Assembly (NCBI GenBank): GCA_963575745.1
Contig: CAUYUJ010000225.1
Span: 682,001-746,000 of the forward strand
Direction: 5' to 3'
DNA length: 64,000 nt
DNA from: Prorocentrum cordatum
Taxonomy: Eukaryota
Below the pieces are notes generated by a model that searched no databases, had not been told where the DNA came from, and worked only from the letters and a program-made list of their open reading frames with translations. Below, piece by piece: positions 1-64,000 of this stretch (position 1 is its first letter; every line of letters begins with the position of its first letter). The translations under genes were made by a program, and so were the position numbers.

Positions 1-1385
1 CATCTTCATCATCATCATCATCATCATCATTACCACCATCATCATCACCATCACCATCACCGTCACAATCATCATCATCACCATCATCATCAGCATCACC
101 ATTACCACCATCAGCATCACCATCACCATTAAGAGTATCATCATGATATTCATCGTAATAATCATGATAATCATAATCATAATCACCATCACCTTCACCT
201 CGTCATCACCGTCATCATCTTCATCTTGATTGTCATCATCATCACCATGACCATTACCACCACCACAGCATCATCCCCACAATCATAATCACCATCATTA
301 TCAACAGCATCATCATCATCATCATCACTACCACCGTCGCCACAGCCACCGCCACCATCATCATCAGTATCTTCACCATCATCACCATCACAATCCCCAT
401 CACCAACACCATCATCATCATCATCATCATCATCATCACCATCACCATCACCATCATCATCATCACCATCATCATCATTATCATCATCACCACCGTCACC
501 ACCATCATCGCCACCTCCACCGTCACGACAACCAGCGTCACAACCACGACCGCCATCATCACCATCACCATCACCATCACCACCATCATCATCATCATCA
601 TCATCATCATCTTCATCACCCCGCCTTCCCTCCCTCCCTCCCTCCCTCCCTCCCCCTCCTCCCCTCCCCCCCTCCCTCCCTTCATCTACCCCTTTACCTC
701 CCCGCCGCTCGAGGGGGCATGGGAAGCACTGCGGCGTGGCCATGGGCCCCCTCGGTGCCCGTGCGCGGGGCGGCAGGCTCGGCAAGGCTCGGGACGTCGG
801 GGGCGGGGACGTGGACAGCGGGCCGCGCCGAGACGTGGCGCTCCGGCGCCAGCGAAGCGACACGCTCAGCCGTGCTGCCCCCGCCGCGGGGAGCTGCTCC
901 CGATCCCGGGGCCCCGGCGGCAGCACTCGGGCCCGAAGACTCCCGCCAGCACCAGGCTCCGGGATCGCCTTCCCCGGGTGGAGCGCCGGCGCGCCGAGAG
1001 GGGAACACAGAGGGGGGGGGGGCCCTCGGAGGGCTCGGAAGGCCTCCGGCCTGCTCGAGAGCCTCCTGAGCCTGCTCGGAAGCCCCGCCGCCTTCCGAGA
1101 GGGCGCGGCCCCTCTCGCTTCCCCCCTCGGCGCGCCGCCCAGCCAAGCAGCGCCAGTCGGCGACAGGCAAGAGTGACCTTTGGTGGGCTTTTGGGGGGCC
1201 GCGGGGGGCCAAAAACGAGCGCGCAAGACGCTACTATCGCAATCGCGCTCGGCGGCCGGGGGGCGTCAATGGGCCCGCACCAAAGGCCATTCCGGCGAAG
1301 GGTCACTCTTACGTGTAGTCGAGCCAGGAGAGGAGGAGGAGGAGGAGGAGGAGGAGGAGGAGGAGGAGGAGGAGGAGGAGGAGGA

Positions 1386-4300
1386 AGAGGTTTTCTGGGT
1401 TTCTCGGTCACGACGAGCTGCGCTGAAAATGACAGGGCAGAAGGCCAGCACTGTAAAAGAAAAATAGCGCAAGATGCAGCATGCATTGCACGGCAGACTA
1501 CAACAGCAGAGCAAAACGCCAGGCCCACCCTTTCAGCCAGGGCCAGTCGCAAGGCTAATGCTGCCTGGCACGTCGCACGGGCGTTGGGCGATCTGTGTTC
1601 GCCCCAAGCCGTTCGCCGTTGGGCCCCCTGCCCTGGAGCAGGTACCTACGTTTGTAGTACCTGCTCGATCCAGGGGCAGGGAGCCCAATGCATGGCTTAG
1701 AGATCATGTGCGCCCGCGTGTCGCAGCGCGCGGCGCATGTTGCACAAAACACCATCTGGCCTGTGCGCCAGAGGTGGTGTGTAGTGTGCGCGACTCTAAC
1801 GCCAATCGGTAGGCCCTGGCATGGCTGTGCCAACAGGCCTCGCTCAGTGTGGCGGCTGCGGCCACATTGATCGCAGCACCATCGCAGGCCTCGCTTAACA
1901 ATGAGGTGCCCGCGCGCGTCAGGCTTTTGCCTTTCGCGCATGGGCCCATCAAAGGAAATAGGGTCAGCGTCGGCGAAGTTGCAGCGCGCGCATCGTCGCA
2001 GGACGCGGAGCACCATGCGCAAAGTTAATCGCGACGAGACCACCCTAATCTTCCTAAGCGTCTCTGCGAGGACATTATTAGGGTGCATGCCTGCTCCTCT
2101 CTTGGCAAGCTCATCGGCTCGACGGTTGCCCAGCCAAACTGCGGCAGACAGCCCTACGCGCAGGCGTTGGGCGTCACTGCGATGGCTGGGAATCCACTCG
2201 ATGTCAATGGACTCGCGGCCAATGTCGTGAACCAATCGTCAACACTCCCTCCATAGCTCGCCGAGGCGATTCGTTATGCTGGCGCCAGCGTCGCTGCCCT
2301 TGTCCAAGCCTTCTTGAGCTCAAGGTAGTCTGTGACGAGGGCGATGTGCGCAGCGCCCTTAAAGCGGAGGACAAAGATGGCCGCCCACAACTCCCCTGCT
2401 CCAGAACACGTCCAAGGGAAGCGCACAGGACCATACAGCGTACCCAACACATCGCCTTGGTTACTAACCATGACAACGGCCCAGCCAGCTCGGGATAAAA
2501 GAGGATGCACTGCATGCCTCCCCGACCCATCTGTGCAGACGATCCCACAAAATCCTCCTCCAGGGGGCTGACGTTCCCACACCAGTCGATCATGATGATG
2601 GGGTGGCGGAAGTCCATAGCTGGGGTCAAATGCGGGGTCAGGGAACACCCCTCGACACATGACGTATATCATTGGGTTGCGAGGTCCGTATTCGATACGT
2701 CCCTGGGCAAGCAGCCATCGCTCGTCACCATACCAGTCTTGACGCTCAGCCGCGAGGAACAAGCATCTGTACATGCGGTGTGATGGCGTGCCCTCCTCAA
2801 AGCGGCACAGGGCGCATAATGGCGTAGTAGCTGCCCCATACTGGTACAGCTGCTCCTGCGTCCAAAAATCCCCAGCGAGCCACGTGCGGAGGAGCCCTGC
2901 ACCCTGGTAGTCCTCCTTCTCCGTCAGCTCCTTTACCATCGTGATGGCAGGGTCGAGGAGTGGGATCCCTTCGAAATCTTCAAGACGCACATGTCTAAAG
3001 AGCTGTGTGGTGGTGGCCTGGTCCACGAGCTTGCGGAGGGTATATAGCCCAACGTCGTGCAAGTTGACGATCAGGCCATCGTGCGTGTCGTTCCGGTCCT
3101 GGCTGGCAGCTGCAGCACTGCCACCGCCACCATACCCCAGAATGTGCCTTGGGATGAGCCACTTGTCCCAGCTGATCGCTTGCCAACCGATGCGCTTCAG
3201 TGTTGCCAGGACTGCACCATCTGGCCCAATGGCTGACCCCCACTTGCCCGACTTACTAGTAGCAGATTGAAAGGCCAGCTTCATCTGGTGGGGAGTGGCC
3301 CATTGCTTCCTTAGGGCCTTAAGCCAAGTGACCAGGGGGAAGGCGGTGGCGTCATAGCTGGGATCCGCCTTCGGGTCCTCCGAGAGCATGAACTCAACGG
3401 TCCCGGATCGTCCCCTCGGTGCGACGAAGATGGAGAAGGCTGCTGTGGACCGTAGGCTGGCGAGCTGAGCATCAGGCACGCCGTGGACCCTCATCCCGTA
3501 GGTGACTGCATGGAGTCCTCCTGTACGGTAAAGCCTACAAATGGATCGTACCCAACACGCAAGCCTTCTGAAGCGCGTGATGCGCATCCTCATCTTTAAT
3601 GCTCGCTTAACTTGAACGGTCCTCCCAGCCCGAGCCATCCGCCTGTCAACGCCCAACTGCTTGACCGCCCTCTTAGACTGGAAGCGGTGCGAAGACAGCT
3701 GCACTGCAACTGCCCTCGCTATCCCATCCGTGCTTGCAACCACCTGGCCCTTATCGGCACTGACCTTCATCTTCAGGTCCTCAAGCTGCTTGCATGCAAA
3801 CTTGGTTACCTGGATAACAGTGTTGACGACCTGATCGCTGCCACCACTGGCTTGCACCGTGGAGTCATCAATGACGACCGTGAGGTCGATGGAGGGCCAG
3901 AGCTCGTACATGCGGTCGTAGACGTGCATGGTGAAACACTTGATAACGCTGACGGCGAAACTGCAGCTGGCTATGACGCCCCTATTAGTGCAAATGACGT
4001 CGCCCCAGATGGTACCGAACTTGATCAATCTGCGGCCGCCGTAGGACTGGATGAGCATGGCCCACATGGCCATGCGTCTCTGTGGACAGCCATGTCGTAT
4101 CGCAGAGTCCAAAAGGAGATCGTGATTGATGGTCTCGAACGCCTTAGCCAGATCGATGAGAGCGGCAACCACGTGCTTGTCCAAGGCACGCGTCGCTTCC
4201 GCCAAGACCGCCTGTCGCCATACTGCCTGCTCCGTGCTCTTGCCCGCACACGCGTACTCGTAGCTCCGCTTGTGCTGTGAGTTCCAAAGGTTTTGCTGCG

Positions 4301-4706
4301 GCTTGCGCGCCATGTTGTAGACGCGCAGAGCATCAGGAAGAAGCCCAATGAGGCGGTGCCCCCCATCAGGCTTGGGCAGCTGGGGCAAGATGGTGTGGCG
4401 CATGAGCTGCGGCAACTTGCCGATCTTCTCAGCCTGGTGCATGACTCCGCTGAAGGCTTCCGAGGCCTCGTCTGAGAGCAGCGCAGAAGATCAGGGCCGA
4501 AATCGGTCCGTGCCCGAGGCAGTCTTTGGGGCTGAAGGTTTTGGCCGCCGCTCTGATGTTCGATGGGGTGAGCGACTGCGGAACCTCCTCGTCTCCAAGA
4601 TCAAGGTCACGGTCGCAGAAGGGGGCACTGCCTCCTTTGTACTCCCATACCTTTTCCCAAACGTGTAGGTCTTCCTTCAGGCGTTGCGCATGTCCAACGA
4701 TCCCTT
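1386..4706 (-). mobile_element. 5'-truncated non-LTR retrotransposon (RT-ZnF-RNase H-Cys/His)
   Basis: ORF 2274-4442 has LPKPDGGHRLIGLL, IDLAKAFE, RGVIASC, VVIDD, CALC..H..YRC, TDGS, GEL, VTD. After a frameshift, ORF 1555-2235 has WIPSH, GNRRADELAK and H..WCCDQC / H..FCATC repeats. Bounded by (GAG)n tracts. Confidence 0.92.
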
Positions 4707-4896
4707 GAGGAGGAGGAGGAGGAGGAGGAGGAGGAGGAGGAGGAGAAGGAGAAGGAGGAGGAGAAGGGGGGAGGAGGGGGGAGGAGGGGAGGAGGGGGGG
4801 AAGGAGGAGGAGGAGAGGAGGAGGAGGAGGAGGAGGAGGAACGAGAGATCGAGGCTCAGAGCCGCCGAGTGTTGGTGCCGGTGCCGACTTCCAGGC

Positions 4897-5031
4897 CTCC
4901 AGGAGGCCCAGCAGCTCGAAGCGAGCGGCCATCGGCAGCCCCCCCGAGGCCGAGCGGCCCGGCGCCCGCTCGAACGCCACCTGCACGGCGGCCTGGACGC
5001 ACGAGGCCAGGGCCTGCGTGATGTTGATCAC
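4897..5031 (-). CDS. Transporter exon (C-terminal TM region)
   Basis: CGAG|VINITQALASCVQAAVQVAFERAPG...LPMAARFELLGLLE; exact donor uncertain. Confidence 0.75.
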
Positions 5032-8000
5032 CTCGGATGTCACCCCAGCTTGGCGCGGGCCGATCCAAAGCCTGCCTCCTCCTCCTCCTCCTGCTCCTCC
5101 TCCTCCTCCCTCCTGCTGCTACCGCTCCTCCTCCTCCTCCTCCTCCTCCTCCTCCTCCTCCTCCTCCTCCCTCCTCCTCTGCACACGTGGCCTGCGGAAT
5201 GAATGTCACGTGGTCACCATCACCGCTTCCAGGCTCGCCCCCTGTCGGGGGGTGTCCAAGAGGGGGGGGTGCAAATCATGGCCGGCGGCATGTGCGCGGC
5301 CCAGCGGGGGGGCCGGGGACGCATTGAAATAAGAAGAGGCGCCATGAAATCTGGGGAAATATCATGGCCCCCGCCATGATATCCCCCCCCCTAGTCATCA
5401 CCCCCCTCTTTGCCGCCCCCGACCCTTGCGAGTGCCGAAACCAGTGCCTCGCCTGAGACATCCTCACAATCTGCTCTGAACGCAGACGAGTCTGGCCACC
5501 AAAACAAGCAAACCGCCCCAGACATCCCCACAAACTGAGCGCGAATTGGCCCGTGATGTCCACCCTGTCGTCTCCCCCTTGTGAGTGCCGAAACCCGCGC
5601 CTCGCCCGAGACATCCTCACAACCTGCTCTGAACGCAGACGAGTCTGGCCACCGAGACAGGCAAACAGCCTGCGACACCCCCACAATATGAGCGCGAACG
5701 AGTCCGTGATATCCCCTCTGGCGGCTCTCCCTTGGGGTGCTGAAGCCAGCACCTCGCCCGAGACACATCCTCACAACCTGTTCTGAACGCAAACGAATCT
5801 GGCCATTAAAACAAACAAGCCGCCTGCGACATCCCCACAAACTGGGCTCGAACGGGCCCGTGATGTACCCCCTGGCAGCTGCTTCTTGAGAGTGCCGAAA
5901 CCACCGCCTCGCCTGAAACATCCTCGTTCCCTTGACTCGAACGAGATTATGAGTGTGTGTGTGTGTGAGACTGAGTGTCAGTAAGCCTGAGTGTGTGTGT
6001 GTGTGTCTGAGTACGAGTAAGTCTGAGTGTGAGTGAGTCTGAGTGTGAGTGGATCTGAGTGTGAGTGGGTCTGAGTGTGGGGAGGAGGAGGAGGAGGAGG
6101 AGGAGGAGGAGGAGGAGGAGGAGGAGGAGGAGGAGGAGTGGGAGGAGGAGGAGGAGGACGACGACGAGGAGGACGAGAAGGGAGGCGCCTAAGTATTGAC
6201 AAGAGCCCCATCTTAGGATATGGACAAAACACGGTTGGAAAAACGAAACAGATCGCCGAACAGCTGGGGACGTCTGGACATGGATCGATAGAGGCCTCCC
6301 AGACGAGGTCCGAGTAGACGGGGTCGGAGGGTCGCGCCGCATCGCCGATGCGTCGGCGACATTGGCAGTGCATCGGCGTGGAGAAAACCGGGCCCCACAT
6401 CGAGCCTGATCGCCGACCCATCGGCGATGCAGCGCGAGTCTCCGACCCCGTTTGCTCGGACCACATCTGGGAGGCCTACGAGAATCGTCAAACATAAGCT
6501 CACAAGTATTGTCTTCGGTGCTAGTGTGGTCGGCGCTACTTTGAGATATCTGGCCCAGACGCAGGGGCGTCCAAAGTCTGGCAACACCCCTCACAGCACT
6601 GCAGAACGCGCTCTCTGGCCAATGCCCGAACGATCGAGCGCCGCGATCTTGAACGGCGCGTCAGTTTATCTTTGACGAGGCTTATATAATGGATAGTAGA
6701 TGGGGTCGGAGGATCGCGCCGCATCGGCGATGCATCGGAGATGCATCGGCGATGCGGCGCGATCCTCCGACCCCATTTACGCTTAAGTCGGGCCTGTCCT
6801 CCTACATGGGGGTTTTGGACGAACAATGGAAAACACTCCAAACATATCCCAAAATAGTCAGAAATAATTCAAAAAAAGACATCGTCCCCAGACTATTCTT
6901 GGACTATTCTTGAGTGTTCCTCCTGCAGACGGACAGGCCCGACTTAAATCGACTCGGACCTCATCCAGGAGGCCTAGAATGGAGGGCCCGCGCCGGGGGA
7001 TCGGTGGCCCCAGCCGAGGCGGGCGCCAGCGCCACGCACTGGCGCTGGGGCGGCGCGCCCGCGGGCGCGGGCGCGAGGCCCAGGGGGCCCGCCTGGGAGG
7101 AGCGGGAGCAGGCGCGCGAGGGAGAGGGAGGGGGAGGGGAGTCAGGAGCAGGCAAAACGTCAACACCCCCCCCGGGCCAGCATCGAAGCTGCCTCGGCGG
7201 GAGGAGGAGGAGGAGGAGGAGGAGGAGGAGGAGGAGGAGGAGGAGGAGGAGGAGGGGGAGGAGGAGGAGGAGGAGGAGGAGGAGGAGGAGGAGGAGGAGG
7301 AGGAGGAGGAGGAGGAGGAGGAGGAGGAGCGCGCTGGCCATGAGGGGGGCGGACGGAGGAAAAGGTCAGATGACACGCCAGGTGCGCACCTCCAAGGGGA
7401 CATCCTGCAAAGCGAAGAGGCGCACCTGGAAACTCACAGGCAAGGTTCATATAGTGGAGTGGACGACAAGGTCATGCAAGTGCACTCTGGTGCGGATGAG
7501 TTACTGAATGCTCGCTTTGACAAGGCCTTCTACCTTTTCTCGGGCCACCTCTGCTACACTGACGCTCGAGCCGTGAGTTGCGATGCGCGTAAAACAGCAG
7601 ATCAGTGTATAACACGATCGACTGGGTGGCCTCCACAGGGCGCGCGTATCGCCATACACACATGTTCTCTGGGCCGGCAGCCAGTAGGAACGAAAAGGGA
7701 AGCACAGGAGGAGCAAGCGAACTCTCTGAAAAGCTGAGGCGCTCCAGCATGTGTTGCAGCGTGTCCCCACCAAGCGCACCGCATGCAAGACATGACAACG
7801 TGGCGCATCGGAACCTCAGTAGCTGTGGCACACCATCCGCTGTATAATATCTTGAGCAGGGACGAGAGGACGCACTGATGACCAACGGAGCGAGGCGAAG
7901 AAACACAAGTGCAACCCTGGCAACATGTTCAATGCTGAGACCTTGCTCAAACTTACTGGCCTGGCGAACTAGTACAGAAGCGGCCGACTCAGAAGAAAAC

Positions 8001-11000
8001 TGCGGGTGCACGGCCAATAGGGCGGTGCCCTTTCTCTGAAGCTGATTTGCTGTCACTAAGGGTTCCAGGTATGGCGCTCAACATAGTATGGTTGTCGAAT
8101 AGCGCCCTGAACACAGGAGGTCCAGAACCCGTTGCGTGGGACGCCAAGCTATAGCAGATTAACGCCCTGCGGCTCCGCGGGTGGTACCGATGCGGAGGTG
8201 AAAATACGTGCGAATGTGCGTCCACACCGCACTATGCGCACGTTCCGTGGATCGCGAGCTGAGATCGCTCCCAGTCCCGCAACCAACTAGAATTTCGGGG
8301 GTTGGAAGCTGCACGAGAGAAAGCATGGCGGCAATCAGATGTTGATTGCAGTGCTTAACTCTCCGTACAATATACAAGTATGCGACGGCGCTTGGGCCAA
8401 ATAGCGGCGGCACCTCCTACGTGAGTGAGGAGGAAGAGGGAGGAGGAGGAAGAGGAGGAGGAGGAGGAGGAGGAGGCAGAGGAGGGATGATGATGATGAT
8501 GATGATGAGGAGGAGGAGGAGGAGGAGGAGGAGGAGGAGGAAGGGCAGGAGGAGAAGGAGGAACAAAGTCGGCGGGCCCAGCGACGAAGCCGGGTAACCC
8601 GCCTCGCCCGCTGCTGCTGCTCCTGCTCCTCCTCATCCCGTCCCCTCCTCTCCCACAGCAGCGCTGTACAGCTGCCAGCTGAGGGACTCGAGGACTGGTT
8701 GTTCTCTCCCCCTGCTTCTGCTTGCTGGCCCGCCTCTGTCCTCTCATTATTTTCTTGCAGGAGGGAGAGGAGGAGGAGGAGGAGGAGGAGGAGGAGGAGG
8801 AGGAGGAGGAGGAGGAGGGGAGGAGGAGGAGGAGGAGGAGGAGGAGGAGGAGGGAGGAGGGGGGGGAGGAGAGAGGAGGAGGAGGAGGAGGAGGAGGAGG
8901 AGGAGGAGGAGGAGGGGAGGAGGAGGAGGAGGAGGAGGAGGAGGAGGAGGAGGAGGAGGAGGAGGAGGAGGAGGAGGAGGAGGAGGGGGGAGGGGGAGGG
9001 GGAGGAGGAGGAGGAGGAGGAGGAGGAGGAGGAGGAGGAGGAGGAGGAGGAGGAGGAGGAGGAGGAGGAGAAGGAGGGATAAAGAGAAGGACGAGGAGGA
9101 GGAGGAGGAGGAGGAGGAGGAACAGAGGAGCAGAGGGGGCCCGGCGCCTGCAGCCAGGCCTGTGCGAAGCCCTTGGGACCGCCCCAGGACCCCTCGGCAG
9201 GCTGCGTGCCCCCAGCCTGGCAGATCTCGGCGCCCACCTGCTGCGTCGCGGCCGCCGCGCTGAGGCGGAAGACGAGCTGGTAGGCGACGAAGGCGCAGTA
9301 GAACTCCAGTGGCCCTCAGTATGGGACGCACAGAGACATACTAGTACTAGATGTCCTCCTTGGAGGCGCGCGTCCGACCCGAACATATAGTCTGCCCATC
9401 TTGTAGTATATAGGTTCCCGAACGGTGTGGCCAGAAAGCGCCCACCACGACGCATATACTATAAGATTTCGCGGTGCGCGCGTCGCCCCCGGGGGGGCGA
9501 CGCACATATAGTATAAATATGTTGGGGCGACGCCGACAGTACAGGCCTCCCAGATAGGGTCCGAGCGGTGGGGTCGGAGGATCGCGCCGCACCACCGATG
9601 CATCGGCGATGCATCGCCGATGCACCATCGGACTGCACCAGCGACGTCGGCGACGCAGCGGCGCAGCAGCGCGGAGAAAATTCGGCCCCACATCGGGCCG
9701 CATCACCGATGCGTCGGCGATGCGGCGCGACCCTCCGACCCCGTCTGCTCGGACCCCATCTGAGAGGCCTGGGCTCAAGAGACCCGGGCGGCGCTCGGCG
9801 GAACCGTGACGGCCAGCCTCTCAGCGTTCTCGGCCCCCGGGAGGGCCGCTCCGCGGCCTCCAGGGGCCCGTCGAGGAGCGCTCGTCAGGGAAACCTGGCC
9901 CCGGGAAGTGGTCGATATCCCTTGGGGTAGACGTCACGATCATCGGCGCCAAATCGACGCTCACCGACGCTAGATCGGCGCTTCCTTATACATTACCAGA
10001 CGCCACCGCACGCGAATCTAATGCACTCTAACGGATGACCAGGACATGCACGGGCCTCATGATATGCGACAGAAGAAATTGCAACGCCAGGGGAGAGGCG
10101 GGGGGGGCCTTCGGCGACGCCCATGCCGCACAGCAGCAGCCCGCTGGCGGCCACGGAGAAGCCTGTCGGGAAGGAGCCGGCGCGTCCCCGCCCCCCCGAG
10201 GGGGAACGTTGGGAGGTGACCGGCACAGGGGGGGGGCGTTGGGCTGGAACCGGCAACACATCGCCGATAGATCGGCGATGGGCCCCCGATGGCGAAACAG
10301 CACGGTCGTGGGCGGGGTGAACTACGAGACTGGGCGACTGGAGGTCGATGCGTTCCCCCGAGGCGGTTCCCCCCCCCCACGCTGCCTTTGAGGCCCGCGG
10401 CCCCCCGGAGCGCTTGGGGCAGCGCACGAGGCGAGCGGCCTGGGGCGGCCTCGGCACCAGAGGGCCAAGAATGCATCAGATACGAAACGGTACCCCACGG
10501 CCCGCAAGTCCCGCTGGTGAGGCCGCGTGTCTCTCGCCGAGCGTCGTCGCCAGCTCGGGTGTCGCAAGACATGCGCACCCTGGCCCGATAACCATAACTG
10601 TTATATGCCCGTGCTAGGATATGCCAATGGCGCCGCAGAGATGGCGTGCGGCGTCGATCTCCGAGAAGCACGCTGTCCCTGTGAGGCGATCCCTCCGCGA
10701 GGGCCCCCTCTGCGCACGACATCCCCCTCTGCCAGGGCGTGCGAGGGCACAGCATAGGTGCACGCCATCCCCCCTGCCAGGGCTTCCTCGCTGCACGCTG
10801 TCCCCGAGGTGGGGGATGGCCTGTCGTGAGCGGGGCCAGCGGCGCCACACCGCACGCTATCGTTGCAACGCCGACCCTTCGGTTATGACCAGAGGTCCCG
10901 CGCCGCCGGGGGGCGCGCAAGCTTCCCACCCGTCCCAGAAGCGGCGCTCGCAGCACCGGGCGGAGCGGGGCACGGGGGAGGAGGGGGAGGAGGAGGGGGA

Positions 11001-14000
11001 GGAGGAGGAGGAGGAGGAGGAGGAGGAGGAGGAGGAGGAGGAGGAGGAGGAGGAGGAGGAGGAGGAGGAGGAGGGGGGGGGATCTCAAGTCGGGGTGGAT
11101 CACACGGGGAGCAGCGAGGTCGCCGACCAGAGGAGCTTCCATGCAGATCGCCGCGTGCTCCCTGGACGCCAGCATCTCGGAGGCTGCAATTTCGGGCGAA
11201 TGTGGTGTCTAACTGGCGGGCATCACCATCGGGAGGTTCATCCAGAGTCAGGTGATCTCCGTCAGCGTGCACAGGGGGGAGAGCTGGCAAACAGGGGGGC
11301 GAGACTGCAGCTGCGCGCCCCCCACCCCCCCGCGGGAGAAGAGGGCGTTGGCAGGGACCCTCCCCTCCGACGCTGCAGCTTGTTCGCGGCGTGATGGTGT
11401 TCTACAGCAGCAATGAGGCGCGCTGGAGCTCTGGGACTGGTTGCTGAGGAATGCCACCCCGAATTCCGTTGGGCCCCTGGGGCTTCGACCGCTTCCCCAG
11501 GGGCAGACTTTCATCCTGAGTCGAGGCCCCGGGGCCACGAAACAGCCTCCAGAGGCTTAACGCAAGTAAATTGGCGGAGCGCAGAAGGGGGTTATGGGAG
11601 AGGGGGGAAGGCTTAGAAGCAGCCTCCTTCTAAGAAGCCTTCCCCCCTCCCCCTGCCCCCATCTGCGCGCCGCCAACTAAACTACGAAGAACCTCGGAGG
11701 CGGCTGGGGGGTCTGAATTGATTGGGGCCCCAGGAGATCGTTCAGGAGGGGGGGGATGAAGCCAGATCCGCTCCAAACCTGTCCCCGGACCCCTCCCGAG
11801 GTCCATGTGCAGTTTTTTCACCCCAGATCAGTTTTTGACAGTCGCGAGGCCCCTCAAGGCCGAGACATGTAACCAACCTTGCCGAAACCAGCGCCTCGAA
11901 CCTGCCCACACTTCCTGCTCGCCGGAGCCACTAATGGGCCACTGAGCTCAGACCCCCAGCCGGATCCAAACGGAAAACCCGCCGAACCCGCCGCCATTAT
12001 TCTTTTCGCGTCGCCGGGGACCTGATAGCGAGCGCTGCAGTGCACGATCACTCCACGGCCCCGAACGCTGGGGTGGGCGAGCTCCCGGCGCGGAAGGGTC
12101 GGGGGGGGCGGGAGAAATAAAATGGCCAGGGCACTGGAAGGGAAGGAGGGGGGGAGACGCCTGGGGAAACGGGAGAGCGAGCGCTGCCTCCCCCCCTGGG
12201 GGGGCCAGACGGGGGCGCAGGGAGGGCTTGACCCCAGACCCCGCTCGTCGTAAACAAAAACTGTTCGCAAGCCTTCGGCCCCCAGAGGCGTCGCCTGGAG
12301 GCCGCAAACGGCGAATAACCTCCCGTCGACATCTCGCCGCGACGAGGCGGAGTGGGGGGCGCAAGGCAGCGGGGAGAGCGGGAGGGGGCACCCCGCATGC
12401 GTTGCACGCCCGGGTGATTCGGGAGGACTCCAGTCCGGGACAACTCTGGTCTGGGACCCCGAGGCGCGAACCAGGGGTTGGCCCTGACCACTCCCAGCCC
12501 CGATGGCTCGGGAATGGTTGGGCGCCCGAGTGATCCAAGATGACTTCAGTCCGCGGGGGCCCCGATACGCGAACCTGGGGCTAGCCCTGACCCCATTTTT
12601 CCCCAATCCCCCGCCCGAGGAGGAGGAGGAGGAGGAGGAGGAGGAGGAGGAGGAGGAGGAGGAGGAGGGAGGAGGAGAAGGAGGAGGAGGGAGGAGGAGG
12701 AGGAGGAGGAGGAGGAGGAGGAGCAGGAGGGGAGGAGGAGGAGGAGGAGGAGGAGGAGGAGGGGGGAGGTGGAGGAGGAGGAGGAGGAGGCGGAGGAGGA
12801 GGAGGAGGAGGGAGGGGGGGGGGGAGGGGGGGGAGGAGGGGGGAGGGGGAGGGGGAGGGGGAGGAGGAGGAGGAGGAGGAGGGGGAGGAGGAGGGGGAGG
12901 AGGAGGAGGAGGAGGAGGAGGAGGAGGAGGGGGAGGAGGAGGAGGAGGAGGAGGAGGAGGAGGAGGAGGAGGAGGACCAGCGCTCTGACTGTGGGTGGGT
13001 TCGCCGTCTTGGGCGTGAAATCCGCATCCCCTGGGTTGGGGCTTTCGTGAACACGGCGGAATCGCCCTTGGCTAGCTCTCGACACTGCTCTGCTGGCTTG
13101 CATTGAAGCTGGCAGCGTCAGCATCAGCTAGTTCCTGGGCTAGCTGAGCCAAGGGGATGGGAGCTTTCAAATTTATCGGGGAAAAGGCCGCACCTTTGGG
13201 GTGTCGCCCCTCCATGGCTCGCTGTCGTTGCAGCTTGCGACCGTGGTTAGGCGGGGACTCTGGGCATGTAGCTTGAAACCCTGGTCCTCGAGTGCTCTCG
13301 GCGAAGCATCCACACTTCCAGCACATGATGATACTCGAGGGGATAGATTCGTCCACAAAACCGAAGAAATATGGGAGGTGTCCTTTCGGGTTGATGAGCA
13401 AATCACTGTGCAGTGCACAGTGCCCAGGACAAACCTCCTTCTCACGACGTTGTCTTACTTGGGTGCTTCCACACCTCTGTCTGCACGCAGAACATTGCCA
13501 GCTGGAACCTTCCTGGTGCCACTGGTGGGTCCTGTGGGGCCCAGGGGCCTCGGAGGCGAGGGGGGGGGGGGGCCTCGGAGGAGGAGGGGCACCAGGGGCC
13601 GCAGGGTCACGCGCACCTTGGCCCCAAGAGGCCAGGGCTGAGGCAGCCCCCGAGGGTGGGGAGAGGCTCTTTAACAGGCTTGGCCAGTGCCTTGTTCCTA
13701 CGTGGGGCAATCGCTGGCCACTCTCCAAGGGCTTTGGAAATATATCGGAGATATTTCTTGAGCAGAGCAGTGTCACTCTGATACTGGTCTGTCTCGTTAG
13801 TACTGGGTTGGCTGCCAAGGTTCGCGGCGGCCTTGGCAATCCTGTCGGCGGCATCGTTGCCTCTGGCTATGCGATATTCTTCGCTGTCGGGTGGCAGCAG
13901 CTCCAGATTTTGATGGGCCTTGACTTTCTGGAGCTTGGGGCCGAGGTCAAAGAAACCCCCTCCTGCGAGGACTTTACAACCAGACCACAGGTTACGGCGA

Positions 14001-17000
14001 GGATAACCTGCCTCCCCATGCAACTGCAGCACTCCTTTATAATCAGTATAAACGCTGGCAACCTGGCTCGAGAGTCTACCCGCCGCCACGGCTGCGAGGT
14101 GCTCAGCCGCCCCCGAGGTTTGGGATCCCAGGGTCCCAACGCGGCCACTGAAGGTGGCAAACTCTTCACCATCAACCATGCACGCTACAGCAAACGCTGC
14201 CGCATTGAAATCATAGTGGCCGTGATTCGTACAGCTGCCGTCAATAAACACATCCCCTTTGAACGCTTCCTCAAGCCTTAAATGAGGGTCTCGACACCAG
14301 AACTGGGCGGTTTCAAGGCCAGTGCCAGGAGGGGGGGGAGCCCACGAAATCGGGTTTAAACTGGAAGCCGAGGTGGAGGGGGGAGGTGCCAGAGATCGGG
14401 TCTTTCAACCTACGAAGCTCCCCACTATCGAACACTTCTCTGGCGTTGGCGGTCTTGGGGCACTCCAGGAGGCGATGTTGGAGGTCGTCTTTGTGGTGTC
14501 CACATGGGCAACCTTGGGGCACGTCGTATCCCGCTGATAGGGCACGCTCCATAGTCCAAATACTCTGTGTGGCAAAGGCCAGCAACGTGCCGCGCTGCTG
14601 CTTGGTCACGTCGTCTGACCTGAAGATGGTGCATGGTGCTGCGGCATCCAGCCGCTCTCCTTGAAAACCCATCTTGGCAGCGGCCCGCTCTGCGAGGCGG
14701 TCGTGCCAGGCAATCTCGAGCTGCTTGGCAATGTAGGCTGGGGGGGGGGGGTCCTGGGAGGGGGTACTCAAGTCCTGCAGGGGTCACAAACCTAAAGGGC
14801 CCCTGGAACGACCAACCCACTCTGGCCAACGAAAGGGCCGCAGCACTGAGAGGGCCCCTACAGGGGCCCCACGCTTTAGAAACCCTCGGCAACATAGCCT
14901 CACCCCAGTAGCTGAGTTGCTGGAGACTGACCACATCCTTGTCAGGAAGGGTATGGGCCTCCCAGACGAGACGGTGCCACATGAGCGCGGGCCCGGGGCC
15001 CGCTTTCCACAGGGGGTCCTGGAGGATGAGGAGGGCGAGAGTACGGCTCCTTGAGGCGCACCTAGGACCTGCCGCGGCCAAATACTGAGACTGTGCCTGC
15101 GCGAGCATCGTGTTGCTGATGCCCGTGACCTCCACTCCGAAGGTGGTGGCCGCAGCCAGGCCAGCATTATATAATTTCTTCCCATTGCCTCCAGCATGTT
15201 TGATCATTTTAATGCGGGCCATGCGTTTCTTGATCTTGATGATGCGCTCCATAAGTTTCCTTCCTCTCCTCCATCCCCTTTGGGGTCGTCCAGCTCCGCT
15301 TTCGATGCCGAGGTTGGGTCCTGAGATATCCGTGGAGGGCCCCGCGAGCGTCCCGAGGGTCTTCCTAAGCTTGTTTTGGAGGTCCTGGCTGGAGGCTAAA
15401 ACCTGGCTCTTCTTGTTAGCAATCTGGCACTTAAAGTCGTGCTGGATACATGTGGCTAAAGACCTGGCCGCCGAACTCGTCTGGCAAATCACAGCGTCGT
15501 AGCTCCTGCCATGACACTGCAGCAACAAATCGTCGATAAACATCGCGAGACGGACGTGGCTGTGTGCGGCCGTCCACTGGTCAAGGGGAGCGAGCACATA
15601 CATTTGGACCAGGTACGTTGCCCACCCACACCCAGCAATGAGACCCCTCCACGCCTTGCCGACACTGACACAAACATCTTGCATGGCAACGAACCTGGAA
15701 CCTCCGTACTGAGCGAGGATGACGCGGAGCAAGCAGCACGGGACACCAGACGCCACAGCACGCATGCGAGGCACTCACGATCAACATGTTCATAATAATT
15801 CGATAGGTCCCACAGAACTTGAGCGGAGTGTTGGGGTTCCTCACGGCAAGCGTGAAATTCGCATTCAAGCGACTGAGCGTAGACGAGTTCCACGATGGAG
15901 TGCCCCGCCTGGTGTGCTATGTAGGGTCGTTTGTGGTGATACTCCCACTCACGGGCCGCCGACCTTCGCAAACGGGCCCACACACGATAAAGAGCAGGGA
16001 GCATGCCAATCGACCGAAAGGCTGGTTGTGCGTCGATGTCTTCCTGCTGTTTGAGTTTGAGCATGAGGGTCGAGATAGCACCCTGCAGCTGCGATGGCAT
16101 GTGCCCGATCTGCTCAACAAGCTCGATCAACTTACAGACTAGGTCAGCTTGCTCGTCGTCGAGCATGGCGAAATGACGTGGGTGCACTCCATCCCACGTT
16201 GAGGCCGTACTGCGCGGAAAACTTCGAGACACTTTGCGGAGGCGCTCGGGGGTGATGGGTCACAGGGCCACTCTGTCGTCGGTCGGGGGAACCCACTGCG
16301 GAGGGGCTTCGGGATGGACGTTCCAAATCTCGGCGAGTCTGTCGGCCTCAACCTGGAGGATGTGCTGCGGGCGTCCAGAAAAACGCTGGCGATGCACAAC
16401 AGAGACTGGCTTCCAGGCTTCGAGCTTCTTCGTCCACCTGTGCGCCCATCCCACTCCACCTCTCGTAGAAGATTGCGCCCAATCCCTCCACTCCTGCCCG
16501 TCCTTAATGTGCTCGGCGGCAAGCTCAGAGTTGATTACCTTGCCGACCTGTTCGAGCAGATCATCTAAAATCTGGATGCCCAGCGCAGTGTTGAGCCTCT
16601 GCGCCTGGAAATCCTCATGCAAAGGTCCTGCAGCTATACGAACTTCCTGCAGCCCTTGGGCCAGGGCAGGGGAGGTGTTAAAGCTATCTGGGCTGTCTTC
16701 CAGACTGTCCAGGGTGTCCCGAAACTCCTGGAGATCCTCATCCTGGATGCTGCGCCGAAAACCTTGCAGCCGATTCTGGGGCCAACGAAGGGGCCTGGAG
16801 TAGGCCGTCCAGCGTTTTCGTCCCTGGGAGCACTTGGCACTCGCCGAGACCCAGTGGATCTGGGGGGTGGGCCCTGGGGGTTTTGCTGGGTTTGAAGGGG
16901 GTGTCCGTTTTCACACTGAGTGTGTGTTCCAGGTCCTGGACGAGGGTGTAGTACACGTGGTCCAGGATGGTGGAGCGCTGCTGGTCGGAGAGGGGCTGGG

Positions 17001-19578
17001 GAGCATCTCCGAGAAGCTGGATAGCATAATCTACCACTGCAGCTGTCTGATGCCAACTTACCGACGGGAGCTGACGTCCTATAGGCGTCCTAGTGGGGAG
17101 CTTCTAGGGCCCGAGGAGCGCCGGGATCTTAAAGTTGTCCTGCACTCGCAGGGTCATGATAACAGGACGGTGGGGTGGGGGGGGGGGAGAGGATAGGAGG
17201 CCAAGGAACGAGGGGGTTCAGCCATGGCCCGAAGGCCTGGCTGTGGAGAAAGAAATCGTTGGTCGACTTCGTCTTCTTAGTGTAGTAGGTGGCCGCGGTG
17301 GGCGCCGCAACCAACATCGTGGCACGAGTAAGAAAATCCGTGCCTGTCTGGATCCTCTCTGGCTGCAAATTGAAATCACCAGCAACAATGAGAGGCTTGC
17401 CCGCGAGATCCTGGGTCTGGCCGATTGTGGCCAGCAGGTTTAGATGTGTCTCATTGAGACCCACAGAAGCCTGAACATAAGCGCTCACCAAACCGAAGGC
17501 TGGGACCCCTGGTGCTTCAATGGCAACTCCAGCGATTCTGCAGCTGTCCGTCGCGGGAGGGAAGGGGAGAGGCTGGGCCCCCAAGTCCAAGCCGTCCCGA
17601 ACTAAAACCGCCACCCCCGAGACGAGTTCACCCGAGGGGCTGCGGGCGGCTGGCGAAGTGTGGGCGAGCCAGCCGCGTGCGAAGCACCATTGAATCTGAC
17701 GCGTGATGCTATCACCTGACTCTAGCTTGCACTCCTGTGCGCAAATGAAAGTTAAATCATTCGCAGTGGCGGGCTCAACAAAGGCCTTCACTGCTCCCCA
17801 ACACGATCCGTTGATCGTGGCAAACGTGTAGATGTTTTCGTCAGGAACGCGACGTAGTTGGTCCTGAGGCGCCCGCGGCTGCGGTGGCGGCCGCCGCCTT
17901 CGCCCGCTTGACCTCTGGGCCGCTCTCGCCCTGGATCTCCGCCATGCCGCTGGCCGCGGACTGGAAGGCGGACGCCGCGCGCACCAGGGACTCCGACTCG
18001 TCCATCTTGCCGTCGTCGAGCTCGGTGTCGGTCGGGGTCGGCACAAGCTCGGCGGGGTTGGTCTGCTGGCTTGCCGCGGAGCCCGCGTCCACTCCTGACT
18101 CGTCCTCTGGGCGCTGGCCGACGGCAGGGAAGTCAGAGGGCGACTGGGTCTGCGCGTGCTGGGCGGTGAGGTCGTCGAAGTAGGAGGCGAGCTCTGACAC
18201 CTTCGAGCAGAGGTCGGGTGGTGCCCTGCTGCCTGGCGGCATACGGGCTGCGAGAACTCCTTGCAAGGTCGAGAGTAGATCTTCGTCCTTTGTGGCTGCC
18301 TGCATGGCGGCCTGCTTTGCCATGTTGTATTGGCTCTCGAGGCTCTGGATATCCTGCTGCGTGGACTTGGCCTCCTCGACGAGTTTGGAGTGCCGCCCAC
18401 TGACTTCCAGGATGGTCTCGACGAGCTTCTTGAGCTCCGTGGTCTGCGTGATGTACTTCTGGCGCTGTGTCTCCAGCTGGTCCGAGAGAGATTGTGCCTG
18501 TAGATCCAACGACTTGGTAGCCAGGACGGAGGCCCTGGCTTGCTTGAGTTTGCCCAACGTTGCATTGTACTCTTCTCCGTTGGGCTTCCATTTCTTCCAG
18601 AACGTGACCTGCGCCTGCGCCAGGGCCACGATATCTTCTTCTTGTGGCTGTTGTCCTTCCCCGTCGGCGAAGGTGATCGATCCTGGGCGTCGCAGTCCTG
18701 GCGGATGGCTGGGCCCACGAGATCTGTCCCGTCCGCGCCAGCGGCCAGGCTTGTCGGGCTGCGATGGCGGTGGCATGGGCTCTGACCCAGGACCACCTGC
18801 GCCTGGGTTGTTGGCGGCGCCTCCACGAGCGCCTCCGGGTGGTGCATACTGCTGCGACCTGAAGCGGCCACCACATTGATCACAATGCTTAGCCCCAGTA
18901 CTGCTCCAAGTCCAGCCCTTGCACCCACGGCGATTGCACAGGATGTACTTCTGCTGCTTGGCCATCGCTGCTTGTGCTCCCTGCGCCTCCCCAGCGCGCA
19001 CAAAGATGCGAAAACCAACTGCGGTGTCGTGGTGCCGAAAGGGCCACGGGGGGGCCTTCTCGAGCCCCAGCACCCAGGGCCTTCCCTGGATGGCAGTGCG
19101 GCAGTCCTGAGCCCCCAGAGGCCAAGGACTTGAGCCAGGAGGAGGAGGAGGAGGAGGAGGAGCAGGAGGAGGAGGAGGAGGAGGAGGAGGAGGAGGGGGG
19201 GAGGAGAGGGGGAGGAGGGGGAGGGGGAGGAGGACAAGGTAGTTGAGCTCGCGTCAACATCTGACATCCTACCCCTCCCTCCCATCCCTTACCATGGCGC
19301 TGACTTTCTCTATCCGCGGACGCGTGTCGTAGCGGACCTGTGGCTCCGCGCGCGTGTGCGTAGTGGGTGGTGGTGCGCGTGCGTGCGTGCGTGTGTGCGT
19401 GGTTGTGGTTGTTGTGGTGGTGGTAGTGTGTATGTGTGTGTGCGTGCGTGCGTGCGCGTGCGGTGGTGTGTCTGTGTGTGTGTGTGTGTGTTGTAGTGTG
19501 GTGTGTGGTGTGTGTGGGAGAGTTGTGTGTTGTGTGTGTGTTTGTGTGTGTTAGTGTTGTGTGCGTGCGTGCGTGCGA

Positions 19579-19669
<91 letters not shown>

Positions 19670-22322
19670 TGTGTGCGCGTGTGCTGTGGTGTGACGTGGT
19701 GTGGCGTCTTGGTGGTTTGGTGGTGGGCCAGGTGCGTACGTGCGTGATGGCGGTGGTGGTGGTGGTGGCGGTGGTGGTGTGTGTGTGTCTGTGTGTGTGC
19801 GTGTGTGTGCGTGTAAGTGTGTGTGTGTGTGTGCGTGCGTGCGTGTGTGTCTGTGTGTGCGCGCGTGTGATGTGGTGTGACGCGGTGTAGCGTGGTGGTG
19901 GTGGGTGGGGTAGTGCGGTGGTGGTGGCGGTGCGCGGTGCTGGTGCGCGTGGGTGCGTGCGTGCGTTGGTGGGTGGAAGTGGCGGTGGGTGTGCGTGCGG
20001 CGGGGCGGGGCGTGGTGCGGCGCGGTGGTGGCGGGCGGATGGGCGCGCGAGAAAGAGGCCCGCGCTGGGGCGAGAACGCCATCCTGAACGACGTAGGCAA
20101 AACAACGATCCGAAAATGAGGCCCACGCTGCAGCGGGAGCACGATTCGGAACAATTGGGGAGCAGAAATGAGGCCGACGCCTCAGCGAGAGCAGCATATT
20201 GAAAAACAAAAAAAACAAAAAAACAAAAAAAAAAAAAAAAAAAAAAAAAACGCAGGCCCGAAAACCAAAACGCAAGCAACAACCCAACTCCGGGGAATCG
20301 TGTGTGTGTGTGTGTGTATATAAAAAACACAATACGCGGGGGGGGGGGGCGAATACGCAAAAGACGTCATCAGGGGAAGAGGGAGAGTAGTATTCATATT
20401 GAGTAATTGTGGAGGAGGAGGAGGAGGAGGAGGAGGAGGAGGAGGAGGCGGACCGGAGGAGGCGGAGGGGGAAGCCCTGATGAGTCGGGCCTCCGATTTC
20501 AGGCTTCCCGGCCCTGGCCTATCAGCCACCGGCGGGCGCCCCGGTCCGACATCACCGGCGCGCGTGCCGAGAGCAGCAGGCCCAGCCCGCCCAGGAGGTA
20601 GCTAGCGGCGGTGACGTAGCCGTTGAGGTGCTCCGCCTCGGGCGCCTTCGCGCGCAGCAGCAGCTGCCAGAAGGTCACCACCTCGGAAGTCGGAGGAGGG
20701 CCAGTCGAGGCAACGGCGGCTCTCCCCTGGCGATGTTCGTCCTTGCTGGGGGCCGCTCCTCGTGCCCCCCCTCCTCCTCCTCCTCCTCCTCCTCCTCCTC
20801 CTCCTCCTCCTCCTCCTCCTCCTCCTCCTCCTTCTCCTCCTCCTCCTCCTCCTCATCCTGTGCACTGCAGCGTCGTAGCATTGCACGCGCTGGCCCGCGA
20901 AGGCGGCTGGAAGCGGCCGTCAGAGGCTCATTTCCCCCGTGGTCTGGGTCAAGGGCTGCGGCCCGCAGGCCGGAAGGGGTCATGCCCCCTCCCATGAGCT
21001 TTTTGCCGGCGACCGTCTGTCAGGGCCCTGGTGACTTCCCGACGCCACGGCATGATCCGACTCGAAAAATTGGTCATGATGGTCACGGGGGAGGGGTCAT
21101 TTTGAGCGGACTTGGGCCAGGCGGGTGACCCCTTCGGCCAGGTTGGCGTGGGGCTGGGTGAGAGGGGTCCTGGGAGCTCGGTTCTCGGGCCCCATGGAAG
21201 CTCGCCTGCGAGCCCCAGGGCCGTCAGAAAGAACGACTCAAGGTGACGAGCTAGCCCAGGAGAGAGTCCCGAGGTTTCGCATCCGTTGCCTTCCGGGCCC
21301 CTTTCCTTCGTGGCGGCCGGGCCGTCCCGACGCCCGGCCTCGATCCCGGCCCGATCGCGGCCCGGCTCGTCCCCGCCCGGATCCGGCCCGAGCGCGTCCG
21401 ACCTCGATCGACTGAGGGACCAGTGGCCCATCGACACCCGAGCTCGCCGGGGGGGGAGCACATCCACATCCGCGGCTTCGCGACCTGGACCCTCCGGCAG
21501 CGACCCCATGGACACGGGGCGGCCCGGCGCTGAAGCTCCGCGCGTCGCGCACCCACGGGGCTGCGAGGCAGGGGCGTATCCATATCCGCCGCCTGGGAAC
21601 CGACGCCCTGGTGCCCCAACCGTGCGGCGGATGCGGATATGTTCTGGCCCCCCTTTGGGCCCGAAGATATCCAGATCTATTGCCAGTGGAAGTCCGCGAA
21701 GATCGATCCCCCAGGCGGCGGTTATGGATAAATCCCCGCCTCCGACTCCGAATGGCGTCGCAGACCCACGGGGTCGCGCCCGGGCGTCCGGGCCGCGACG
21801 GGCACCGACATGGACACGCCCGCCGCCAGCGGCGATTGGCGAGCCGGGGCCCTCGGAGGCCGCCACCAGGACGTGCGCCGTGTGCATCGTCACCGCCCAC
21901 ACGGTCCTTCGGTGGCAACTCATAGGAGAGCCCGCACGCCATCTTGGTGGCTCTTGCGAATCGACGCTGGCCGACGCCAGCAGACGCCGCATCGACGATA
22001 TTCGGCGCCAGATCAGCGCCTTCGCATCGACCACCAGGCGCCAGCGCACGCTAGTGCACTCTAGCGGCACTACCAAGACAAACGGGGCTCCCATGATTTG
22101 CTTCCGTCCCCCCCTTGGGCGTCGCGCAATGGGGGGCGATGAGTGGTGGTGAATCAAACAAAAAACGTTCACCTCTCGTGCCCTGTCGACCCAAGAAAAG
22201 TTCCTTTAGGGCCCTTAAAATGCACGAAAAGTGCAACTTTATTCGCCCCTCTTCAGGATGAAATTGATGATGGTGATAATGTCGATGCTGATGATGGTGA
22301 TGTGTTATTGAAATGATGTTGT

Positions 22323-22390
<68 letters not shown>

Positions 22391-23044
22391 GCGGTGCTAT
22401 TGATGATGATGATGGAGACGAGGGTATGGACGGGTTCGTGGCCAGGCGAATGTTTTTGTTCGAGGGGCGCCAGGCATGTACATGGGCCGCTGCACACGAA
22501 CAGTGAGCATGAACACTCGAAGTTCGGGGAGAAGAAAGAGGGAGGGACTTGAGAATGGGAATGCGGCCCGAGTGGAGCCACAAACAACAGCGGAACAGCA
22601 CAATGTGGACGGATCCGTGGTCAGACGACTCTTTTGTGCGAGGGGCGCCAGGCATGGGCTGGGGCCGCTGCGCACGAGCAACAAGTACTATGGCTAGTTC
22701 ACAACACTGGCGACAACCGCAAATATTGCTGAATTTCACAAGCATCTCACTAATCGAGCAACGTACTGCAGGCTATCAACACTGTTCACAATCCTGTCGC
22801 AAGCGGGGCGCGCGACACTCAAGGGCGGCGAAGCCGCGAATTCACGGGCCTTCCTGCCGAGCGCGGGGATGCCCAGATCGCCCAAGTGCCTCTTGTGAGT
22901 GCGGCAACACAACGAAGCGGCAGACGAACACATAGCTGATGTATGATCCTGGGCTCTGGGCCCACGCTCCCTCCCCCCGATGGGATAGGTCTCAGGGTCC
23001 CTCGGCCCCCCCACCCCCCCAAGATGGGATGGGGGGGCGACGGC

Positions 23045-23076
<32 letters not shown>

Positions 23077-26000
23077 CGACGATGACGACGACGACGACGA
23101 CGACAACGACGGCCCACCACCGCACGCCCACAGGGGAAGACCCTACCACGCCACGCCCGCAGGGGGTGGCCCATCGCGCAGGGGGGGCGGGGGGCGATGG
23201 CATCAGCATGAGGGGGGGGGGCCGGGGCCCTGGATCATATATCGTTTAGCGGACGAACGTCCCAGCTAGAAGAGCAAAGTTCGTTTTCACTCACACGGAA
23301 TACATGCGCGAGTCGAACACTGCAATCGGCGGGGCCGGCAGAGAACATTGATACAACCTTCCACATCCCAGATATATGTGGCATCAAGATGGGACAAAGG
23401 AGCGGGTACTTTTCGGCGGAAGCATTTCAACAATATGCTAATGCACGCAGGGTTTACCATATTGGCGATGGCCACAGACCGAGCTTCGGCAGAAACCAAA
23501 CTGGACAGGCTGCACGAATGCTGCAAGGAGCAGCGGGCGGGGACCGTCGACACCACATGGTCGCAGTGCGGGGCTCGATCCAAACGCAAGACATGCAGCC
23601 AGCTCGGATCCGACCGAAGACACGACGGCGCGCGACTGGATCTGAGACGTCGTCGGCAGGGTGGCGACGCGGATCGAGGCGCCCGATTCTGAATCCTGGC
23701 TGCCGCTGAGTCCGCCGCCGCCGCTCCCGCCGAGCTCCAGCGCCGCGGGAGCAGGGCGCCTGCCGCCGAGCAAGGGCGCCTCTCCACTGTCGCGTCGGTC
23801 GGCGCCCCGCGGATCTAAAATCCGCGGCGGCGGCCAGACGAGGGGCGGCGTCGGCGTCGCGGCCAGCGGCGCTTTCAGCGGAAAGACGCCCGATGCGCTC
23901 GTCTGCAAGATGAGCTAGCTCCTCGAGCCGCCGATCGACCTCCCCGCCGAAGGCGACGATCGGCTGCCCGGGGCTTGCGACGAGCAGCTGCGTCCGAGCC
24001 CGCTTCGCGCGGCGGGGCGGGCTCTGGCCAGCTCTGCCCCTTCCTCGCGCGCCTCTGCGAGAGGAGGTCGTCCGAGGCCCCCCGCGACGGAGGGGGCCCA
24101 GCGCCGGCTCGGCCTCCGGGCCGACGTCCGAGGCAGCGCGACGGAACATGCCGCGCGCCTCGTCGGGCGCGATAGTCCACAAACTGTCAGTCGAGGCCTC
24201 CCCGTGCACCGGCGCTTCCAGCCACATTACGAGGCCGTCGACGACCGCGCTCTCGTCGGACTCGCCCGTTTCGCCAGTTCTCGATTGAGGAAGGCGTCGT
24301 TGATGACGAGCGCCCAATGGCCCCGACCCCCCGCCCCGTCGGGGCGAGGGCGCGCGACGCGACGCTGCCTGCCGGGGGGAAGCAGGCCTCGCGCGGCCTC
24401 GGGCAAGCGTCGAGCATCAGCCTGATAAGGACGGCCACGGCGAAGAAGTGCCTGGTCACCAGAACCCCGACGACCGCGGCCATCGCCGCTCGCGGGGGGG
24501 GGGGGGGGGGCGCATCTGCGGCGGCGCCAGCTTCTGCTACCAAGTCAAGGCACGAGCCGCGACATGGCGGGGCGCGGTGCTTCAGCGCCGCCATCAGCGC
24601 CGCCCCCGCGGCGCCAAGGTTCACGCCGTGGGCAACAAAGACGACGTCGCACTCCGCCGCAGTCGAGGAGCCCAGGGAACATCGAGCCCCTTCCGAACTC
24701 AAAGTGCTCCTTGTTGAAACGTCTTGACTGTAGGAGGCCGAAACCATTTTTTTCGGATGCCTGGGGCTGAGGGCGATCGGCCACCGGCGGGCGCGCCCGG
24801 GCGCGTCGGCGCTCAGCGGCGGCCCCGCCGCGCGGCGCCGGCGGCCGTGCAGCCCAGGAGCAGCGCGCAGGCGCAGCAGAGGCCGAGGCCGAGGATCGGA
24901 GGCGCAGAAGCGGACACCAACGCCAGTACTGTCCTGCTCCTCCTCCTCCTCCTCCTCCTCCTCCTCCTCCTCCTCTACCGCCTCGTCATCCTCATCATCA
25001 TCAGCAACAGCAGCATCATCACCATCACCATCACCATTACGATCACCATCACCATCATCGTTATCATCATCCCCACCATCATCATCATCACCATCATACT
25101 CATCACCACCACCGTCACCGCCACCGCCACCGCCGCAGCCACCACCACCACCATCACCATCATCGTCATCATTGTCATCATCTTCACAATCTTCACCATC
25201 GTCATCATCATCGCAATCACCATCATCATGATCACCATCATGATCATCATCATCACCACCATCACCATCACCTTCACCATAATCACCATCTTCATCAAAA
25301 CCACCATCATCACCATCATCTTCACAATCACCATCATCAGCATCATCATCAATCACCTCATCACCTCAGAAGTCACCTTGATCTTCATATTCATCTCCAT
25401 CGCCATCAACATCAATCACCAGCACCATGATCATCATCACAATCACCATCACCATCATCATCATCACCATCATCATCACCACCATCACTATCACCATCAC
25501 CATTATGATCACCGACGATCATCATCAGCCGCATCATGATCATCATCATCATCATGATCATCACCATCATCATCATAGGCAGCAGCAGGACCATCACCAT
25601 CACCATCACCATCATCATCATCGTCATCATCTTCATCAGCAGCATCATCAAAATCACCATCATCGTCATCATTGTCATCATCGTCAGCATCATCACCATC
25701 ATCATCATCACCATCATCATCACCACCATCAACACCATCACCACCACCACCGTCACCACCACAGCCGCGCCCACCATCAGCATCATCATCATCAGCATCG
25801 TCATCTTCACCAGCGTCATCACCATCACCATCACATACCATCTCCATCATTATCATCACCATCATGATTGGCTTCATCGCCATCGTCATCATCATCATCA
25901 TCAGCATCAACTTCAACATAATCATCACCATCATCATCTTCATCTTCACCTTCATCATCACGATCACCACCGTCACCACCATCATCATATTCTTTTTCCT

Positions 26001-26535
26001 CATCAGCATCATCATAACCACCATCACCATCACCATCATTATCACAAACACCATCATAATTACCACCACCATCACCATCACCATCAGCCTCACCGTAACC
26101 ATCATCACCACCATCTCCTTCATCACCATCACCATCACCGTCACCATCATCATCATCATCATCACCAGCAGCAACATCACCACCATAGGCAGAAGCAGCA
26201 TCATCACCATCATCATCATCATTACCATCACCATCAACATCATCGTCATCGTCATCTCCGATATCATCATCATCATCATCATCATCACCACCACCGTCAC
26301 CACCACCACCACCATCATCATCATCATCGTCATCATCATCGTCTGCACCATCGTCATTTTCATTTTCATCACCATCACCATCACCATCGTCACCATCTCC
26401 ATCGTCATCACCATCACCATCACCATCACCGTCATCATTATCACCATCATCATCACCAGTACCATCATCATCACCAACACCGTCATCACCACCAGCAGCA
26501 ACACCACCATAGGCAGAAGCAGCATCATCACGATC

Positions 26536-26582
<47 letters not shown>

Positions 26583-29500
26583 TACCACCACCATCAACAT
26601 CATCGTCATCATCATCCCTGACATCACCATCACCATCACCACTGTCACCACCACCACGGCCACCATCATCATCATTACCATCGCCATCAACATCGTCTTC
26701 ACCATCGTGATCATCATTACCAACATCGCCATCACCATCACCATCACCATCACCATCGTCATCATCTCCATCATCATCACCATCACGATCACCATCACCG
26801 TCATCATTATCACCATCACCATCATCATCACCAGTACCATCATCATCACAATCATCACCATCTACATTATCATCACCATCATCACCATCGTCATCATCAT
26901 CTTCATCTTCATCTTCATCATCATCATCATCATCATCATTACCACCATCATCATCACCATCACCATCACCGTCACAATCATCATCATCACCATCATCATC
27001 AGCATCACCATTACCACCATCAGCATCACCATCACCATTAAGAGTATCATCATGATATTCATCGTAATAATCATGATAATCATAATCATAATCACCATCA
27101 CCTTCACCTCGTCATCACCGTCATCATCTTCATCTTGATTGTCATCATCATCACCATGACCATTACCACCACCACAGCATCATCCCCACAATCATAATCA
27201 CCATCATTATCAACAGCATCATCATCATCATCATCACTACCACCGTCGCCACAGCCACCGCCACCATCATCATCAGTATCTTCACCATCATCACCATCAC
27301 AATCCCCATCACCAACACCATCATCATCATCATCATCATCATCATCACCATCACCATCACCATCATCATCATCACCATCATCATCATTATCATCATCACC
27401 ACCGTCACCACCATCATCGCCACCTCCACCGTCACGACAACCAGCGTCACAACCACGACCGCCATCATCACCATCACCATCACCATCACCACCATCATCA
27501 TCATCATCATCATCATCATCTTCATCACCCCGCCTTCCCTCCCTCCCTCCCTCCCTCCCTCCCCCTCCTCCCCTCCCCCCCTCCCTCCCTTCATCTACCC
27601 CTTTACCTCCCCGCCGCTCGAGGGGGCATGGGAAGCACTGCGGCGTGGCCATGGGCCCCCTCGGCGTCGCGGCCAGCGGCGCTTTCAGCGGAAAGACGCC
27701 CGATGCGCTCGTCTGCAAGATGAGCTAGCTCCTCGAGCCGCCGATCGACCTCCCCGCCGAAGGCGACGATCGGCTGCCCGGGGCTTGCGACGAGCAGCTG
27801 CGTCCGAGCCCGCTTCGCGCGGCGGGGCGGGCTCTGGCCAGCTCTGCCCCTTCCTCGCGCGCCTCTGCGAGAGGAGGTCGTCCGAGGCCCCCCGCGACGG
27901 AGGGGGCCCAGCGCCGGCTCGGCCTCCGGGCCGACGTCCGAGGCAGCGCGACGGAACATGCCGCGCGCCTCGTCGGGCGCGATAGTCCACAAACTGTCAG
28001 TCGAGGCCTCCCCGTGCACCGGCGCTTCCAGCCACATTACGAGGCCGTCGACGACCGCGCTCTCGTCGGACTCGCCCGTTTCGCCAGTTCTCGATTGAGG
28101 AAGGCGTCGTTGATGACGAGCGCCCAATGGCCCCGACCCCCCGCCCCGTCGGGGCGAGGGCGCGCGACGCGACGCTGCCTGCCGGGGGGAAGCAGGCCTC
28201 GCGCGGCCTCGGGCAAGCGTCGAGCATCAGCCTGATAAGGACGGCCACGGCGAAGAAGTGCCTGGTCACCAGAACCCCGACGACCGCGGCCATCGCCGCT
28301 CGCGGGGGGGGGGGGGGGGGCGCATCTGCGGCGGCGCCAGCTTCTGCTACCAAGTCAAGGCACGAGCCGCGACATGGCGGGGCGCGGTGCTTCAGCGCCG
28401 CCATCAGCGCCGCCCCCGCGGCGCCAAGGTTCACGCCGTGGGCAACAAAGACGACGTCGCACTCCGCCGCAGTCGAGAAGCCCCTGCTCGCCTAGCGGCG
28501 CCACTCTTAGCACTCTTTGGCAGCCCCCAGTACTTGGCCGCCGTCGCGTCGGAGATAGCCGCCGTCTCGAGCGCCGACGGAGCTCTGCTCATGGGCGAGC
28601 TGGGGGCAGGGCGAATCCTCGCCCCCCTGTTCGGCCAGCGTCGCAGCTCGCTGCCGTCGAGACTTGGGGAACAACCCGCCTGTTTGGCCGAGCGAAACGG
28701 GCCGACGACGGCGCGTCCGAGGCATTGCGTTCGCCGGGGATCCAGCGCGCTGCGCTCGAATCCTGGCGGCCGCCGATAACGCGCAGAGCTTTCGCGTTCG
28801 CTGAAGGATTCTGCGAGCGCCTGAACGACCCTTGCCCGCGGCAGGTGCCAGAGCCAAATTGTCCGCAGCGAAGAGGACGCGTCGGCGGCGAAGCCGGCCA
28901 GACCGAGACGCGCGTCGCATCGCACGATGTCTAAGCCGAGCCTCGAATGATGCGAAGAATGGGTCGCCGCCCAGACGTCGCTCGCAGCGATCGCGCCGGA
29001 GAGCTCGTCGAAGCCGCTTCGTGAACCTTCCATTCTGGGTTGAAGATGGGCGGCATGTCGTTCTCCATCGTGGCTGGGCTCGGAGCCTCCCAAACCGACC
29101 CTCTTGGGTTGAAAACGGCCAACGTGTCCTGCGCCATCGGGCCGCCGCGGTCGAAGTTGATCGGGCGCTTCGTCGCAGTCGATCGCCTCGCCGCCGAAGT
29201 CGCTGTCGAAGTAAACTGATCCCCGAGCCGCGATGGGACTTCGCGCAACAAGGGCCCGACGATGATGACATGGGCCCAGTTGGGTGCCCAGGAAGCACCA
29301 GATGCCGGCGGCCCCCCCATGCACTTTTGTTATCTTGTGCTGAGGGGCGCCGCCCAAGACCGCGTTGGGCAAAATACCGAAAGCGCGAGCCCAAGCGTGC
29401 GCCGCGCCCGAGTCGCGGCGGCGCCGCCGCTAAGATTGCCTGCCGGCCGAGTCGCTGTCTCCCGGTCGAAGGTCTCGCAGCGGGCCCCGACTCCGACGTG

Positions 29501-29974
29501 GTTGGGCGACGCGTCGCTGCAGGAGGAGGCGGCGCTCTATTTGGCCCTGGCGCCAGCCCGGGGCGGGGCGACGGCCGCGGCCGCCTCGCGAGCCCGGCCG
29601 CAGCGGCGCGGCCCCCCGCGACCCCCGAGCCGCGAAGTGGCGCACTGCCCTGAAGATCGACAGCACGGGCCGACTCGCGATCGCGCCCCGCGCGCAATGA
29701 CCGACCGCGGCCGCCGACGCGAGCGGCCAGGCGAAGCCTGGCCTGACCGGCCCAAGCAGCGCCGAGCGAAATAAGCCGAGCTGTTCGCTCCTGCACCCGA
29801 CGACGCCCGCGTCGCCGAGGGCGCCCGCGCCCGCGAACGCGACCCGCTGCGCAGCCGGGGCTAAGTCGCCAACCAATGGGCCCCTCGCCCCCAGCGCGGC
29901 GCGAATGTCCTGCCACTCGGCCGCGGCGACGTCTGGGCCCGGCGAGACCGCGGCGAGGTCATCGACGCAGCCCG

Positions 29975-30028
<54 letters not shown>

Positions 30029-31907
30029 AGTTCTCGCGCAGCGGCGGCGCCGCGGCGCCGTCGACCAGCAGAGACGCCAGCGTCGATGGCCTCGGCCAGG
30101 GCGGACTGGCAGAAGTGCGACGTCCACGGCCAGCCCGTCGACATGACGTAGACGAGCGGCTGCAGGCAGCCGCGGCCCCCGATCTCGGCGCCGCCCAGGT
30201 GCTTGGAGCCAGGGCACCTCCGCAGCGCAACGGGGAATCTGAAGTAGCGACTAAGATGCGGAGGTAGCTCCATATGGTAGATCGCGCGCTGCACGGCGCC
30301 TTTGGCCACGAAAAAAAAACGCCGCTGGCCTCGGGCGCGCCCCGCGCCAGCGGGGCCAGCCATCTGGTGGGGGGAGGGGCCGCGGGGGGCAGGTTGGAAA
30401 CCCGCGCGTCGAACGCGAGGCGCAAAATGACGTCGCTGGCTTTCTCGGCAAAGAACAACCCAGTAGAGAAAATGTCCTGGCGTTCGGCGACCCCCTACAG
30501 AAGCGCGCCAGATCGATGCACTTGAAGCAGGAATCAGCGCACTGACGAGAAGCAAAGAGCCCACGCACTGACGAGACGAAAACCGAAGATGAGGATCAAC
30601 GCGGGGCTGATCAATTTCAGACCCCTCCCCCCGTGTAGCCGACCCGGCGGGGTCGCGTAGCTCATGGCGCCTACGCCTAAATCAACGTATGACGGTCGGT
30701 TTCAGCGACGGAGTCGGCTGTCGGGACAGGAGCCGTGCGCATAGTTAGGCCAGGAGACAAACACCTTGCTGTAGGAACGTACGTGGGAACCAGCAGAGTA
30801 CCCAGGCGCCGACGCGAGCAACTCCATCAGGGCTGCCTCTCTCTTTTTTACCTAACAGCGAAAACTGATAGGTTTCTAATGGGGTCAAAAGAAAGCATCT
30901 GATGACTCCCCAGGGGGGTCTGGGCGGGAGCCGGACAGGCGAGGGCCGGGCTCGTTTTAAGCAAACAGTCGCACACTTCGTGCTCTTCGACCTCCCAGAA
31001 CTCCATTCCCGGGCCACATTAGCCAACTGTAAGCCACTTCGTGCTCTTCGACTTCCCAAAACTCCATTCCCGGGCCACATTTTGGATGCCCGGAGCCAAC
31101 TGTAGGCCACTTCGTGCTCTTGGACTTCCCAGAACACCGTTCCCGGGCCACATTTTGAATGCCCGGAGCCAACTGTAGGCCACTTCGTGCTCTTCCACTT
31201 CCCAGAACTCCACTCCCGGGCCACATTTTGAATGCCCGGAGCCAACTGTACGCCACTTCGTGCTCTTCCACTTCCCAGACTTCCAAGACTCATCATCTTC
31301 ATCATCATCATCGTCCCCGTAGCCTTCTTGGCTACAGCCCTGCTTTCGAAGATTTCCTTTCAAAGGAACTGCGCAGCGCCTACTGCACACCTTAATGCCA
31401 GGACATGCTGATAGTTCTCGGTCTGGCGGCGGTGCTCCTGACCCTGCTGCATTGAACAGCGGTGCTCCTCAGCCTGCGGCAGGGAACAGCGCTGCTCCTC
31501 AGCGTGCTGCATTGAGCGGTCCTCTGCAAACGCTCGTCGAGCACGTGAAGCAGTTCGGCCGGATACCGAAGCGAAATAAAGGAACGTCCGAACAAGAACG
31601 GGCCGAAAACAAGTTGGCCAAACGTTTCTCGGACCATCGCGACCGCATCCCCAAAGACATGTTGCATGAACACTATTACTGTTGCTGCTGCTGTTGCTGC
31701 TGCTAGTGTAGCTATTGCTACTGCAACTACTGGCAGTGCCACTGCGACTGCCGCTGATGTTGCCACTGCGACTGCCACTGCGAATCCGAATGCGACTGCG
31801 AGAACACCAGAATTCTACAACAGCGCTCTTACCTGAATACCAAAGGCAATGCTTCCAGCTATGCTTCTACACATCGCTGTTAGGTTGCTTTGCCGGGATA
31901 TTTTTTT

Positions 31908-31963
<56 letters not shown>

Positions 31964-34900
31964 GGAGACTTAAGTATCCAGGATGCTGTTGAGCGAAGAA
32001 CTCTTCAGAGTCACTGCTGGCAACTGGAGGAAGGCCAGGAGGCGGCGCGCCCATATCGCTCGGGCCACATCGAGGGTGTCGACGCCAGCGTTGGACCACT
32101 CTTGCCAAACAGCACCTTTGGAAGTACGAGATCCCCACACAACAAATGCCCGACTTTCGCTCTACGGGGCGAGGGCGGAAAGGAAACGCATCGCGCTGCC
32201 GGACTGAACGAGCAGCGCTGGGGCAATGCGCACGGCGGGCGCCACCCGGGAGCACCCCGCGGCCAGGCCTGGTCTCATCGAGCTTCATGGCGCCCGCAAG
32301 GCCCGCGAGGAGCGGGCCTTGCAGCGCTCCTTGCTTATGGCCCCTTCAGCCCTCATTTGTCCGGCGATGTACTCCAGCAGCTACGGGCAAATTCACAGGT
32401 TGGCCTTCGAGACGCCCGCGCCGAGGAAGTAGCTGGTCTCCGGGGAGGCCTTGCTGCCGCTGCTGCTGGCACTCTTGGCCGCCACCTTCGTTTTGGGACC
32501 GACCGCGGCGGCCGTGGAAGTGAGAGCCTCGTAGACGTGCTACTCCAGCAGCTGGAGCTGGCGGGCGATCGCCTCGAACGACCCCCATCTCCGCCACATG
32601 CAGCTGGTCGTAGACCACGGCCAACTCCAGGACGCTGCACCGCGTCTCGTGGAGCCTGGCGTGCCCGTCGTTGTCGGCAAGCATCGTGGCCATGGGGGGC
32701 CCCGCAAGTTTTACCATGAAGGCGAAGCACCACAAGAGGGCCCGCGGGCCCTCGACGGGCCACCTGACAACGGGCGTCTGCGTCAGGGAGCTGGCGGCCC
32801 CACCGAACCTCGTCACGCGCTGGCCACGATCGCTCGTCTGCATGGAGAGGACGCGGAAATGGCCGCCAGGCCCCGCGGCGGCGGGCCACGGCGGGGGCCG
32901 CGGGAGTGGCCAGCGCCCCTCCAACAGCGGCAGGCGGCGCCCCCCCAGGGCGGCGGCCAGCGCGGGCAGCCCAGGGGCCGCGCCCGCGAGGGCTGTCGAG
33001 GGGGGGGGGGGCGCCGCACCTGGCACCAGGGCGAGGGGCGAGGGCGGCAGCGGCGCCCCGCGGGCGGAGCTGCGCCGCGCCTCCGGCGCCAACGCGCGGC
33101 GGCGAGGCCCCAGCAGCCGCCGCCGCAGGGCCGGCAGGATCCGCGAGGCAGTGGGCGCCCGGCGCCACGCACAGCACGCTGCCTGCGGCGAGCTCCAGCG
33201 GCAGGGTCCCAGGCGGCAGCAGGTGGCCCGCCACGGCCCTGGCCACGGCCGCCCACGCCTGCGCCGCCGTGGGGGGGCGGCGGAAGCGGTGGACATGGGC
33301 CTCCAACAAGCCGGGCGGGGTCGCGCCATGGCCCGCGAGGCGGATGACTGCATGGATGTCGGGGCCAGGAGCGTTCAGTCCGTCGTAGTCGTCGCCGTCG
33401 GGCGTGAGGATGTGCGGGAGAGCGCCCCGCCCTCTCTCGGCGTCAAGCGTTCGTGCCACAAGGTTGGGCCCGCCACGCGGCACCGCACCGCGTAGAAGGA
33501 ACCCGCCATCACTGCGAAGCGCGGCCGCACGGCGCGCGACTGCTGCACGGCAAGCTCCGCCGAATCGACGCCGACGAGGGCCTCCGCGGGCGCAGGCGAA
33601 GTCAGCGCCCAGCGCGCGGCAGCCGCGCCGACGAGCAGACCGATCACGAATCCCAGCAGCCCTTTTGGGCTACGGTGGTCAAGCGAAATCCTTCTGTCCT
33701 CTTCCGGAAACCTCTCCCTTCCGGGAGGTCGACTTTCCCCCCCCCGTCCCGAGGGTTTTTTGGGGGCGGGCCGCGATCATGTCAGGGCGCCCAAGATGGC
33801 CCAAGTTTGCTACAAGAGGGCCTCCCCTGCTCCAAAATGGCCCCCCCAAATAGCCGACGACATACCTCCGGGAGGTCCGACGAGGGCCACAAGACGGTTC
33901 CAAGTGCTCTCGGAGTCTTTTTCAGGGCCCCCCAAGAAGCCAAAATCCTTCAAGCACCTAAGGGAAAACAGTGATGGTTGCCTTCTCGTCGTTTCCTTTC
34001 CGATGCGCTGTTGAGGCCTCAGCATGTCCCAAAAAGACCTAAGAGGGCCCAAGAGGGCCCCAAGACCCCCGAAAGAGCCCCGGGAGGACTCCAACATCTC
34101 CGAAAAAAATCATAAGAAAGCTCAAGGAGGCGATTGTCAGGCCTCGGTCCTCGTCCTAGTTGTCCTTCTCCTCGTCCTTGCCCCAATCCTTGCCCTCATT
34201 GGTTTCCTTTTCATGTTTCTCCTCTTCCTCGTCGTGGACGTCGTCGTTATCGTTTCCCTCCTTCTCCTCCTCCTCCTCCTCTTCCTCCTTCCGCTCCCCT
34301 TGCTCCCACGCGGGCCCGAAGAGGCCATCCAATGCAACCCCCTCGCTCCCAGAGACCTCTCTGTTCATCCTGGTTGCCCGCTCTGTTCCACCACGTGTGT
34401 CTCCTCGTCCCTTATCCTGCCAGCTTTCATGGGCAGGGTTTCTCAGTGGGCAAGTGGGGATCGTTTTTGATCGCGAGCGCGCCGGAGGTGCCGGACACCG
34501 TCAAAGTCGCAGCAGCGGGCCACGAGCGAATTGCGCACCGAGAGGAGGGAAACAGGCGACGAGAAGAAAAACAGGCGATGAGAGGACAGCGGAGGAGGAA
34601 CAAGCAGGAGGCGGGCCTCGCTGCCGCTCAGGAGAGGGCGCCGTCGATTGGGGCACTGCCAGGCGGGATGCATCGCCAAAATGGCGGGGAATTCTACTGG
34701 TGGGGATACGCGAAGCGTTGGAATATAGGGGCCGCCCAGCCCGCCAGGCCATCCACCGTCGGGCAAGGGTCGACCATGGGAGTGGCGGTCCCGTAGTCCG
34801 CCCCCGACGGACAATGGCAGGCCAGCTGATGACACGACGGCTGCGGATACGTGAACGACGGCGTGCACACGCAATCAAGGCAGGGCTCCGTGGCACCGCG

Positions 34901-35027
34901 CCGATCGCGCGCGCAGCCTCGGCGGTCATCAAGTCCAGCGCAGCATGACTCGCCGCCGAGCCCGAAAGAGACCTGAGAACGGTACTGCGGCCCGATTGGA
35001 GCCACAAGTAACAGCGGAGCAGCACAT

Positions 35028-35079
<52 letters not shown>

Positions 35080-36550
35080 GATGATGATGATGGTGGAGAT
35101 GGTGATCATGATGCTAAAGATGATGGTGATGAAGATGACGTTGCTGCTGCTGATTATGATGGTGGTGCTGTTGTTGGTGATGGTGATCATATGTGATCAT
35201 GACGAAGATGCTGATGATGATGGCGCTAATGATGATGCCGATGATGCTGAGGATGATGACGAAGATGATGACGATGATGATGATGCCGATGATGATGCTG
35301 CTGACGATGATGCTGATGCTGACGACGACGACGGCGACGACGACGATGATGACAATGATGATGAGGATGATGATCATTATGCTAGTGACCACGATGATGA
35401 TGATGGTGATGATGATGACGACGATGATAAAGATGGTGATGATGGTGACGATGATGATGGTGATGATGATGCTGGTGGTGATGGTGATGATGATGATGGT
35501 GGCGATATGAGGATGATGAAGATGGAACTGATGGTGATGATGATGTTTGTGATGATGGTCATGACGAAGATGCGGATGATGATGACGCTGCTGATCACGC
35601 TGCTGATGTTGAGGATGATGACGACGGCAACGATGACGATGATGATGACGATGATGATGACGATGAAGCTAATGCCGACGATTATGCTAATGCTGACGAC
35701 GATGATGATGACTATGATGCTAGTGCTCATGCTGATGATGATGATGATGATGATGATGAAGATAGTGATGACGATGATCACGATGATGATGAGGATGCTA
35801 ATGACGACGACGATGATGCTGGTGATGATGATGATGACGAAGATGATGATTATGATGGTGGTGATGATGACGATAATGATGATGAAGATGATGATGATGA
35901 TGATGACAACGACGGTGATGACGATGATGCTGATGACGACGATAATGATGATGGAAATAAGGATGACGATGATGAGGGTGGTGCTGATGATGATGATTAT
36001 GATTGTGATCATGATTATGCTGATGATGATGATGATGCAGATGCTGATGATGCTAATGATGATGATGATGATGATGCTGATGACGAGGCGGATGATGATG
36101 ATGACGATGATGATGATGATGATGATGATGAGGATGATGCTGGTAACGACGATAACGATGATGATAATGTTGAAGATGATGCTGATGATGGTGATGATGA
36201 TGATGGTGATGATGATGGTGATGATGCTGATGGTGATGGTGATGGTGGTGATGCTGATGACGATGATGACGATGATGACGATGATGATGATGATGACGAT
36301 GATGATGATCGTGGTGGTGATGATGGTGATTCTTTTGATGATAACGATGATGACGTTGATGATGATGGTTATGATGATGATGATGATGATGAAAATCATG
36401 ACGAGGTTGATGATGTTGATGATGCTGCTTATGATGATGTTTATGATGCTGCTGATGATGATGCTGCTGCTGCTGATGATGATGATGATCATGATGATGA
36501 TGATGATGATGATGATGATAATGATAATGATAATGATAATGATAATGATA

Positions 36551-36644
<94 letters not shown>

Positions 36645-38056
36645 CGTCCAGTCGGCCACGCCCGGCAGGCAGAAGCTCGCGCAGGCGTCCCTCCACGGGC
36701 GCGCGACCCCGCCTCGCGGCGGGGCCCGCGGCCGCCGCAGGCCGCGGACCTCGCGGGCCAGCTCCGCCGCCGCGACCAGGGACGCCACCTGCGCGCCCAC
36801 GAGGAGGAGGAGGAGGAGGCGGAGTAGGTGGAGGGGGAGGAGGAGGAGGAGGAGGAGGAGGAGGAGGAGGAGGAGGAGGAGGAGGAGGAGGAGGAGGAGG
36901 AGGAGGAGGAGGAGGAGGAGGAGGGCGTCCCCCCTGGCGGATCACTGCCGCCGCCTTCCGCCGGCCTTCCGCCGGCGGAGCCGACCTCGCTGCGATTCGG
37001 CCGCGCTCCGCCGGCCTTCCGCCGCCCCGCCGCCACCGGCATTCAAGAAGAAAACCCCTCGGACGTGCTACGTCCAGAAGCAATCAGGCCAAAGGTTTGT
37101 CTCCATATTCAGCCCCTGGGGGCCCCTACTGGACCTCGGGCCCGTCCAGAGAGAGGCTCAGGACGAAAAACCAGCCCTGGGAAAGAGTGGGGGCTTCTGG
37201 GGAGCCCGCGCCGAAAAAAACAGGACATTGCATGTCTGGGACTGCACGACCACAAACTGTCGGAAGTCCGCGTGGATGATTTGAATCAGCGCTGCTGGAC
37301 CAGGGACGCCACCTGCGCGACAACAGGGAGGTACGGTCGGGAACGTTTGCTTAGCGTGTCGCCGCGGAGGCCCCGGCGGCGACGTCGGCAATGCACCGAC
37401 GCCGCCAGCGTGGAGAGAATTGGGCCCCACATCGAGCCGCATCGCCGATGCATCGGCGATTCGGCGCGATTCCCGACCCCATCTGCTCCGACCCCATCTA
37501 GGAGGCCCACGGACGGGAACTTCTAGACTGCATGACCACAAACGTTCGGAGGTGCCTTCGGATTTCTTGAATCGGCGCTGCTGGACCCGCCTGGCGGCGC
37601 CTCGGGCGCCGCCCCTGGCGCGTTCCACGCGCCAGGGAGCAGTGTCCAGCGCGTATCCAAGAAATCCGTGTGACCTCCGAAAATTGATGGTTATGCCGTC
37701 TTTCCCTCTCTCGCAAGAAGAAACGATCTGACCCCCCCTCCCAGAAGCAGGGCGGGCCAACGGGCGGCTGGCTTCGTGAGCTCATAGCCTCGCCAGCGCC
37801 TGCGTACTCTGCGCCCCAGCTCTCCAAGCCGTTCTGCTCTTCCCGGTCACTGCTGCCGCGGCCAGCGCGGCGGCATGGTGCGAGAGCCAAGCAGAGGGAC
37901 GGACTGGGGAGGACGTGCGCGCACGCACGCAGCAGCTAGGCAGGGCCGGCCGAGCTCCTCCGAAAGTCCCTCTGCAGCTGCCCGAACCGCACCTCGGTCC
38001 AACGAGGTCAGCCGCAGGCACAACTGAGGGGGAACGTTAGGGGGGGGGCCGGCTCA

Positions 38057-38088
<32 letters not shown>

Positions 38089-40064
38089 GAGGAGGAGGAG
38101 GAGGAGGAGGAGGAGGAGGAGGAGGAGGAGGAGGAGGAGGAGGAGGAGGAGGAGGAGGAGGAGGAGGAGGAGGGGGAGGAGGAGGAGGAGGAGGGAGGAG
38201 GAGGAGGAGGAGGAGGAGGGGAGGGGGGGGGGGAGGAGGAGAGGAGGGAGAGGAGGAGGAGGAGGAGGAGGAGGAGGAGGAGGAGGAGGAGGAGGAGGCG
38301 CGCGGACCGCACGCCACCAGCAAGAGGCAAGCCTCGAGCTGGTGGTCCGGTTCGATCAGCGCCCAGCGCACGCCAAGGCGTGGGCCGAGCGGGCGGGCCG
38401 CCCCGCCTGCCTGGCCACGTCGTGCACCTGCTTCCCCGACACCGTGGGCGCCAGGTAGAGGCACACGTATGCGGCGGGGGAGGGGACGACGGGCGACAGA
38501 CTACAAGGGCGGCCCAGGAAAAACAAAACGAGTTTAATCAGACGACCCAGAACTCGCTCCATCGGGAACGGGTTCGGGAGCACTGGCCGCTTCCAGCGGC
38601 CTTGCACTATCAGCACTGTGGGGCTCCTCCGCACGGTCAACTCCGCACTCGGCAGCCCCAAGAATCGGAGGAGGAGGAGGAGGAGGAGGAGGAGGGGGGG
38701 AAGCATCGAGCTGGAATCGGCGATGCGCCGCCGACAGAGGTCGGCGAATCCGGCGGCGGGCCCCCCCACAGCGCATATCCGCACCTTCCCGGGCGGGGGG
38801 GGGCCCATGGGGCCCCCCCATCGACGGCACGGGCGACCGGGAGTCGCTGCGCGTCCCCTCCTCCCCCTCCTCCTCCTCCTCCCCCTCCTCCTCCCCCTCC
38901 TCCTCCTCCTCCTCCTCCTCCTCCTCCTCCTCCTCCTCCTCCTCGGAGCGTGGGCGGCCCCCCCGGCCTGACGTTGCCCCTTTGAAAAAAGGGCTCCAGC
39001 CAGGATCCGACCTGCCCCGCGGGCGCGCAGGAGAGCGGAGGAGGGGGGGAGGCACGGCGGGCGGCCGCCTGCGCCGCCAGGCTCAGCTCCCAGATCCGCT
39101 GGTACGGCAGGCCTCCCGAGAGCATGGCGTTGCCCACGGCGCCGGCGGCGCAGTTGGAGCACAGCAGCACGGCCATCGCCCAGTGGACGTGCTTCTGGAA
39201 GTCGCTGCCCAGGACCGCACTGACCTCGAAGAGCACAGCGTACTGCGGGCCGGTGTGCGCCGCCGTCGACGCCGCCACCGTCAGCTGCGTGACCTGCAGC
39301 GCAGGTATCCAGACGCTCAAGCGTGTCACCGCGACGGTGAAGCAGCCACACGCGGAGCCCAGCAGCAGCACGTTGGCACTCCCTGCGCACTCGGCCAGCG
39401 CGCCGATCACGAGGAGCAGCGGTAGCCGGGCATAGATCCAGAGGCTGAAGAGGTCGTGGTCCACCTGCTCGGGGTGCTTGCACAAACCAAGAAAAGACGT
39501 GGCGGGGGGAGGAGGGGCCACTTGCACCAGGGGTGGCCGGCTCCACACTACAGTCAACCCGCATAGGAAGGATGGGTAACCTTCCCAACGGTACCCTTGC
39601 ATCCTTGCCCTTTCGGCCCATCCTTAGCGACGTTCGCTTGCCAGCTTCATTCGAAAAAACGCCAACATGGCCCACCAGGGCCCTTGCATCCTTACCGTGC
39701 ATCCTTATGATACGAATTGACTGTACTGAGACCCCGCGTGGCCTGGCGGCCTTGTTCACGTGGCCCTGCACAGCGAGGAGAAGGAGGAGGAGGAGGAGGA
39801 GGAGGAGGAGGAGGAGGAGGAGGAGGAGGAGGAGGAGGGGGAGGAGGAGGAGGAGGGGGAGGAGGAGGAGGAGGAGGAGGAGGAGGAGGAGGAGGAGGAG
39901 GAGGAGAAGGAGGAGGAGGAGGAGGAGGAGGGGGAGGGTCCGCCTGCTCCTTGGTCAGCCCCTTCGACGCCAGGAACTGGGTCAGGAACGGCTCCGAGGG
40001 CAGGAACTGGGAGAGGGCGACGAAGGCCAGCAGCAGCCCGAGGGCCCTGCGGGCGCGCGGCTCC
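4897..40064 (-). CDS. Spliced gene for an SLC19/reduced folate carrier-thiamine transporter-like membrane protein (start and final exons unresolved)
   Basis: Nine exons join in phase: 40064-39944, 39464-39069, 36788-36649, 21906-21867, 20681-20519, 10162-10109, 9314-9148, 7092-7027, 5031-4897. The peptide has SLC19-like motifs in order: FLPSEPFLTQFLASKGLTKEQ|VDHDLFSLWIYA, WELSLAAQ, DW|TVWA, VVTFWQLL..LNGYVTAASYLLGG, FYCAFVAYQLVF..ATQQVG, CVAL|VINITQALASCVQ. All acceptors are AG|G and donors are GC/GA/GT. Confidence 0.85.
5425..5925. repeat. Tandem repeat, ~152-bp unit, ~3.3 copies
   Basis: ctcgcc..gagacatcctcacaa..ctctgaacgca recurs at ~5450, 5601, 5752 and 5908. Confidence 0.85.
6787..6943. 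mobile_element. TTAA-flanked MITE
   Basis: TTAA-GTCGGGCCTGTCC...GGACAGGCCCGAC-TTAA; second copy at 55212-55365. Confidence 0.85.
7027..7092 (-). CDS. Transporter exon
   Basis: CCAG|AGPLGLAPAPAGAPPQRQCVAL|GC; 22 codons, phase 0. Confidence 0.6.
7340..8425 (-). mobile_element. Probable degraded 3' fragment of a non-LTR element
   Basis: Lower-GC island between (GAG)n tracts; CLACGALGGDTLQHMLE resembles the post-RT CxxC..D..H zinc finger. Confidence 0.35.
8760..9120. repeat. (GAG)n tract, representative of many such tracts across the window
   Basis: Also at 1329-1385, 4706-4840, 7200-7330, 12617-12976, 38065-38297, 39775-39935, 40570-40757 and elsewhere. Confidence 0.95.
9148..9314 (-). CDS. 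Transporter exon
   Basis: PLEFYCAFVAYQLVFRLSAAAATQQVGAEICQ...AWLQ|GC. Confidence 0.8.
9543..9770. mobile_element. Fold-back MITE family with AGGCCT ends (copies 6292-6477, 40089-40299; partial 6695-6780, 37390-37508, 38700-38750)
   Basis: Long TIRs aggcctcccagat..ggtccgag..ggggtcggag and an internal perfect palindrome CATCGGCGATGCATCGCCGATG (9601-9622). Confidence 0.8.
10109..10162 (-). CDS. Transporter exon
   Basis: ACAG|GC-FSVAASGLLLCGMGVAE-G|GC; phase 1 at both ends. Confidence 0.75.
13072..17860 (-). pseudogene. LINE ORF2 broken by several frameshifts
   Basis: Domains are spread over consecutive ORF fragments: 17129-19285 (3' part), 16738-17037, 16260-16622, 15489-16232, 14425-15774, 14313-14771, 13607-14251, 13072-13854. 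Confidence 0.88.
17841..18965 (-). CDS. LINE ORF1: N-terminal CxxxxC..CxxC zinc finger and coiled coil (374 aa)
   Basis: Intact ORF MAKQQKYILCNRRGCKGWTW..HCDQCGG followed by a Q/E/K/L-rich heptad region, directly upstream of the APE domain. Confidence 0.8.
   Translation of the reverse strand: MAKQQKYILCNRRGCKGWTWSSTGAKHCDQCGGRFRSQQYAPPGGARGGAANNPGAGGPGSEPMPPPSQPDKPGRWRGRDRSRGPSHPPGLRRPGSITFADGEGQQPQEEDIVALAQAQVTFWKKWKPNGEEYNATLGKLKQARASVLATKSLDLQAQSLSDQLETQRQKYITQTTELKKLVETILEVSGRHSKLVEEAKSTQQDIQSLESQYNMAKQAAMQAATKDEDLLSTLQGVLAARMPPGSRAPPDLCSKVSELASYFDDLTAQHAQTQSPSDFPAVGQRPEDESGVDAGSAASQQTNPAELVPTPTDTELDDGKMDESESLVRAASAFQSAASGMAEIQGESGPEVKRAKAAAATAAAGASGPTTSRS
19129..19137 (-). other. Dinoflagellate spliced-leader 3' relic (TGGCTCAAG) at the LINE 5' terminus
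   Basis: The minus strand reads (CCT)n-TGGCTCAAG-TCCTT; the 9-mer equals the 3' end of the dinoSL DCCGTAGCCATTTTGGCTCAAG. Confidence 0.6.
19350..20040. repeat. (GT)n/(GCGT)n/(GGT)n microsatellite complex
   Basis: Direct inspection. Confidence 0.95.
20519..20681 (-). CDS. Transporter exon
   Basis: VVTFWQLLLRAKAPEAEHLNGYVTAASYLLGGLGLLLSARAPVMSDRGARRWLI-G|GC. Confidence 0.8.
21867..21906 (-). CDS. Transporter 40-nt exon
   Basis: AAG|G-TVWAVTMHTAHVL|GT; completes the Trp codon begun in the 36649 exon. Confidence 0.75.
23290..23760 (-). pseudogene. Degenerate C5-cytosine methyltransferase domain of DIRS copy 1
   Basis: ALELGGSGGGGLS (motif I-like), DDVSDPVARRRVFGRIRAGCMSCVWI, and ILLKCFRRKVPA..TYIW are colinear with the clearer copy at 59530-60215. 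Confidence 0.55.
24985..27527 (+). repeat. Degenerate (CAT/CAC)n trinucleotide tract
   Basis: Direct inspection; also present at 1-620. Confidence 0.95.
26910..27664 (+). repeat. Apparently exact duplicate of positions 1-755
   Basis: Constant offset of 26909; ORF translations 254-685 and 27163-27594 are identical. Confidence 0.95.
27661..28477 (+). repeat. Apparently exact 817-bp duplicate of 23851-24667
   Basis: Constant offset of 3810; identical ORF translations; the copies diverge after AGTCGAG. Confidence 0.95.
30965..31285. repeat. Tandem repeat, 73-bp unit, ~4.3 copies
   Basis: ccaactgta recurs at 31023, 31096, 31169 and 31242. Confidence 0.9.
35027..36643 (+). repeat. Degenerate (GAT)n trinucleotide tract abutting a splice donor
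   Basis: Direct inspection. Confidence 0.95.
36649..36788 (-). CDS. Transporter exon (central loop)
   Basis: VASLVAAAELAREV...WRDACASFCLPGVAD-TG|GA; phase 2 matches the next exon at 21906. Confidence 0.75.
37528..37697. mobile_element. Diverged hairpin relative of the 42942 MITE (half copy also at 37240-37300)
   Basis: Shares cggaggt..gatt..atcggcgctg and its inverse ccagcgc..aaatccg..gacctccga. Confidence 0.55.
39069..39464 (-). CDS. Transporter exon (132 codons, several TM helices)
   Basis: VDHDLFSLWIYARLPLLLVIGALAE...WELSLAAQ; GAGCAG|GTGGAC acceptor and GCGCAG|GC donor. Confidence 0.85.
39551..39723. mobile_element. TA-flanked Tc1/mariner-type MITE in a transporter intron
   Basis: TA-CAGTCAA..AAGGATG...CATCCTT..TTGACTG-TA. 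Confidence 0.65.
39944..40064 (-). CDS. Transporter exon, TM1 and PSEPFL signature
   Basis: EPRARRALGLLLAFVALSQFLPSEPFLTQFLASKGLTKEQ; CCAG|G acceptor and CAG|GC donor. Confidence 0.85.
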
Positions 40065-42651
40065 CTGGCGGGGGTGCGCCCACTCCGGAGGTCTCCAACA
40101 TGGGGTCCGAGCAGATGCGGTCGGATGCTCTCGCCGCATCGCCGACGCATCGCCGATGCATCGCTGGCGATGTCGGCGATGCATCGGCTCCGTCGGCGTG
40201 GGGGGGAAACTGGGCTCCACATCGAGCGGCATCGACGATGCATCGGCGGTGCGGCACGATCCTTCGACCTTATCTACTCCGAGCCTATCTGGGAGGCCTA
40301 GGCGCTCTCTGCACGCTTGACGCGCTCCCCTCCCCCCCTCCCCCTCAACCCCGACGTGCACCGCAAGGACACATCCACACTTACAGCTTCTGGACTCTCG
40401 CCCTGGGACCCTGCGGCCGACGTGGACGCCTCCCCGCCAGAAGAGGCAGGCGGACATGCACATCCACCACTCCTCGAGGCCCCAGGGCGCGACCCCGCAG
40501 CGGTGGAAGTGGAGAGGTTCTGGCGGTGAAGAACCGGGACCACACCAGCGAGTGCCAGCGACATGGGAGCAGGAGGAGAAGGGGAAGGGGGAGGAGGAGG
40601 AGGAGGAGGAGGAGGAGGAGGAGGAGGAGGAGGAGGAGGAGGAGGAGGAGGCGGAGAAGGAGGAGGAGGAGGAGGAGGCGGAGGGGGAGGAGGAGGAGGA
40701 GGAGGGGGAGGAGGAGGAGGAGGAGGAGGAGGAGGAGGAGGAGGAGGAGGAGGAGGAGTCCCACCTGCCGCGATGCTGCTCATCGGCAGAGCCCGCCAGG
40801 ACATCCATTGCCCGCTTGCCGCTCTGCGGCTGCCCAGGGGCCCCTCGGGCATGAAGGTGCCGCCGCCGGCCCCGCTGCGCTCATGTCGGCGTGCCAACGC
40901 CCCCCTCGGGGCCGCTCGACCAGCAGTGGCTGCGGAGGGGCAGAGCGCAAAGCGAGTGGGCACACGGTGGAGCGACGATCAGAAAGGGGCCTTGCGCGAG
41001 ATGGCATGGCGACCTTACATGACCTCACGCGGCGGCGAGCGCGGGCCGCCAGCGCGGCACGCCGCACTGGAAAAAAAGGGCGCTCACGCGCGGCGTTGCG
41101 AGGACAGCTTCGCGCCAATCTCGGGACGACCCCGTCTTCTTCCGTCGCCCACTTGTTCCTCAGCGGGCGCGCGCGCGAGGTCGCGACGGACAGCCTGCCG
41201 CTGCCGCGGCCGCTGCCGACGAGACCAGTCCAATAAGCCTCACGCAAGCACATGGTAGCCCCGCCAGGCGCGGCAGGGAGGCCAGTGCACCATGGGCTGC
41301 GCCATTGGCTGCGTCGTGAGCTGCGCTGTAAGTCGCGCCGCAGGTTGCGCCACAGGCGGCGCCACGCGGCCGCTCCACAGGTTGCGCCGCACGGCCGAAT
41401 GACGAGCAAGCCCACTCTGTCACCCTGCGCCACATGTCGCGCCACAGATTGTGCTGCCCCACGCATCAGGAGAGGGTCCGCTCTGTCACCTTGCGCCAAA
41501 GGTTGCGACCATCGGTTGCACTTTTGCCTGCATCGCCACCCCGAGTCGCAGGTTGGTCCTCTCTGCCATCCTGCGACGCAGGTTGCGCCGCATGACCCAA
41601 TCACGAGCTGGGCCGCAATCACCGTGCACCACGGGTTGCGCCGTAGGTTGCACCGCCACCCCACGAAATGGTCCGCTCTGTTCGAGGCGAAGCTTCCTTC
41701 ACGCCTTGCACAGCTCCCCCGCCTGCGCGCCATCACCATCGAAAAGCTCACCTGCGCGCATCATGACCGAACCCCCTTTCCCGTCGCCTTATCCTGGCAC
41801 GACCAATGAAATCAGAACCCAGAGGCCCCCAAATGAGCCCCAGAAAAGAGACTCCAAGAAGCCCCGCATAGGCATCGTGACAAAGATGTAACGATATAGC
41901 CACGCCACACTAGAGCATCGCAGCGATATTTCCCAAACAGCATCCATCTGGTTCTACGGAGCCTGTCCAGAATAGGTCGGCGAAACCATCATGCATGCAT
42001 TTCGGTGCTGAGATGGCACGGTGGCGGGGCTTGCCGCAAGCATGTGGAACTAGCGTCGGTTAGTGCGTCTTTGTTGCTTGCAAAGAGGCTAGCGTGCCCT
42101 ACATGGAACCATTGTGGCGGTACGTAGATCGATATATACCGCACCTATGATAAGGAATATCATTATCATAACAACGCATGGCATCGGACTCGATGTGTTA
42201 TATACTCAGCCGTACGACCGTCAAACTTGCTGTTGAGTATCAATTGTGCCCTTGGTCGCATCACTGCTTCTGAAGCGCAGTCGACGTTCGAGTCACACAG
42301 TTTCGCCAACATGCCAGGGAGCAGAGGTCGCATTTGCAGCATCGCATCAGCCTTGATGTATCCAGAGACCTTGGCCTCATATGTGATGGGAGCGTGGCGT
42401 TAAGCCTGTTGGATGTCCAGCACGCGTTGAATATATTGCACATCCGCACTGGAATTTAGAACGGTGGGCCGAAGATCGAACAAACATTTCAAGGCACTCA
42501 TTCTTACTCGAGTGGCGGGAGAAGTGGAGAGAGAAGGAAAGATGAGCAGGATGGGCTGGAGGCAAATTCGGCGACATGCACTCGAGAAATCAGGAGCAAG
42601 CAGCATCAGTTGTTCCGCTGCGTCCTTGCGGGTGTTTGTTGGCGCGCGCAC

Positions 42652-45507
42652 CTGGTCTTGCAAGGCAAGACTCGCCTCCACGTCCACTACCAGGTGGATT
42701 CGATCCAGCTTCGAGCGATTCTCCCCCTCGTGCACCTGACGGACGTTCGTGAAGTACAGTGTCCCCTCCTCCAAGCAGTAGGGCCTGCCGCGGATCTTGA
42801 ACTCCACCTCCCTGCTCGTCGCGATCGGAACGTGGAGCCGCACCACGCTGGGATCCTGGAAGTAGTCCCTGTGCGGTGCGATGACGCCCCCCGGCCTGAG
42901 ACGCATGAGGCGGACGCGGAGCACTCGACGCGCGCCGATCTTAGGGGAGTGAACAATGACACACACAAACAAAAACTCGGAGGTCCGCGCGGATTGCTGA
43001 GATCGGCGCTGGACCCCCCTCCCTGCCGCGCGAAGCGCGCCAGGGGCGGCGCCGGAGGCGCCGCCAGGAGGCCCCAGCGCCGATCCGAGAAATCCGCGCG
43101 GACCTCCGAGTTGTTATGTTTGTGTAATTTTTCGCTCCCCTAGATCTCCCGCACGATCTGCCGGATGTAGGGGCAGAACTTCTCCATCAACGGCGTGTCG
43201 GCGTACTCTCCGCCCGTCTGGACGCCCGTGTTGGTGCTGCCGGCGTCCCCCATGGCACCCCCGATGGAGCGCAGCGGGATGGAGCCCCAGCCGCGGGTGC
43301 TGGCCGCCTCCTGCTGGCACGCAGGAAGCGGGGCCCTCGGGGGCCCCGGGTCCTGGACGACAGGGCGCTTCCCCCCCCACCGACCAGACGTAGCTGGGGG
43401 AGCTGTGGTCCTTATACCCCCCTGGGGAGCCCATCGCATCGACGATCTCTCGAGAGGGGTGTCGAAATCGATGGGTCCCCCAGGGGGGTAAGGACCACAG
43501 CTCCCCCAGTTGTGGCTCCCCTGCCCCCAGGGCCAGCTGCCATCCCGAGCCGGCTCTGGGGCAGCCCCGGGGCCCCAGGGCCCACCCCGAGCTCCGACGT
43601 CGTGATCTTGGCGCCACGTCGACCCCCCCACGAGGTCTGGCCCTCTTCCCCGGGACCGGTGTTATACCTCCCGGTTCGCTTCACTGACGGCCCCGGTGCC
43701 CAGCGAGGCCCCCCGGAGGCCGGAGGCCGCCGAGCACCTCCGGGCGTGCTCTCTTGCGCGACGGCGAGGAGGAGTGGGGGCAGGGACGAAGTGTGGGCAG
43801 GAGACGATGGCGCCGAGAGGACGACGCCGAGCCGACGAGACCGACGGCGGGAAGCAGCGGGGGGCAGGGCTGCCAAGCACGGCGAGGAGCCTCGGGGCCC
43901 CGCCGCCCTCGGGGCCCGCGCTCGCTTTTCTGGCGACGTCCTGGGTGGCCGAGAGGACTGCGGTCTTGTCGAGGAAGGCGTGCTCTCGCTCCACGGCCTC
44001 CAGCTCGCTCCTCTCGGGGGGTGCCGAAACGATGCGGTGACGGGCCGCGCGGCGGGCTCGGACTCCCCATGCACCTCACCGCACGGTCCGCCACCGCACG
44101 GTTCTGGCACCTCGGAGGCCCCCGTCGCCCGAGACATCCTCGGAGACCGACCCGGGTCCCAGAACTGTGCGGTCACCCCGATTCACCGCTGGCTCACCAC
44201 ACGGTGCGGCCACCGCACCGTTTGGAGATCCCCGATCCTCAGACGTGCGACTTCGAGGCCGCTCCGGAGGGCCACGACGTCCTGGCAGTCTCGGTCCAAG
44301 AGGCACCTGAGGGGCAACGTTAGAGGACCGACTTGGTGGGGAGGGGAAACATCGAGCTGGAATGGGCGATAGATCGCCGATAGATCGGCGATAGGCCCCC
44401 GATAGCGAAGGCGAGCGTTCCTGGGCGGGGCGGGCTATCGGGCCCCCATCGGCGGTTGGGCATCAATGCATCCCTCCTGCGCCTATCCCTGACGTTGCCC
44501 CGTGGCTTTCGGGTCGTAGCTCGGCTCTCTGGCGGCCGTTCGGGATGTTCTGGGCTCCCCAGAACGAGGCGCAGCTGCTGGAAAGCACCCCGAGGCTGGA
44601 AAGCCGCCGAGAACCAACGAAAACGCCAGACCATCTCGAACCACGAAACCGAAACGTTCCCCCCCCCCGAGATTGCGCCATTGTTAGCCAAATAAAAACT
44701 AGTGTTATTATCAGTGCCCTTAGTAGTTTCTATCGTGAATCTTGCTATTGCTACGATCCTAATCATTTTCGTAGTAGTCGTCGTAATAGTATTAGTATTA
44801 TTGCATTACTATTATTATGACTATTATTACTATATTAGTATTGTTATCACTATTGTTCTTATTACATAGCATGTCCTGCAACAGTCGTCACCCAAGGGGG
44901 GGAGGGGTCTGGCCCCCCAGGGAGCGGCAACGCGCGGGCAGGGCAGGGCGCGCCGGGGCGGGGGGTGCGCTGCGCTCGCCGGAGCATGCGCGCGAGCATC
45001 CTCATGGGAGGGGCAACGACTAGGGGGGCTAGGCGCGGCTAGGCATGGGGGGGGATGAATCCACCGGGAATCGGCGATGCATCGCCGATAGATCGGCGAC
45101 AGGCCCCCGATGGTGAATCCGCACCCTTCCTGTGCAGGCTGGGGCTATCGGGCCCCTGGCCGGCGATCAGTGGGCGGTTGCGTGTCGAGGCATCTCCCCC
45201 TTATGCCTATCCCCCCCCCATCGTTATGCCCCCGACCATCCTGGGAGGATGTCCAAGCCCGCCCCCCCGCACGTACGATCGTTACTGTTACACGGGGAGG
45301 GAAAGGGGGGGGGGCCCGGGAGGTGGCTTGCCTGGGCAACGACCATCACGCGCCAAGGTATTAACAAAAAAACAGAACCTCCCCGGGCCTATCTCCAACT
45401 CGCGCTGCCCCCGAGCACCGCAGGTCTTCCCCCCTCTCGTTGAAGGCGGCCGCCTCCCTCCGCAGCAGCTCCGCGTGTGTCGCGGCACCGCAGAGCGCGG
45501 GGGCGGC
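42652..45507 (-). CDS. Spliced Fe(II)/2OG dioxygenase, aspartyl/asparaginyl beta-hydroxylase (proline hydroxylase)-like domain; ends unresolved
   Basis: Exons 45507-45419, 44306-44238, 44010-43941, 43310-43146, 42939-42652 join in phase: ..LEVARL|RSELEAV..GWGSIPLRSIGG..DTPLMEKFCPYIRQIVRE|IGARRVLRVRLMRLRPGGVIAPHRD..RLHVPI..VHEGENRSKLDRIHLVVD. The HxD...H iron triad and the RxH motif are present. Confidence 0.85.
42942..43142. mobile_element. 201-bp MITE forming the intron between two hydroxylase exons
   Basis: ~70-bp imperfect TIRs (TAGGGGAG...CTCCCCTA) with a 5-bp direct repeat GATCT at 42937-42941 and 43143-43147. Confidence 0.88.
43394..43509. repeat. Near-perfect intronic inverted repeat
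   Basis: ctgggggagctgtggtcctta..cccccctgggg..cccatcg pairs with cgatggg..ccccagggggg-taaggaccacagctcccccag. Confidence 0.85.
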
Positions 45508-46082
45508 CTGGCCGGGCGCCAGGGCGAGGAACGCTGGAGATGGAGCTGCTTTCTCTGTCGGTGATGGCCTCCTCCTCCTCCTCCTCCTCCTCCTCCTCCT
45601 CCTCCTCCTCCTCCTCCTCCTCCTCCTCCGGCGGGGTGGTGCGGGGGTGCCGGCCGATGGCCCAACCTTGACGGTGCACCCCCCGCCCGAAGGCAGGAGG
45701 GAGCAGGATGAGGACGGTGATGACGACGAGACGGACTAGGACTGCGAGGAGGAGGAGGAGGAGGAAGAGGAGGAGGAGGAGGAGGAGGAGGAGGAGGAGG
45801 AGGAGGAGGAGAAGGGAGGGGAAAGAGCAGAAGGAGGAGGAGGTAGCAGCTAAGGAGGGGGAGGAGGAGGGGGCTTCCCTCCGGGCAGCCCCACGTATGC
45901 CCGCGCGCACTGGTTCTGCTCAGCCCGCCGTCGGACCTGCGCCACCGACGGGGCCAGGTTGTCCGGGAGGGAGGGGGCGGACGGGCCCCACAGCCCGAAT
46001 GTATCGCCAGACCCTACAAAAAACAGTCTCCTGGTAGTTCGCTCGCCCACCCGGCGCACGGCGAGGAGATCTCCACCCGCAC

Positions 46083-46117
46083 CATCGGGCGCGCCGAAGA
46101 GGGGGCCCTGAGCCGCC
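46083..46117 (-). CDS. Tentative next DTC exon
   Basis: CCAG|G-AAQGPLFGAPD-G|GT has the right phase and resembles the DTC G....GYPD motif; other frames are also open here. Confidence 0.3.
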
Positions 46118-47844
46118 CTGGCGTCTCTCGCCAGTGGGGAAGCCAAAAGGCACCAGTGCTGCTACTCCCTGGGCCTCCCCCAGGGTGCGCTCTGACCAGG
46201 ACGTCGAGGCGAATCCAGCGGTGGCCACGAGGGCCTCCCGGGAGGCCCCAAGCGGCGGAAACGAGGGAATGGTAGCGGCATGGGCACCCCCTCCTCCTCT
46301 GAATCATCGGCGTCGTGCGCCCTCCGCGGGAGCCCTGGAGGCTCCTCGCCGCCGCGGCTGGATCCGCCGTGCGACGTGGTGGGTCGGGGCGGACCCCGGG
46401 AGGGGCCTGGGCTCTCCGGGGGGTCGATGCTGATGAGGTCCGGCCCGGGCGGGAGGGCTGCCGGCGGGGGCCAGGAAGAAGCAGGTCAGCGCAGCATGGC
46501 CCAGGGCGGGCGATCGGAGCGTGCGAGGGGAAGCCAGTAGGCGTGCTGGAAGAAGAAGAAGACGACGACGAAGACGAAGAAACAAGAGGGAATAGTGAAA
46601 CGAATCGAAAGAAGAAGAGAAAGAAGAAGAATAAGAATAATGATAAGAAGAATGAGAGGGAATACTACTAATGAGTCATCACCGGGAAAACTAATACTAA
46701 TCATACTAGTGAGACTAAACACAATAACAATAATAGTAAGCCTGGAAAATGATGGCCGCAGCCGCCTCTCGAGAACCGAAAACGGATAATTCACACATCG
46801 ACGTGTCGCGGTGAGGGGGTTCTGTCCAGGGCCGCGTCGGTACTGGTAGCCCTCCTGGGGTCGAAGCTGATGATTTTGTTCGAGCCGCGTCCAGCCGTGG
46901 TTCCTGGCCACCTCAGCCCCCCAGCCAGCTCCAACTCCATACTACCCTGGTCCTCACCCCCCTCTCTTCGGCGCTCCCGACATCAGGCGGTTCCCTCGCG
47001 TGCGGCTGGGCTCGAATTGCCGCCTGATCACGAAGACCTCTGCGCCGCAGTCCACGCGGCCAGCCTGCCTCGAGTCCAACGCGCAGGCCCCGCGCAGCAC
47101 CAGCCCAGTCTGGGAAAGCACGACGTATATCGGAGATGCCAAAGTTGCTACGGTCGGGAACTGTTGCTTGGCGTGTCGCGGCGGCGGCCCCGGCGACACC
47201 TTATGCCCTGCGAGCGGATAGTGCGTCGCTCGGCTCAAGACTCGGGACGTTAACGCTCTGGTGACTGGGGAGGGGTTATATAGTCGGCTACACTCGCCGG
47301 ATGGACACTCGGCAAGGGTGACCTCGGAAGCGCAGCTTCAGGGGGGCCGCGATGGGGCCACATCCAGGCGCACCAGCCGGTGCTGGAGGGACCCTGGTCC
47401 CGCACCACAGGTCACTCTGGCGAAGGGTCACTCTCACGCGTAGCCGAATTGGCGCGTCGCGCCAAAACGTGGTGGGCCCGAGCCAGCGGCGCCACGCGCG
47501 AAGCAAACGTGTCCGCGCGCGCTCCAGGACAAGAGCCTCCCTCGCTCTCTCGGTGCGCCTCGCCCCTCGGCTGAGGCCAGCGCACGGGCTGCGGAGGCAA
47601 GACGGCGGCGGATCTGGCAGCGGAAGCCTGCGGGGGGCCGGCGGAAACGAAGGCGAGGCGTCAACCAGAGGCAAGCGAGGGGGGAAAGTGGGAGGGGGGC
47701 GGCCCTTCTCAGAAGGCTTGGACGGCCTCGGGCCTCCTGAAAAGCTGTCGAAACCTTCACCGAAGATGCGGACGACTTCTCGGAAAGGCCAGGGCCTCTG
47801 AGAAGCCCCGCCGCCTTCTGAGAAGGCCTGCTCCTTCTCACTTA

Positions 47845-48016
47845 CAGTCGGGGCGTTGACCCAAGGAAACCTAAGAAACGAGGCCACTATCTTCCATGAG
47901 TTTATCTTCGATTTCACATCGAAAGCCTAAAGACAGCCTAAGGCAAGCTGCGAAACAATTAAGGAACACGGAGCCCCTCCCCAACGGAAAGGGTTCCTTC
48001 TTCAGGGCCCCGACTG
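47845..48016. mobile_element. TA-flanked Tc1/mariner-type MITE
   Basis: TA-CAGTCGGGGC...GCCCCGACTG-TA. Confidence 0.7.
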
Positions 48017-48467
48017 TACCCCCCGGGCGCGCCGCCGAGTCAACGTGTTTGGACTAAGGGTTTCCAGGGTCGGCCATCTGACGTCCCAGACGTTTCCTGG
48101 AACGAAGTGTGAAGTTGTCGCGCCAGTGAGCATCCTGGGGCTCTCTCAACTAGGACGCATCAAGAAAGCATGCAGGAGAGATCGAGGCGACATCAAGGCG
48201 TTTGCACGGCGACGTTGGCTTCTCCGAGTATCTCACTGGGCTGGCGTAGTCGACGCCCGTCTCGAAGCCTTCCGCCGTCAATTCAAGCTCGCGCTCCTGA
48301 GCGCTCTCCACGATGAAAGGCAGAGATACTAGGAAACATGATTTCCTGGAGGTGCATACTCCTGAGAAGATCTGGGCAAGACATACTGCTTCGCAGTAAA
48401 TATGTCTCACACCATCCAAGTATCAATCCCCCGCGGCATGTGCAAGACAGCTCTCTCTGTATACATT

Positions 48468-48690
48468 TACATCCATCCATCCATCCATCCATCCATCCAC
48501 CCATCCACCCATACATACATACATACATACATACAAACATACATACATACATACATACATACATACATACATACATACATACATACATACATACATACGT
48601 ACGTTCATACATACATACATACATACATACATACATACATACATACATACATACATACATACATACATACATACATACATACATACATAC
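48468..48690. repeat. (CATC)n-(ATAC)n tetranucleotide tract
   Basis: Direct inspection. Confidence 0.95.
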
Positions 48691-50519
48691 TGGTGTGCTT
48701 GCCAACTTACCATCGCGAATCTACCCTTCAGGCATTTCTCGGCGGTACGCCCAGAGGGAAAGCAAAGGGGGTGGGCCTTCTCGGAAGGCTCGGACGGCGT
48801 CCGACCTTTTGATAAGCGTTCGAGGCCTTCCCCGAAGCCAGAGACGATTTCTCAGAAGGCCGGAGGACTTCTGCTAATCCCCGCCGCCTTCTGAGAGGGC
48901 CTGCCCCCTCTCACTTCCCCCTTGGCGCGTCGCCGACTTGCACTTCCCTGGTCTATCTGCCTCTCAGACGGTACTCGCGGAGCCTCGGGCCGTCCCATCG
49001 GCGGCACCATCCGAGGCGCCACCCACGATCCGCGGGCGCTTCGCAGGGGGCATCAGTCCCGAGGGCCAGCGCAGCCCCCAGGCCGACAGTCGACCCCTCC
49101 CCTCCGAGCAAGAACGGCTACATCTGTGACGCTACAGAGTACACGGAGGCTGTGTGCTGACGTTGGAGGCACATTTGCCGACACGACACGAACATGCAGC
49201 ACAACACCTCATAACATACCATACAACCATGTTCGCACTGTTGTTTCAAGACGGCAACAGCGATTGTATTACACCGTCGTATACGAGTACTTATTGCATA
49301 CGGGTATTATGTCCGCGTCTGACATAACGAAATATGACAACGAAAAATAAGGCACACCGTAACCAATACAACACAACATGGTTGTGATACGGCGGCATAT
49401 ACGACGACAACGGAAGTGACATTTCATCATATGGCATGACAAGTTGAGTCGGTGTGTCAGAGTCTGAACTAATCATATCATACCATGACGAACATACTTG
49501 GTCGAAAAGGGAAAACCAAACAGGGCATATCATCAGAACACTACATGCAATTATAGTTCGTCGGATGGCAGCGTTGACGTTACATAACGAAATTGGGAAT
49601 GACGCAATGAATCGCCACGGATGGACGACATCATACCATACACGGCCGCACTTTCGGGTAACCAGACGCGTCGTGCGCGCCGAAACCAGACTGGCCGCAA
49701 GATCGAACAAGCGCAACAGCGACCGAATGGGCGACGAACTTAATGTGACAAGCGTCGCGGCGTCACGCCGGCCCGTCGAGAACACAACAAAACATAATAC
49801 AGCATATACGATATTTAAACATGAGTGAATACAACAGAATTCGATACCGAAAGCTATAACAACGACCGATACATGGCGCCCTGTCAAACGCAGCGTCCAC
49901 GCCCACGTAAGGCTGGCCATCAAGCAAAAAAGGCGCAACGCCGACCGATTAGATGACATATCAAAAGTGACAGGCGTCACGACGTCACGCCGCACCGTCG
50001 AGATCACAGCAGAGGAACAAACATGTGTACACAGCAAAACAAATACGAACATCATGTCACACAGTTAATACAGCATCGACAAAAGAATGCCATCCTATCA
50101 TACGCGACATGCGCGCCGAACCCACGCTGGCCACAGAGACAACCAGTAGCAGCAGCGACCGATTCGACGACAGATCCAACGTGGCAGGCGTCACGACGCC
50201 ACGCTGGCCTGTCCACAACAGATCAACACACATTGAAATTTCTTACACCGGGGAAGAACCCAAGCGAACATAATGTAGCACAGTAGTATACAGCAACCAC
50301 CAAGTTACAGCGTCTCATTATGCATCGTCACACCCTAATACAACCACCACCGACTCACGGCGCATAGTACTCCCGGAAAACAGGCGCCGAAAGTTTCGGT
50401 TGAGATCACTCTACGCGAAGTATTTGCTGTGATCAATGAAACCGGTCACAACACTTTGGATTACAGTGGTTGTTTGATTGATCACTAAAGTGATCAATCC
50501 ATAGATTTAATATTGCCTT

Positions 50520-52790
50520 GTTTTGCTGTCCAAGAATTCGGAACCTTTAAACGAGGCGCCAGCGCCAGTTTCCGCCACGCGGGCAGTTCGGCCGCGTCCG
50601 CTCCAGGGTGAGGCGGCTGCAGTTGGGACACTTCGGCGAGGGCGGCTCCAGCTAGGAGCAGGGCGCAGGTGTCGAGGTCGCACAGGCAAGCCAACCCAGC
50701 GCGCCCCCGCACCCCGCGCAAGCTCTGCGCCAAGGAGCCGGCCGAGGCCGCCAACGCCAGCTGCCTCTGGTCGCGGAGGCCGCGTCCGCCTAGCCGCATC
50801 GGCAGCCGGCACTGCGCCTGCTGCGCCTCCGTCGGCGGGTCGGGGCGCGCGCGCCTTGCTGGCCACGGGTAGGGCGTCATCGTAGGCCCTGGGCGTCGGC
50901 CTCCGAAGCTGCCAGCGCGCTCGCGCGCAGCAGGTGCTTCGGATTGCTGTCGCCGCAATGCCGGAGCAGAAGCCTGGCCGTTTGCGCAGCCAGTGGGCGC
51001 GGCGAGGCCGTTGGCACCAAAGGGCGCTCCCACCGCCGCTGCTCAGCTCAGGAGGGCAGGCGGCCCTGGCAGACCAGGCCTGCGTCAGTGGGAGCTCCAG
51101 CTTAGCCTAAATCGCGAAGCGCCCTCTGCGCCGTCGCCTGGACCCCGCCCGCCAATGCCGAGGGGGCCAGCGCGACGACATCATCCAGGTGGGCGAGGAC
51201 GCGCACATCGTCGTCTGAGTTGAGCTCCCGACGCTGGGCCGCCCCCCCGCAGAGCGCCGTCGAGAGCTGGCAGATGGGGCTGCAGGCAACGATAGCAGCG
51301 GCTTCAGCGGGCCCCCCTGGTCTACCCCGCTCGTGGGGCGCAGGCGGTGGCAGACACCGTCCGCGCCCCATGAAGAGACTCCGCGCGGCAGGGCAGGTCC
51401 GCGCAAGGCAGCAGCTCTGGCGCAACCTCATCCAGGCCGCGGATGAAGGCCTCGCAGCTGGCAGAACAGTGGGCGCTCTTAGCGTCCAGCGCAACAGACA
51501 CCAAGTCGGGTCGGCCTCTGCCAGAGCCCGCGCAGTGCGAGTCAGCAGCTCGGTGCCCGCAGCAGTGCCCACGGCAGACTGCTGTCTCCCAAGCGCCTCG
51601 GCCAAGGCCAGCGCGCGGCCCGCCAGCCGCCGCGAATGTTCGGCGCGACAATGGGCCGGACTCCGCCGCCTGGTTGTCGCAGCGGCGTGGGTTTCGCTGG
51701 CGCCAGGGCCGCGGCGGCGCTTTCTGGGACCTTGCCCTCTCGCAGACGTGGCAAAAGGCCGCCAGGGCTGCTAGCTGCTGGGCAAGAACGGCCCGCCAGC
51801 AGCTGCCGCGCCGCTGCCCCGAGGGCTTGCCTGCAGCGGTTTCTGCAAGGCTCGAGGGAACGGCGAAGGCCTGGGCAGCGGCGCCGCCGCTAGCCGCCGA
51901 AGGGCAGCGCGGCAACAGGGCGCGGCTGCTGGAGCAGCGCCTGCAGCTGGTCAGCCGTGTGGGCGTGAGCGGCGCAAGTCCTGGGCTGCCCAGCAGGGCG
52001 GCGGCTCGGGAACACTCTTCCGCCATCTCCTTTAAAATGACGTCGTCCGCCAGGGAGCGCTCCTCGCGGCCTCCCCCACCGCCCGCCTGCCGGCGCGCCT
52101 TGGCCCAGGCCGTGCTCCAGGCCGCCCCTAGGAGGGTTGCCCAGTCGCCGCGGAGCAACGCGGAGCAACGCGGAGCAGCGCTCGCGCACCAGCTGCGTGT
52201 GGTCCAGAATCTCCGCCGCCGCCGCCGCGCGCTGCAGGCCCCTCGCGCCCAGCCAGCGCGAGCAGGTGTTCCCGCAGGACGGACAGTTTCCAAACGCGCC
52301 CCTCCTCCACGCTCCAGGCCAGGGCACGGAGGATTGCCTTGCAGAGCTCCTCGGTGGCCTGCCCAGCCGCTGCCCGAGCGTGCCGCGGGACGGCCCGCAG
52401 CGCAGGGCAATCCAGCGCGAAGTCCTCCTGCAGGTCGAGGCCGCCCGACCCTGCGAAAGGCCTCGCAGGGCGAAAAAAACCCGTCAACTCGCGAAGCGGA
52501 TGCGCCGTTGCAGCCGGCGCGGGGCGCGCTCACCCAAGCGCCGCGGCGGCCGCGGGCGCGGCGCCCCTGGCGGGCGGCGCAGCAGGCGCAACGTCTGCGG
52601 CGGGCGGCGCCAGCGCGGCGACCGCAGTCTCGGCGACAGCAGGCGCCGCGCCCTCGGCGGGCGACGCCGCGGCGGCGATGGCGGCCGCAGCGTCGGCGGC
52701 GGCCGCGGCGCAAGGGCGGCAGAAGAGCGCGCTGCAGGGCTCGCAGTAGTGGAGCCAGCCGCTGGCTCCAACGCCTCCGCCGCATGAGGC
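50520..52790 (-). mobile_element. Degenerate CRE-like non-LTR retrotransposon RT
   Basis: PLRQPGGGVRPIVA, QSAVGTAAGTE, VALDAKSA, SGVDQGGPL, LAHLDD and LPMRLGGRGLR occur in shifting frames. Confidence 0.8.
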
Positions 52791-53113
52791 GCAAATCTCC
52801 CTCCTCCTCCTCCTCCTCCTCCTCCTCCTCCTCCTCCTCCTCCTCCTCCTCGTACTACTCCTTTTCCTGTTCCTCCTGCTCCTTTTCCTTTTCCTTTTCC
52901 TTTTCCTTTTCCTTTTCCTTTTCCTTTTCCTTTTCCTCCTCCTTCTTCTCTTCCTCCTGCTCCTCCTCCTCACCCTCCCCTTCCTCCTGCATCCTCCCTC
53001 TTCTCCTCAACTTTACCCTCCTGCCCACGCGGGCATTTTCGCGCGCGACCACGACGGCGGCGGCGACGACGGTGTTCTCCAGACGGCGCTCCGCCCCCAT
53101 GTTTGAGCGGCGC

Positions 53114-56100
53114 CTGCTCGTCTTGATGTGCACGTTGTTTGTCGGCCGGCGGTTTCCTCGGGGGGGGCTCGGCGGCAGCGGCGCCAGCGGGCACAGGGGC
53201 AAGAGCAGAGAGGTATAAACGGGAGGGGAGGAGGAGGTCGCAAGGAAGAGGCACGACCTTTCATTCGCCCTTCTCTCTTGAAACCTCTTTCACTTTTCTC
53301 GCTCCCTATCCTCTACCATGCATTTGTTCGCAATCGTCGTTGTGACCAGCGGATTTCCGATCCAAGGTGCTGCGCAGGGGGAGTAGGAGCAGGAGGGGAT
53401 GGGGACGTGAAGACGACGCGGAGAAACAACTAAAGGGGGAGAAAGTGGAGGTAGTGGAGAAAGTGGGGGAGGGGAGGGGAAGGGGGGAAGGAGGGGGTCA
53501 AAATTCCAAATCCTCCTGCTGACTCCTCCTCCTCCTCCTCCTCCTCCTCCTCCTCCTCCTCCTCCTCTGCTTTATAAATAACTTCTCCATGTCGCGCCCC
53601 GAGGCCAGTTTTTAGGGCGGGCCGGGCGTTTCGCCTGAGACTTCCTCGCCATGTATGACCCTGAAGCATCAAACATGGCAGCATATTCACAGATGGAGGG
53701 TGGGTGGTTTTGAACATGCACGCCTTAGCAAGGCGCACAATCGTTTTTGCAAACAATAAATATAAGAATTTCACGGAGTAAGGGCGACCCGTTTTCAGAA
53801 TGTAGCTCTCGTCTCAGCGCCGCTCACATTCGTTCTTAAATTGTGCAATCATTTTACGAATTGAGGACGACCCGTTTTTCAGAATGTGGCTCTCGCATTG
53901 GCGCCGCGCACATTCGTTCTTAACATTTGCAAAAGTGTCACGGGATCCCATGGTCAGCATACCAGAAATGGTGCTTTGAAGCGATTCTGGATTATGCGGG
54001 TGCAACAGTTACACTGATTCGCGGAGTTGAGGTCCCAGGAATGGCGTTCTGGCACGATTCAGGGTCGTCAAGAAGTAACAGTCTAATTAATCCGTGGCTT
54101 GGGAATTCCGAGAGCAATGTTTTGGCATGCTTCAGGGTATTCAAACGATTGTCTTCACACGAGGCGGTTCCTTCCGTGGAAATGAAACGTTGTAGGGACC
54201 TATAAAACGGGGAGCTTGGAGGGAGGGTTCAATCCGACATCGTTGATGAGTCTTGGGTTTACACTGGTCCTCCTCCTCCTCCTCGTCCTCGTCCTCGTCC
54301 TCCTCCTCCTCCTCCTCCTCCTCCTCCTCCTCATCCTCCTCCATGTGCCTTATCCGCCACCGTGCCTCGTGCACGTCAGGGCGTGGAAGAATATCAGGGG
54401 ATGCCTGGCAGGGCTTCCGTGCCTCGTGCACGCTGAGGCGTGGAAGGATGCCAGGGGCTGTCTGGAAGGGCTTCTAGATCCTAAAAGAGGACCCCCCTCC
54501 CTACTCGCCTGCATCGCCTCCCCTTCCCGAGGCCAAGATGCCTTCGATGCAAAAGTAGTTCTGCGCTCCCGAGACCACGACCCCTTGTAAAAGCAAAAAG
54601 GTTCACGTCGGTCGGAAGAAGTAGGTAGAACCATGAAGTAGAAGGCGGATATAGTGGATTGGGTCCAGGTCCCCCCAGAGAATAGCAAAACACAGCAACA
54701 GCATGTCGATTCTTGAAATAGGAAGGCGCTTGAAGTATATTGGGATCTAAGATATCCAAAAATACCCACTTTCAACGACGGGCGTGTACGCGTCCTGAGC
54801 TTCCAAGACGGCCCGGGCAAGCAACCAAGGACACCAAGATGGCCCAACACGTCTAGAAGACTGCCCAAAATGGTCCCGAGGCGGCCCAAAATTGCCTCAG
54901 GACGGCCCAAGATACCTCCAAGCGGGCTGAAAAGGGCCGAAGGAGGACCCCCAGCAGGGCCCGTAGAAGCCAGAATCATTGATTTCCATCTGTTTCTGAA
55001 TAGTGTCCGTCTTCTCGCCTTTTCGGGCCTCCGTCTGCCCAAAAAGCCTCCACGATGGCCCCAAGACGGCCCAAGCTGCTCCCAACAAGGTCCCAACATG
55101 GCTCAGGAGGCCCCACGATGCCCCAGGAGGCATCGAAGACGGCCCCAAGAGTGCCCAAGTGGGCCTTCCGTGGAACCCAAAACAAAAGGCCTTTCGCCTG
55201 CCTAAGATTAAGTCGGGCCTGTCCCCCTACAGGCCGATGTTGGACGAGCAATTAAGAATACCTTCAACAAATACCCCAAAAATGCTCAAAAATTGTCAAA
55301 ACATAGTCCCCAGAGTATGTTTTGACTATTTTTGAATATTCCCCCTGTAGAGGGACAGGCCCGACTTAAGCCTAAGACGGCCCCACAACGCCCCCACCCA
55401 CCCGTACGGCAAACAGGGCCCCAAGACGGCCAAAGAGAGTCCCAAGGGATCCCCAAGAATGCCTCGCAGGAGGCCCAGACAGCCCCACAACGTCCCAAAC
55501 GAGTTCCATAAGATAGCGAAGACGAACAGGTGACGCATGTCACGGCCTTCTTCCTCTTCTTCCTCCTCCTCCTCGTCCTCCTGCTCCTCCTCCTCATCCT
55601 CTTCCTTCTCGTCACCAACATCCTCCTCGGCAACGCCAGAATGAAGAGTCGGACCTAGCATGGTAAGCCGACCCAGAAAGAACCATTCTATCTTCGTCGG
55701 GAAGTAATGAGCGGCGCAACCCACAGGGCGCTCGCTCGTGACGGTGCGTACCGAGGAATTGGCGAACTTCTCCCGCGTCCAAGGCATAAGCCTCGTGCAG
55801 CATGGCCTCCTGCAGCTGACCTGCAACAACGGAGCCATCTTGGAACCAAACTGGAACCAAACTGGAACCAAGCAGGAGACTTGTAAATTCATGGCGTCGG
55901 AGCCATCCTGGAACCAAGCTGTCGCCCCTGTCTGATAGGGAGCTCCAGCGAAGGCCACAGTTGCTGCGGTCGCATCTGGCTTCGCCCCATCTCGGCGCAT
56001 CCCTCATACCTGTCGTGGCCCGATTGGGAGCTCCAGCCAAGGCCCTCAGTGGCTGCGGTCGCATGCGGCCCCGCCCCAATTCGGCGCACCCCATGCGGCC

Positions 56101-58259
56101 CCGCCCCATTTTCGGCGCACCCCGTCAGCATGTCTATGCGCATCTGGCGGTCCTGGCACACAGTCGCGCCACGCGTCAGCAGAGGGCACGTACCTTCGCC
56201 AGGGTCATCTTTCACGACGCGAGGAGCGATGGGGAGCCGGAGAGGGTCGGCTACACGCAAGAGTGACCCTGGGTAAGAGTGACTTTTGGTGCGCGGCTTT
56301 TTGGGGGCCGCGGGGAGACCAAACCTGGGCGCGCAAGCCGCTGCTACCGCCTCGTTTTCAGCCATCTGAGGGCCCATCTGTGCCCGCACCAAAGGTCCCT
56401 CCGGCGAAAGGTCACTCTTACGTCTAGTCGAGAGGGGGGGGTTCCTTTCGTCAGCGACTGGCCCATCCCGAACATCACGCGCCTCCGGAACGCGAGCTTG
56501 AAGAGCTCCAGCAGGAGGAGGCCCTCCGCTGCCGGCGCGTGGGGGGTGGGACGGGCCGGTCCGCCCAGCGCCCCCCGCCGCGACCAGGTCGAGGTCGAGG
56601 TCTTTCTGGACCTCCTCCTCCTCCTCCTCCTCCTCCTCCTCCTCCCCCTCCTCCTCCTCCTCCTCCTCCTCCTCCTCCTCCTCTCTCCTCCCTCCTTCTT
56701 CTCTTCCTCTCCTCCTCCCTCCTCCTCCTCCCCCTCCTCCTCCTCCTCCTCCTCCTCCTCCTACTTCCCCTCCCCCTCCGCCTCGCCTCCTCCTCCTCCT
56801 CATCTTCCACGGCCTCCGACTCCGCCCGCTTCGTCGCCGACGTCGTGGTCCTCTTCAGGGTCGGCGGCTTCGGCCGCCAGGCCCTCGCAACCGGAGTCAT
56901 CGGTTGCTGTTCGGCCTGCTCCGGAGGTCTCTTTGCACCTCCAGAGGCCTCTGGCCTCCGGGGACCTCTGAAGGCCCCGGAAAGGTTCCAGTTCCAGTGG
57001 CTCTTTCTGGCTCAGGCTTTCGCGCCAGGCTTCGTGTCTTCGCCGGCCTTCGCCAACTGTCGCTTGCTTCCGGATACCTTCGGAAGCCTTCGGACTCAAT
57101 CGTGTTCCTTCCTTGCCCCCCAAATTTCCAGAGATTCCCTCAACCTCGCCTGTCTCATCCCCTTCCCCTTCCAGTCACATCGTGTACACCCCTTATGTTT
57201 GTAACTCTTCGTTGTCTTCATTTTTGCGATCGTCATTATACTCCTTCTCCCCAGATTCATCTTCACAATGTTCCATTCCTGTCGACCTCCCTCATCCTCC
57301 ACCTCATTCCTCCTGTAGAAAGCGCGACATCGCTTCGCTGGCGCCGTTTACACATAAACGAAGCAGCTTGGTATTACCGCCTCCCTCCGCCCCACCCTAC
57401 GATTTAGATGGTCTGGGAACTGGCATCGTACCGACCCCCCCTGGGACCGGCGTTCCATCCCCAGCTGTTGTTGTTGACAGTACTGGGGCCCCAATGATGG
57501 CGCTCAGGAGCCGAAAACTTCCACATAGTATCCGTCGTGATGTTTTGACGACGCGAGGACGTCGGGCTGTCGAGTGGTAACTCAAGTCTCTGACCACCGT
57601 TTGGGACGATTCCGGCACCCCGAGAACACTCCTCGATGAGGCGCCGCTGCTGGAAGAAACACGCCGAGGTCACAGAGCCTACACGCGCCACCGAGAGCGT
57701 CCGCAAAGGACGCCAGGTCGCGAGGATGTCTGGGATCGCATGGTCATCTGGGAAAATATCATGGCACCCGCCATGATATCCATCCCCCCCTAGTCATCAC
57801 CCCCCTCTTTTCCGCCCCCGACATGGGAGTGGGAGGGGGAGGGGGCAGCGAGGAGGCCCAGGATCCCCGAGGGGACCCCCAGGCTCGCCCCTGGGTAAGA
57901 GTGACCTTTGGTGCGCGGCTTTTTGGGGGCCGCGGGGAGACCAAACCTGGGCGCGCAAGCCGCTGCTACCGCCTCGTTTTCAGCCATCTGAGGGCCCATC
58001 TGTGCCCGCACCAAAGGTCCCTCCGGCGAAAGGTCACTCTTACGTCTAGTCGAGGCATCGCATGAAAGGGGGAGGGGAAGGGTGCAGCGAGGAGGCCCGG
58101 GGTCCCCGAGAGGACCCCCAAAAGCTCGCCCCTGGCGCGCCTCCGTGTTGGCGGGCAGGTAGCCCATGGGTCTCCGACCGTCGTGGTAGACGCCGTCGGG
58201 CCCCCGGCCGGCGGGGAAGTCGAACTCGACGACGACGGTGTAGGGCGCCCCTCGGCATC
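53114..58259 (-). CDS. Spliced Deltex C-terminal (DTC) domain protein, probably a RING-DTC E3 ligase whose upstream exons were not located
   Basis: Exons 58259-58141, 56523-56445, 53156-53114 join in phase: GCRGAPYTVVVEFDFPAG..GYLPANTE|GLLLLELFKLAFRRRVMFGMGQSLTK|GNRRPTNNVHIKTSR. This fits the DTC pattern AYLP..EG..LL..AF..R..F..G.S.T.G...HxKT. Confidence 0.8.
55212..55365. mobile_element. TTAA-flanked MITE, second copy
   Basis: Same TIRs and TTAA flanks, with an interior homologous to 6787-6943. Confidence 0.85.
56247..56431. mobile_element. MITE family with AAGAGTGACC/GGTCACTCTT arms (other copies ~1165-1322, 47284-47447, 57890-58053)
   Basis: TCGGCTACACGCAAGAGTGACC...GGTCACTCTTACGTCTAGTCGA flanked by a GAGGG direct repeat; 57890-58053 is nearly identical. 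Confidence 0.75.
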
Positions 58260-59529
58260 CTCAGCGCGGCTGGTTGGGCTTCGGGCTGCACGCAGGCAGC
58301 CCCCCAGGTGGTCCCAGCTGGCCTCAACAGGCCCCCCGAGTAGCCCATGGCGGTCTCAATACCCCAACCCTGGGGTGGGCCCCACTGGCGCCGCCAGAGG
58401 CGGCGCCAGGGTGTTGAGACCGCCCCGGAATACTCGGGGGACCTGGTGAGAGCAGCCGGGACTGCCTGAGGGGTCTGTCTGTGCGCAACCCAAAGCCTTA
58501 CACCAATGAGCGCCGCCCTGATGGACAGTCAGTGCGGCAGGGTCGTGCCGTGACGGCTTGCACGCTGGTTTCTTACACCGCGTGGGAGGTCTGAATTCTG
58601 CTCTTGGCACTTATAAGTTGTTAGTCGTGGCGCTCTCTGAAAAAAGAGCGAATTTGAAATCTGAGTGAGCGCAAACGGCACCGTGAGCGATACAGATCGA
58701 GCTCGGGTCAAAGTGTGAACGTGAGTGTGCGTGTGAATGCAGGTGTGGAACATGATGACTTTGTACGGATGAAAAACGGAAAAAAAGTCGAAATGTGAGA
58801 GCGGGAGTGTATGAGTATCAAGCTAACCAGCTCGAGCGATTCAGTTGTCCCCGCCTATCCCCACCCGCCCTCCACAACCGGATTTAGAGTCTGGCGCGTA
58901 GTCACTCCCACCTAGCGATCGGGAGTTCGCTTGCGCGGCACCGTTTCCGACGACATCCCGCGGGAAGCCAGGTGCCGCGCACAGGCGGAAGCAGAACTCT
59001 CCAAAAATCCTTGCGCGGTGCTGGGGCAAAGGCGCTACTGAGTCGAAGCGGACTTTGAAAGAAGTAAGGGTAACGAGGAGCATGAGAAGGAGAAGGAGGA
59101 GAAGGGAGCAGGGGGAGTGAGGGGGAAAAGTAAGAGAGAGGAGGCAGGAACACGACGACTACAGTTAGGTGAATATTTTTGATGACGGCGCCATTTTTTG
59201 CACAAGGCAGCTTGCCGAGACACATCACCACATGGCGCGGAGGCGCCGGATTTCAAACCCCTTTGCTTAACGAACTTGTTCTGCTGCACTCGGGCGTGGC
59301 GTGCAAAGGGCGGCCGAAGGTTTCTTTAGAAAAAGCGGCCACGGACAATGCATTCTCATGCGTTCATTTCCATGATGACGGCGCCAATTTGTTGGCAGCT
59401 TGCCGAGACACGTCACCACCTGGCGCGGAGGCGCCGAACTTCAAACCATTCCCACGGCCAAGAGCCACAGGTGATCTGGCACATGAGATTATAGGCAACT
59501 GTGCCACTGTCAATAGAAGAACTGAATGA

Positions 59530-60215
59530 TGAAAACTTCTTGCAATAAACTCAACGATGGGGGGATCGGGTTCTGCTAGCTTGGAAAACCGAGCTCCGTG
59601 CATCTTGCCGCGAATGACGAGGCGAGGTTTGCCGGAGAACTTGCATATGCCACGCCGACCAGAGCATGCAAATCTAGCTGCATCAGGACTGCCAGCGTTC
59701 AACAAGAGGAGCCGAATTCGCTTGCGCGCAGGAAGGCCACAGGAACAGTAGTCAACACTGGGGTGCGGCCACTTGGCCAGCAGCCGCTGGCGCACAGGAG
59801 AAAGCCACAGTAGCGAGGGGTTGGATTATCCTTCCCACGCGGCACTCCCAGTCCTTCGGCGGTCTTCAGCAGCAGCCCCGCTCGGTCGATCAGGGCGTCA
59901 GCTTCCCGCACTTGTTCCTGCAGACGCCCACTCAGCTCCGGCAGCCCACGAAAGTGTTCATTGGACCGAAGGGGGGGGCGGCATTCCAGCGGCCCCGTTC
60001 TGGCGAGGTCTCGCGGTGGTCACACAAGGTGTCGCCAGCCAGAAGCCCCGCACTCTGCTGGCCTTCAACCAGCCCATCACAATGACAAAAAGCTGTGTAC
60101 GTCTGAGGTCGCGACGAGGGCCTAGCTTCTCCTCGAAGGAAATGACGCCGTACCCCTGGCCCCTCAAGAACCGCCCCGCAGGACCAGCTCCCGCGAAGAC
60201 GTCGAGAAAACAAAT
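59530..60215 (-). pseudogene. C5-cytosine DNA methyltransferase domain of DIRS copy 2 (disrupted)
   Basis: Motif I FLDVFAGAG, motif IV WLATPC with the catalytic Cys, motif VI degenerate as DNP (59822-59830), motif VIII-like VDYCSCGLPARKRIRL; spread over three ORF fragments. Confidence 0.8.
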
Positions 60216-63200
60216 TCCGTTACCGATCGTAGCATCCTGTCGGGCCGCAATCAGGCTGCGAAAAAGAGCCTCGTCAACTCTGGCTCTCGCCGCTGGGTCA
60301 TCGCCACCACTGCTGGCCCCACGCATAGCAGCATGAGCCCGAGCCGAGCATGCTTCGCGCGCCTTGCACGGCTCGAGCAGGTCTTCCAGCCTCCTCGCTT
60401 CAGCACCTCCAGCACTGGGCGGGAGTAGCTCGCCCAATCCTCCGACGCGCCTGCGCGCCTCAAGCAGTAGGGCGCCAGCTGGGGGTAGTCGAGACCGAAC
60501 CGCTTGCATGCGGCCGCCAGAGTTTGAGGCGCGTCACGTAGTCGAAGAAGACCACCAGGCCCCGCTCTCTTCGCTCGCAGGAGACCGCCCCCAGCTCACG
60601 CCCCCGTCGAAGTCGTCGGTCTTGCCGAGCCTGCCGAGCTCCAGGGCCCGGCGCAGGACCGCCCCATGACCCCTTGTCCCTGGATGGCAGCTTCCGACCT
60701 GCGGGGCGAGCTGGAAACGCTGGAGTGCAACGACCTCGCTTGGCCGCATGCGTGTACGTCACGAAGACCAGCATCGCCAAGAAGCCCAGGCTCGGCAAGC
60801 CGCACTCGCATAGGTCCAGGGCGATGGCCAAGGCCGCCACCAACCCGCCAGGGCCGTCGAGGCCAGGGGGGAGCCTCGGCACAGGGGTCAAGGGATGGCA
60901 GGCTCCGCCAGCTGAGCCCGCGTCACTCCAACGGCGTTGTCGTTCGCTCCCGCGTCGTACAGGTACTCCAAGTAGCTCGCCAGCAGCACGCCCCAGTCGC
61001 CCCATGTCCAACACTTGTGTCCGCCGCAGCATCTCCCAAGACGGTACTCGCTCCAGGTGCTCCAGGTAGTTGGCCCGCGTGGCCGGCGCCACCCACGCCG
61101 CTCCCCGCGCCGTCGCCCCGAAGCCGAGCTCCGACAGGCGAGCGGCCGCGTGGGCCGGGCTCCCGGGCACGCCGGGAGGACGACTGGCGCATCGCCCGTC
61201 GCGCCTCCTGGCGTCGGACACTGCCCACCCCGCGAGCCTGCCGCGCCCGGGCCCCGCCCGCCTGCCCTGGCCTCGGGGAGCGGCGTGCCTCGGGCGGGCT
61301 GGCGGGGCGAGCCTCCTGGGGGCGGGCGGCCTCCAGCGTCGGGCTCGCGGCCGCTGACGTCGGAAGCTGGGTCGCGTCCACCTGCGCCACCGCCAGCAGC
61401 CCCCCAGCGCCCTGGCAGCCCGCAGGCGAACGGGACCGCAGCCGCGAGGCGCCGAAGGCCCGGAGGGGGTGACACTCCCCGACGGGCACCGCGGTCTCCA
61501 AAAGGAAGGCGGTTCCCGGCGCAGGCCGAGCCAGAAAGGGTTGCGGTCGTAGAGGTGCTCTGCGCGATGTTCACAAATTGGGTCATACCTTCGGCTAGGA
61601 ACGTCGGCACTATTCCACACTGACGGAACCCAACGATACACGAAACGGCACCCAGAGGCGACGGCCAGCGCACACAGCTCGGCACCGACGCAACAGGAAC
61701 CAAGGGCTTCCCCTTCCTGTCGTGGCGGCACACACCCAGGCCATGGAACCGCTGAGGATAAGATGACGACGGTCCCATGAGACGCCTATCACGACCGATG
61801 CGTCGCGCAGCCCACAGCCCTCCGCCTCCGCCTCTGAGCAGGGACCGACCGTCCCGGCATTCCTATAGGCCTACCGCGATATGGATCGGAATGTTGTTAG
61901 AACCCAAAAATGTTCTAAGAACAATAACAATGCTCTTAGAACATAAGTCCGACGTGTTGAAACAAAACCACAGCAGCACCTCCCAGCAACGATGACACAC
62001 TGGCCAGGGAGCCTCCTTAGCAAACCACTCGGGGATCTCGGGGAACTCCGTCAAGGCGCCAGCCTCCAGGAGCTCGCGGTCCGACCCCCAGGCCAGGAAG
62101 GAGAACGGCACCTCCGCGTCCTCCAGCACGTCCTGCGGCTTAGTGCACTTGCGAAACTCACCGCGGAAACGGCGACGTTCACTGACGCGCCCGATCTCGC
62201 CAACGCTGGTCGACTTGCACCGGCGCGCGGCGACGCCGAACCCGCGGAGCGAAGCGTCCGCCGAGGTCACCTCGGGACTCCAGGGGATGTCCAAGCGAGC
62301 TGCGGCCGTGGGGAGGAGCGCCCATGCAGGCCAGCATTCGTGCCCAACCGAGCCCCAAACCCAGGCGGGCCGCCCCCGAAACCGAATGCCAGACGCATAG
62401 GGCGCCGAGGAGAAGACAGGGAGCAGCTCCTGGCGGAGCTGGAACAGAGCGGAAACGTGGCCAACCAGACGAACCATCTGACGTCCAGTCCGACGAACCC
62501 GACCCTGGAGAACCGCCTTCAAAGCCAGCGCGATCCTCCAGGGCAGCCCCAAGATTTTGGGGCCAGCGCGATCCTCCTCCTCGCGCTGGCCCCAACATCT
62601 TGGGTTCAGGGTTGAGGGTTTAGGGTCTACAAGCTCTGCCGCAGCTGATCCCCTCCTGCCTAGGAGCCCACCTGCGGTGGCTGCCAGTCCCACCCGCAAG
62701 CCACCCTACCATAAAGATCATCTCTCCCCTCGTCGTAAGTACAACTAGTGGAAGCGCTTGGGAGCGCCTGGGAGCGCCCCCAAGCGCCTGGAACGCTTGG
62801 GAGCGCTTGGGAGCGTTGAGACCGCCTGAAATGGAAGTCGCATTGTAAAATGCATAATTCTGTGACAGCGGCGCACTTGGTAAGGAAACTCTCGCACGTG
62901 TATGAAGGCATGATCAGAAAATGAAAGTGCTTGCAAGAAATAGCAATGGTCTACGTCCGCGGAGGTGCATTCGTAGAGTAAATCGCAATGAATTCTGCGC
63001 ACATGATCAGGAAATGATTTGTTTTTGTCAGGGAAAGCAAAGGTTTACGTCCGCGGAGGTGCATTTGTAGTGTAGATCGCCATGGATTCTGCACGCATGA
63101 TCCGGAAATAATGTTTTTCTTTTTTGCAAGGGATAGCAAGGGTTTAGATGCCGGTGCGCATGTACCCGTATGTTCCCGTATGTAGCCGGTTTCGCAGGAT

Positions 63201-63900
63201 TCAGGGTTCAATAATTGTAGGATTAAGAATTCAGGCTGGCCTGGAGGATCGCGCTGGCTCTCCAGCGCCTTCAAAGCCAGCGCGATCCTCCTCCTCCGCC
63301 TCACGTCCAGAGGGGGCCCTAGAGGGCCCCGAGGCGCCCCAGCGGGCTCTCCGCGTCGGCGTCGCGACCGGCCTTTGTTCACTGCGTGTGGGGTAGAAGC
63401 GCTCGACCAATTCCTTGAGCGCTCGGCCGAAAGCTCACCGCAGAGCGCCTGCAAAGCAAGCTATCACATACACCACAAGTTTGAGATCGTCAGTTGTTGC
63501 ATCGTGAGGCGCACAGCTGCAAGCGTAGATTGCACTGACGGCGCCTTCCTGGGTCAGGGGGCCCAGGGGCCTGCGCTGAGCCAAAAAAGGGGTCACTGGG
63601 CACGGCGGGGGCCAGGAGGCTCTTCCTTGCAGACTGGGCGAAGTACACCGCCCACGACCAGCCCATAGGTTCAACGCGGAGCCTGAACCTGACCAACCCA
63701 GAGGGATGGGGCGGGCCCAGGGCGTGCTTTATCCGGATGGGAAGGTCGGACCAACGCACAGGAGGAAGCCCGAACTAACTCCTCAAGCTAGCAGAAACTG
63801 ATAGAAGCAACAGGTGACGTCGCCATGAGCACAGTGCAAGCCAGCCATGGGAATCTCGATGGAGCTGAGCGCCTGAGCAGCAACAAGAGAGGTGCACAAA

Positions 63901-63934
<34 letters not shown>

Positions 63935-64000
63935 AACGAGGTATTGGCGCCCCGTCTATCGAAGATGAGACGCAGGGCGCCGTCTTTCTTTCTCGCAAAA
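59530..64000 (-). mobile_element. Second degenerate DIRS-like retrotransposon (RT-RNase H-YR-DNMT) running off the window end
   Basis: RT: GDVTCCFYQF, PMGWSWAVYFAQ (63480-63870). RNase H: LVGH, SADASLRGFG, RWVPSVWNSADVPSR (61580-62540). YR: MRPSE, GKTDDFD, LRRAGASED, KRGGW (60330-61110). DNMT follows. Confidence 0.88.

What the first reader, a model, noticed from the sequence alone, without database searches (positions are those of the whole stretch)
42937..43147. An intron that is a MITE: candidate Introner with a non-canonical donor in the hydroxylase gene
Seen: the whole gap between two hydroxylase exons is a 201-bp element with ~70-bp TIRs plus one copy of a 5-bp TSD (AGATC on the coding strand). 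Unspliced, it puts a TAG straight after IVREI and shifts the frame, yet the downstream exon keeps every catalytic residue. The TSD supplies the AG acceptor. Perfect restoration (..VRE|IGAR..) needs an AT-AG intron of 206 nt or a GA-AA intron. The dinoflagellate-typical GA-AG option (209 nt) stays in frame but drops one Glu. It is the only resolved acceptor here that is not followed by G. Known: TIR transposons that create introns (Introners) exist in dinoflagellates. Inference: this is a recent intron gain, possibly helped by the hairpin bringing the splice sites together.
Basis: partly seen in the sequence, partly recalled or inferred. Interest (0 to 1): 0.8.

Follow-up and report, generated by a model that had tools for sequence, protein, structure and literature searches.

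The report
Transposon intron removed without standard splice sites
A small hairpin-forming transposon sits inside a hydroxylase gene of a dinoflagellate-like alga, and RNA assemblies lack it exactly, although its borders fit none of the splice signals known for these organisms.

Summary
On the minus strand a 201-bp element (43142-42942) with about 75-nt inverted ends lies between two AGATC copies. It splits an Asp/Asn beta-hydroxylase-family gene at a point where 5 of 5 homologues run on without a gap.

New evidence: in 4 of 4 public runs laid, one on record as poly(A) RNA, a single contig matches the exons with no mismatch. It joins 42936 to 43143, skipping 206 nt, which is the element plus one AGATC copy. 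It also skips two neighbouring introns.

The 5-nt repeat allows six registers for the cut. None gives GT, GC or GA paired with AG; the only one ending in AG is AT-AG. The 209-nt GA-AG option was not seen.

Both RNA-verified neighbour introns are GA-AG followed by G, and each has a 5-nt repeat over its borders. Related element copies exist, one with a different 5-bp duplication, GGGTA.

Best reading: an Introner-type intron gain with non-canonical ends. The mechanism is not settled: a tolerant spliceosome or hairpin-guided excision. An element-free DNA copy is not excluded, because no DNA run was available.

The parts
43143..43147 (-). Upstream copy of the 5-bp target-site duplication AGATC. 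It forms part of codons GAG ATC (Glu-Ile) at the end of the upstream exon.
   Evidence: Sequence. The 5-nt ambiguity of the RNA joint ('both = 5'). Registers.
42942..43142 (-). 201-bp non-autonomous TIR element (MITE), TAGGGGAG...CTCCCCTA. No ORF of its own.
   Evidence: Family copies.
43066..43142 (-). 5' inverted arm, about 77 nt.
   Evidence: the repeat finder I1/I3. Pair table.
42942..43020 (-). 3' inverted arm, about 79 nt. It is T/C-rich towards the 3' end (TTTTTGTTTGTGTGTGTCATTGTTCACTCCCCTA).
43021..43065 (-). G+C-rich central part. It is the best conserved stretch among family copies and is matched by many other RNA contigs.
   Evidence: Alignment A1. Depth bins 43010-43151.
42937..42941 (-). 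Downstream copy of the duplication AGATC. It supplies the only possible AG acceptor.
42937..43142 (-). The 206 nt absent from RNA contigs. The borders may be shifted together by up to 5 nt towards higher coordinates. In the AT-AG register the interval is 42940-43145.
   Evidence: Joint 42936->43143 in 4 of 4 runs. Registers.
43148..43310 (-). Upstream exon (EAASTRGW...CPYIRQIVR, then EI from the duplication copy).
   Evidence: tblastn. RNA contig pieces 43143-43308 with 0 mismatches. Alignment A2.
42550..42936 (-). Downstream exon (GARRVLRVRLMRLRPGGVIAPHRD...). It carries the Pfam PF05118 match. RNA contigs reach 42550-42628.
   Evidence: Pfam E = 2.2e-12, 47.5 bits against a cut-off of 22.6..
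43311..43940 (-). Neighbour intron, 630 nt, GA-AG followed by G, with the 5-nt border repeat CAGGA. It contains a nested 116-bp palindrome at 43394-43509.
44011..44237 (-). Neighbour intron, 227 nt, GA-AG followed by G, with the 5-nt border repeat GAGGA. Its ends pair with each other.
37546..37680 (.). Diverged second copy of the same element family (79% identity over 136 nt).

Best explanation
A 201-bp miniature TIR transposon, from a family that makes 5-bp target-site duplications, inserted into a formerly continuous exon. The gene belongs to the Asp/Asn beta-hydroxylase family, in a G+C-rich genome whose other introns look dinoflagellate (GA-AG followed by G).

The pre-mRNA loses exactly the element plus one duplication copy (206 nt). 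This restores the ancestral ...VREIGARRV... reading frame, so the insertion behaves as an Introner-type new intron.

As in known dinoflagellate Introner classes whose duplication supplies both splice sites (AG|GH...AG|GH), the cut most likely falls after the AG of each AGATC copy. Here the next base is A, not G, so the intron would be AU...AG. I think the spliceosome does this. It may be helped by the about 75-bp stem, which in the predicted fold runs through both GAUC copies and puts the two sites opposite each other.

Shown: the insertion anatomy, the family, the collinearity with homologues, and exact absence of the 206 nt from RNA contigs. Inferred: removal at the RNA level, the register, the enzyme and the role of the hairpin.
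For: Anatomy: element, arms and AGATC copies. Fold z = -17.3. GAUC:GAUC pairs have probability above 0.99, and the flanking exon pairs about 0.94.

Mobile family: a 79% copy in the window. Of 6 metagenome loci, 2 carry extended similarity: L006 at 82% over 182 nt, flanked by GGGTA on both sides, and a truncated copy in L004.

Family in RNA: 46, 203, 72 and 25 contigs were laid on the stretch in the four runs. Summed depth over the element core is 132-14,422, against 8-44 for the exons.

Insertion into a continuous exon: 5 of 5 homologues have residues on both sides of the junction columns with no gap (EI|GA, EI|EA, AI|KA, DL|SC).

RNA: in 4 of 4 runs from 4 studies (X11 on record as poly(A) RNA), one contig with 0 mismatches joins 42936->43143. 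The same contig joins across the 630- and 227-nt introns.

All 19 runs that hold at least half of the words have shares of 0.50-0.63. I computed about 0.62 for the two exons alone.

Context: 2 of 2 RNA-verified neighbour introns are GA-AG|G with 5-nt border repeats. This is the pattern described for Polarella Introner classes with a 5-nt NAGGH duplication (preprint 10.1101/2020.10.14.339549, parts 1-2 read).
Against: None of the 6 registers has G at intron position +1 together with an AG acceptor. In well-studied spliceosomes (recalled knowledge) A at +1 combined with AG blocks the second step.

In the predicted fold both sites are buried in a very stable helix. That should hinder recognition of the sites as single strands.

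The evidence is from assembled contigs, which drop rare forms and cannot show retention or minor isoforms. Three of the four runs have no library type on record.

No DNA run holding the locus was available (the top share is 0.63). An element-free DNA copy therefore cannot be excluded.

Only one such intron was examined. No other exonic copy of this family was found.
Confidence: 0.58

Rival explanations
1. Hairpin-guided excision independent of the spliceosome. The paired inverted arms are recognised as a structure. An endonuclease cuts at the base of the stem and an RtcB-type ligase joins the exons, as in SOS splicing of animals or the unexplained removal of euglenid nonconventional introns.
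For: No register has spliceosomal ends.

The stem is extreme (z = -17.3). It continues through both duplication copies into the exon flanks.

In the AG..TA register both cuts fall at unpaired bases: the GGA loop at 43149-43147 and the bulged A at 42942. These flank a 5-bp helix, which resembles a bulge-helix-bulge. The bulge-helix-bulge motif is recalled, not tested.

SOS splicing is triggered by pairing of inverted terminal repeats and rarely uses GU-AG (PMC12779559, abstract and passages).
Against: SOS splicing cuts at several sites in or near the repeats and leaves indels, and only a subset of products is in frame. Here 4 of 4 contigs carry one and the same exact junction, although contigs would hide minor forms.

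Many contigs in the RNA runs, including the poly(A) run X11, carry pieces of family copies at high summed depth. The hairpin alone therefore does not ensure removal.

The neighbouring TIR-like intron uses ordinary GA-AG.

The required factors are known only from animals.
Confidence: 0.17
2. Nothing is removed from RNA. The transcripts come from DNA that lacks the element: another strain or allele with an empty site, an identical paralogue, or a processed retrocopy made before the insertion. The copy in the window would be a freshly disrupted pseudogene.
For: No DNA run holding the locus was served, so the empty site is untested.

The exons are identical to the RNA (0 mismatches), as expected for a very recent insertion.

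The unspliced reading gives TAG directly after Ile.

From recalled knowledge, dinoflagellates have many gene duplicates and retrocopies.
Against: The same contigs also lack two ordinary introns and match this locus perfectly in 4 runs of 4 studies under 3 organism labels.

None of the 19 holder runs from 9 studies has a word share above the exon-only value. So no run retains the element, although at least one study probably used the assembly's strain (inference).

No second copy of the gene lies in the window.

All four resolved introns of this gene have the same insertion-like anatomy, with a 4-5-nt border repeat. Becoming an intron appears to be the usual fate of such insertions here.
Confidence: 0.13
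3. Artefact of cDNA synthesis. The mRNA keeps the element, but reverse transcriptase jumps across the base of the stable hairpin between the two AGATC copies. This would produce the same 206-nt deletion.
For: A strong hairpin flanked by direct repeats is the classic setting for template switching (recalled knowledge). The SOS-splicing authors ran in-vitro-made RNA as a control in their long-read assays. The artefact predicts exactly the observed junction.
Against: Fragmented RNA libraries would still give reads over the exon-element borders, and the assembly graph would then branch at the junction. Instead one contig runs through it in 4 of 4 runs. In X11 and X9 the bin next to the downstream exon (42939-43009) has depth 0.

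A 5-nt repeat is short for a jump that would have to occur in nearly every molecule.
Confidence: 0.05

Closest known systems
Dinoflagellate Introners (Polarella glacialis classes 12-14, Symbiodinium). Roy et al., preprint 10.1101/2020.10.14.339549, parts 1-2 read; the Curr Biol 2023 version is known only from reference lists.
   Same: A non-autonomous TIR element inserted in an exon. The target-site duplication (4-5 nt) supplies one or both splice sites. The removed length equals the element plus one duplication copy. Neighbouring introns in this gene fit the NAGGH pattern (GAGGA, CAGGA).
   Different: Described classes use GT/GC/GA donors and AG followed by GH. Here the duplication is AGATC, so the donor position +1 and the base after the acceptor are A. 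Those studies started from annotated introns, so this type would not have been collected.
Non-canonical introner elements of Amoebophrya A25/A120 (Farhat et al. 2021, PMC7789003, abstract and passages read).
   Same: Introns without GT-AG, with 3-5-nt direct repeats over the borders and inverted repeats that form a hairpin joining the exon ends. They are repeated in the genome and MITE-like.
   Different: Their inverted repeats are 8-20 nt, against about 75 nt here. In those parasites over 60% of introns are non-canonical and U1 snRNA was not found. Here the neighbouring introns are ordinary GA-AG, and the genome is G+C-rich like free-living core dinoflagellates.
MITE-derived non-canonical introns of the tunicate Fritillaria borealis (Henriet et al. 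2019, seen only through the review PMC11282704, passages read).
   Same: TIR-bearing insertions at species-specific positions that are efficiently removed despite non-GT-AG ends. The removal is reported to be done by an adapted U2 spliceosome.
   Different: Most frequent ends there are AG-AC and AG-AT. The host is an animal, and there is no sequence relation.
SOS splicing of DNA transposons from C. elegans and human mRNAs (Zhao et al. 2025, PMC12779559, abstract and passages read).
   Same: A DNA transposon in an exon is taken out of the mRNA. The trigger is pairing of the inverted terminal repeats, and the ends are mostly not GU-AG.
   Different: SOS excision sites are multiple and leave indels. 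Here there is one exact junction at the duplication. Its factors (AKAP17A, CAAP1, RTCB) could not be looked for without the genome.
Nonconventional introns of euglenids (through the review PMC11282704, passages read).
   Same: Non-canonical junctions, terminal pairing that brings the ends together, and duplication-like repeats at the borders. A MITE origin is suspected and the mechanism is unknown.
   Different: The CAG/CTG pairing at +4..+6 / -8..-6 described there is absent here (TAG and CCC in the AT-AG register). The lineage is unrelated.

Membership tests
Introner (transposon-made spliceosomal intron) | Element belongs to a repeated, mobile family | tested here: met
   There is a 79% copy at 37546-37680. 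L006 is an 82% copy with a different 5-bp duplication, GGGTA, and L004 is truncated. Dozens to hundreds of RNA contigs match the core at 95% or more.
Introner (transposon-made spliceosomal intron) | Terminal inverted repeats and a target-site duplication at the intron borders | tested here: met
   The 5-nt ambiguity of the RNA joint.
Introner (transposon-made spliceosomal intron) | The insertion is absent from mature RNA, with the coding frame restored | tested here: met
   A 206-nt skip in 4 of 4 runs. Collinear with 5 of 5 homologues. This is contig-level evidence without a matching DNA run.
Introner (transposon-made spliceosomal intron) | Splice sites of the host's type (GT/GC/GA donor, AG acceptor) supplied by the element or the duplication | tested here: not met
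   The six registers are TA-TC, CT-AT, TC-GA, AT-AG, GA-AA and AG-TA.
Introner (transposon-made spliceosomal intron) | Other copies of the same family are introns in other genes | not testable with these tools
   No genome is held. L006 flanks show no convincing ORF across the site.
Introner (transposon-made spliceosomal intron) | Removal by the spliceosome (lariat, branch point) | not testable with these tools
   This needs lariat or inhibitor data.
Amoebophrya-type non-canonical introner element | Non-GT-AG intron with a 3-5-nt direct repeat over the borders and inverted repeats at both intron ends | tested here: met
   The direct repeat is 5 nt. The inverted repeats reach the intron ends but are about 75 nt rather than 8-20 nt (definition from PMC7789003).
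SOS splicing substrate | Heterogeneous excision sites in or near the repeats, leaving indels | tested here: inconclusive
   There is one exact junction in 4 of 4 contigs. Contigs cannot show minor isoforms.
U12-type (minor spliceosome) AT-AC/AT-AG intron | Conserved 5' motif ATATCC and a branch motif about 10-15 nt before the 3' end (consensus recalled, from no call) | tested here: not met
   In the AT-AG register the intron starts ATCTAGGG and ends CCCCTAAG. The minor spliceosome is reported as missing in alveolates (PMC7789003 passage).
Asp/Asn beta-hydroxylase family (Pfam PF05118), the host gene | Profile match above Pfam's gathering score | tested here: met
   Downstream exon: 47.5 bits against a cut-off of 22.6, E = 2.2e-12, profile positions 75-155 of 157. 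The upstream exon alone gives no hit. All 5 homologues carry PF05118.

The most novel reading that the evidence does not exclude
Core dinoflagellates may have a way to take TIR transposons out of pre-mRNA that does not depend on the GH...AG splice motif. This could be a spliceosome guided by the hairpin and the exonic AG that tolerates A at +1. It could also be a structure-recognising cut-and-ligate pathway like SOS splicing. Either way, any exonic MITE insertion with paired ends would become a precise intron at once, with the borders set by the target-site duplication. That would help explain the very high intron gain of these genomes. It would also mean that gene models built with only GT/GC/GA donors systematically miss or distort such introns.
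Probability: 0.22. Interest if true: 0.85.

Novelty: new member of a known kind. Interest (0 to 1): 0.58.

Why it matters
Introners are the best documented source of new introns, and dinoflagellates hold the record for intron gain. The described dinoflagellate Introners all end in GT/GC/GA...AG. Borders outside that set are described for the parasite Amoebophrya, for a tunicate and for euglenids.

This case appears to lie in a free-living-type, G+C-rich dinoflagellate genome and is backed by RNA assemblies. A MITE in a conserved exon is removed to the base although no register offers an accepted donor-acceptor pair.

It is a compact test object: 206 nt, a conserved enzyme gene, and ordinary introns next door as internal controls. 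It bears on how much of intron recognition in these organisms rests on sequence and how much on the transposon's own hairpin.

There is also a practical consequence. [quoted passage not shown] It would probably break this gene or choose the 209-nt option that drops a Glu.

Tried and rejected
- Whole-genome search for other copies: no genome is held for this window.
- Dinoflagellate spliced-leader motif in the window: 0 matches at up to 3 mismatches. This is uninformative for genomic DNA.
- Earlier notes of this scan, by place, sequence and words: nothing.
- Metagenome scan with the 19-nt arm core: 6 loci. Four of them (L001, L002, L003, L005) match over 19-23 nt only and were dropped as chance hits.
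- L006 flanks joined in memory: the longest ORF across the site is 107 codons without recognisable coding character. It was not pursued.
- Rfam over 42300-44400: no family reaches its gathering score and there is no hit on the focal element. Weak miRNA-precursor-like hits fall only on other hairpins.
- ESM Atlas with homologue P0003: no usable hit.
- Paper search for dinoflagellate + AT-AG + intron: 0 papers. This shows only that these words do not co-occur in the held library.
- U12-type reading: rejected because the motifs do not fit (the consensus is recalled).
A minor isoform cannot be excluded.
- An old intron at this site: rejected, because the removed stretch is exactly the element plus one duplication copy, with no other intron sequence.
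- A-to-I editing of the first A to make an IU donor: considered. The intron is gone from the RNA, so this is untestable here, and I know of no such enzyme in these organisms.
Full report
**1. What is in the sequence**

Read on the minus strand, the region is ...CAGATCGTGCGGG-AGATC-TAGGGGAGCGAAAAATTACACAAAC...GTGTGTGTCATTGTTCACTCCCCTA-AGATC-GGCGCGCGT....
- The element runs from 43142 to 42942, 201 nt.
- The two AGATC copies are at 43147-43143 and 42941-42937.
- The repeat finder reports 60-nt arms at 83% complementarity with 45 nt between them.
- As RNA the segment folds to -169.5 kcal/mol. Shuffles average -94.3, z = -17.3, and 0 of 200 shuffles fold as well.
- The pair table has 86 pairs inside the element, so the arms are about 75-80 nt and reach the termini.
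- The 19-nt arm core occurs 3 times in the window at up to 3 mismatches, against 0.02 expected.
- The window holds 29 inverted-repeat pairs of 25 nt or more within 400 nt. Hairpin elements are common here.

**2. The interrupted gene**

- The downstream block (42936 downwards) matches Pfam PF05118, Asp/Asn beta-hydroxylase. E = 2.2e-12, 47.5 bits against a cut-off of 22.6, profile positions 75-155 of 157.
- The 70-residue upstream block gives no Pfam hit by itself.
- A search of longer proteins with the downstream block gave 5 proteins with E <= 0.001 among 235 candidates. All are annotated PF05118, at 66-88% identity.
- tblastn of these five against the window lays out a minus-strand gene with exons near 47214-46990, 46082-46032, 45537-45415, 44311-44237, 44012-43941, 43313-43143 and 42940-42646.
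- In the protein alignment the upstream exon ends ...CPYIRQIVREI and the downstream exon starts GARRVLRVRLM... in adjacent columns.
- All 5 homologues have residues on both sides with no gap: IVREIEAKRVL, IVAEIGAPRVL, VVNEIGAPRVL, IVAAIKAPRVM, VINDLSC-EVW. P0005 has a one-residue gap three columns later.
- The PH(R/K)D and NVR..H...NRS stretches conserved in the homologues are intact in the window. That these stretches hold the metal and 2-oxoglutarate ligands is recalled, not tested.
- Unspliced, ATC is followed at once by TAG, and 206 is not a multiple of three.

Removing the element plus one AGATC gives GGGAGATCGGC, which encodes ...R-E-I-G.... This is the homologues' sequence, so the gene itself confirms a 5-bp duplication. 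It rules out a TA duplication, which would leave a stop codon. It also rules out an older intron at this place, because nothing but element and duplication lies between the exons.

**3. A mobile family**

- A diverged copy lies at 37546-37680, 79% identity over 136 nt.
- A scan of metagenome contigs with the arm core gave 6 loci.
  - Four match only 19-23 nt and were dropped.
  - L006 matches at 82% over 182 nt.
  - L004 carries a truncated copy.
- In L006 the 211-bp copy is flanked by GGGTA on both sides. This is a second, different 5-bp duplication, and the flanks show no convincing ORF.
- In the RNA runs 46, 203, 72 and 25 contigs were laid on the 2.1-kb stretch, and only one per run is the gene's transcript. 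Summed depth over 43010-43151 is 132-14,422, against 8-44 for the exons. One loose end shows another terminus, TAGGGGAAC... (table 7).

**4. RNA evidence**

- The look-up of sequencing runs listed 24 runs. Twenty hold part of the 771-nt query and 19 hold at least half of its words.
- Shares are 0.50-0.63, and 3 runs are on record as RNA.
- I computed that the two exons alone account for about 0.62 of the words. No run comes near 1.0, so no DNA run with this locus was served.
- I laid 4 of the 24 runs on 42300-44400: X11 (poly(A) RNA on record) and X1, X6, X9 (type not on record). They represent 4 studies and 3 organism labels plus one metagenome label.
- In 4 of 4 runs one contig (814-1190 nt) lies on the exons with 0 other letters and has three joints:
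  - 42936->43143, skipping 206;
  - 43308->43939, skipping 630;
  - 44008->44236, skipping 227.
- Each joint has a 5-nt ambiguity. Because the same contigs skip two ordinary introns, I take X1, X6 and X9 to be RNA too (inference).
- No contig with a 209-nt skip was reported.
- In X11 and X9 the bin 42939-43009 next to the downstream exon has depth 0. In X1 and X6 it has some depth, which may come from family copies.

**5. The borders**

- The 5-nt repeat allows six registers: TA-TC, CT-AT, TC-GA, AT-AG, GA-AA and AG-TA.
- None pairs a GT/GC/GA donor with an AG acceptor.
- AT-AG (intron 43145-42940, phase 0) is the only register with AG.
- GA-AA keeps a dinoflagellate-type donor and a G after the acceptor, but ends in AA.
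- The two neighbour introns each have a register GA-AG followed by G. Their border repeats are CAGGA (630 nt) and GAGGA (227 nt).
- The 227-nt intron also pairs end to end (z = -4.7 with mononucleotide shuffles).
- The 1112-nt intron upstream is GT-AG followed by G with the repeat GGTGC. This is protein-guided, and the acceptor side agrees with the RNA piece that starts at 44307.
- The 497-nt intron, protein-guided only, would be GA-AG followed by C with the repeat CCAG.
- GA donors and G after the acceptor are the published signature of dinoflagellates.
- The window's G+C content is 0.52-0.71 per 2 kb. This resembles the 59.7% reported for one free-living species (PMC10666404). I did not establish the species.

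**6. Geometry**

- In the fold the palindromic GAUC inside each AGAUC copy pairs with the other copy, at probabilities of 0.99 or more.
- The last A of the element (42942) bulges out.
- After a small loop (GGA 43149-43147 opposite GG 42936-42935), five exon bases pair: GUGCG with CGCGC, probability about 0.94.
- All six candidate cut pairs therefore lie at the base of one long helix, a few base pairs apart. This is a prediction, not a measurement.

**7. Interpretation**

The insertion, its family and the exact absence from RNA assemblies are shown. The most economical reading is that this is one more Introner-type event in a gene that already carries several. The target happened to be AGATC instead of NAGGH, and the RNA is still cut after the AG of each copy.
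- I give 0.58 to removal at the RNA level by the spliceosome with non-canonical ends.
- I give 0.17 to hairpin-guided, spliceosome-independent excision.
  - For: no spliceosomal register, and an extreme stem.
  - Against: one exact junction, where SOS splicing gives several with indels, and many family pieces in poly(A) RNA contigs.
- I give 0.13 to an element-free DNA source (allele, paralogue, retrocopy).
- I give 0.05 to reverse-transcriptase jumping.
- The last two predict the same junction and can only be settled with same-strain DNA, raw reads and an in-vitro RNA control.

**8. Comparison with what is known**

- TIR Introners whose duplication supplies the splice sites are described in Polarella and Symbiodinium. 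All have GT/GC/GA donors (preprint, parts 1-2 read).
- Hairpin-forming introner elements with 3-5-nt border repeats and no fixed terminal dinucleotides are described in Amoebophrya (passages).
- MITE-derived non-canonical introns in Fritillaria and nonconventional introns in euglenids are summarised in a review (passages).
- One genome paper reports introns enriched in introner elements in a high-G+C free-living dinoflagellate. [quoted passage not shown] Its supplements were not read and may bear on this.
- A search for dinoflagellate + AT-AG + intron found 0 papers.
- Two large Introner surveys mention non-canonical sites only in their methods.

I therefore file this as a new member of a known kind: a non-canonical MITE intron, in a lineage and context where only GH...AG Introners are described. 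It fails the splice-site criterion of a classical Introner and fits the descriptive definition of the Amoebophrya-type element.

**9. Limits**

- There is one locus, and the RNA evidence is contig-level.
- No genome and no DNA run were available.
- The species is not established.
- Recency is not dated.
- The role of the hairpin is untested.

Noticed in passing
window 43394-43509: A 116-bp near-perfect palindrome (27-nt arms, 93% complementary) lies nested inside the 630-nt intron of the same gene. It gives only weak miRNA-precursor-like Rfam hits, far below the gathering scores.
   Followed up: partly
window 1157-1322 and 56247-56431: A second hairpin-element family (TCGGC...GTCGA, about 166-185 bp) is flanked by 5-bp direct repeats: GCCAG/GCCAG at the first site and GAGGG/GAGGG at the second. 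More than one MITE family here makes 5-bp duplications.
   Followed up: partly
window 44011-44237, 43311-43940, about 44307-45418, about 45534-46030: Every resolved intron of the hydroxylase gene carries a 4-5-nt direct repeat over its borders (GAGGA, CAGGA, GGTGC, CCAG). The 227-nt one pairs end to end. The whole gene looks built from Introner-type insertions. The 497-nt intron, modelled from proteins only, would be GA-AG followed by C.
   Followed up: partly
window 42400-42628: The RNA contigs of the gene end at 42550, 42567, 42571 and 42628, but the first in-frame stop is at 42402-42400. Homologues stop soon after ...LQDQVRAP. These are probably assembly breaks in a CT-rich stretch, but the true 3' end and stop codon are unresolved.
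   Followed up: no
window 23998-24132 and 27808-27942: Weak matches to the element core recur with the same pattern 3810 bp apart. This suggests a tandem duplication of about 3.8 kb.
   Followed up: no
window 45600-45740 and 38667-38924: Long GGA/CCT-type simple repeats are present. One lies between exons of the hydroxylase gene.
   Followed up: no
L006 (metagenome contig), 150-380: A 211-bp copy of the focal family with the 5-bp duplication GGGTA lies in a 60% G+C environmental contig without an evident coding context.
   Followed up: partly
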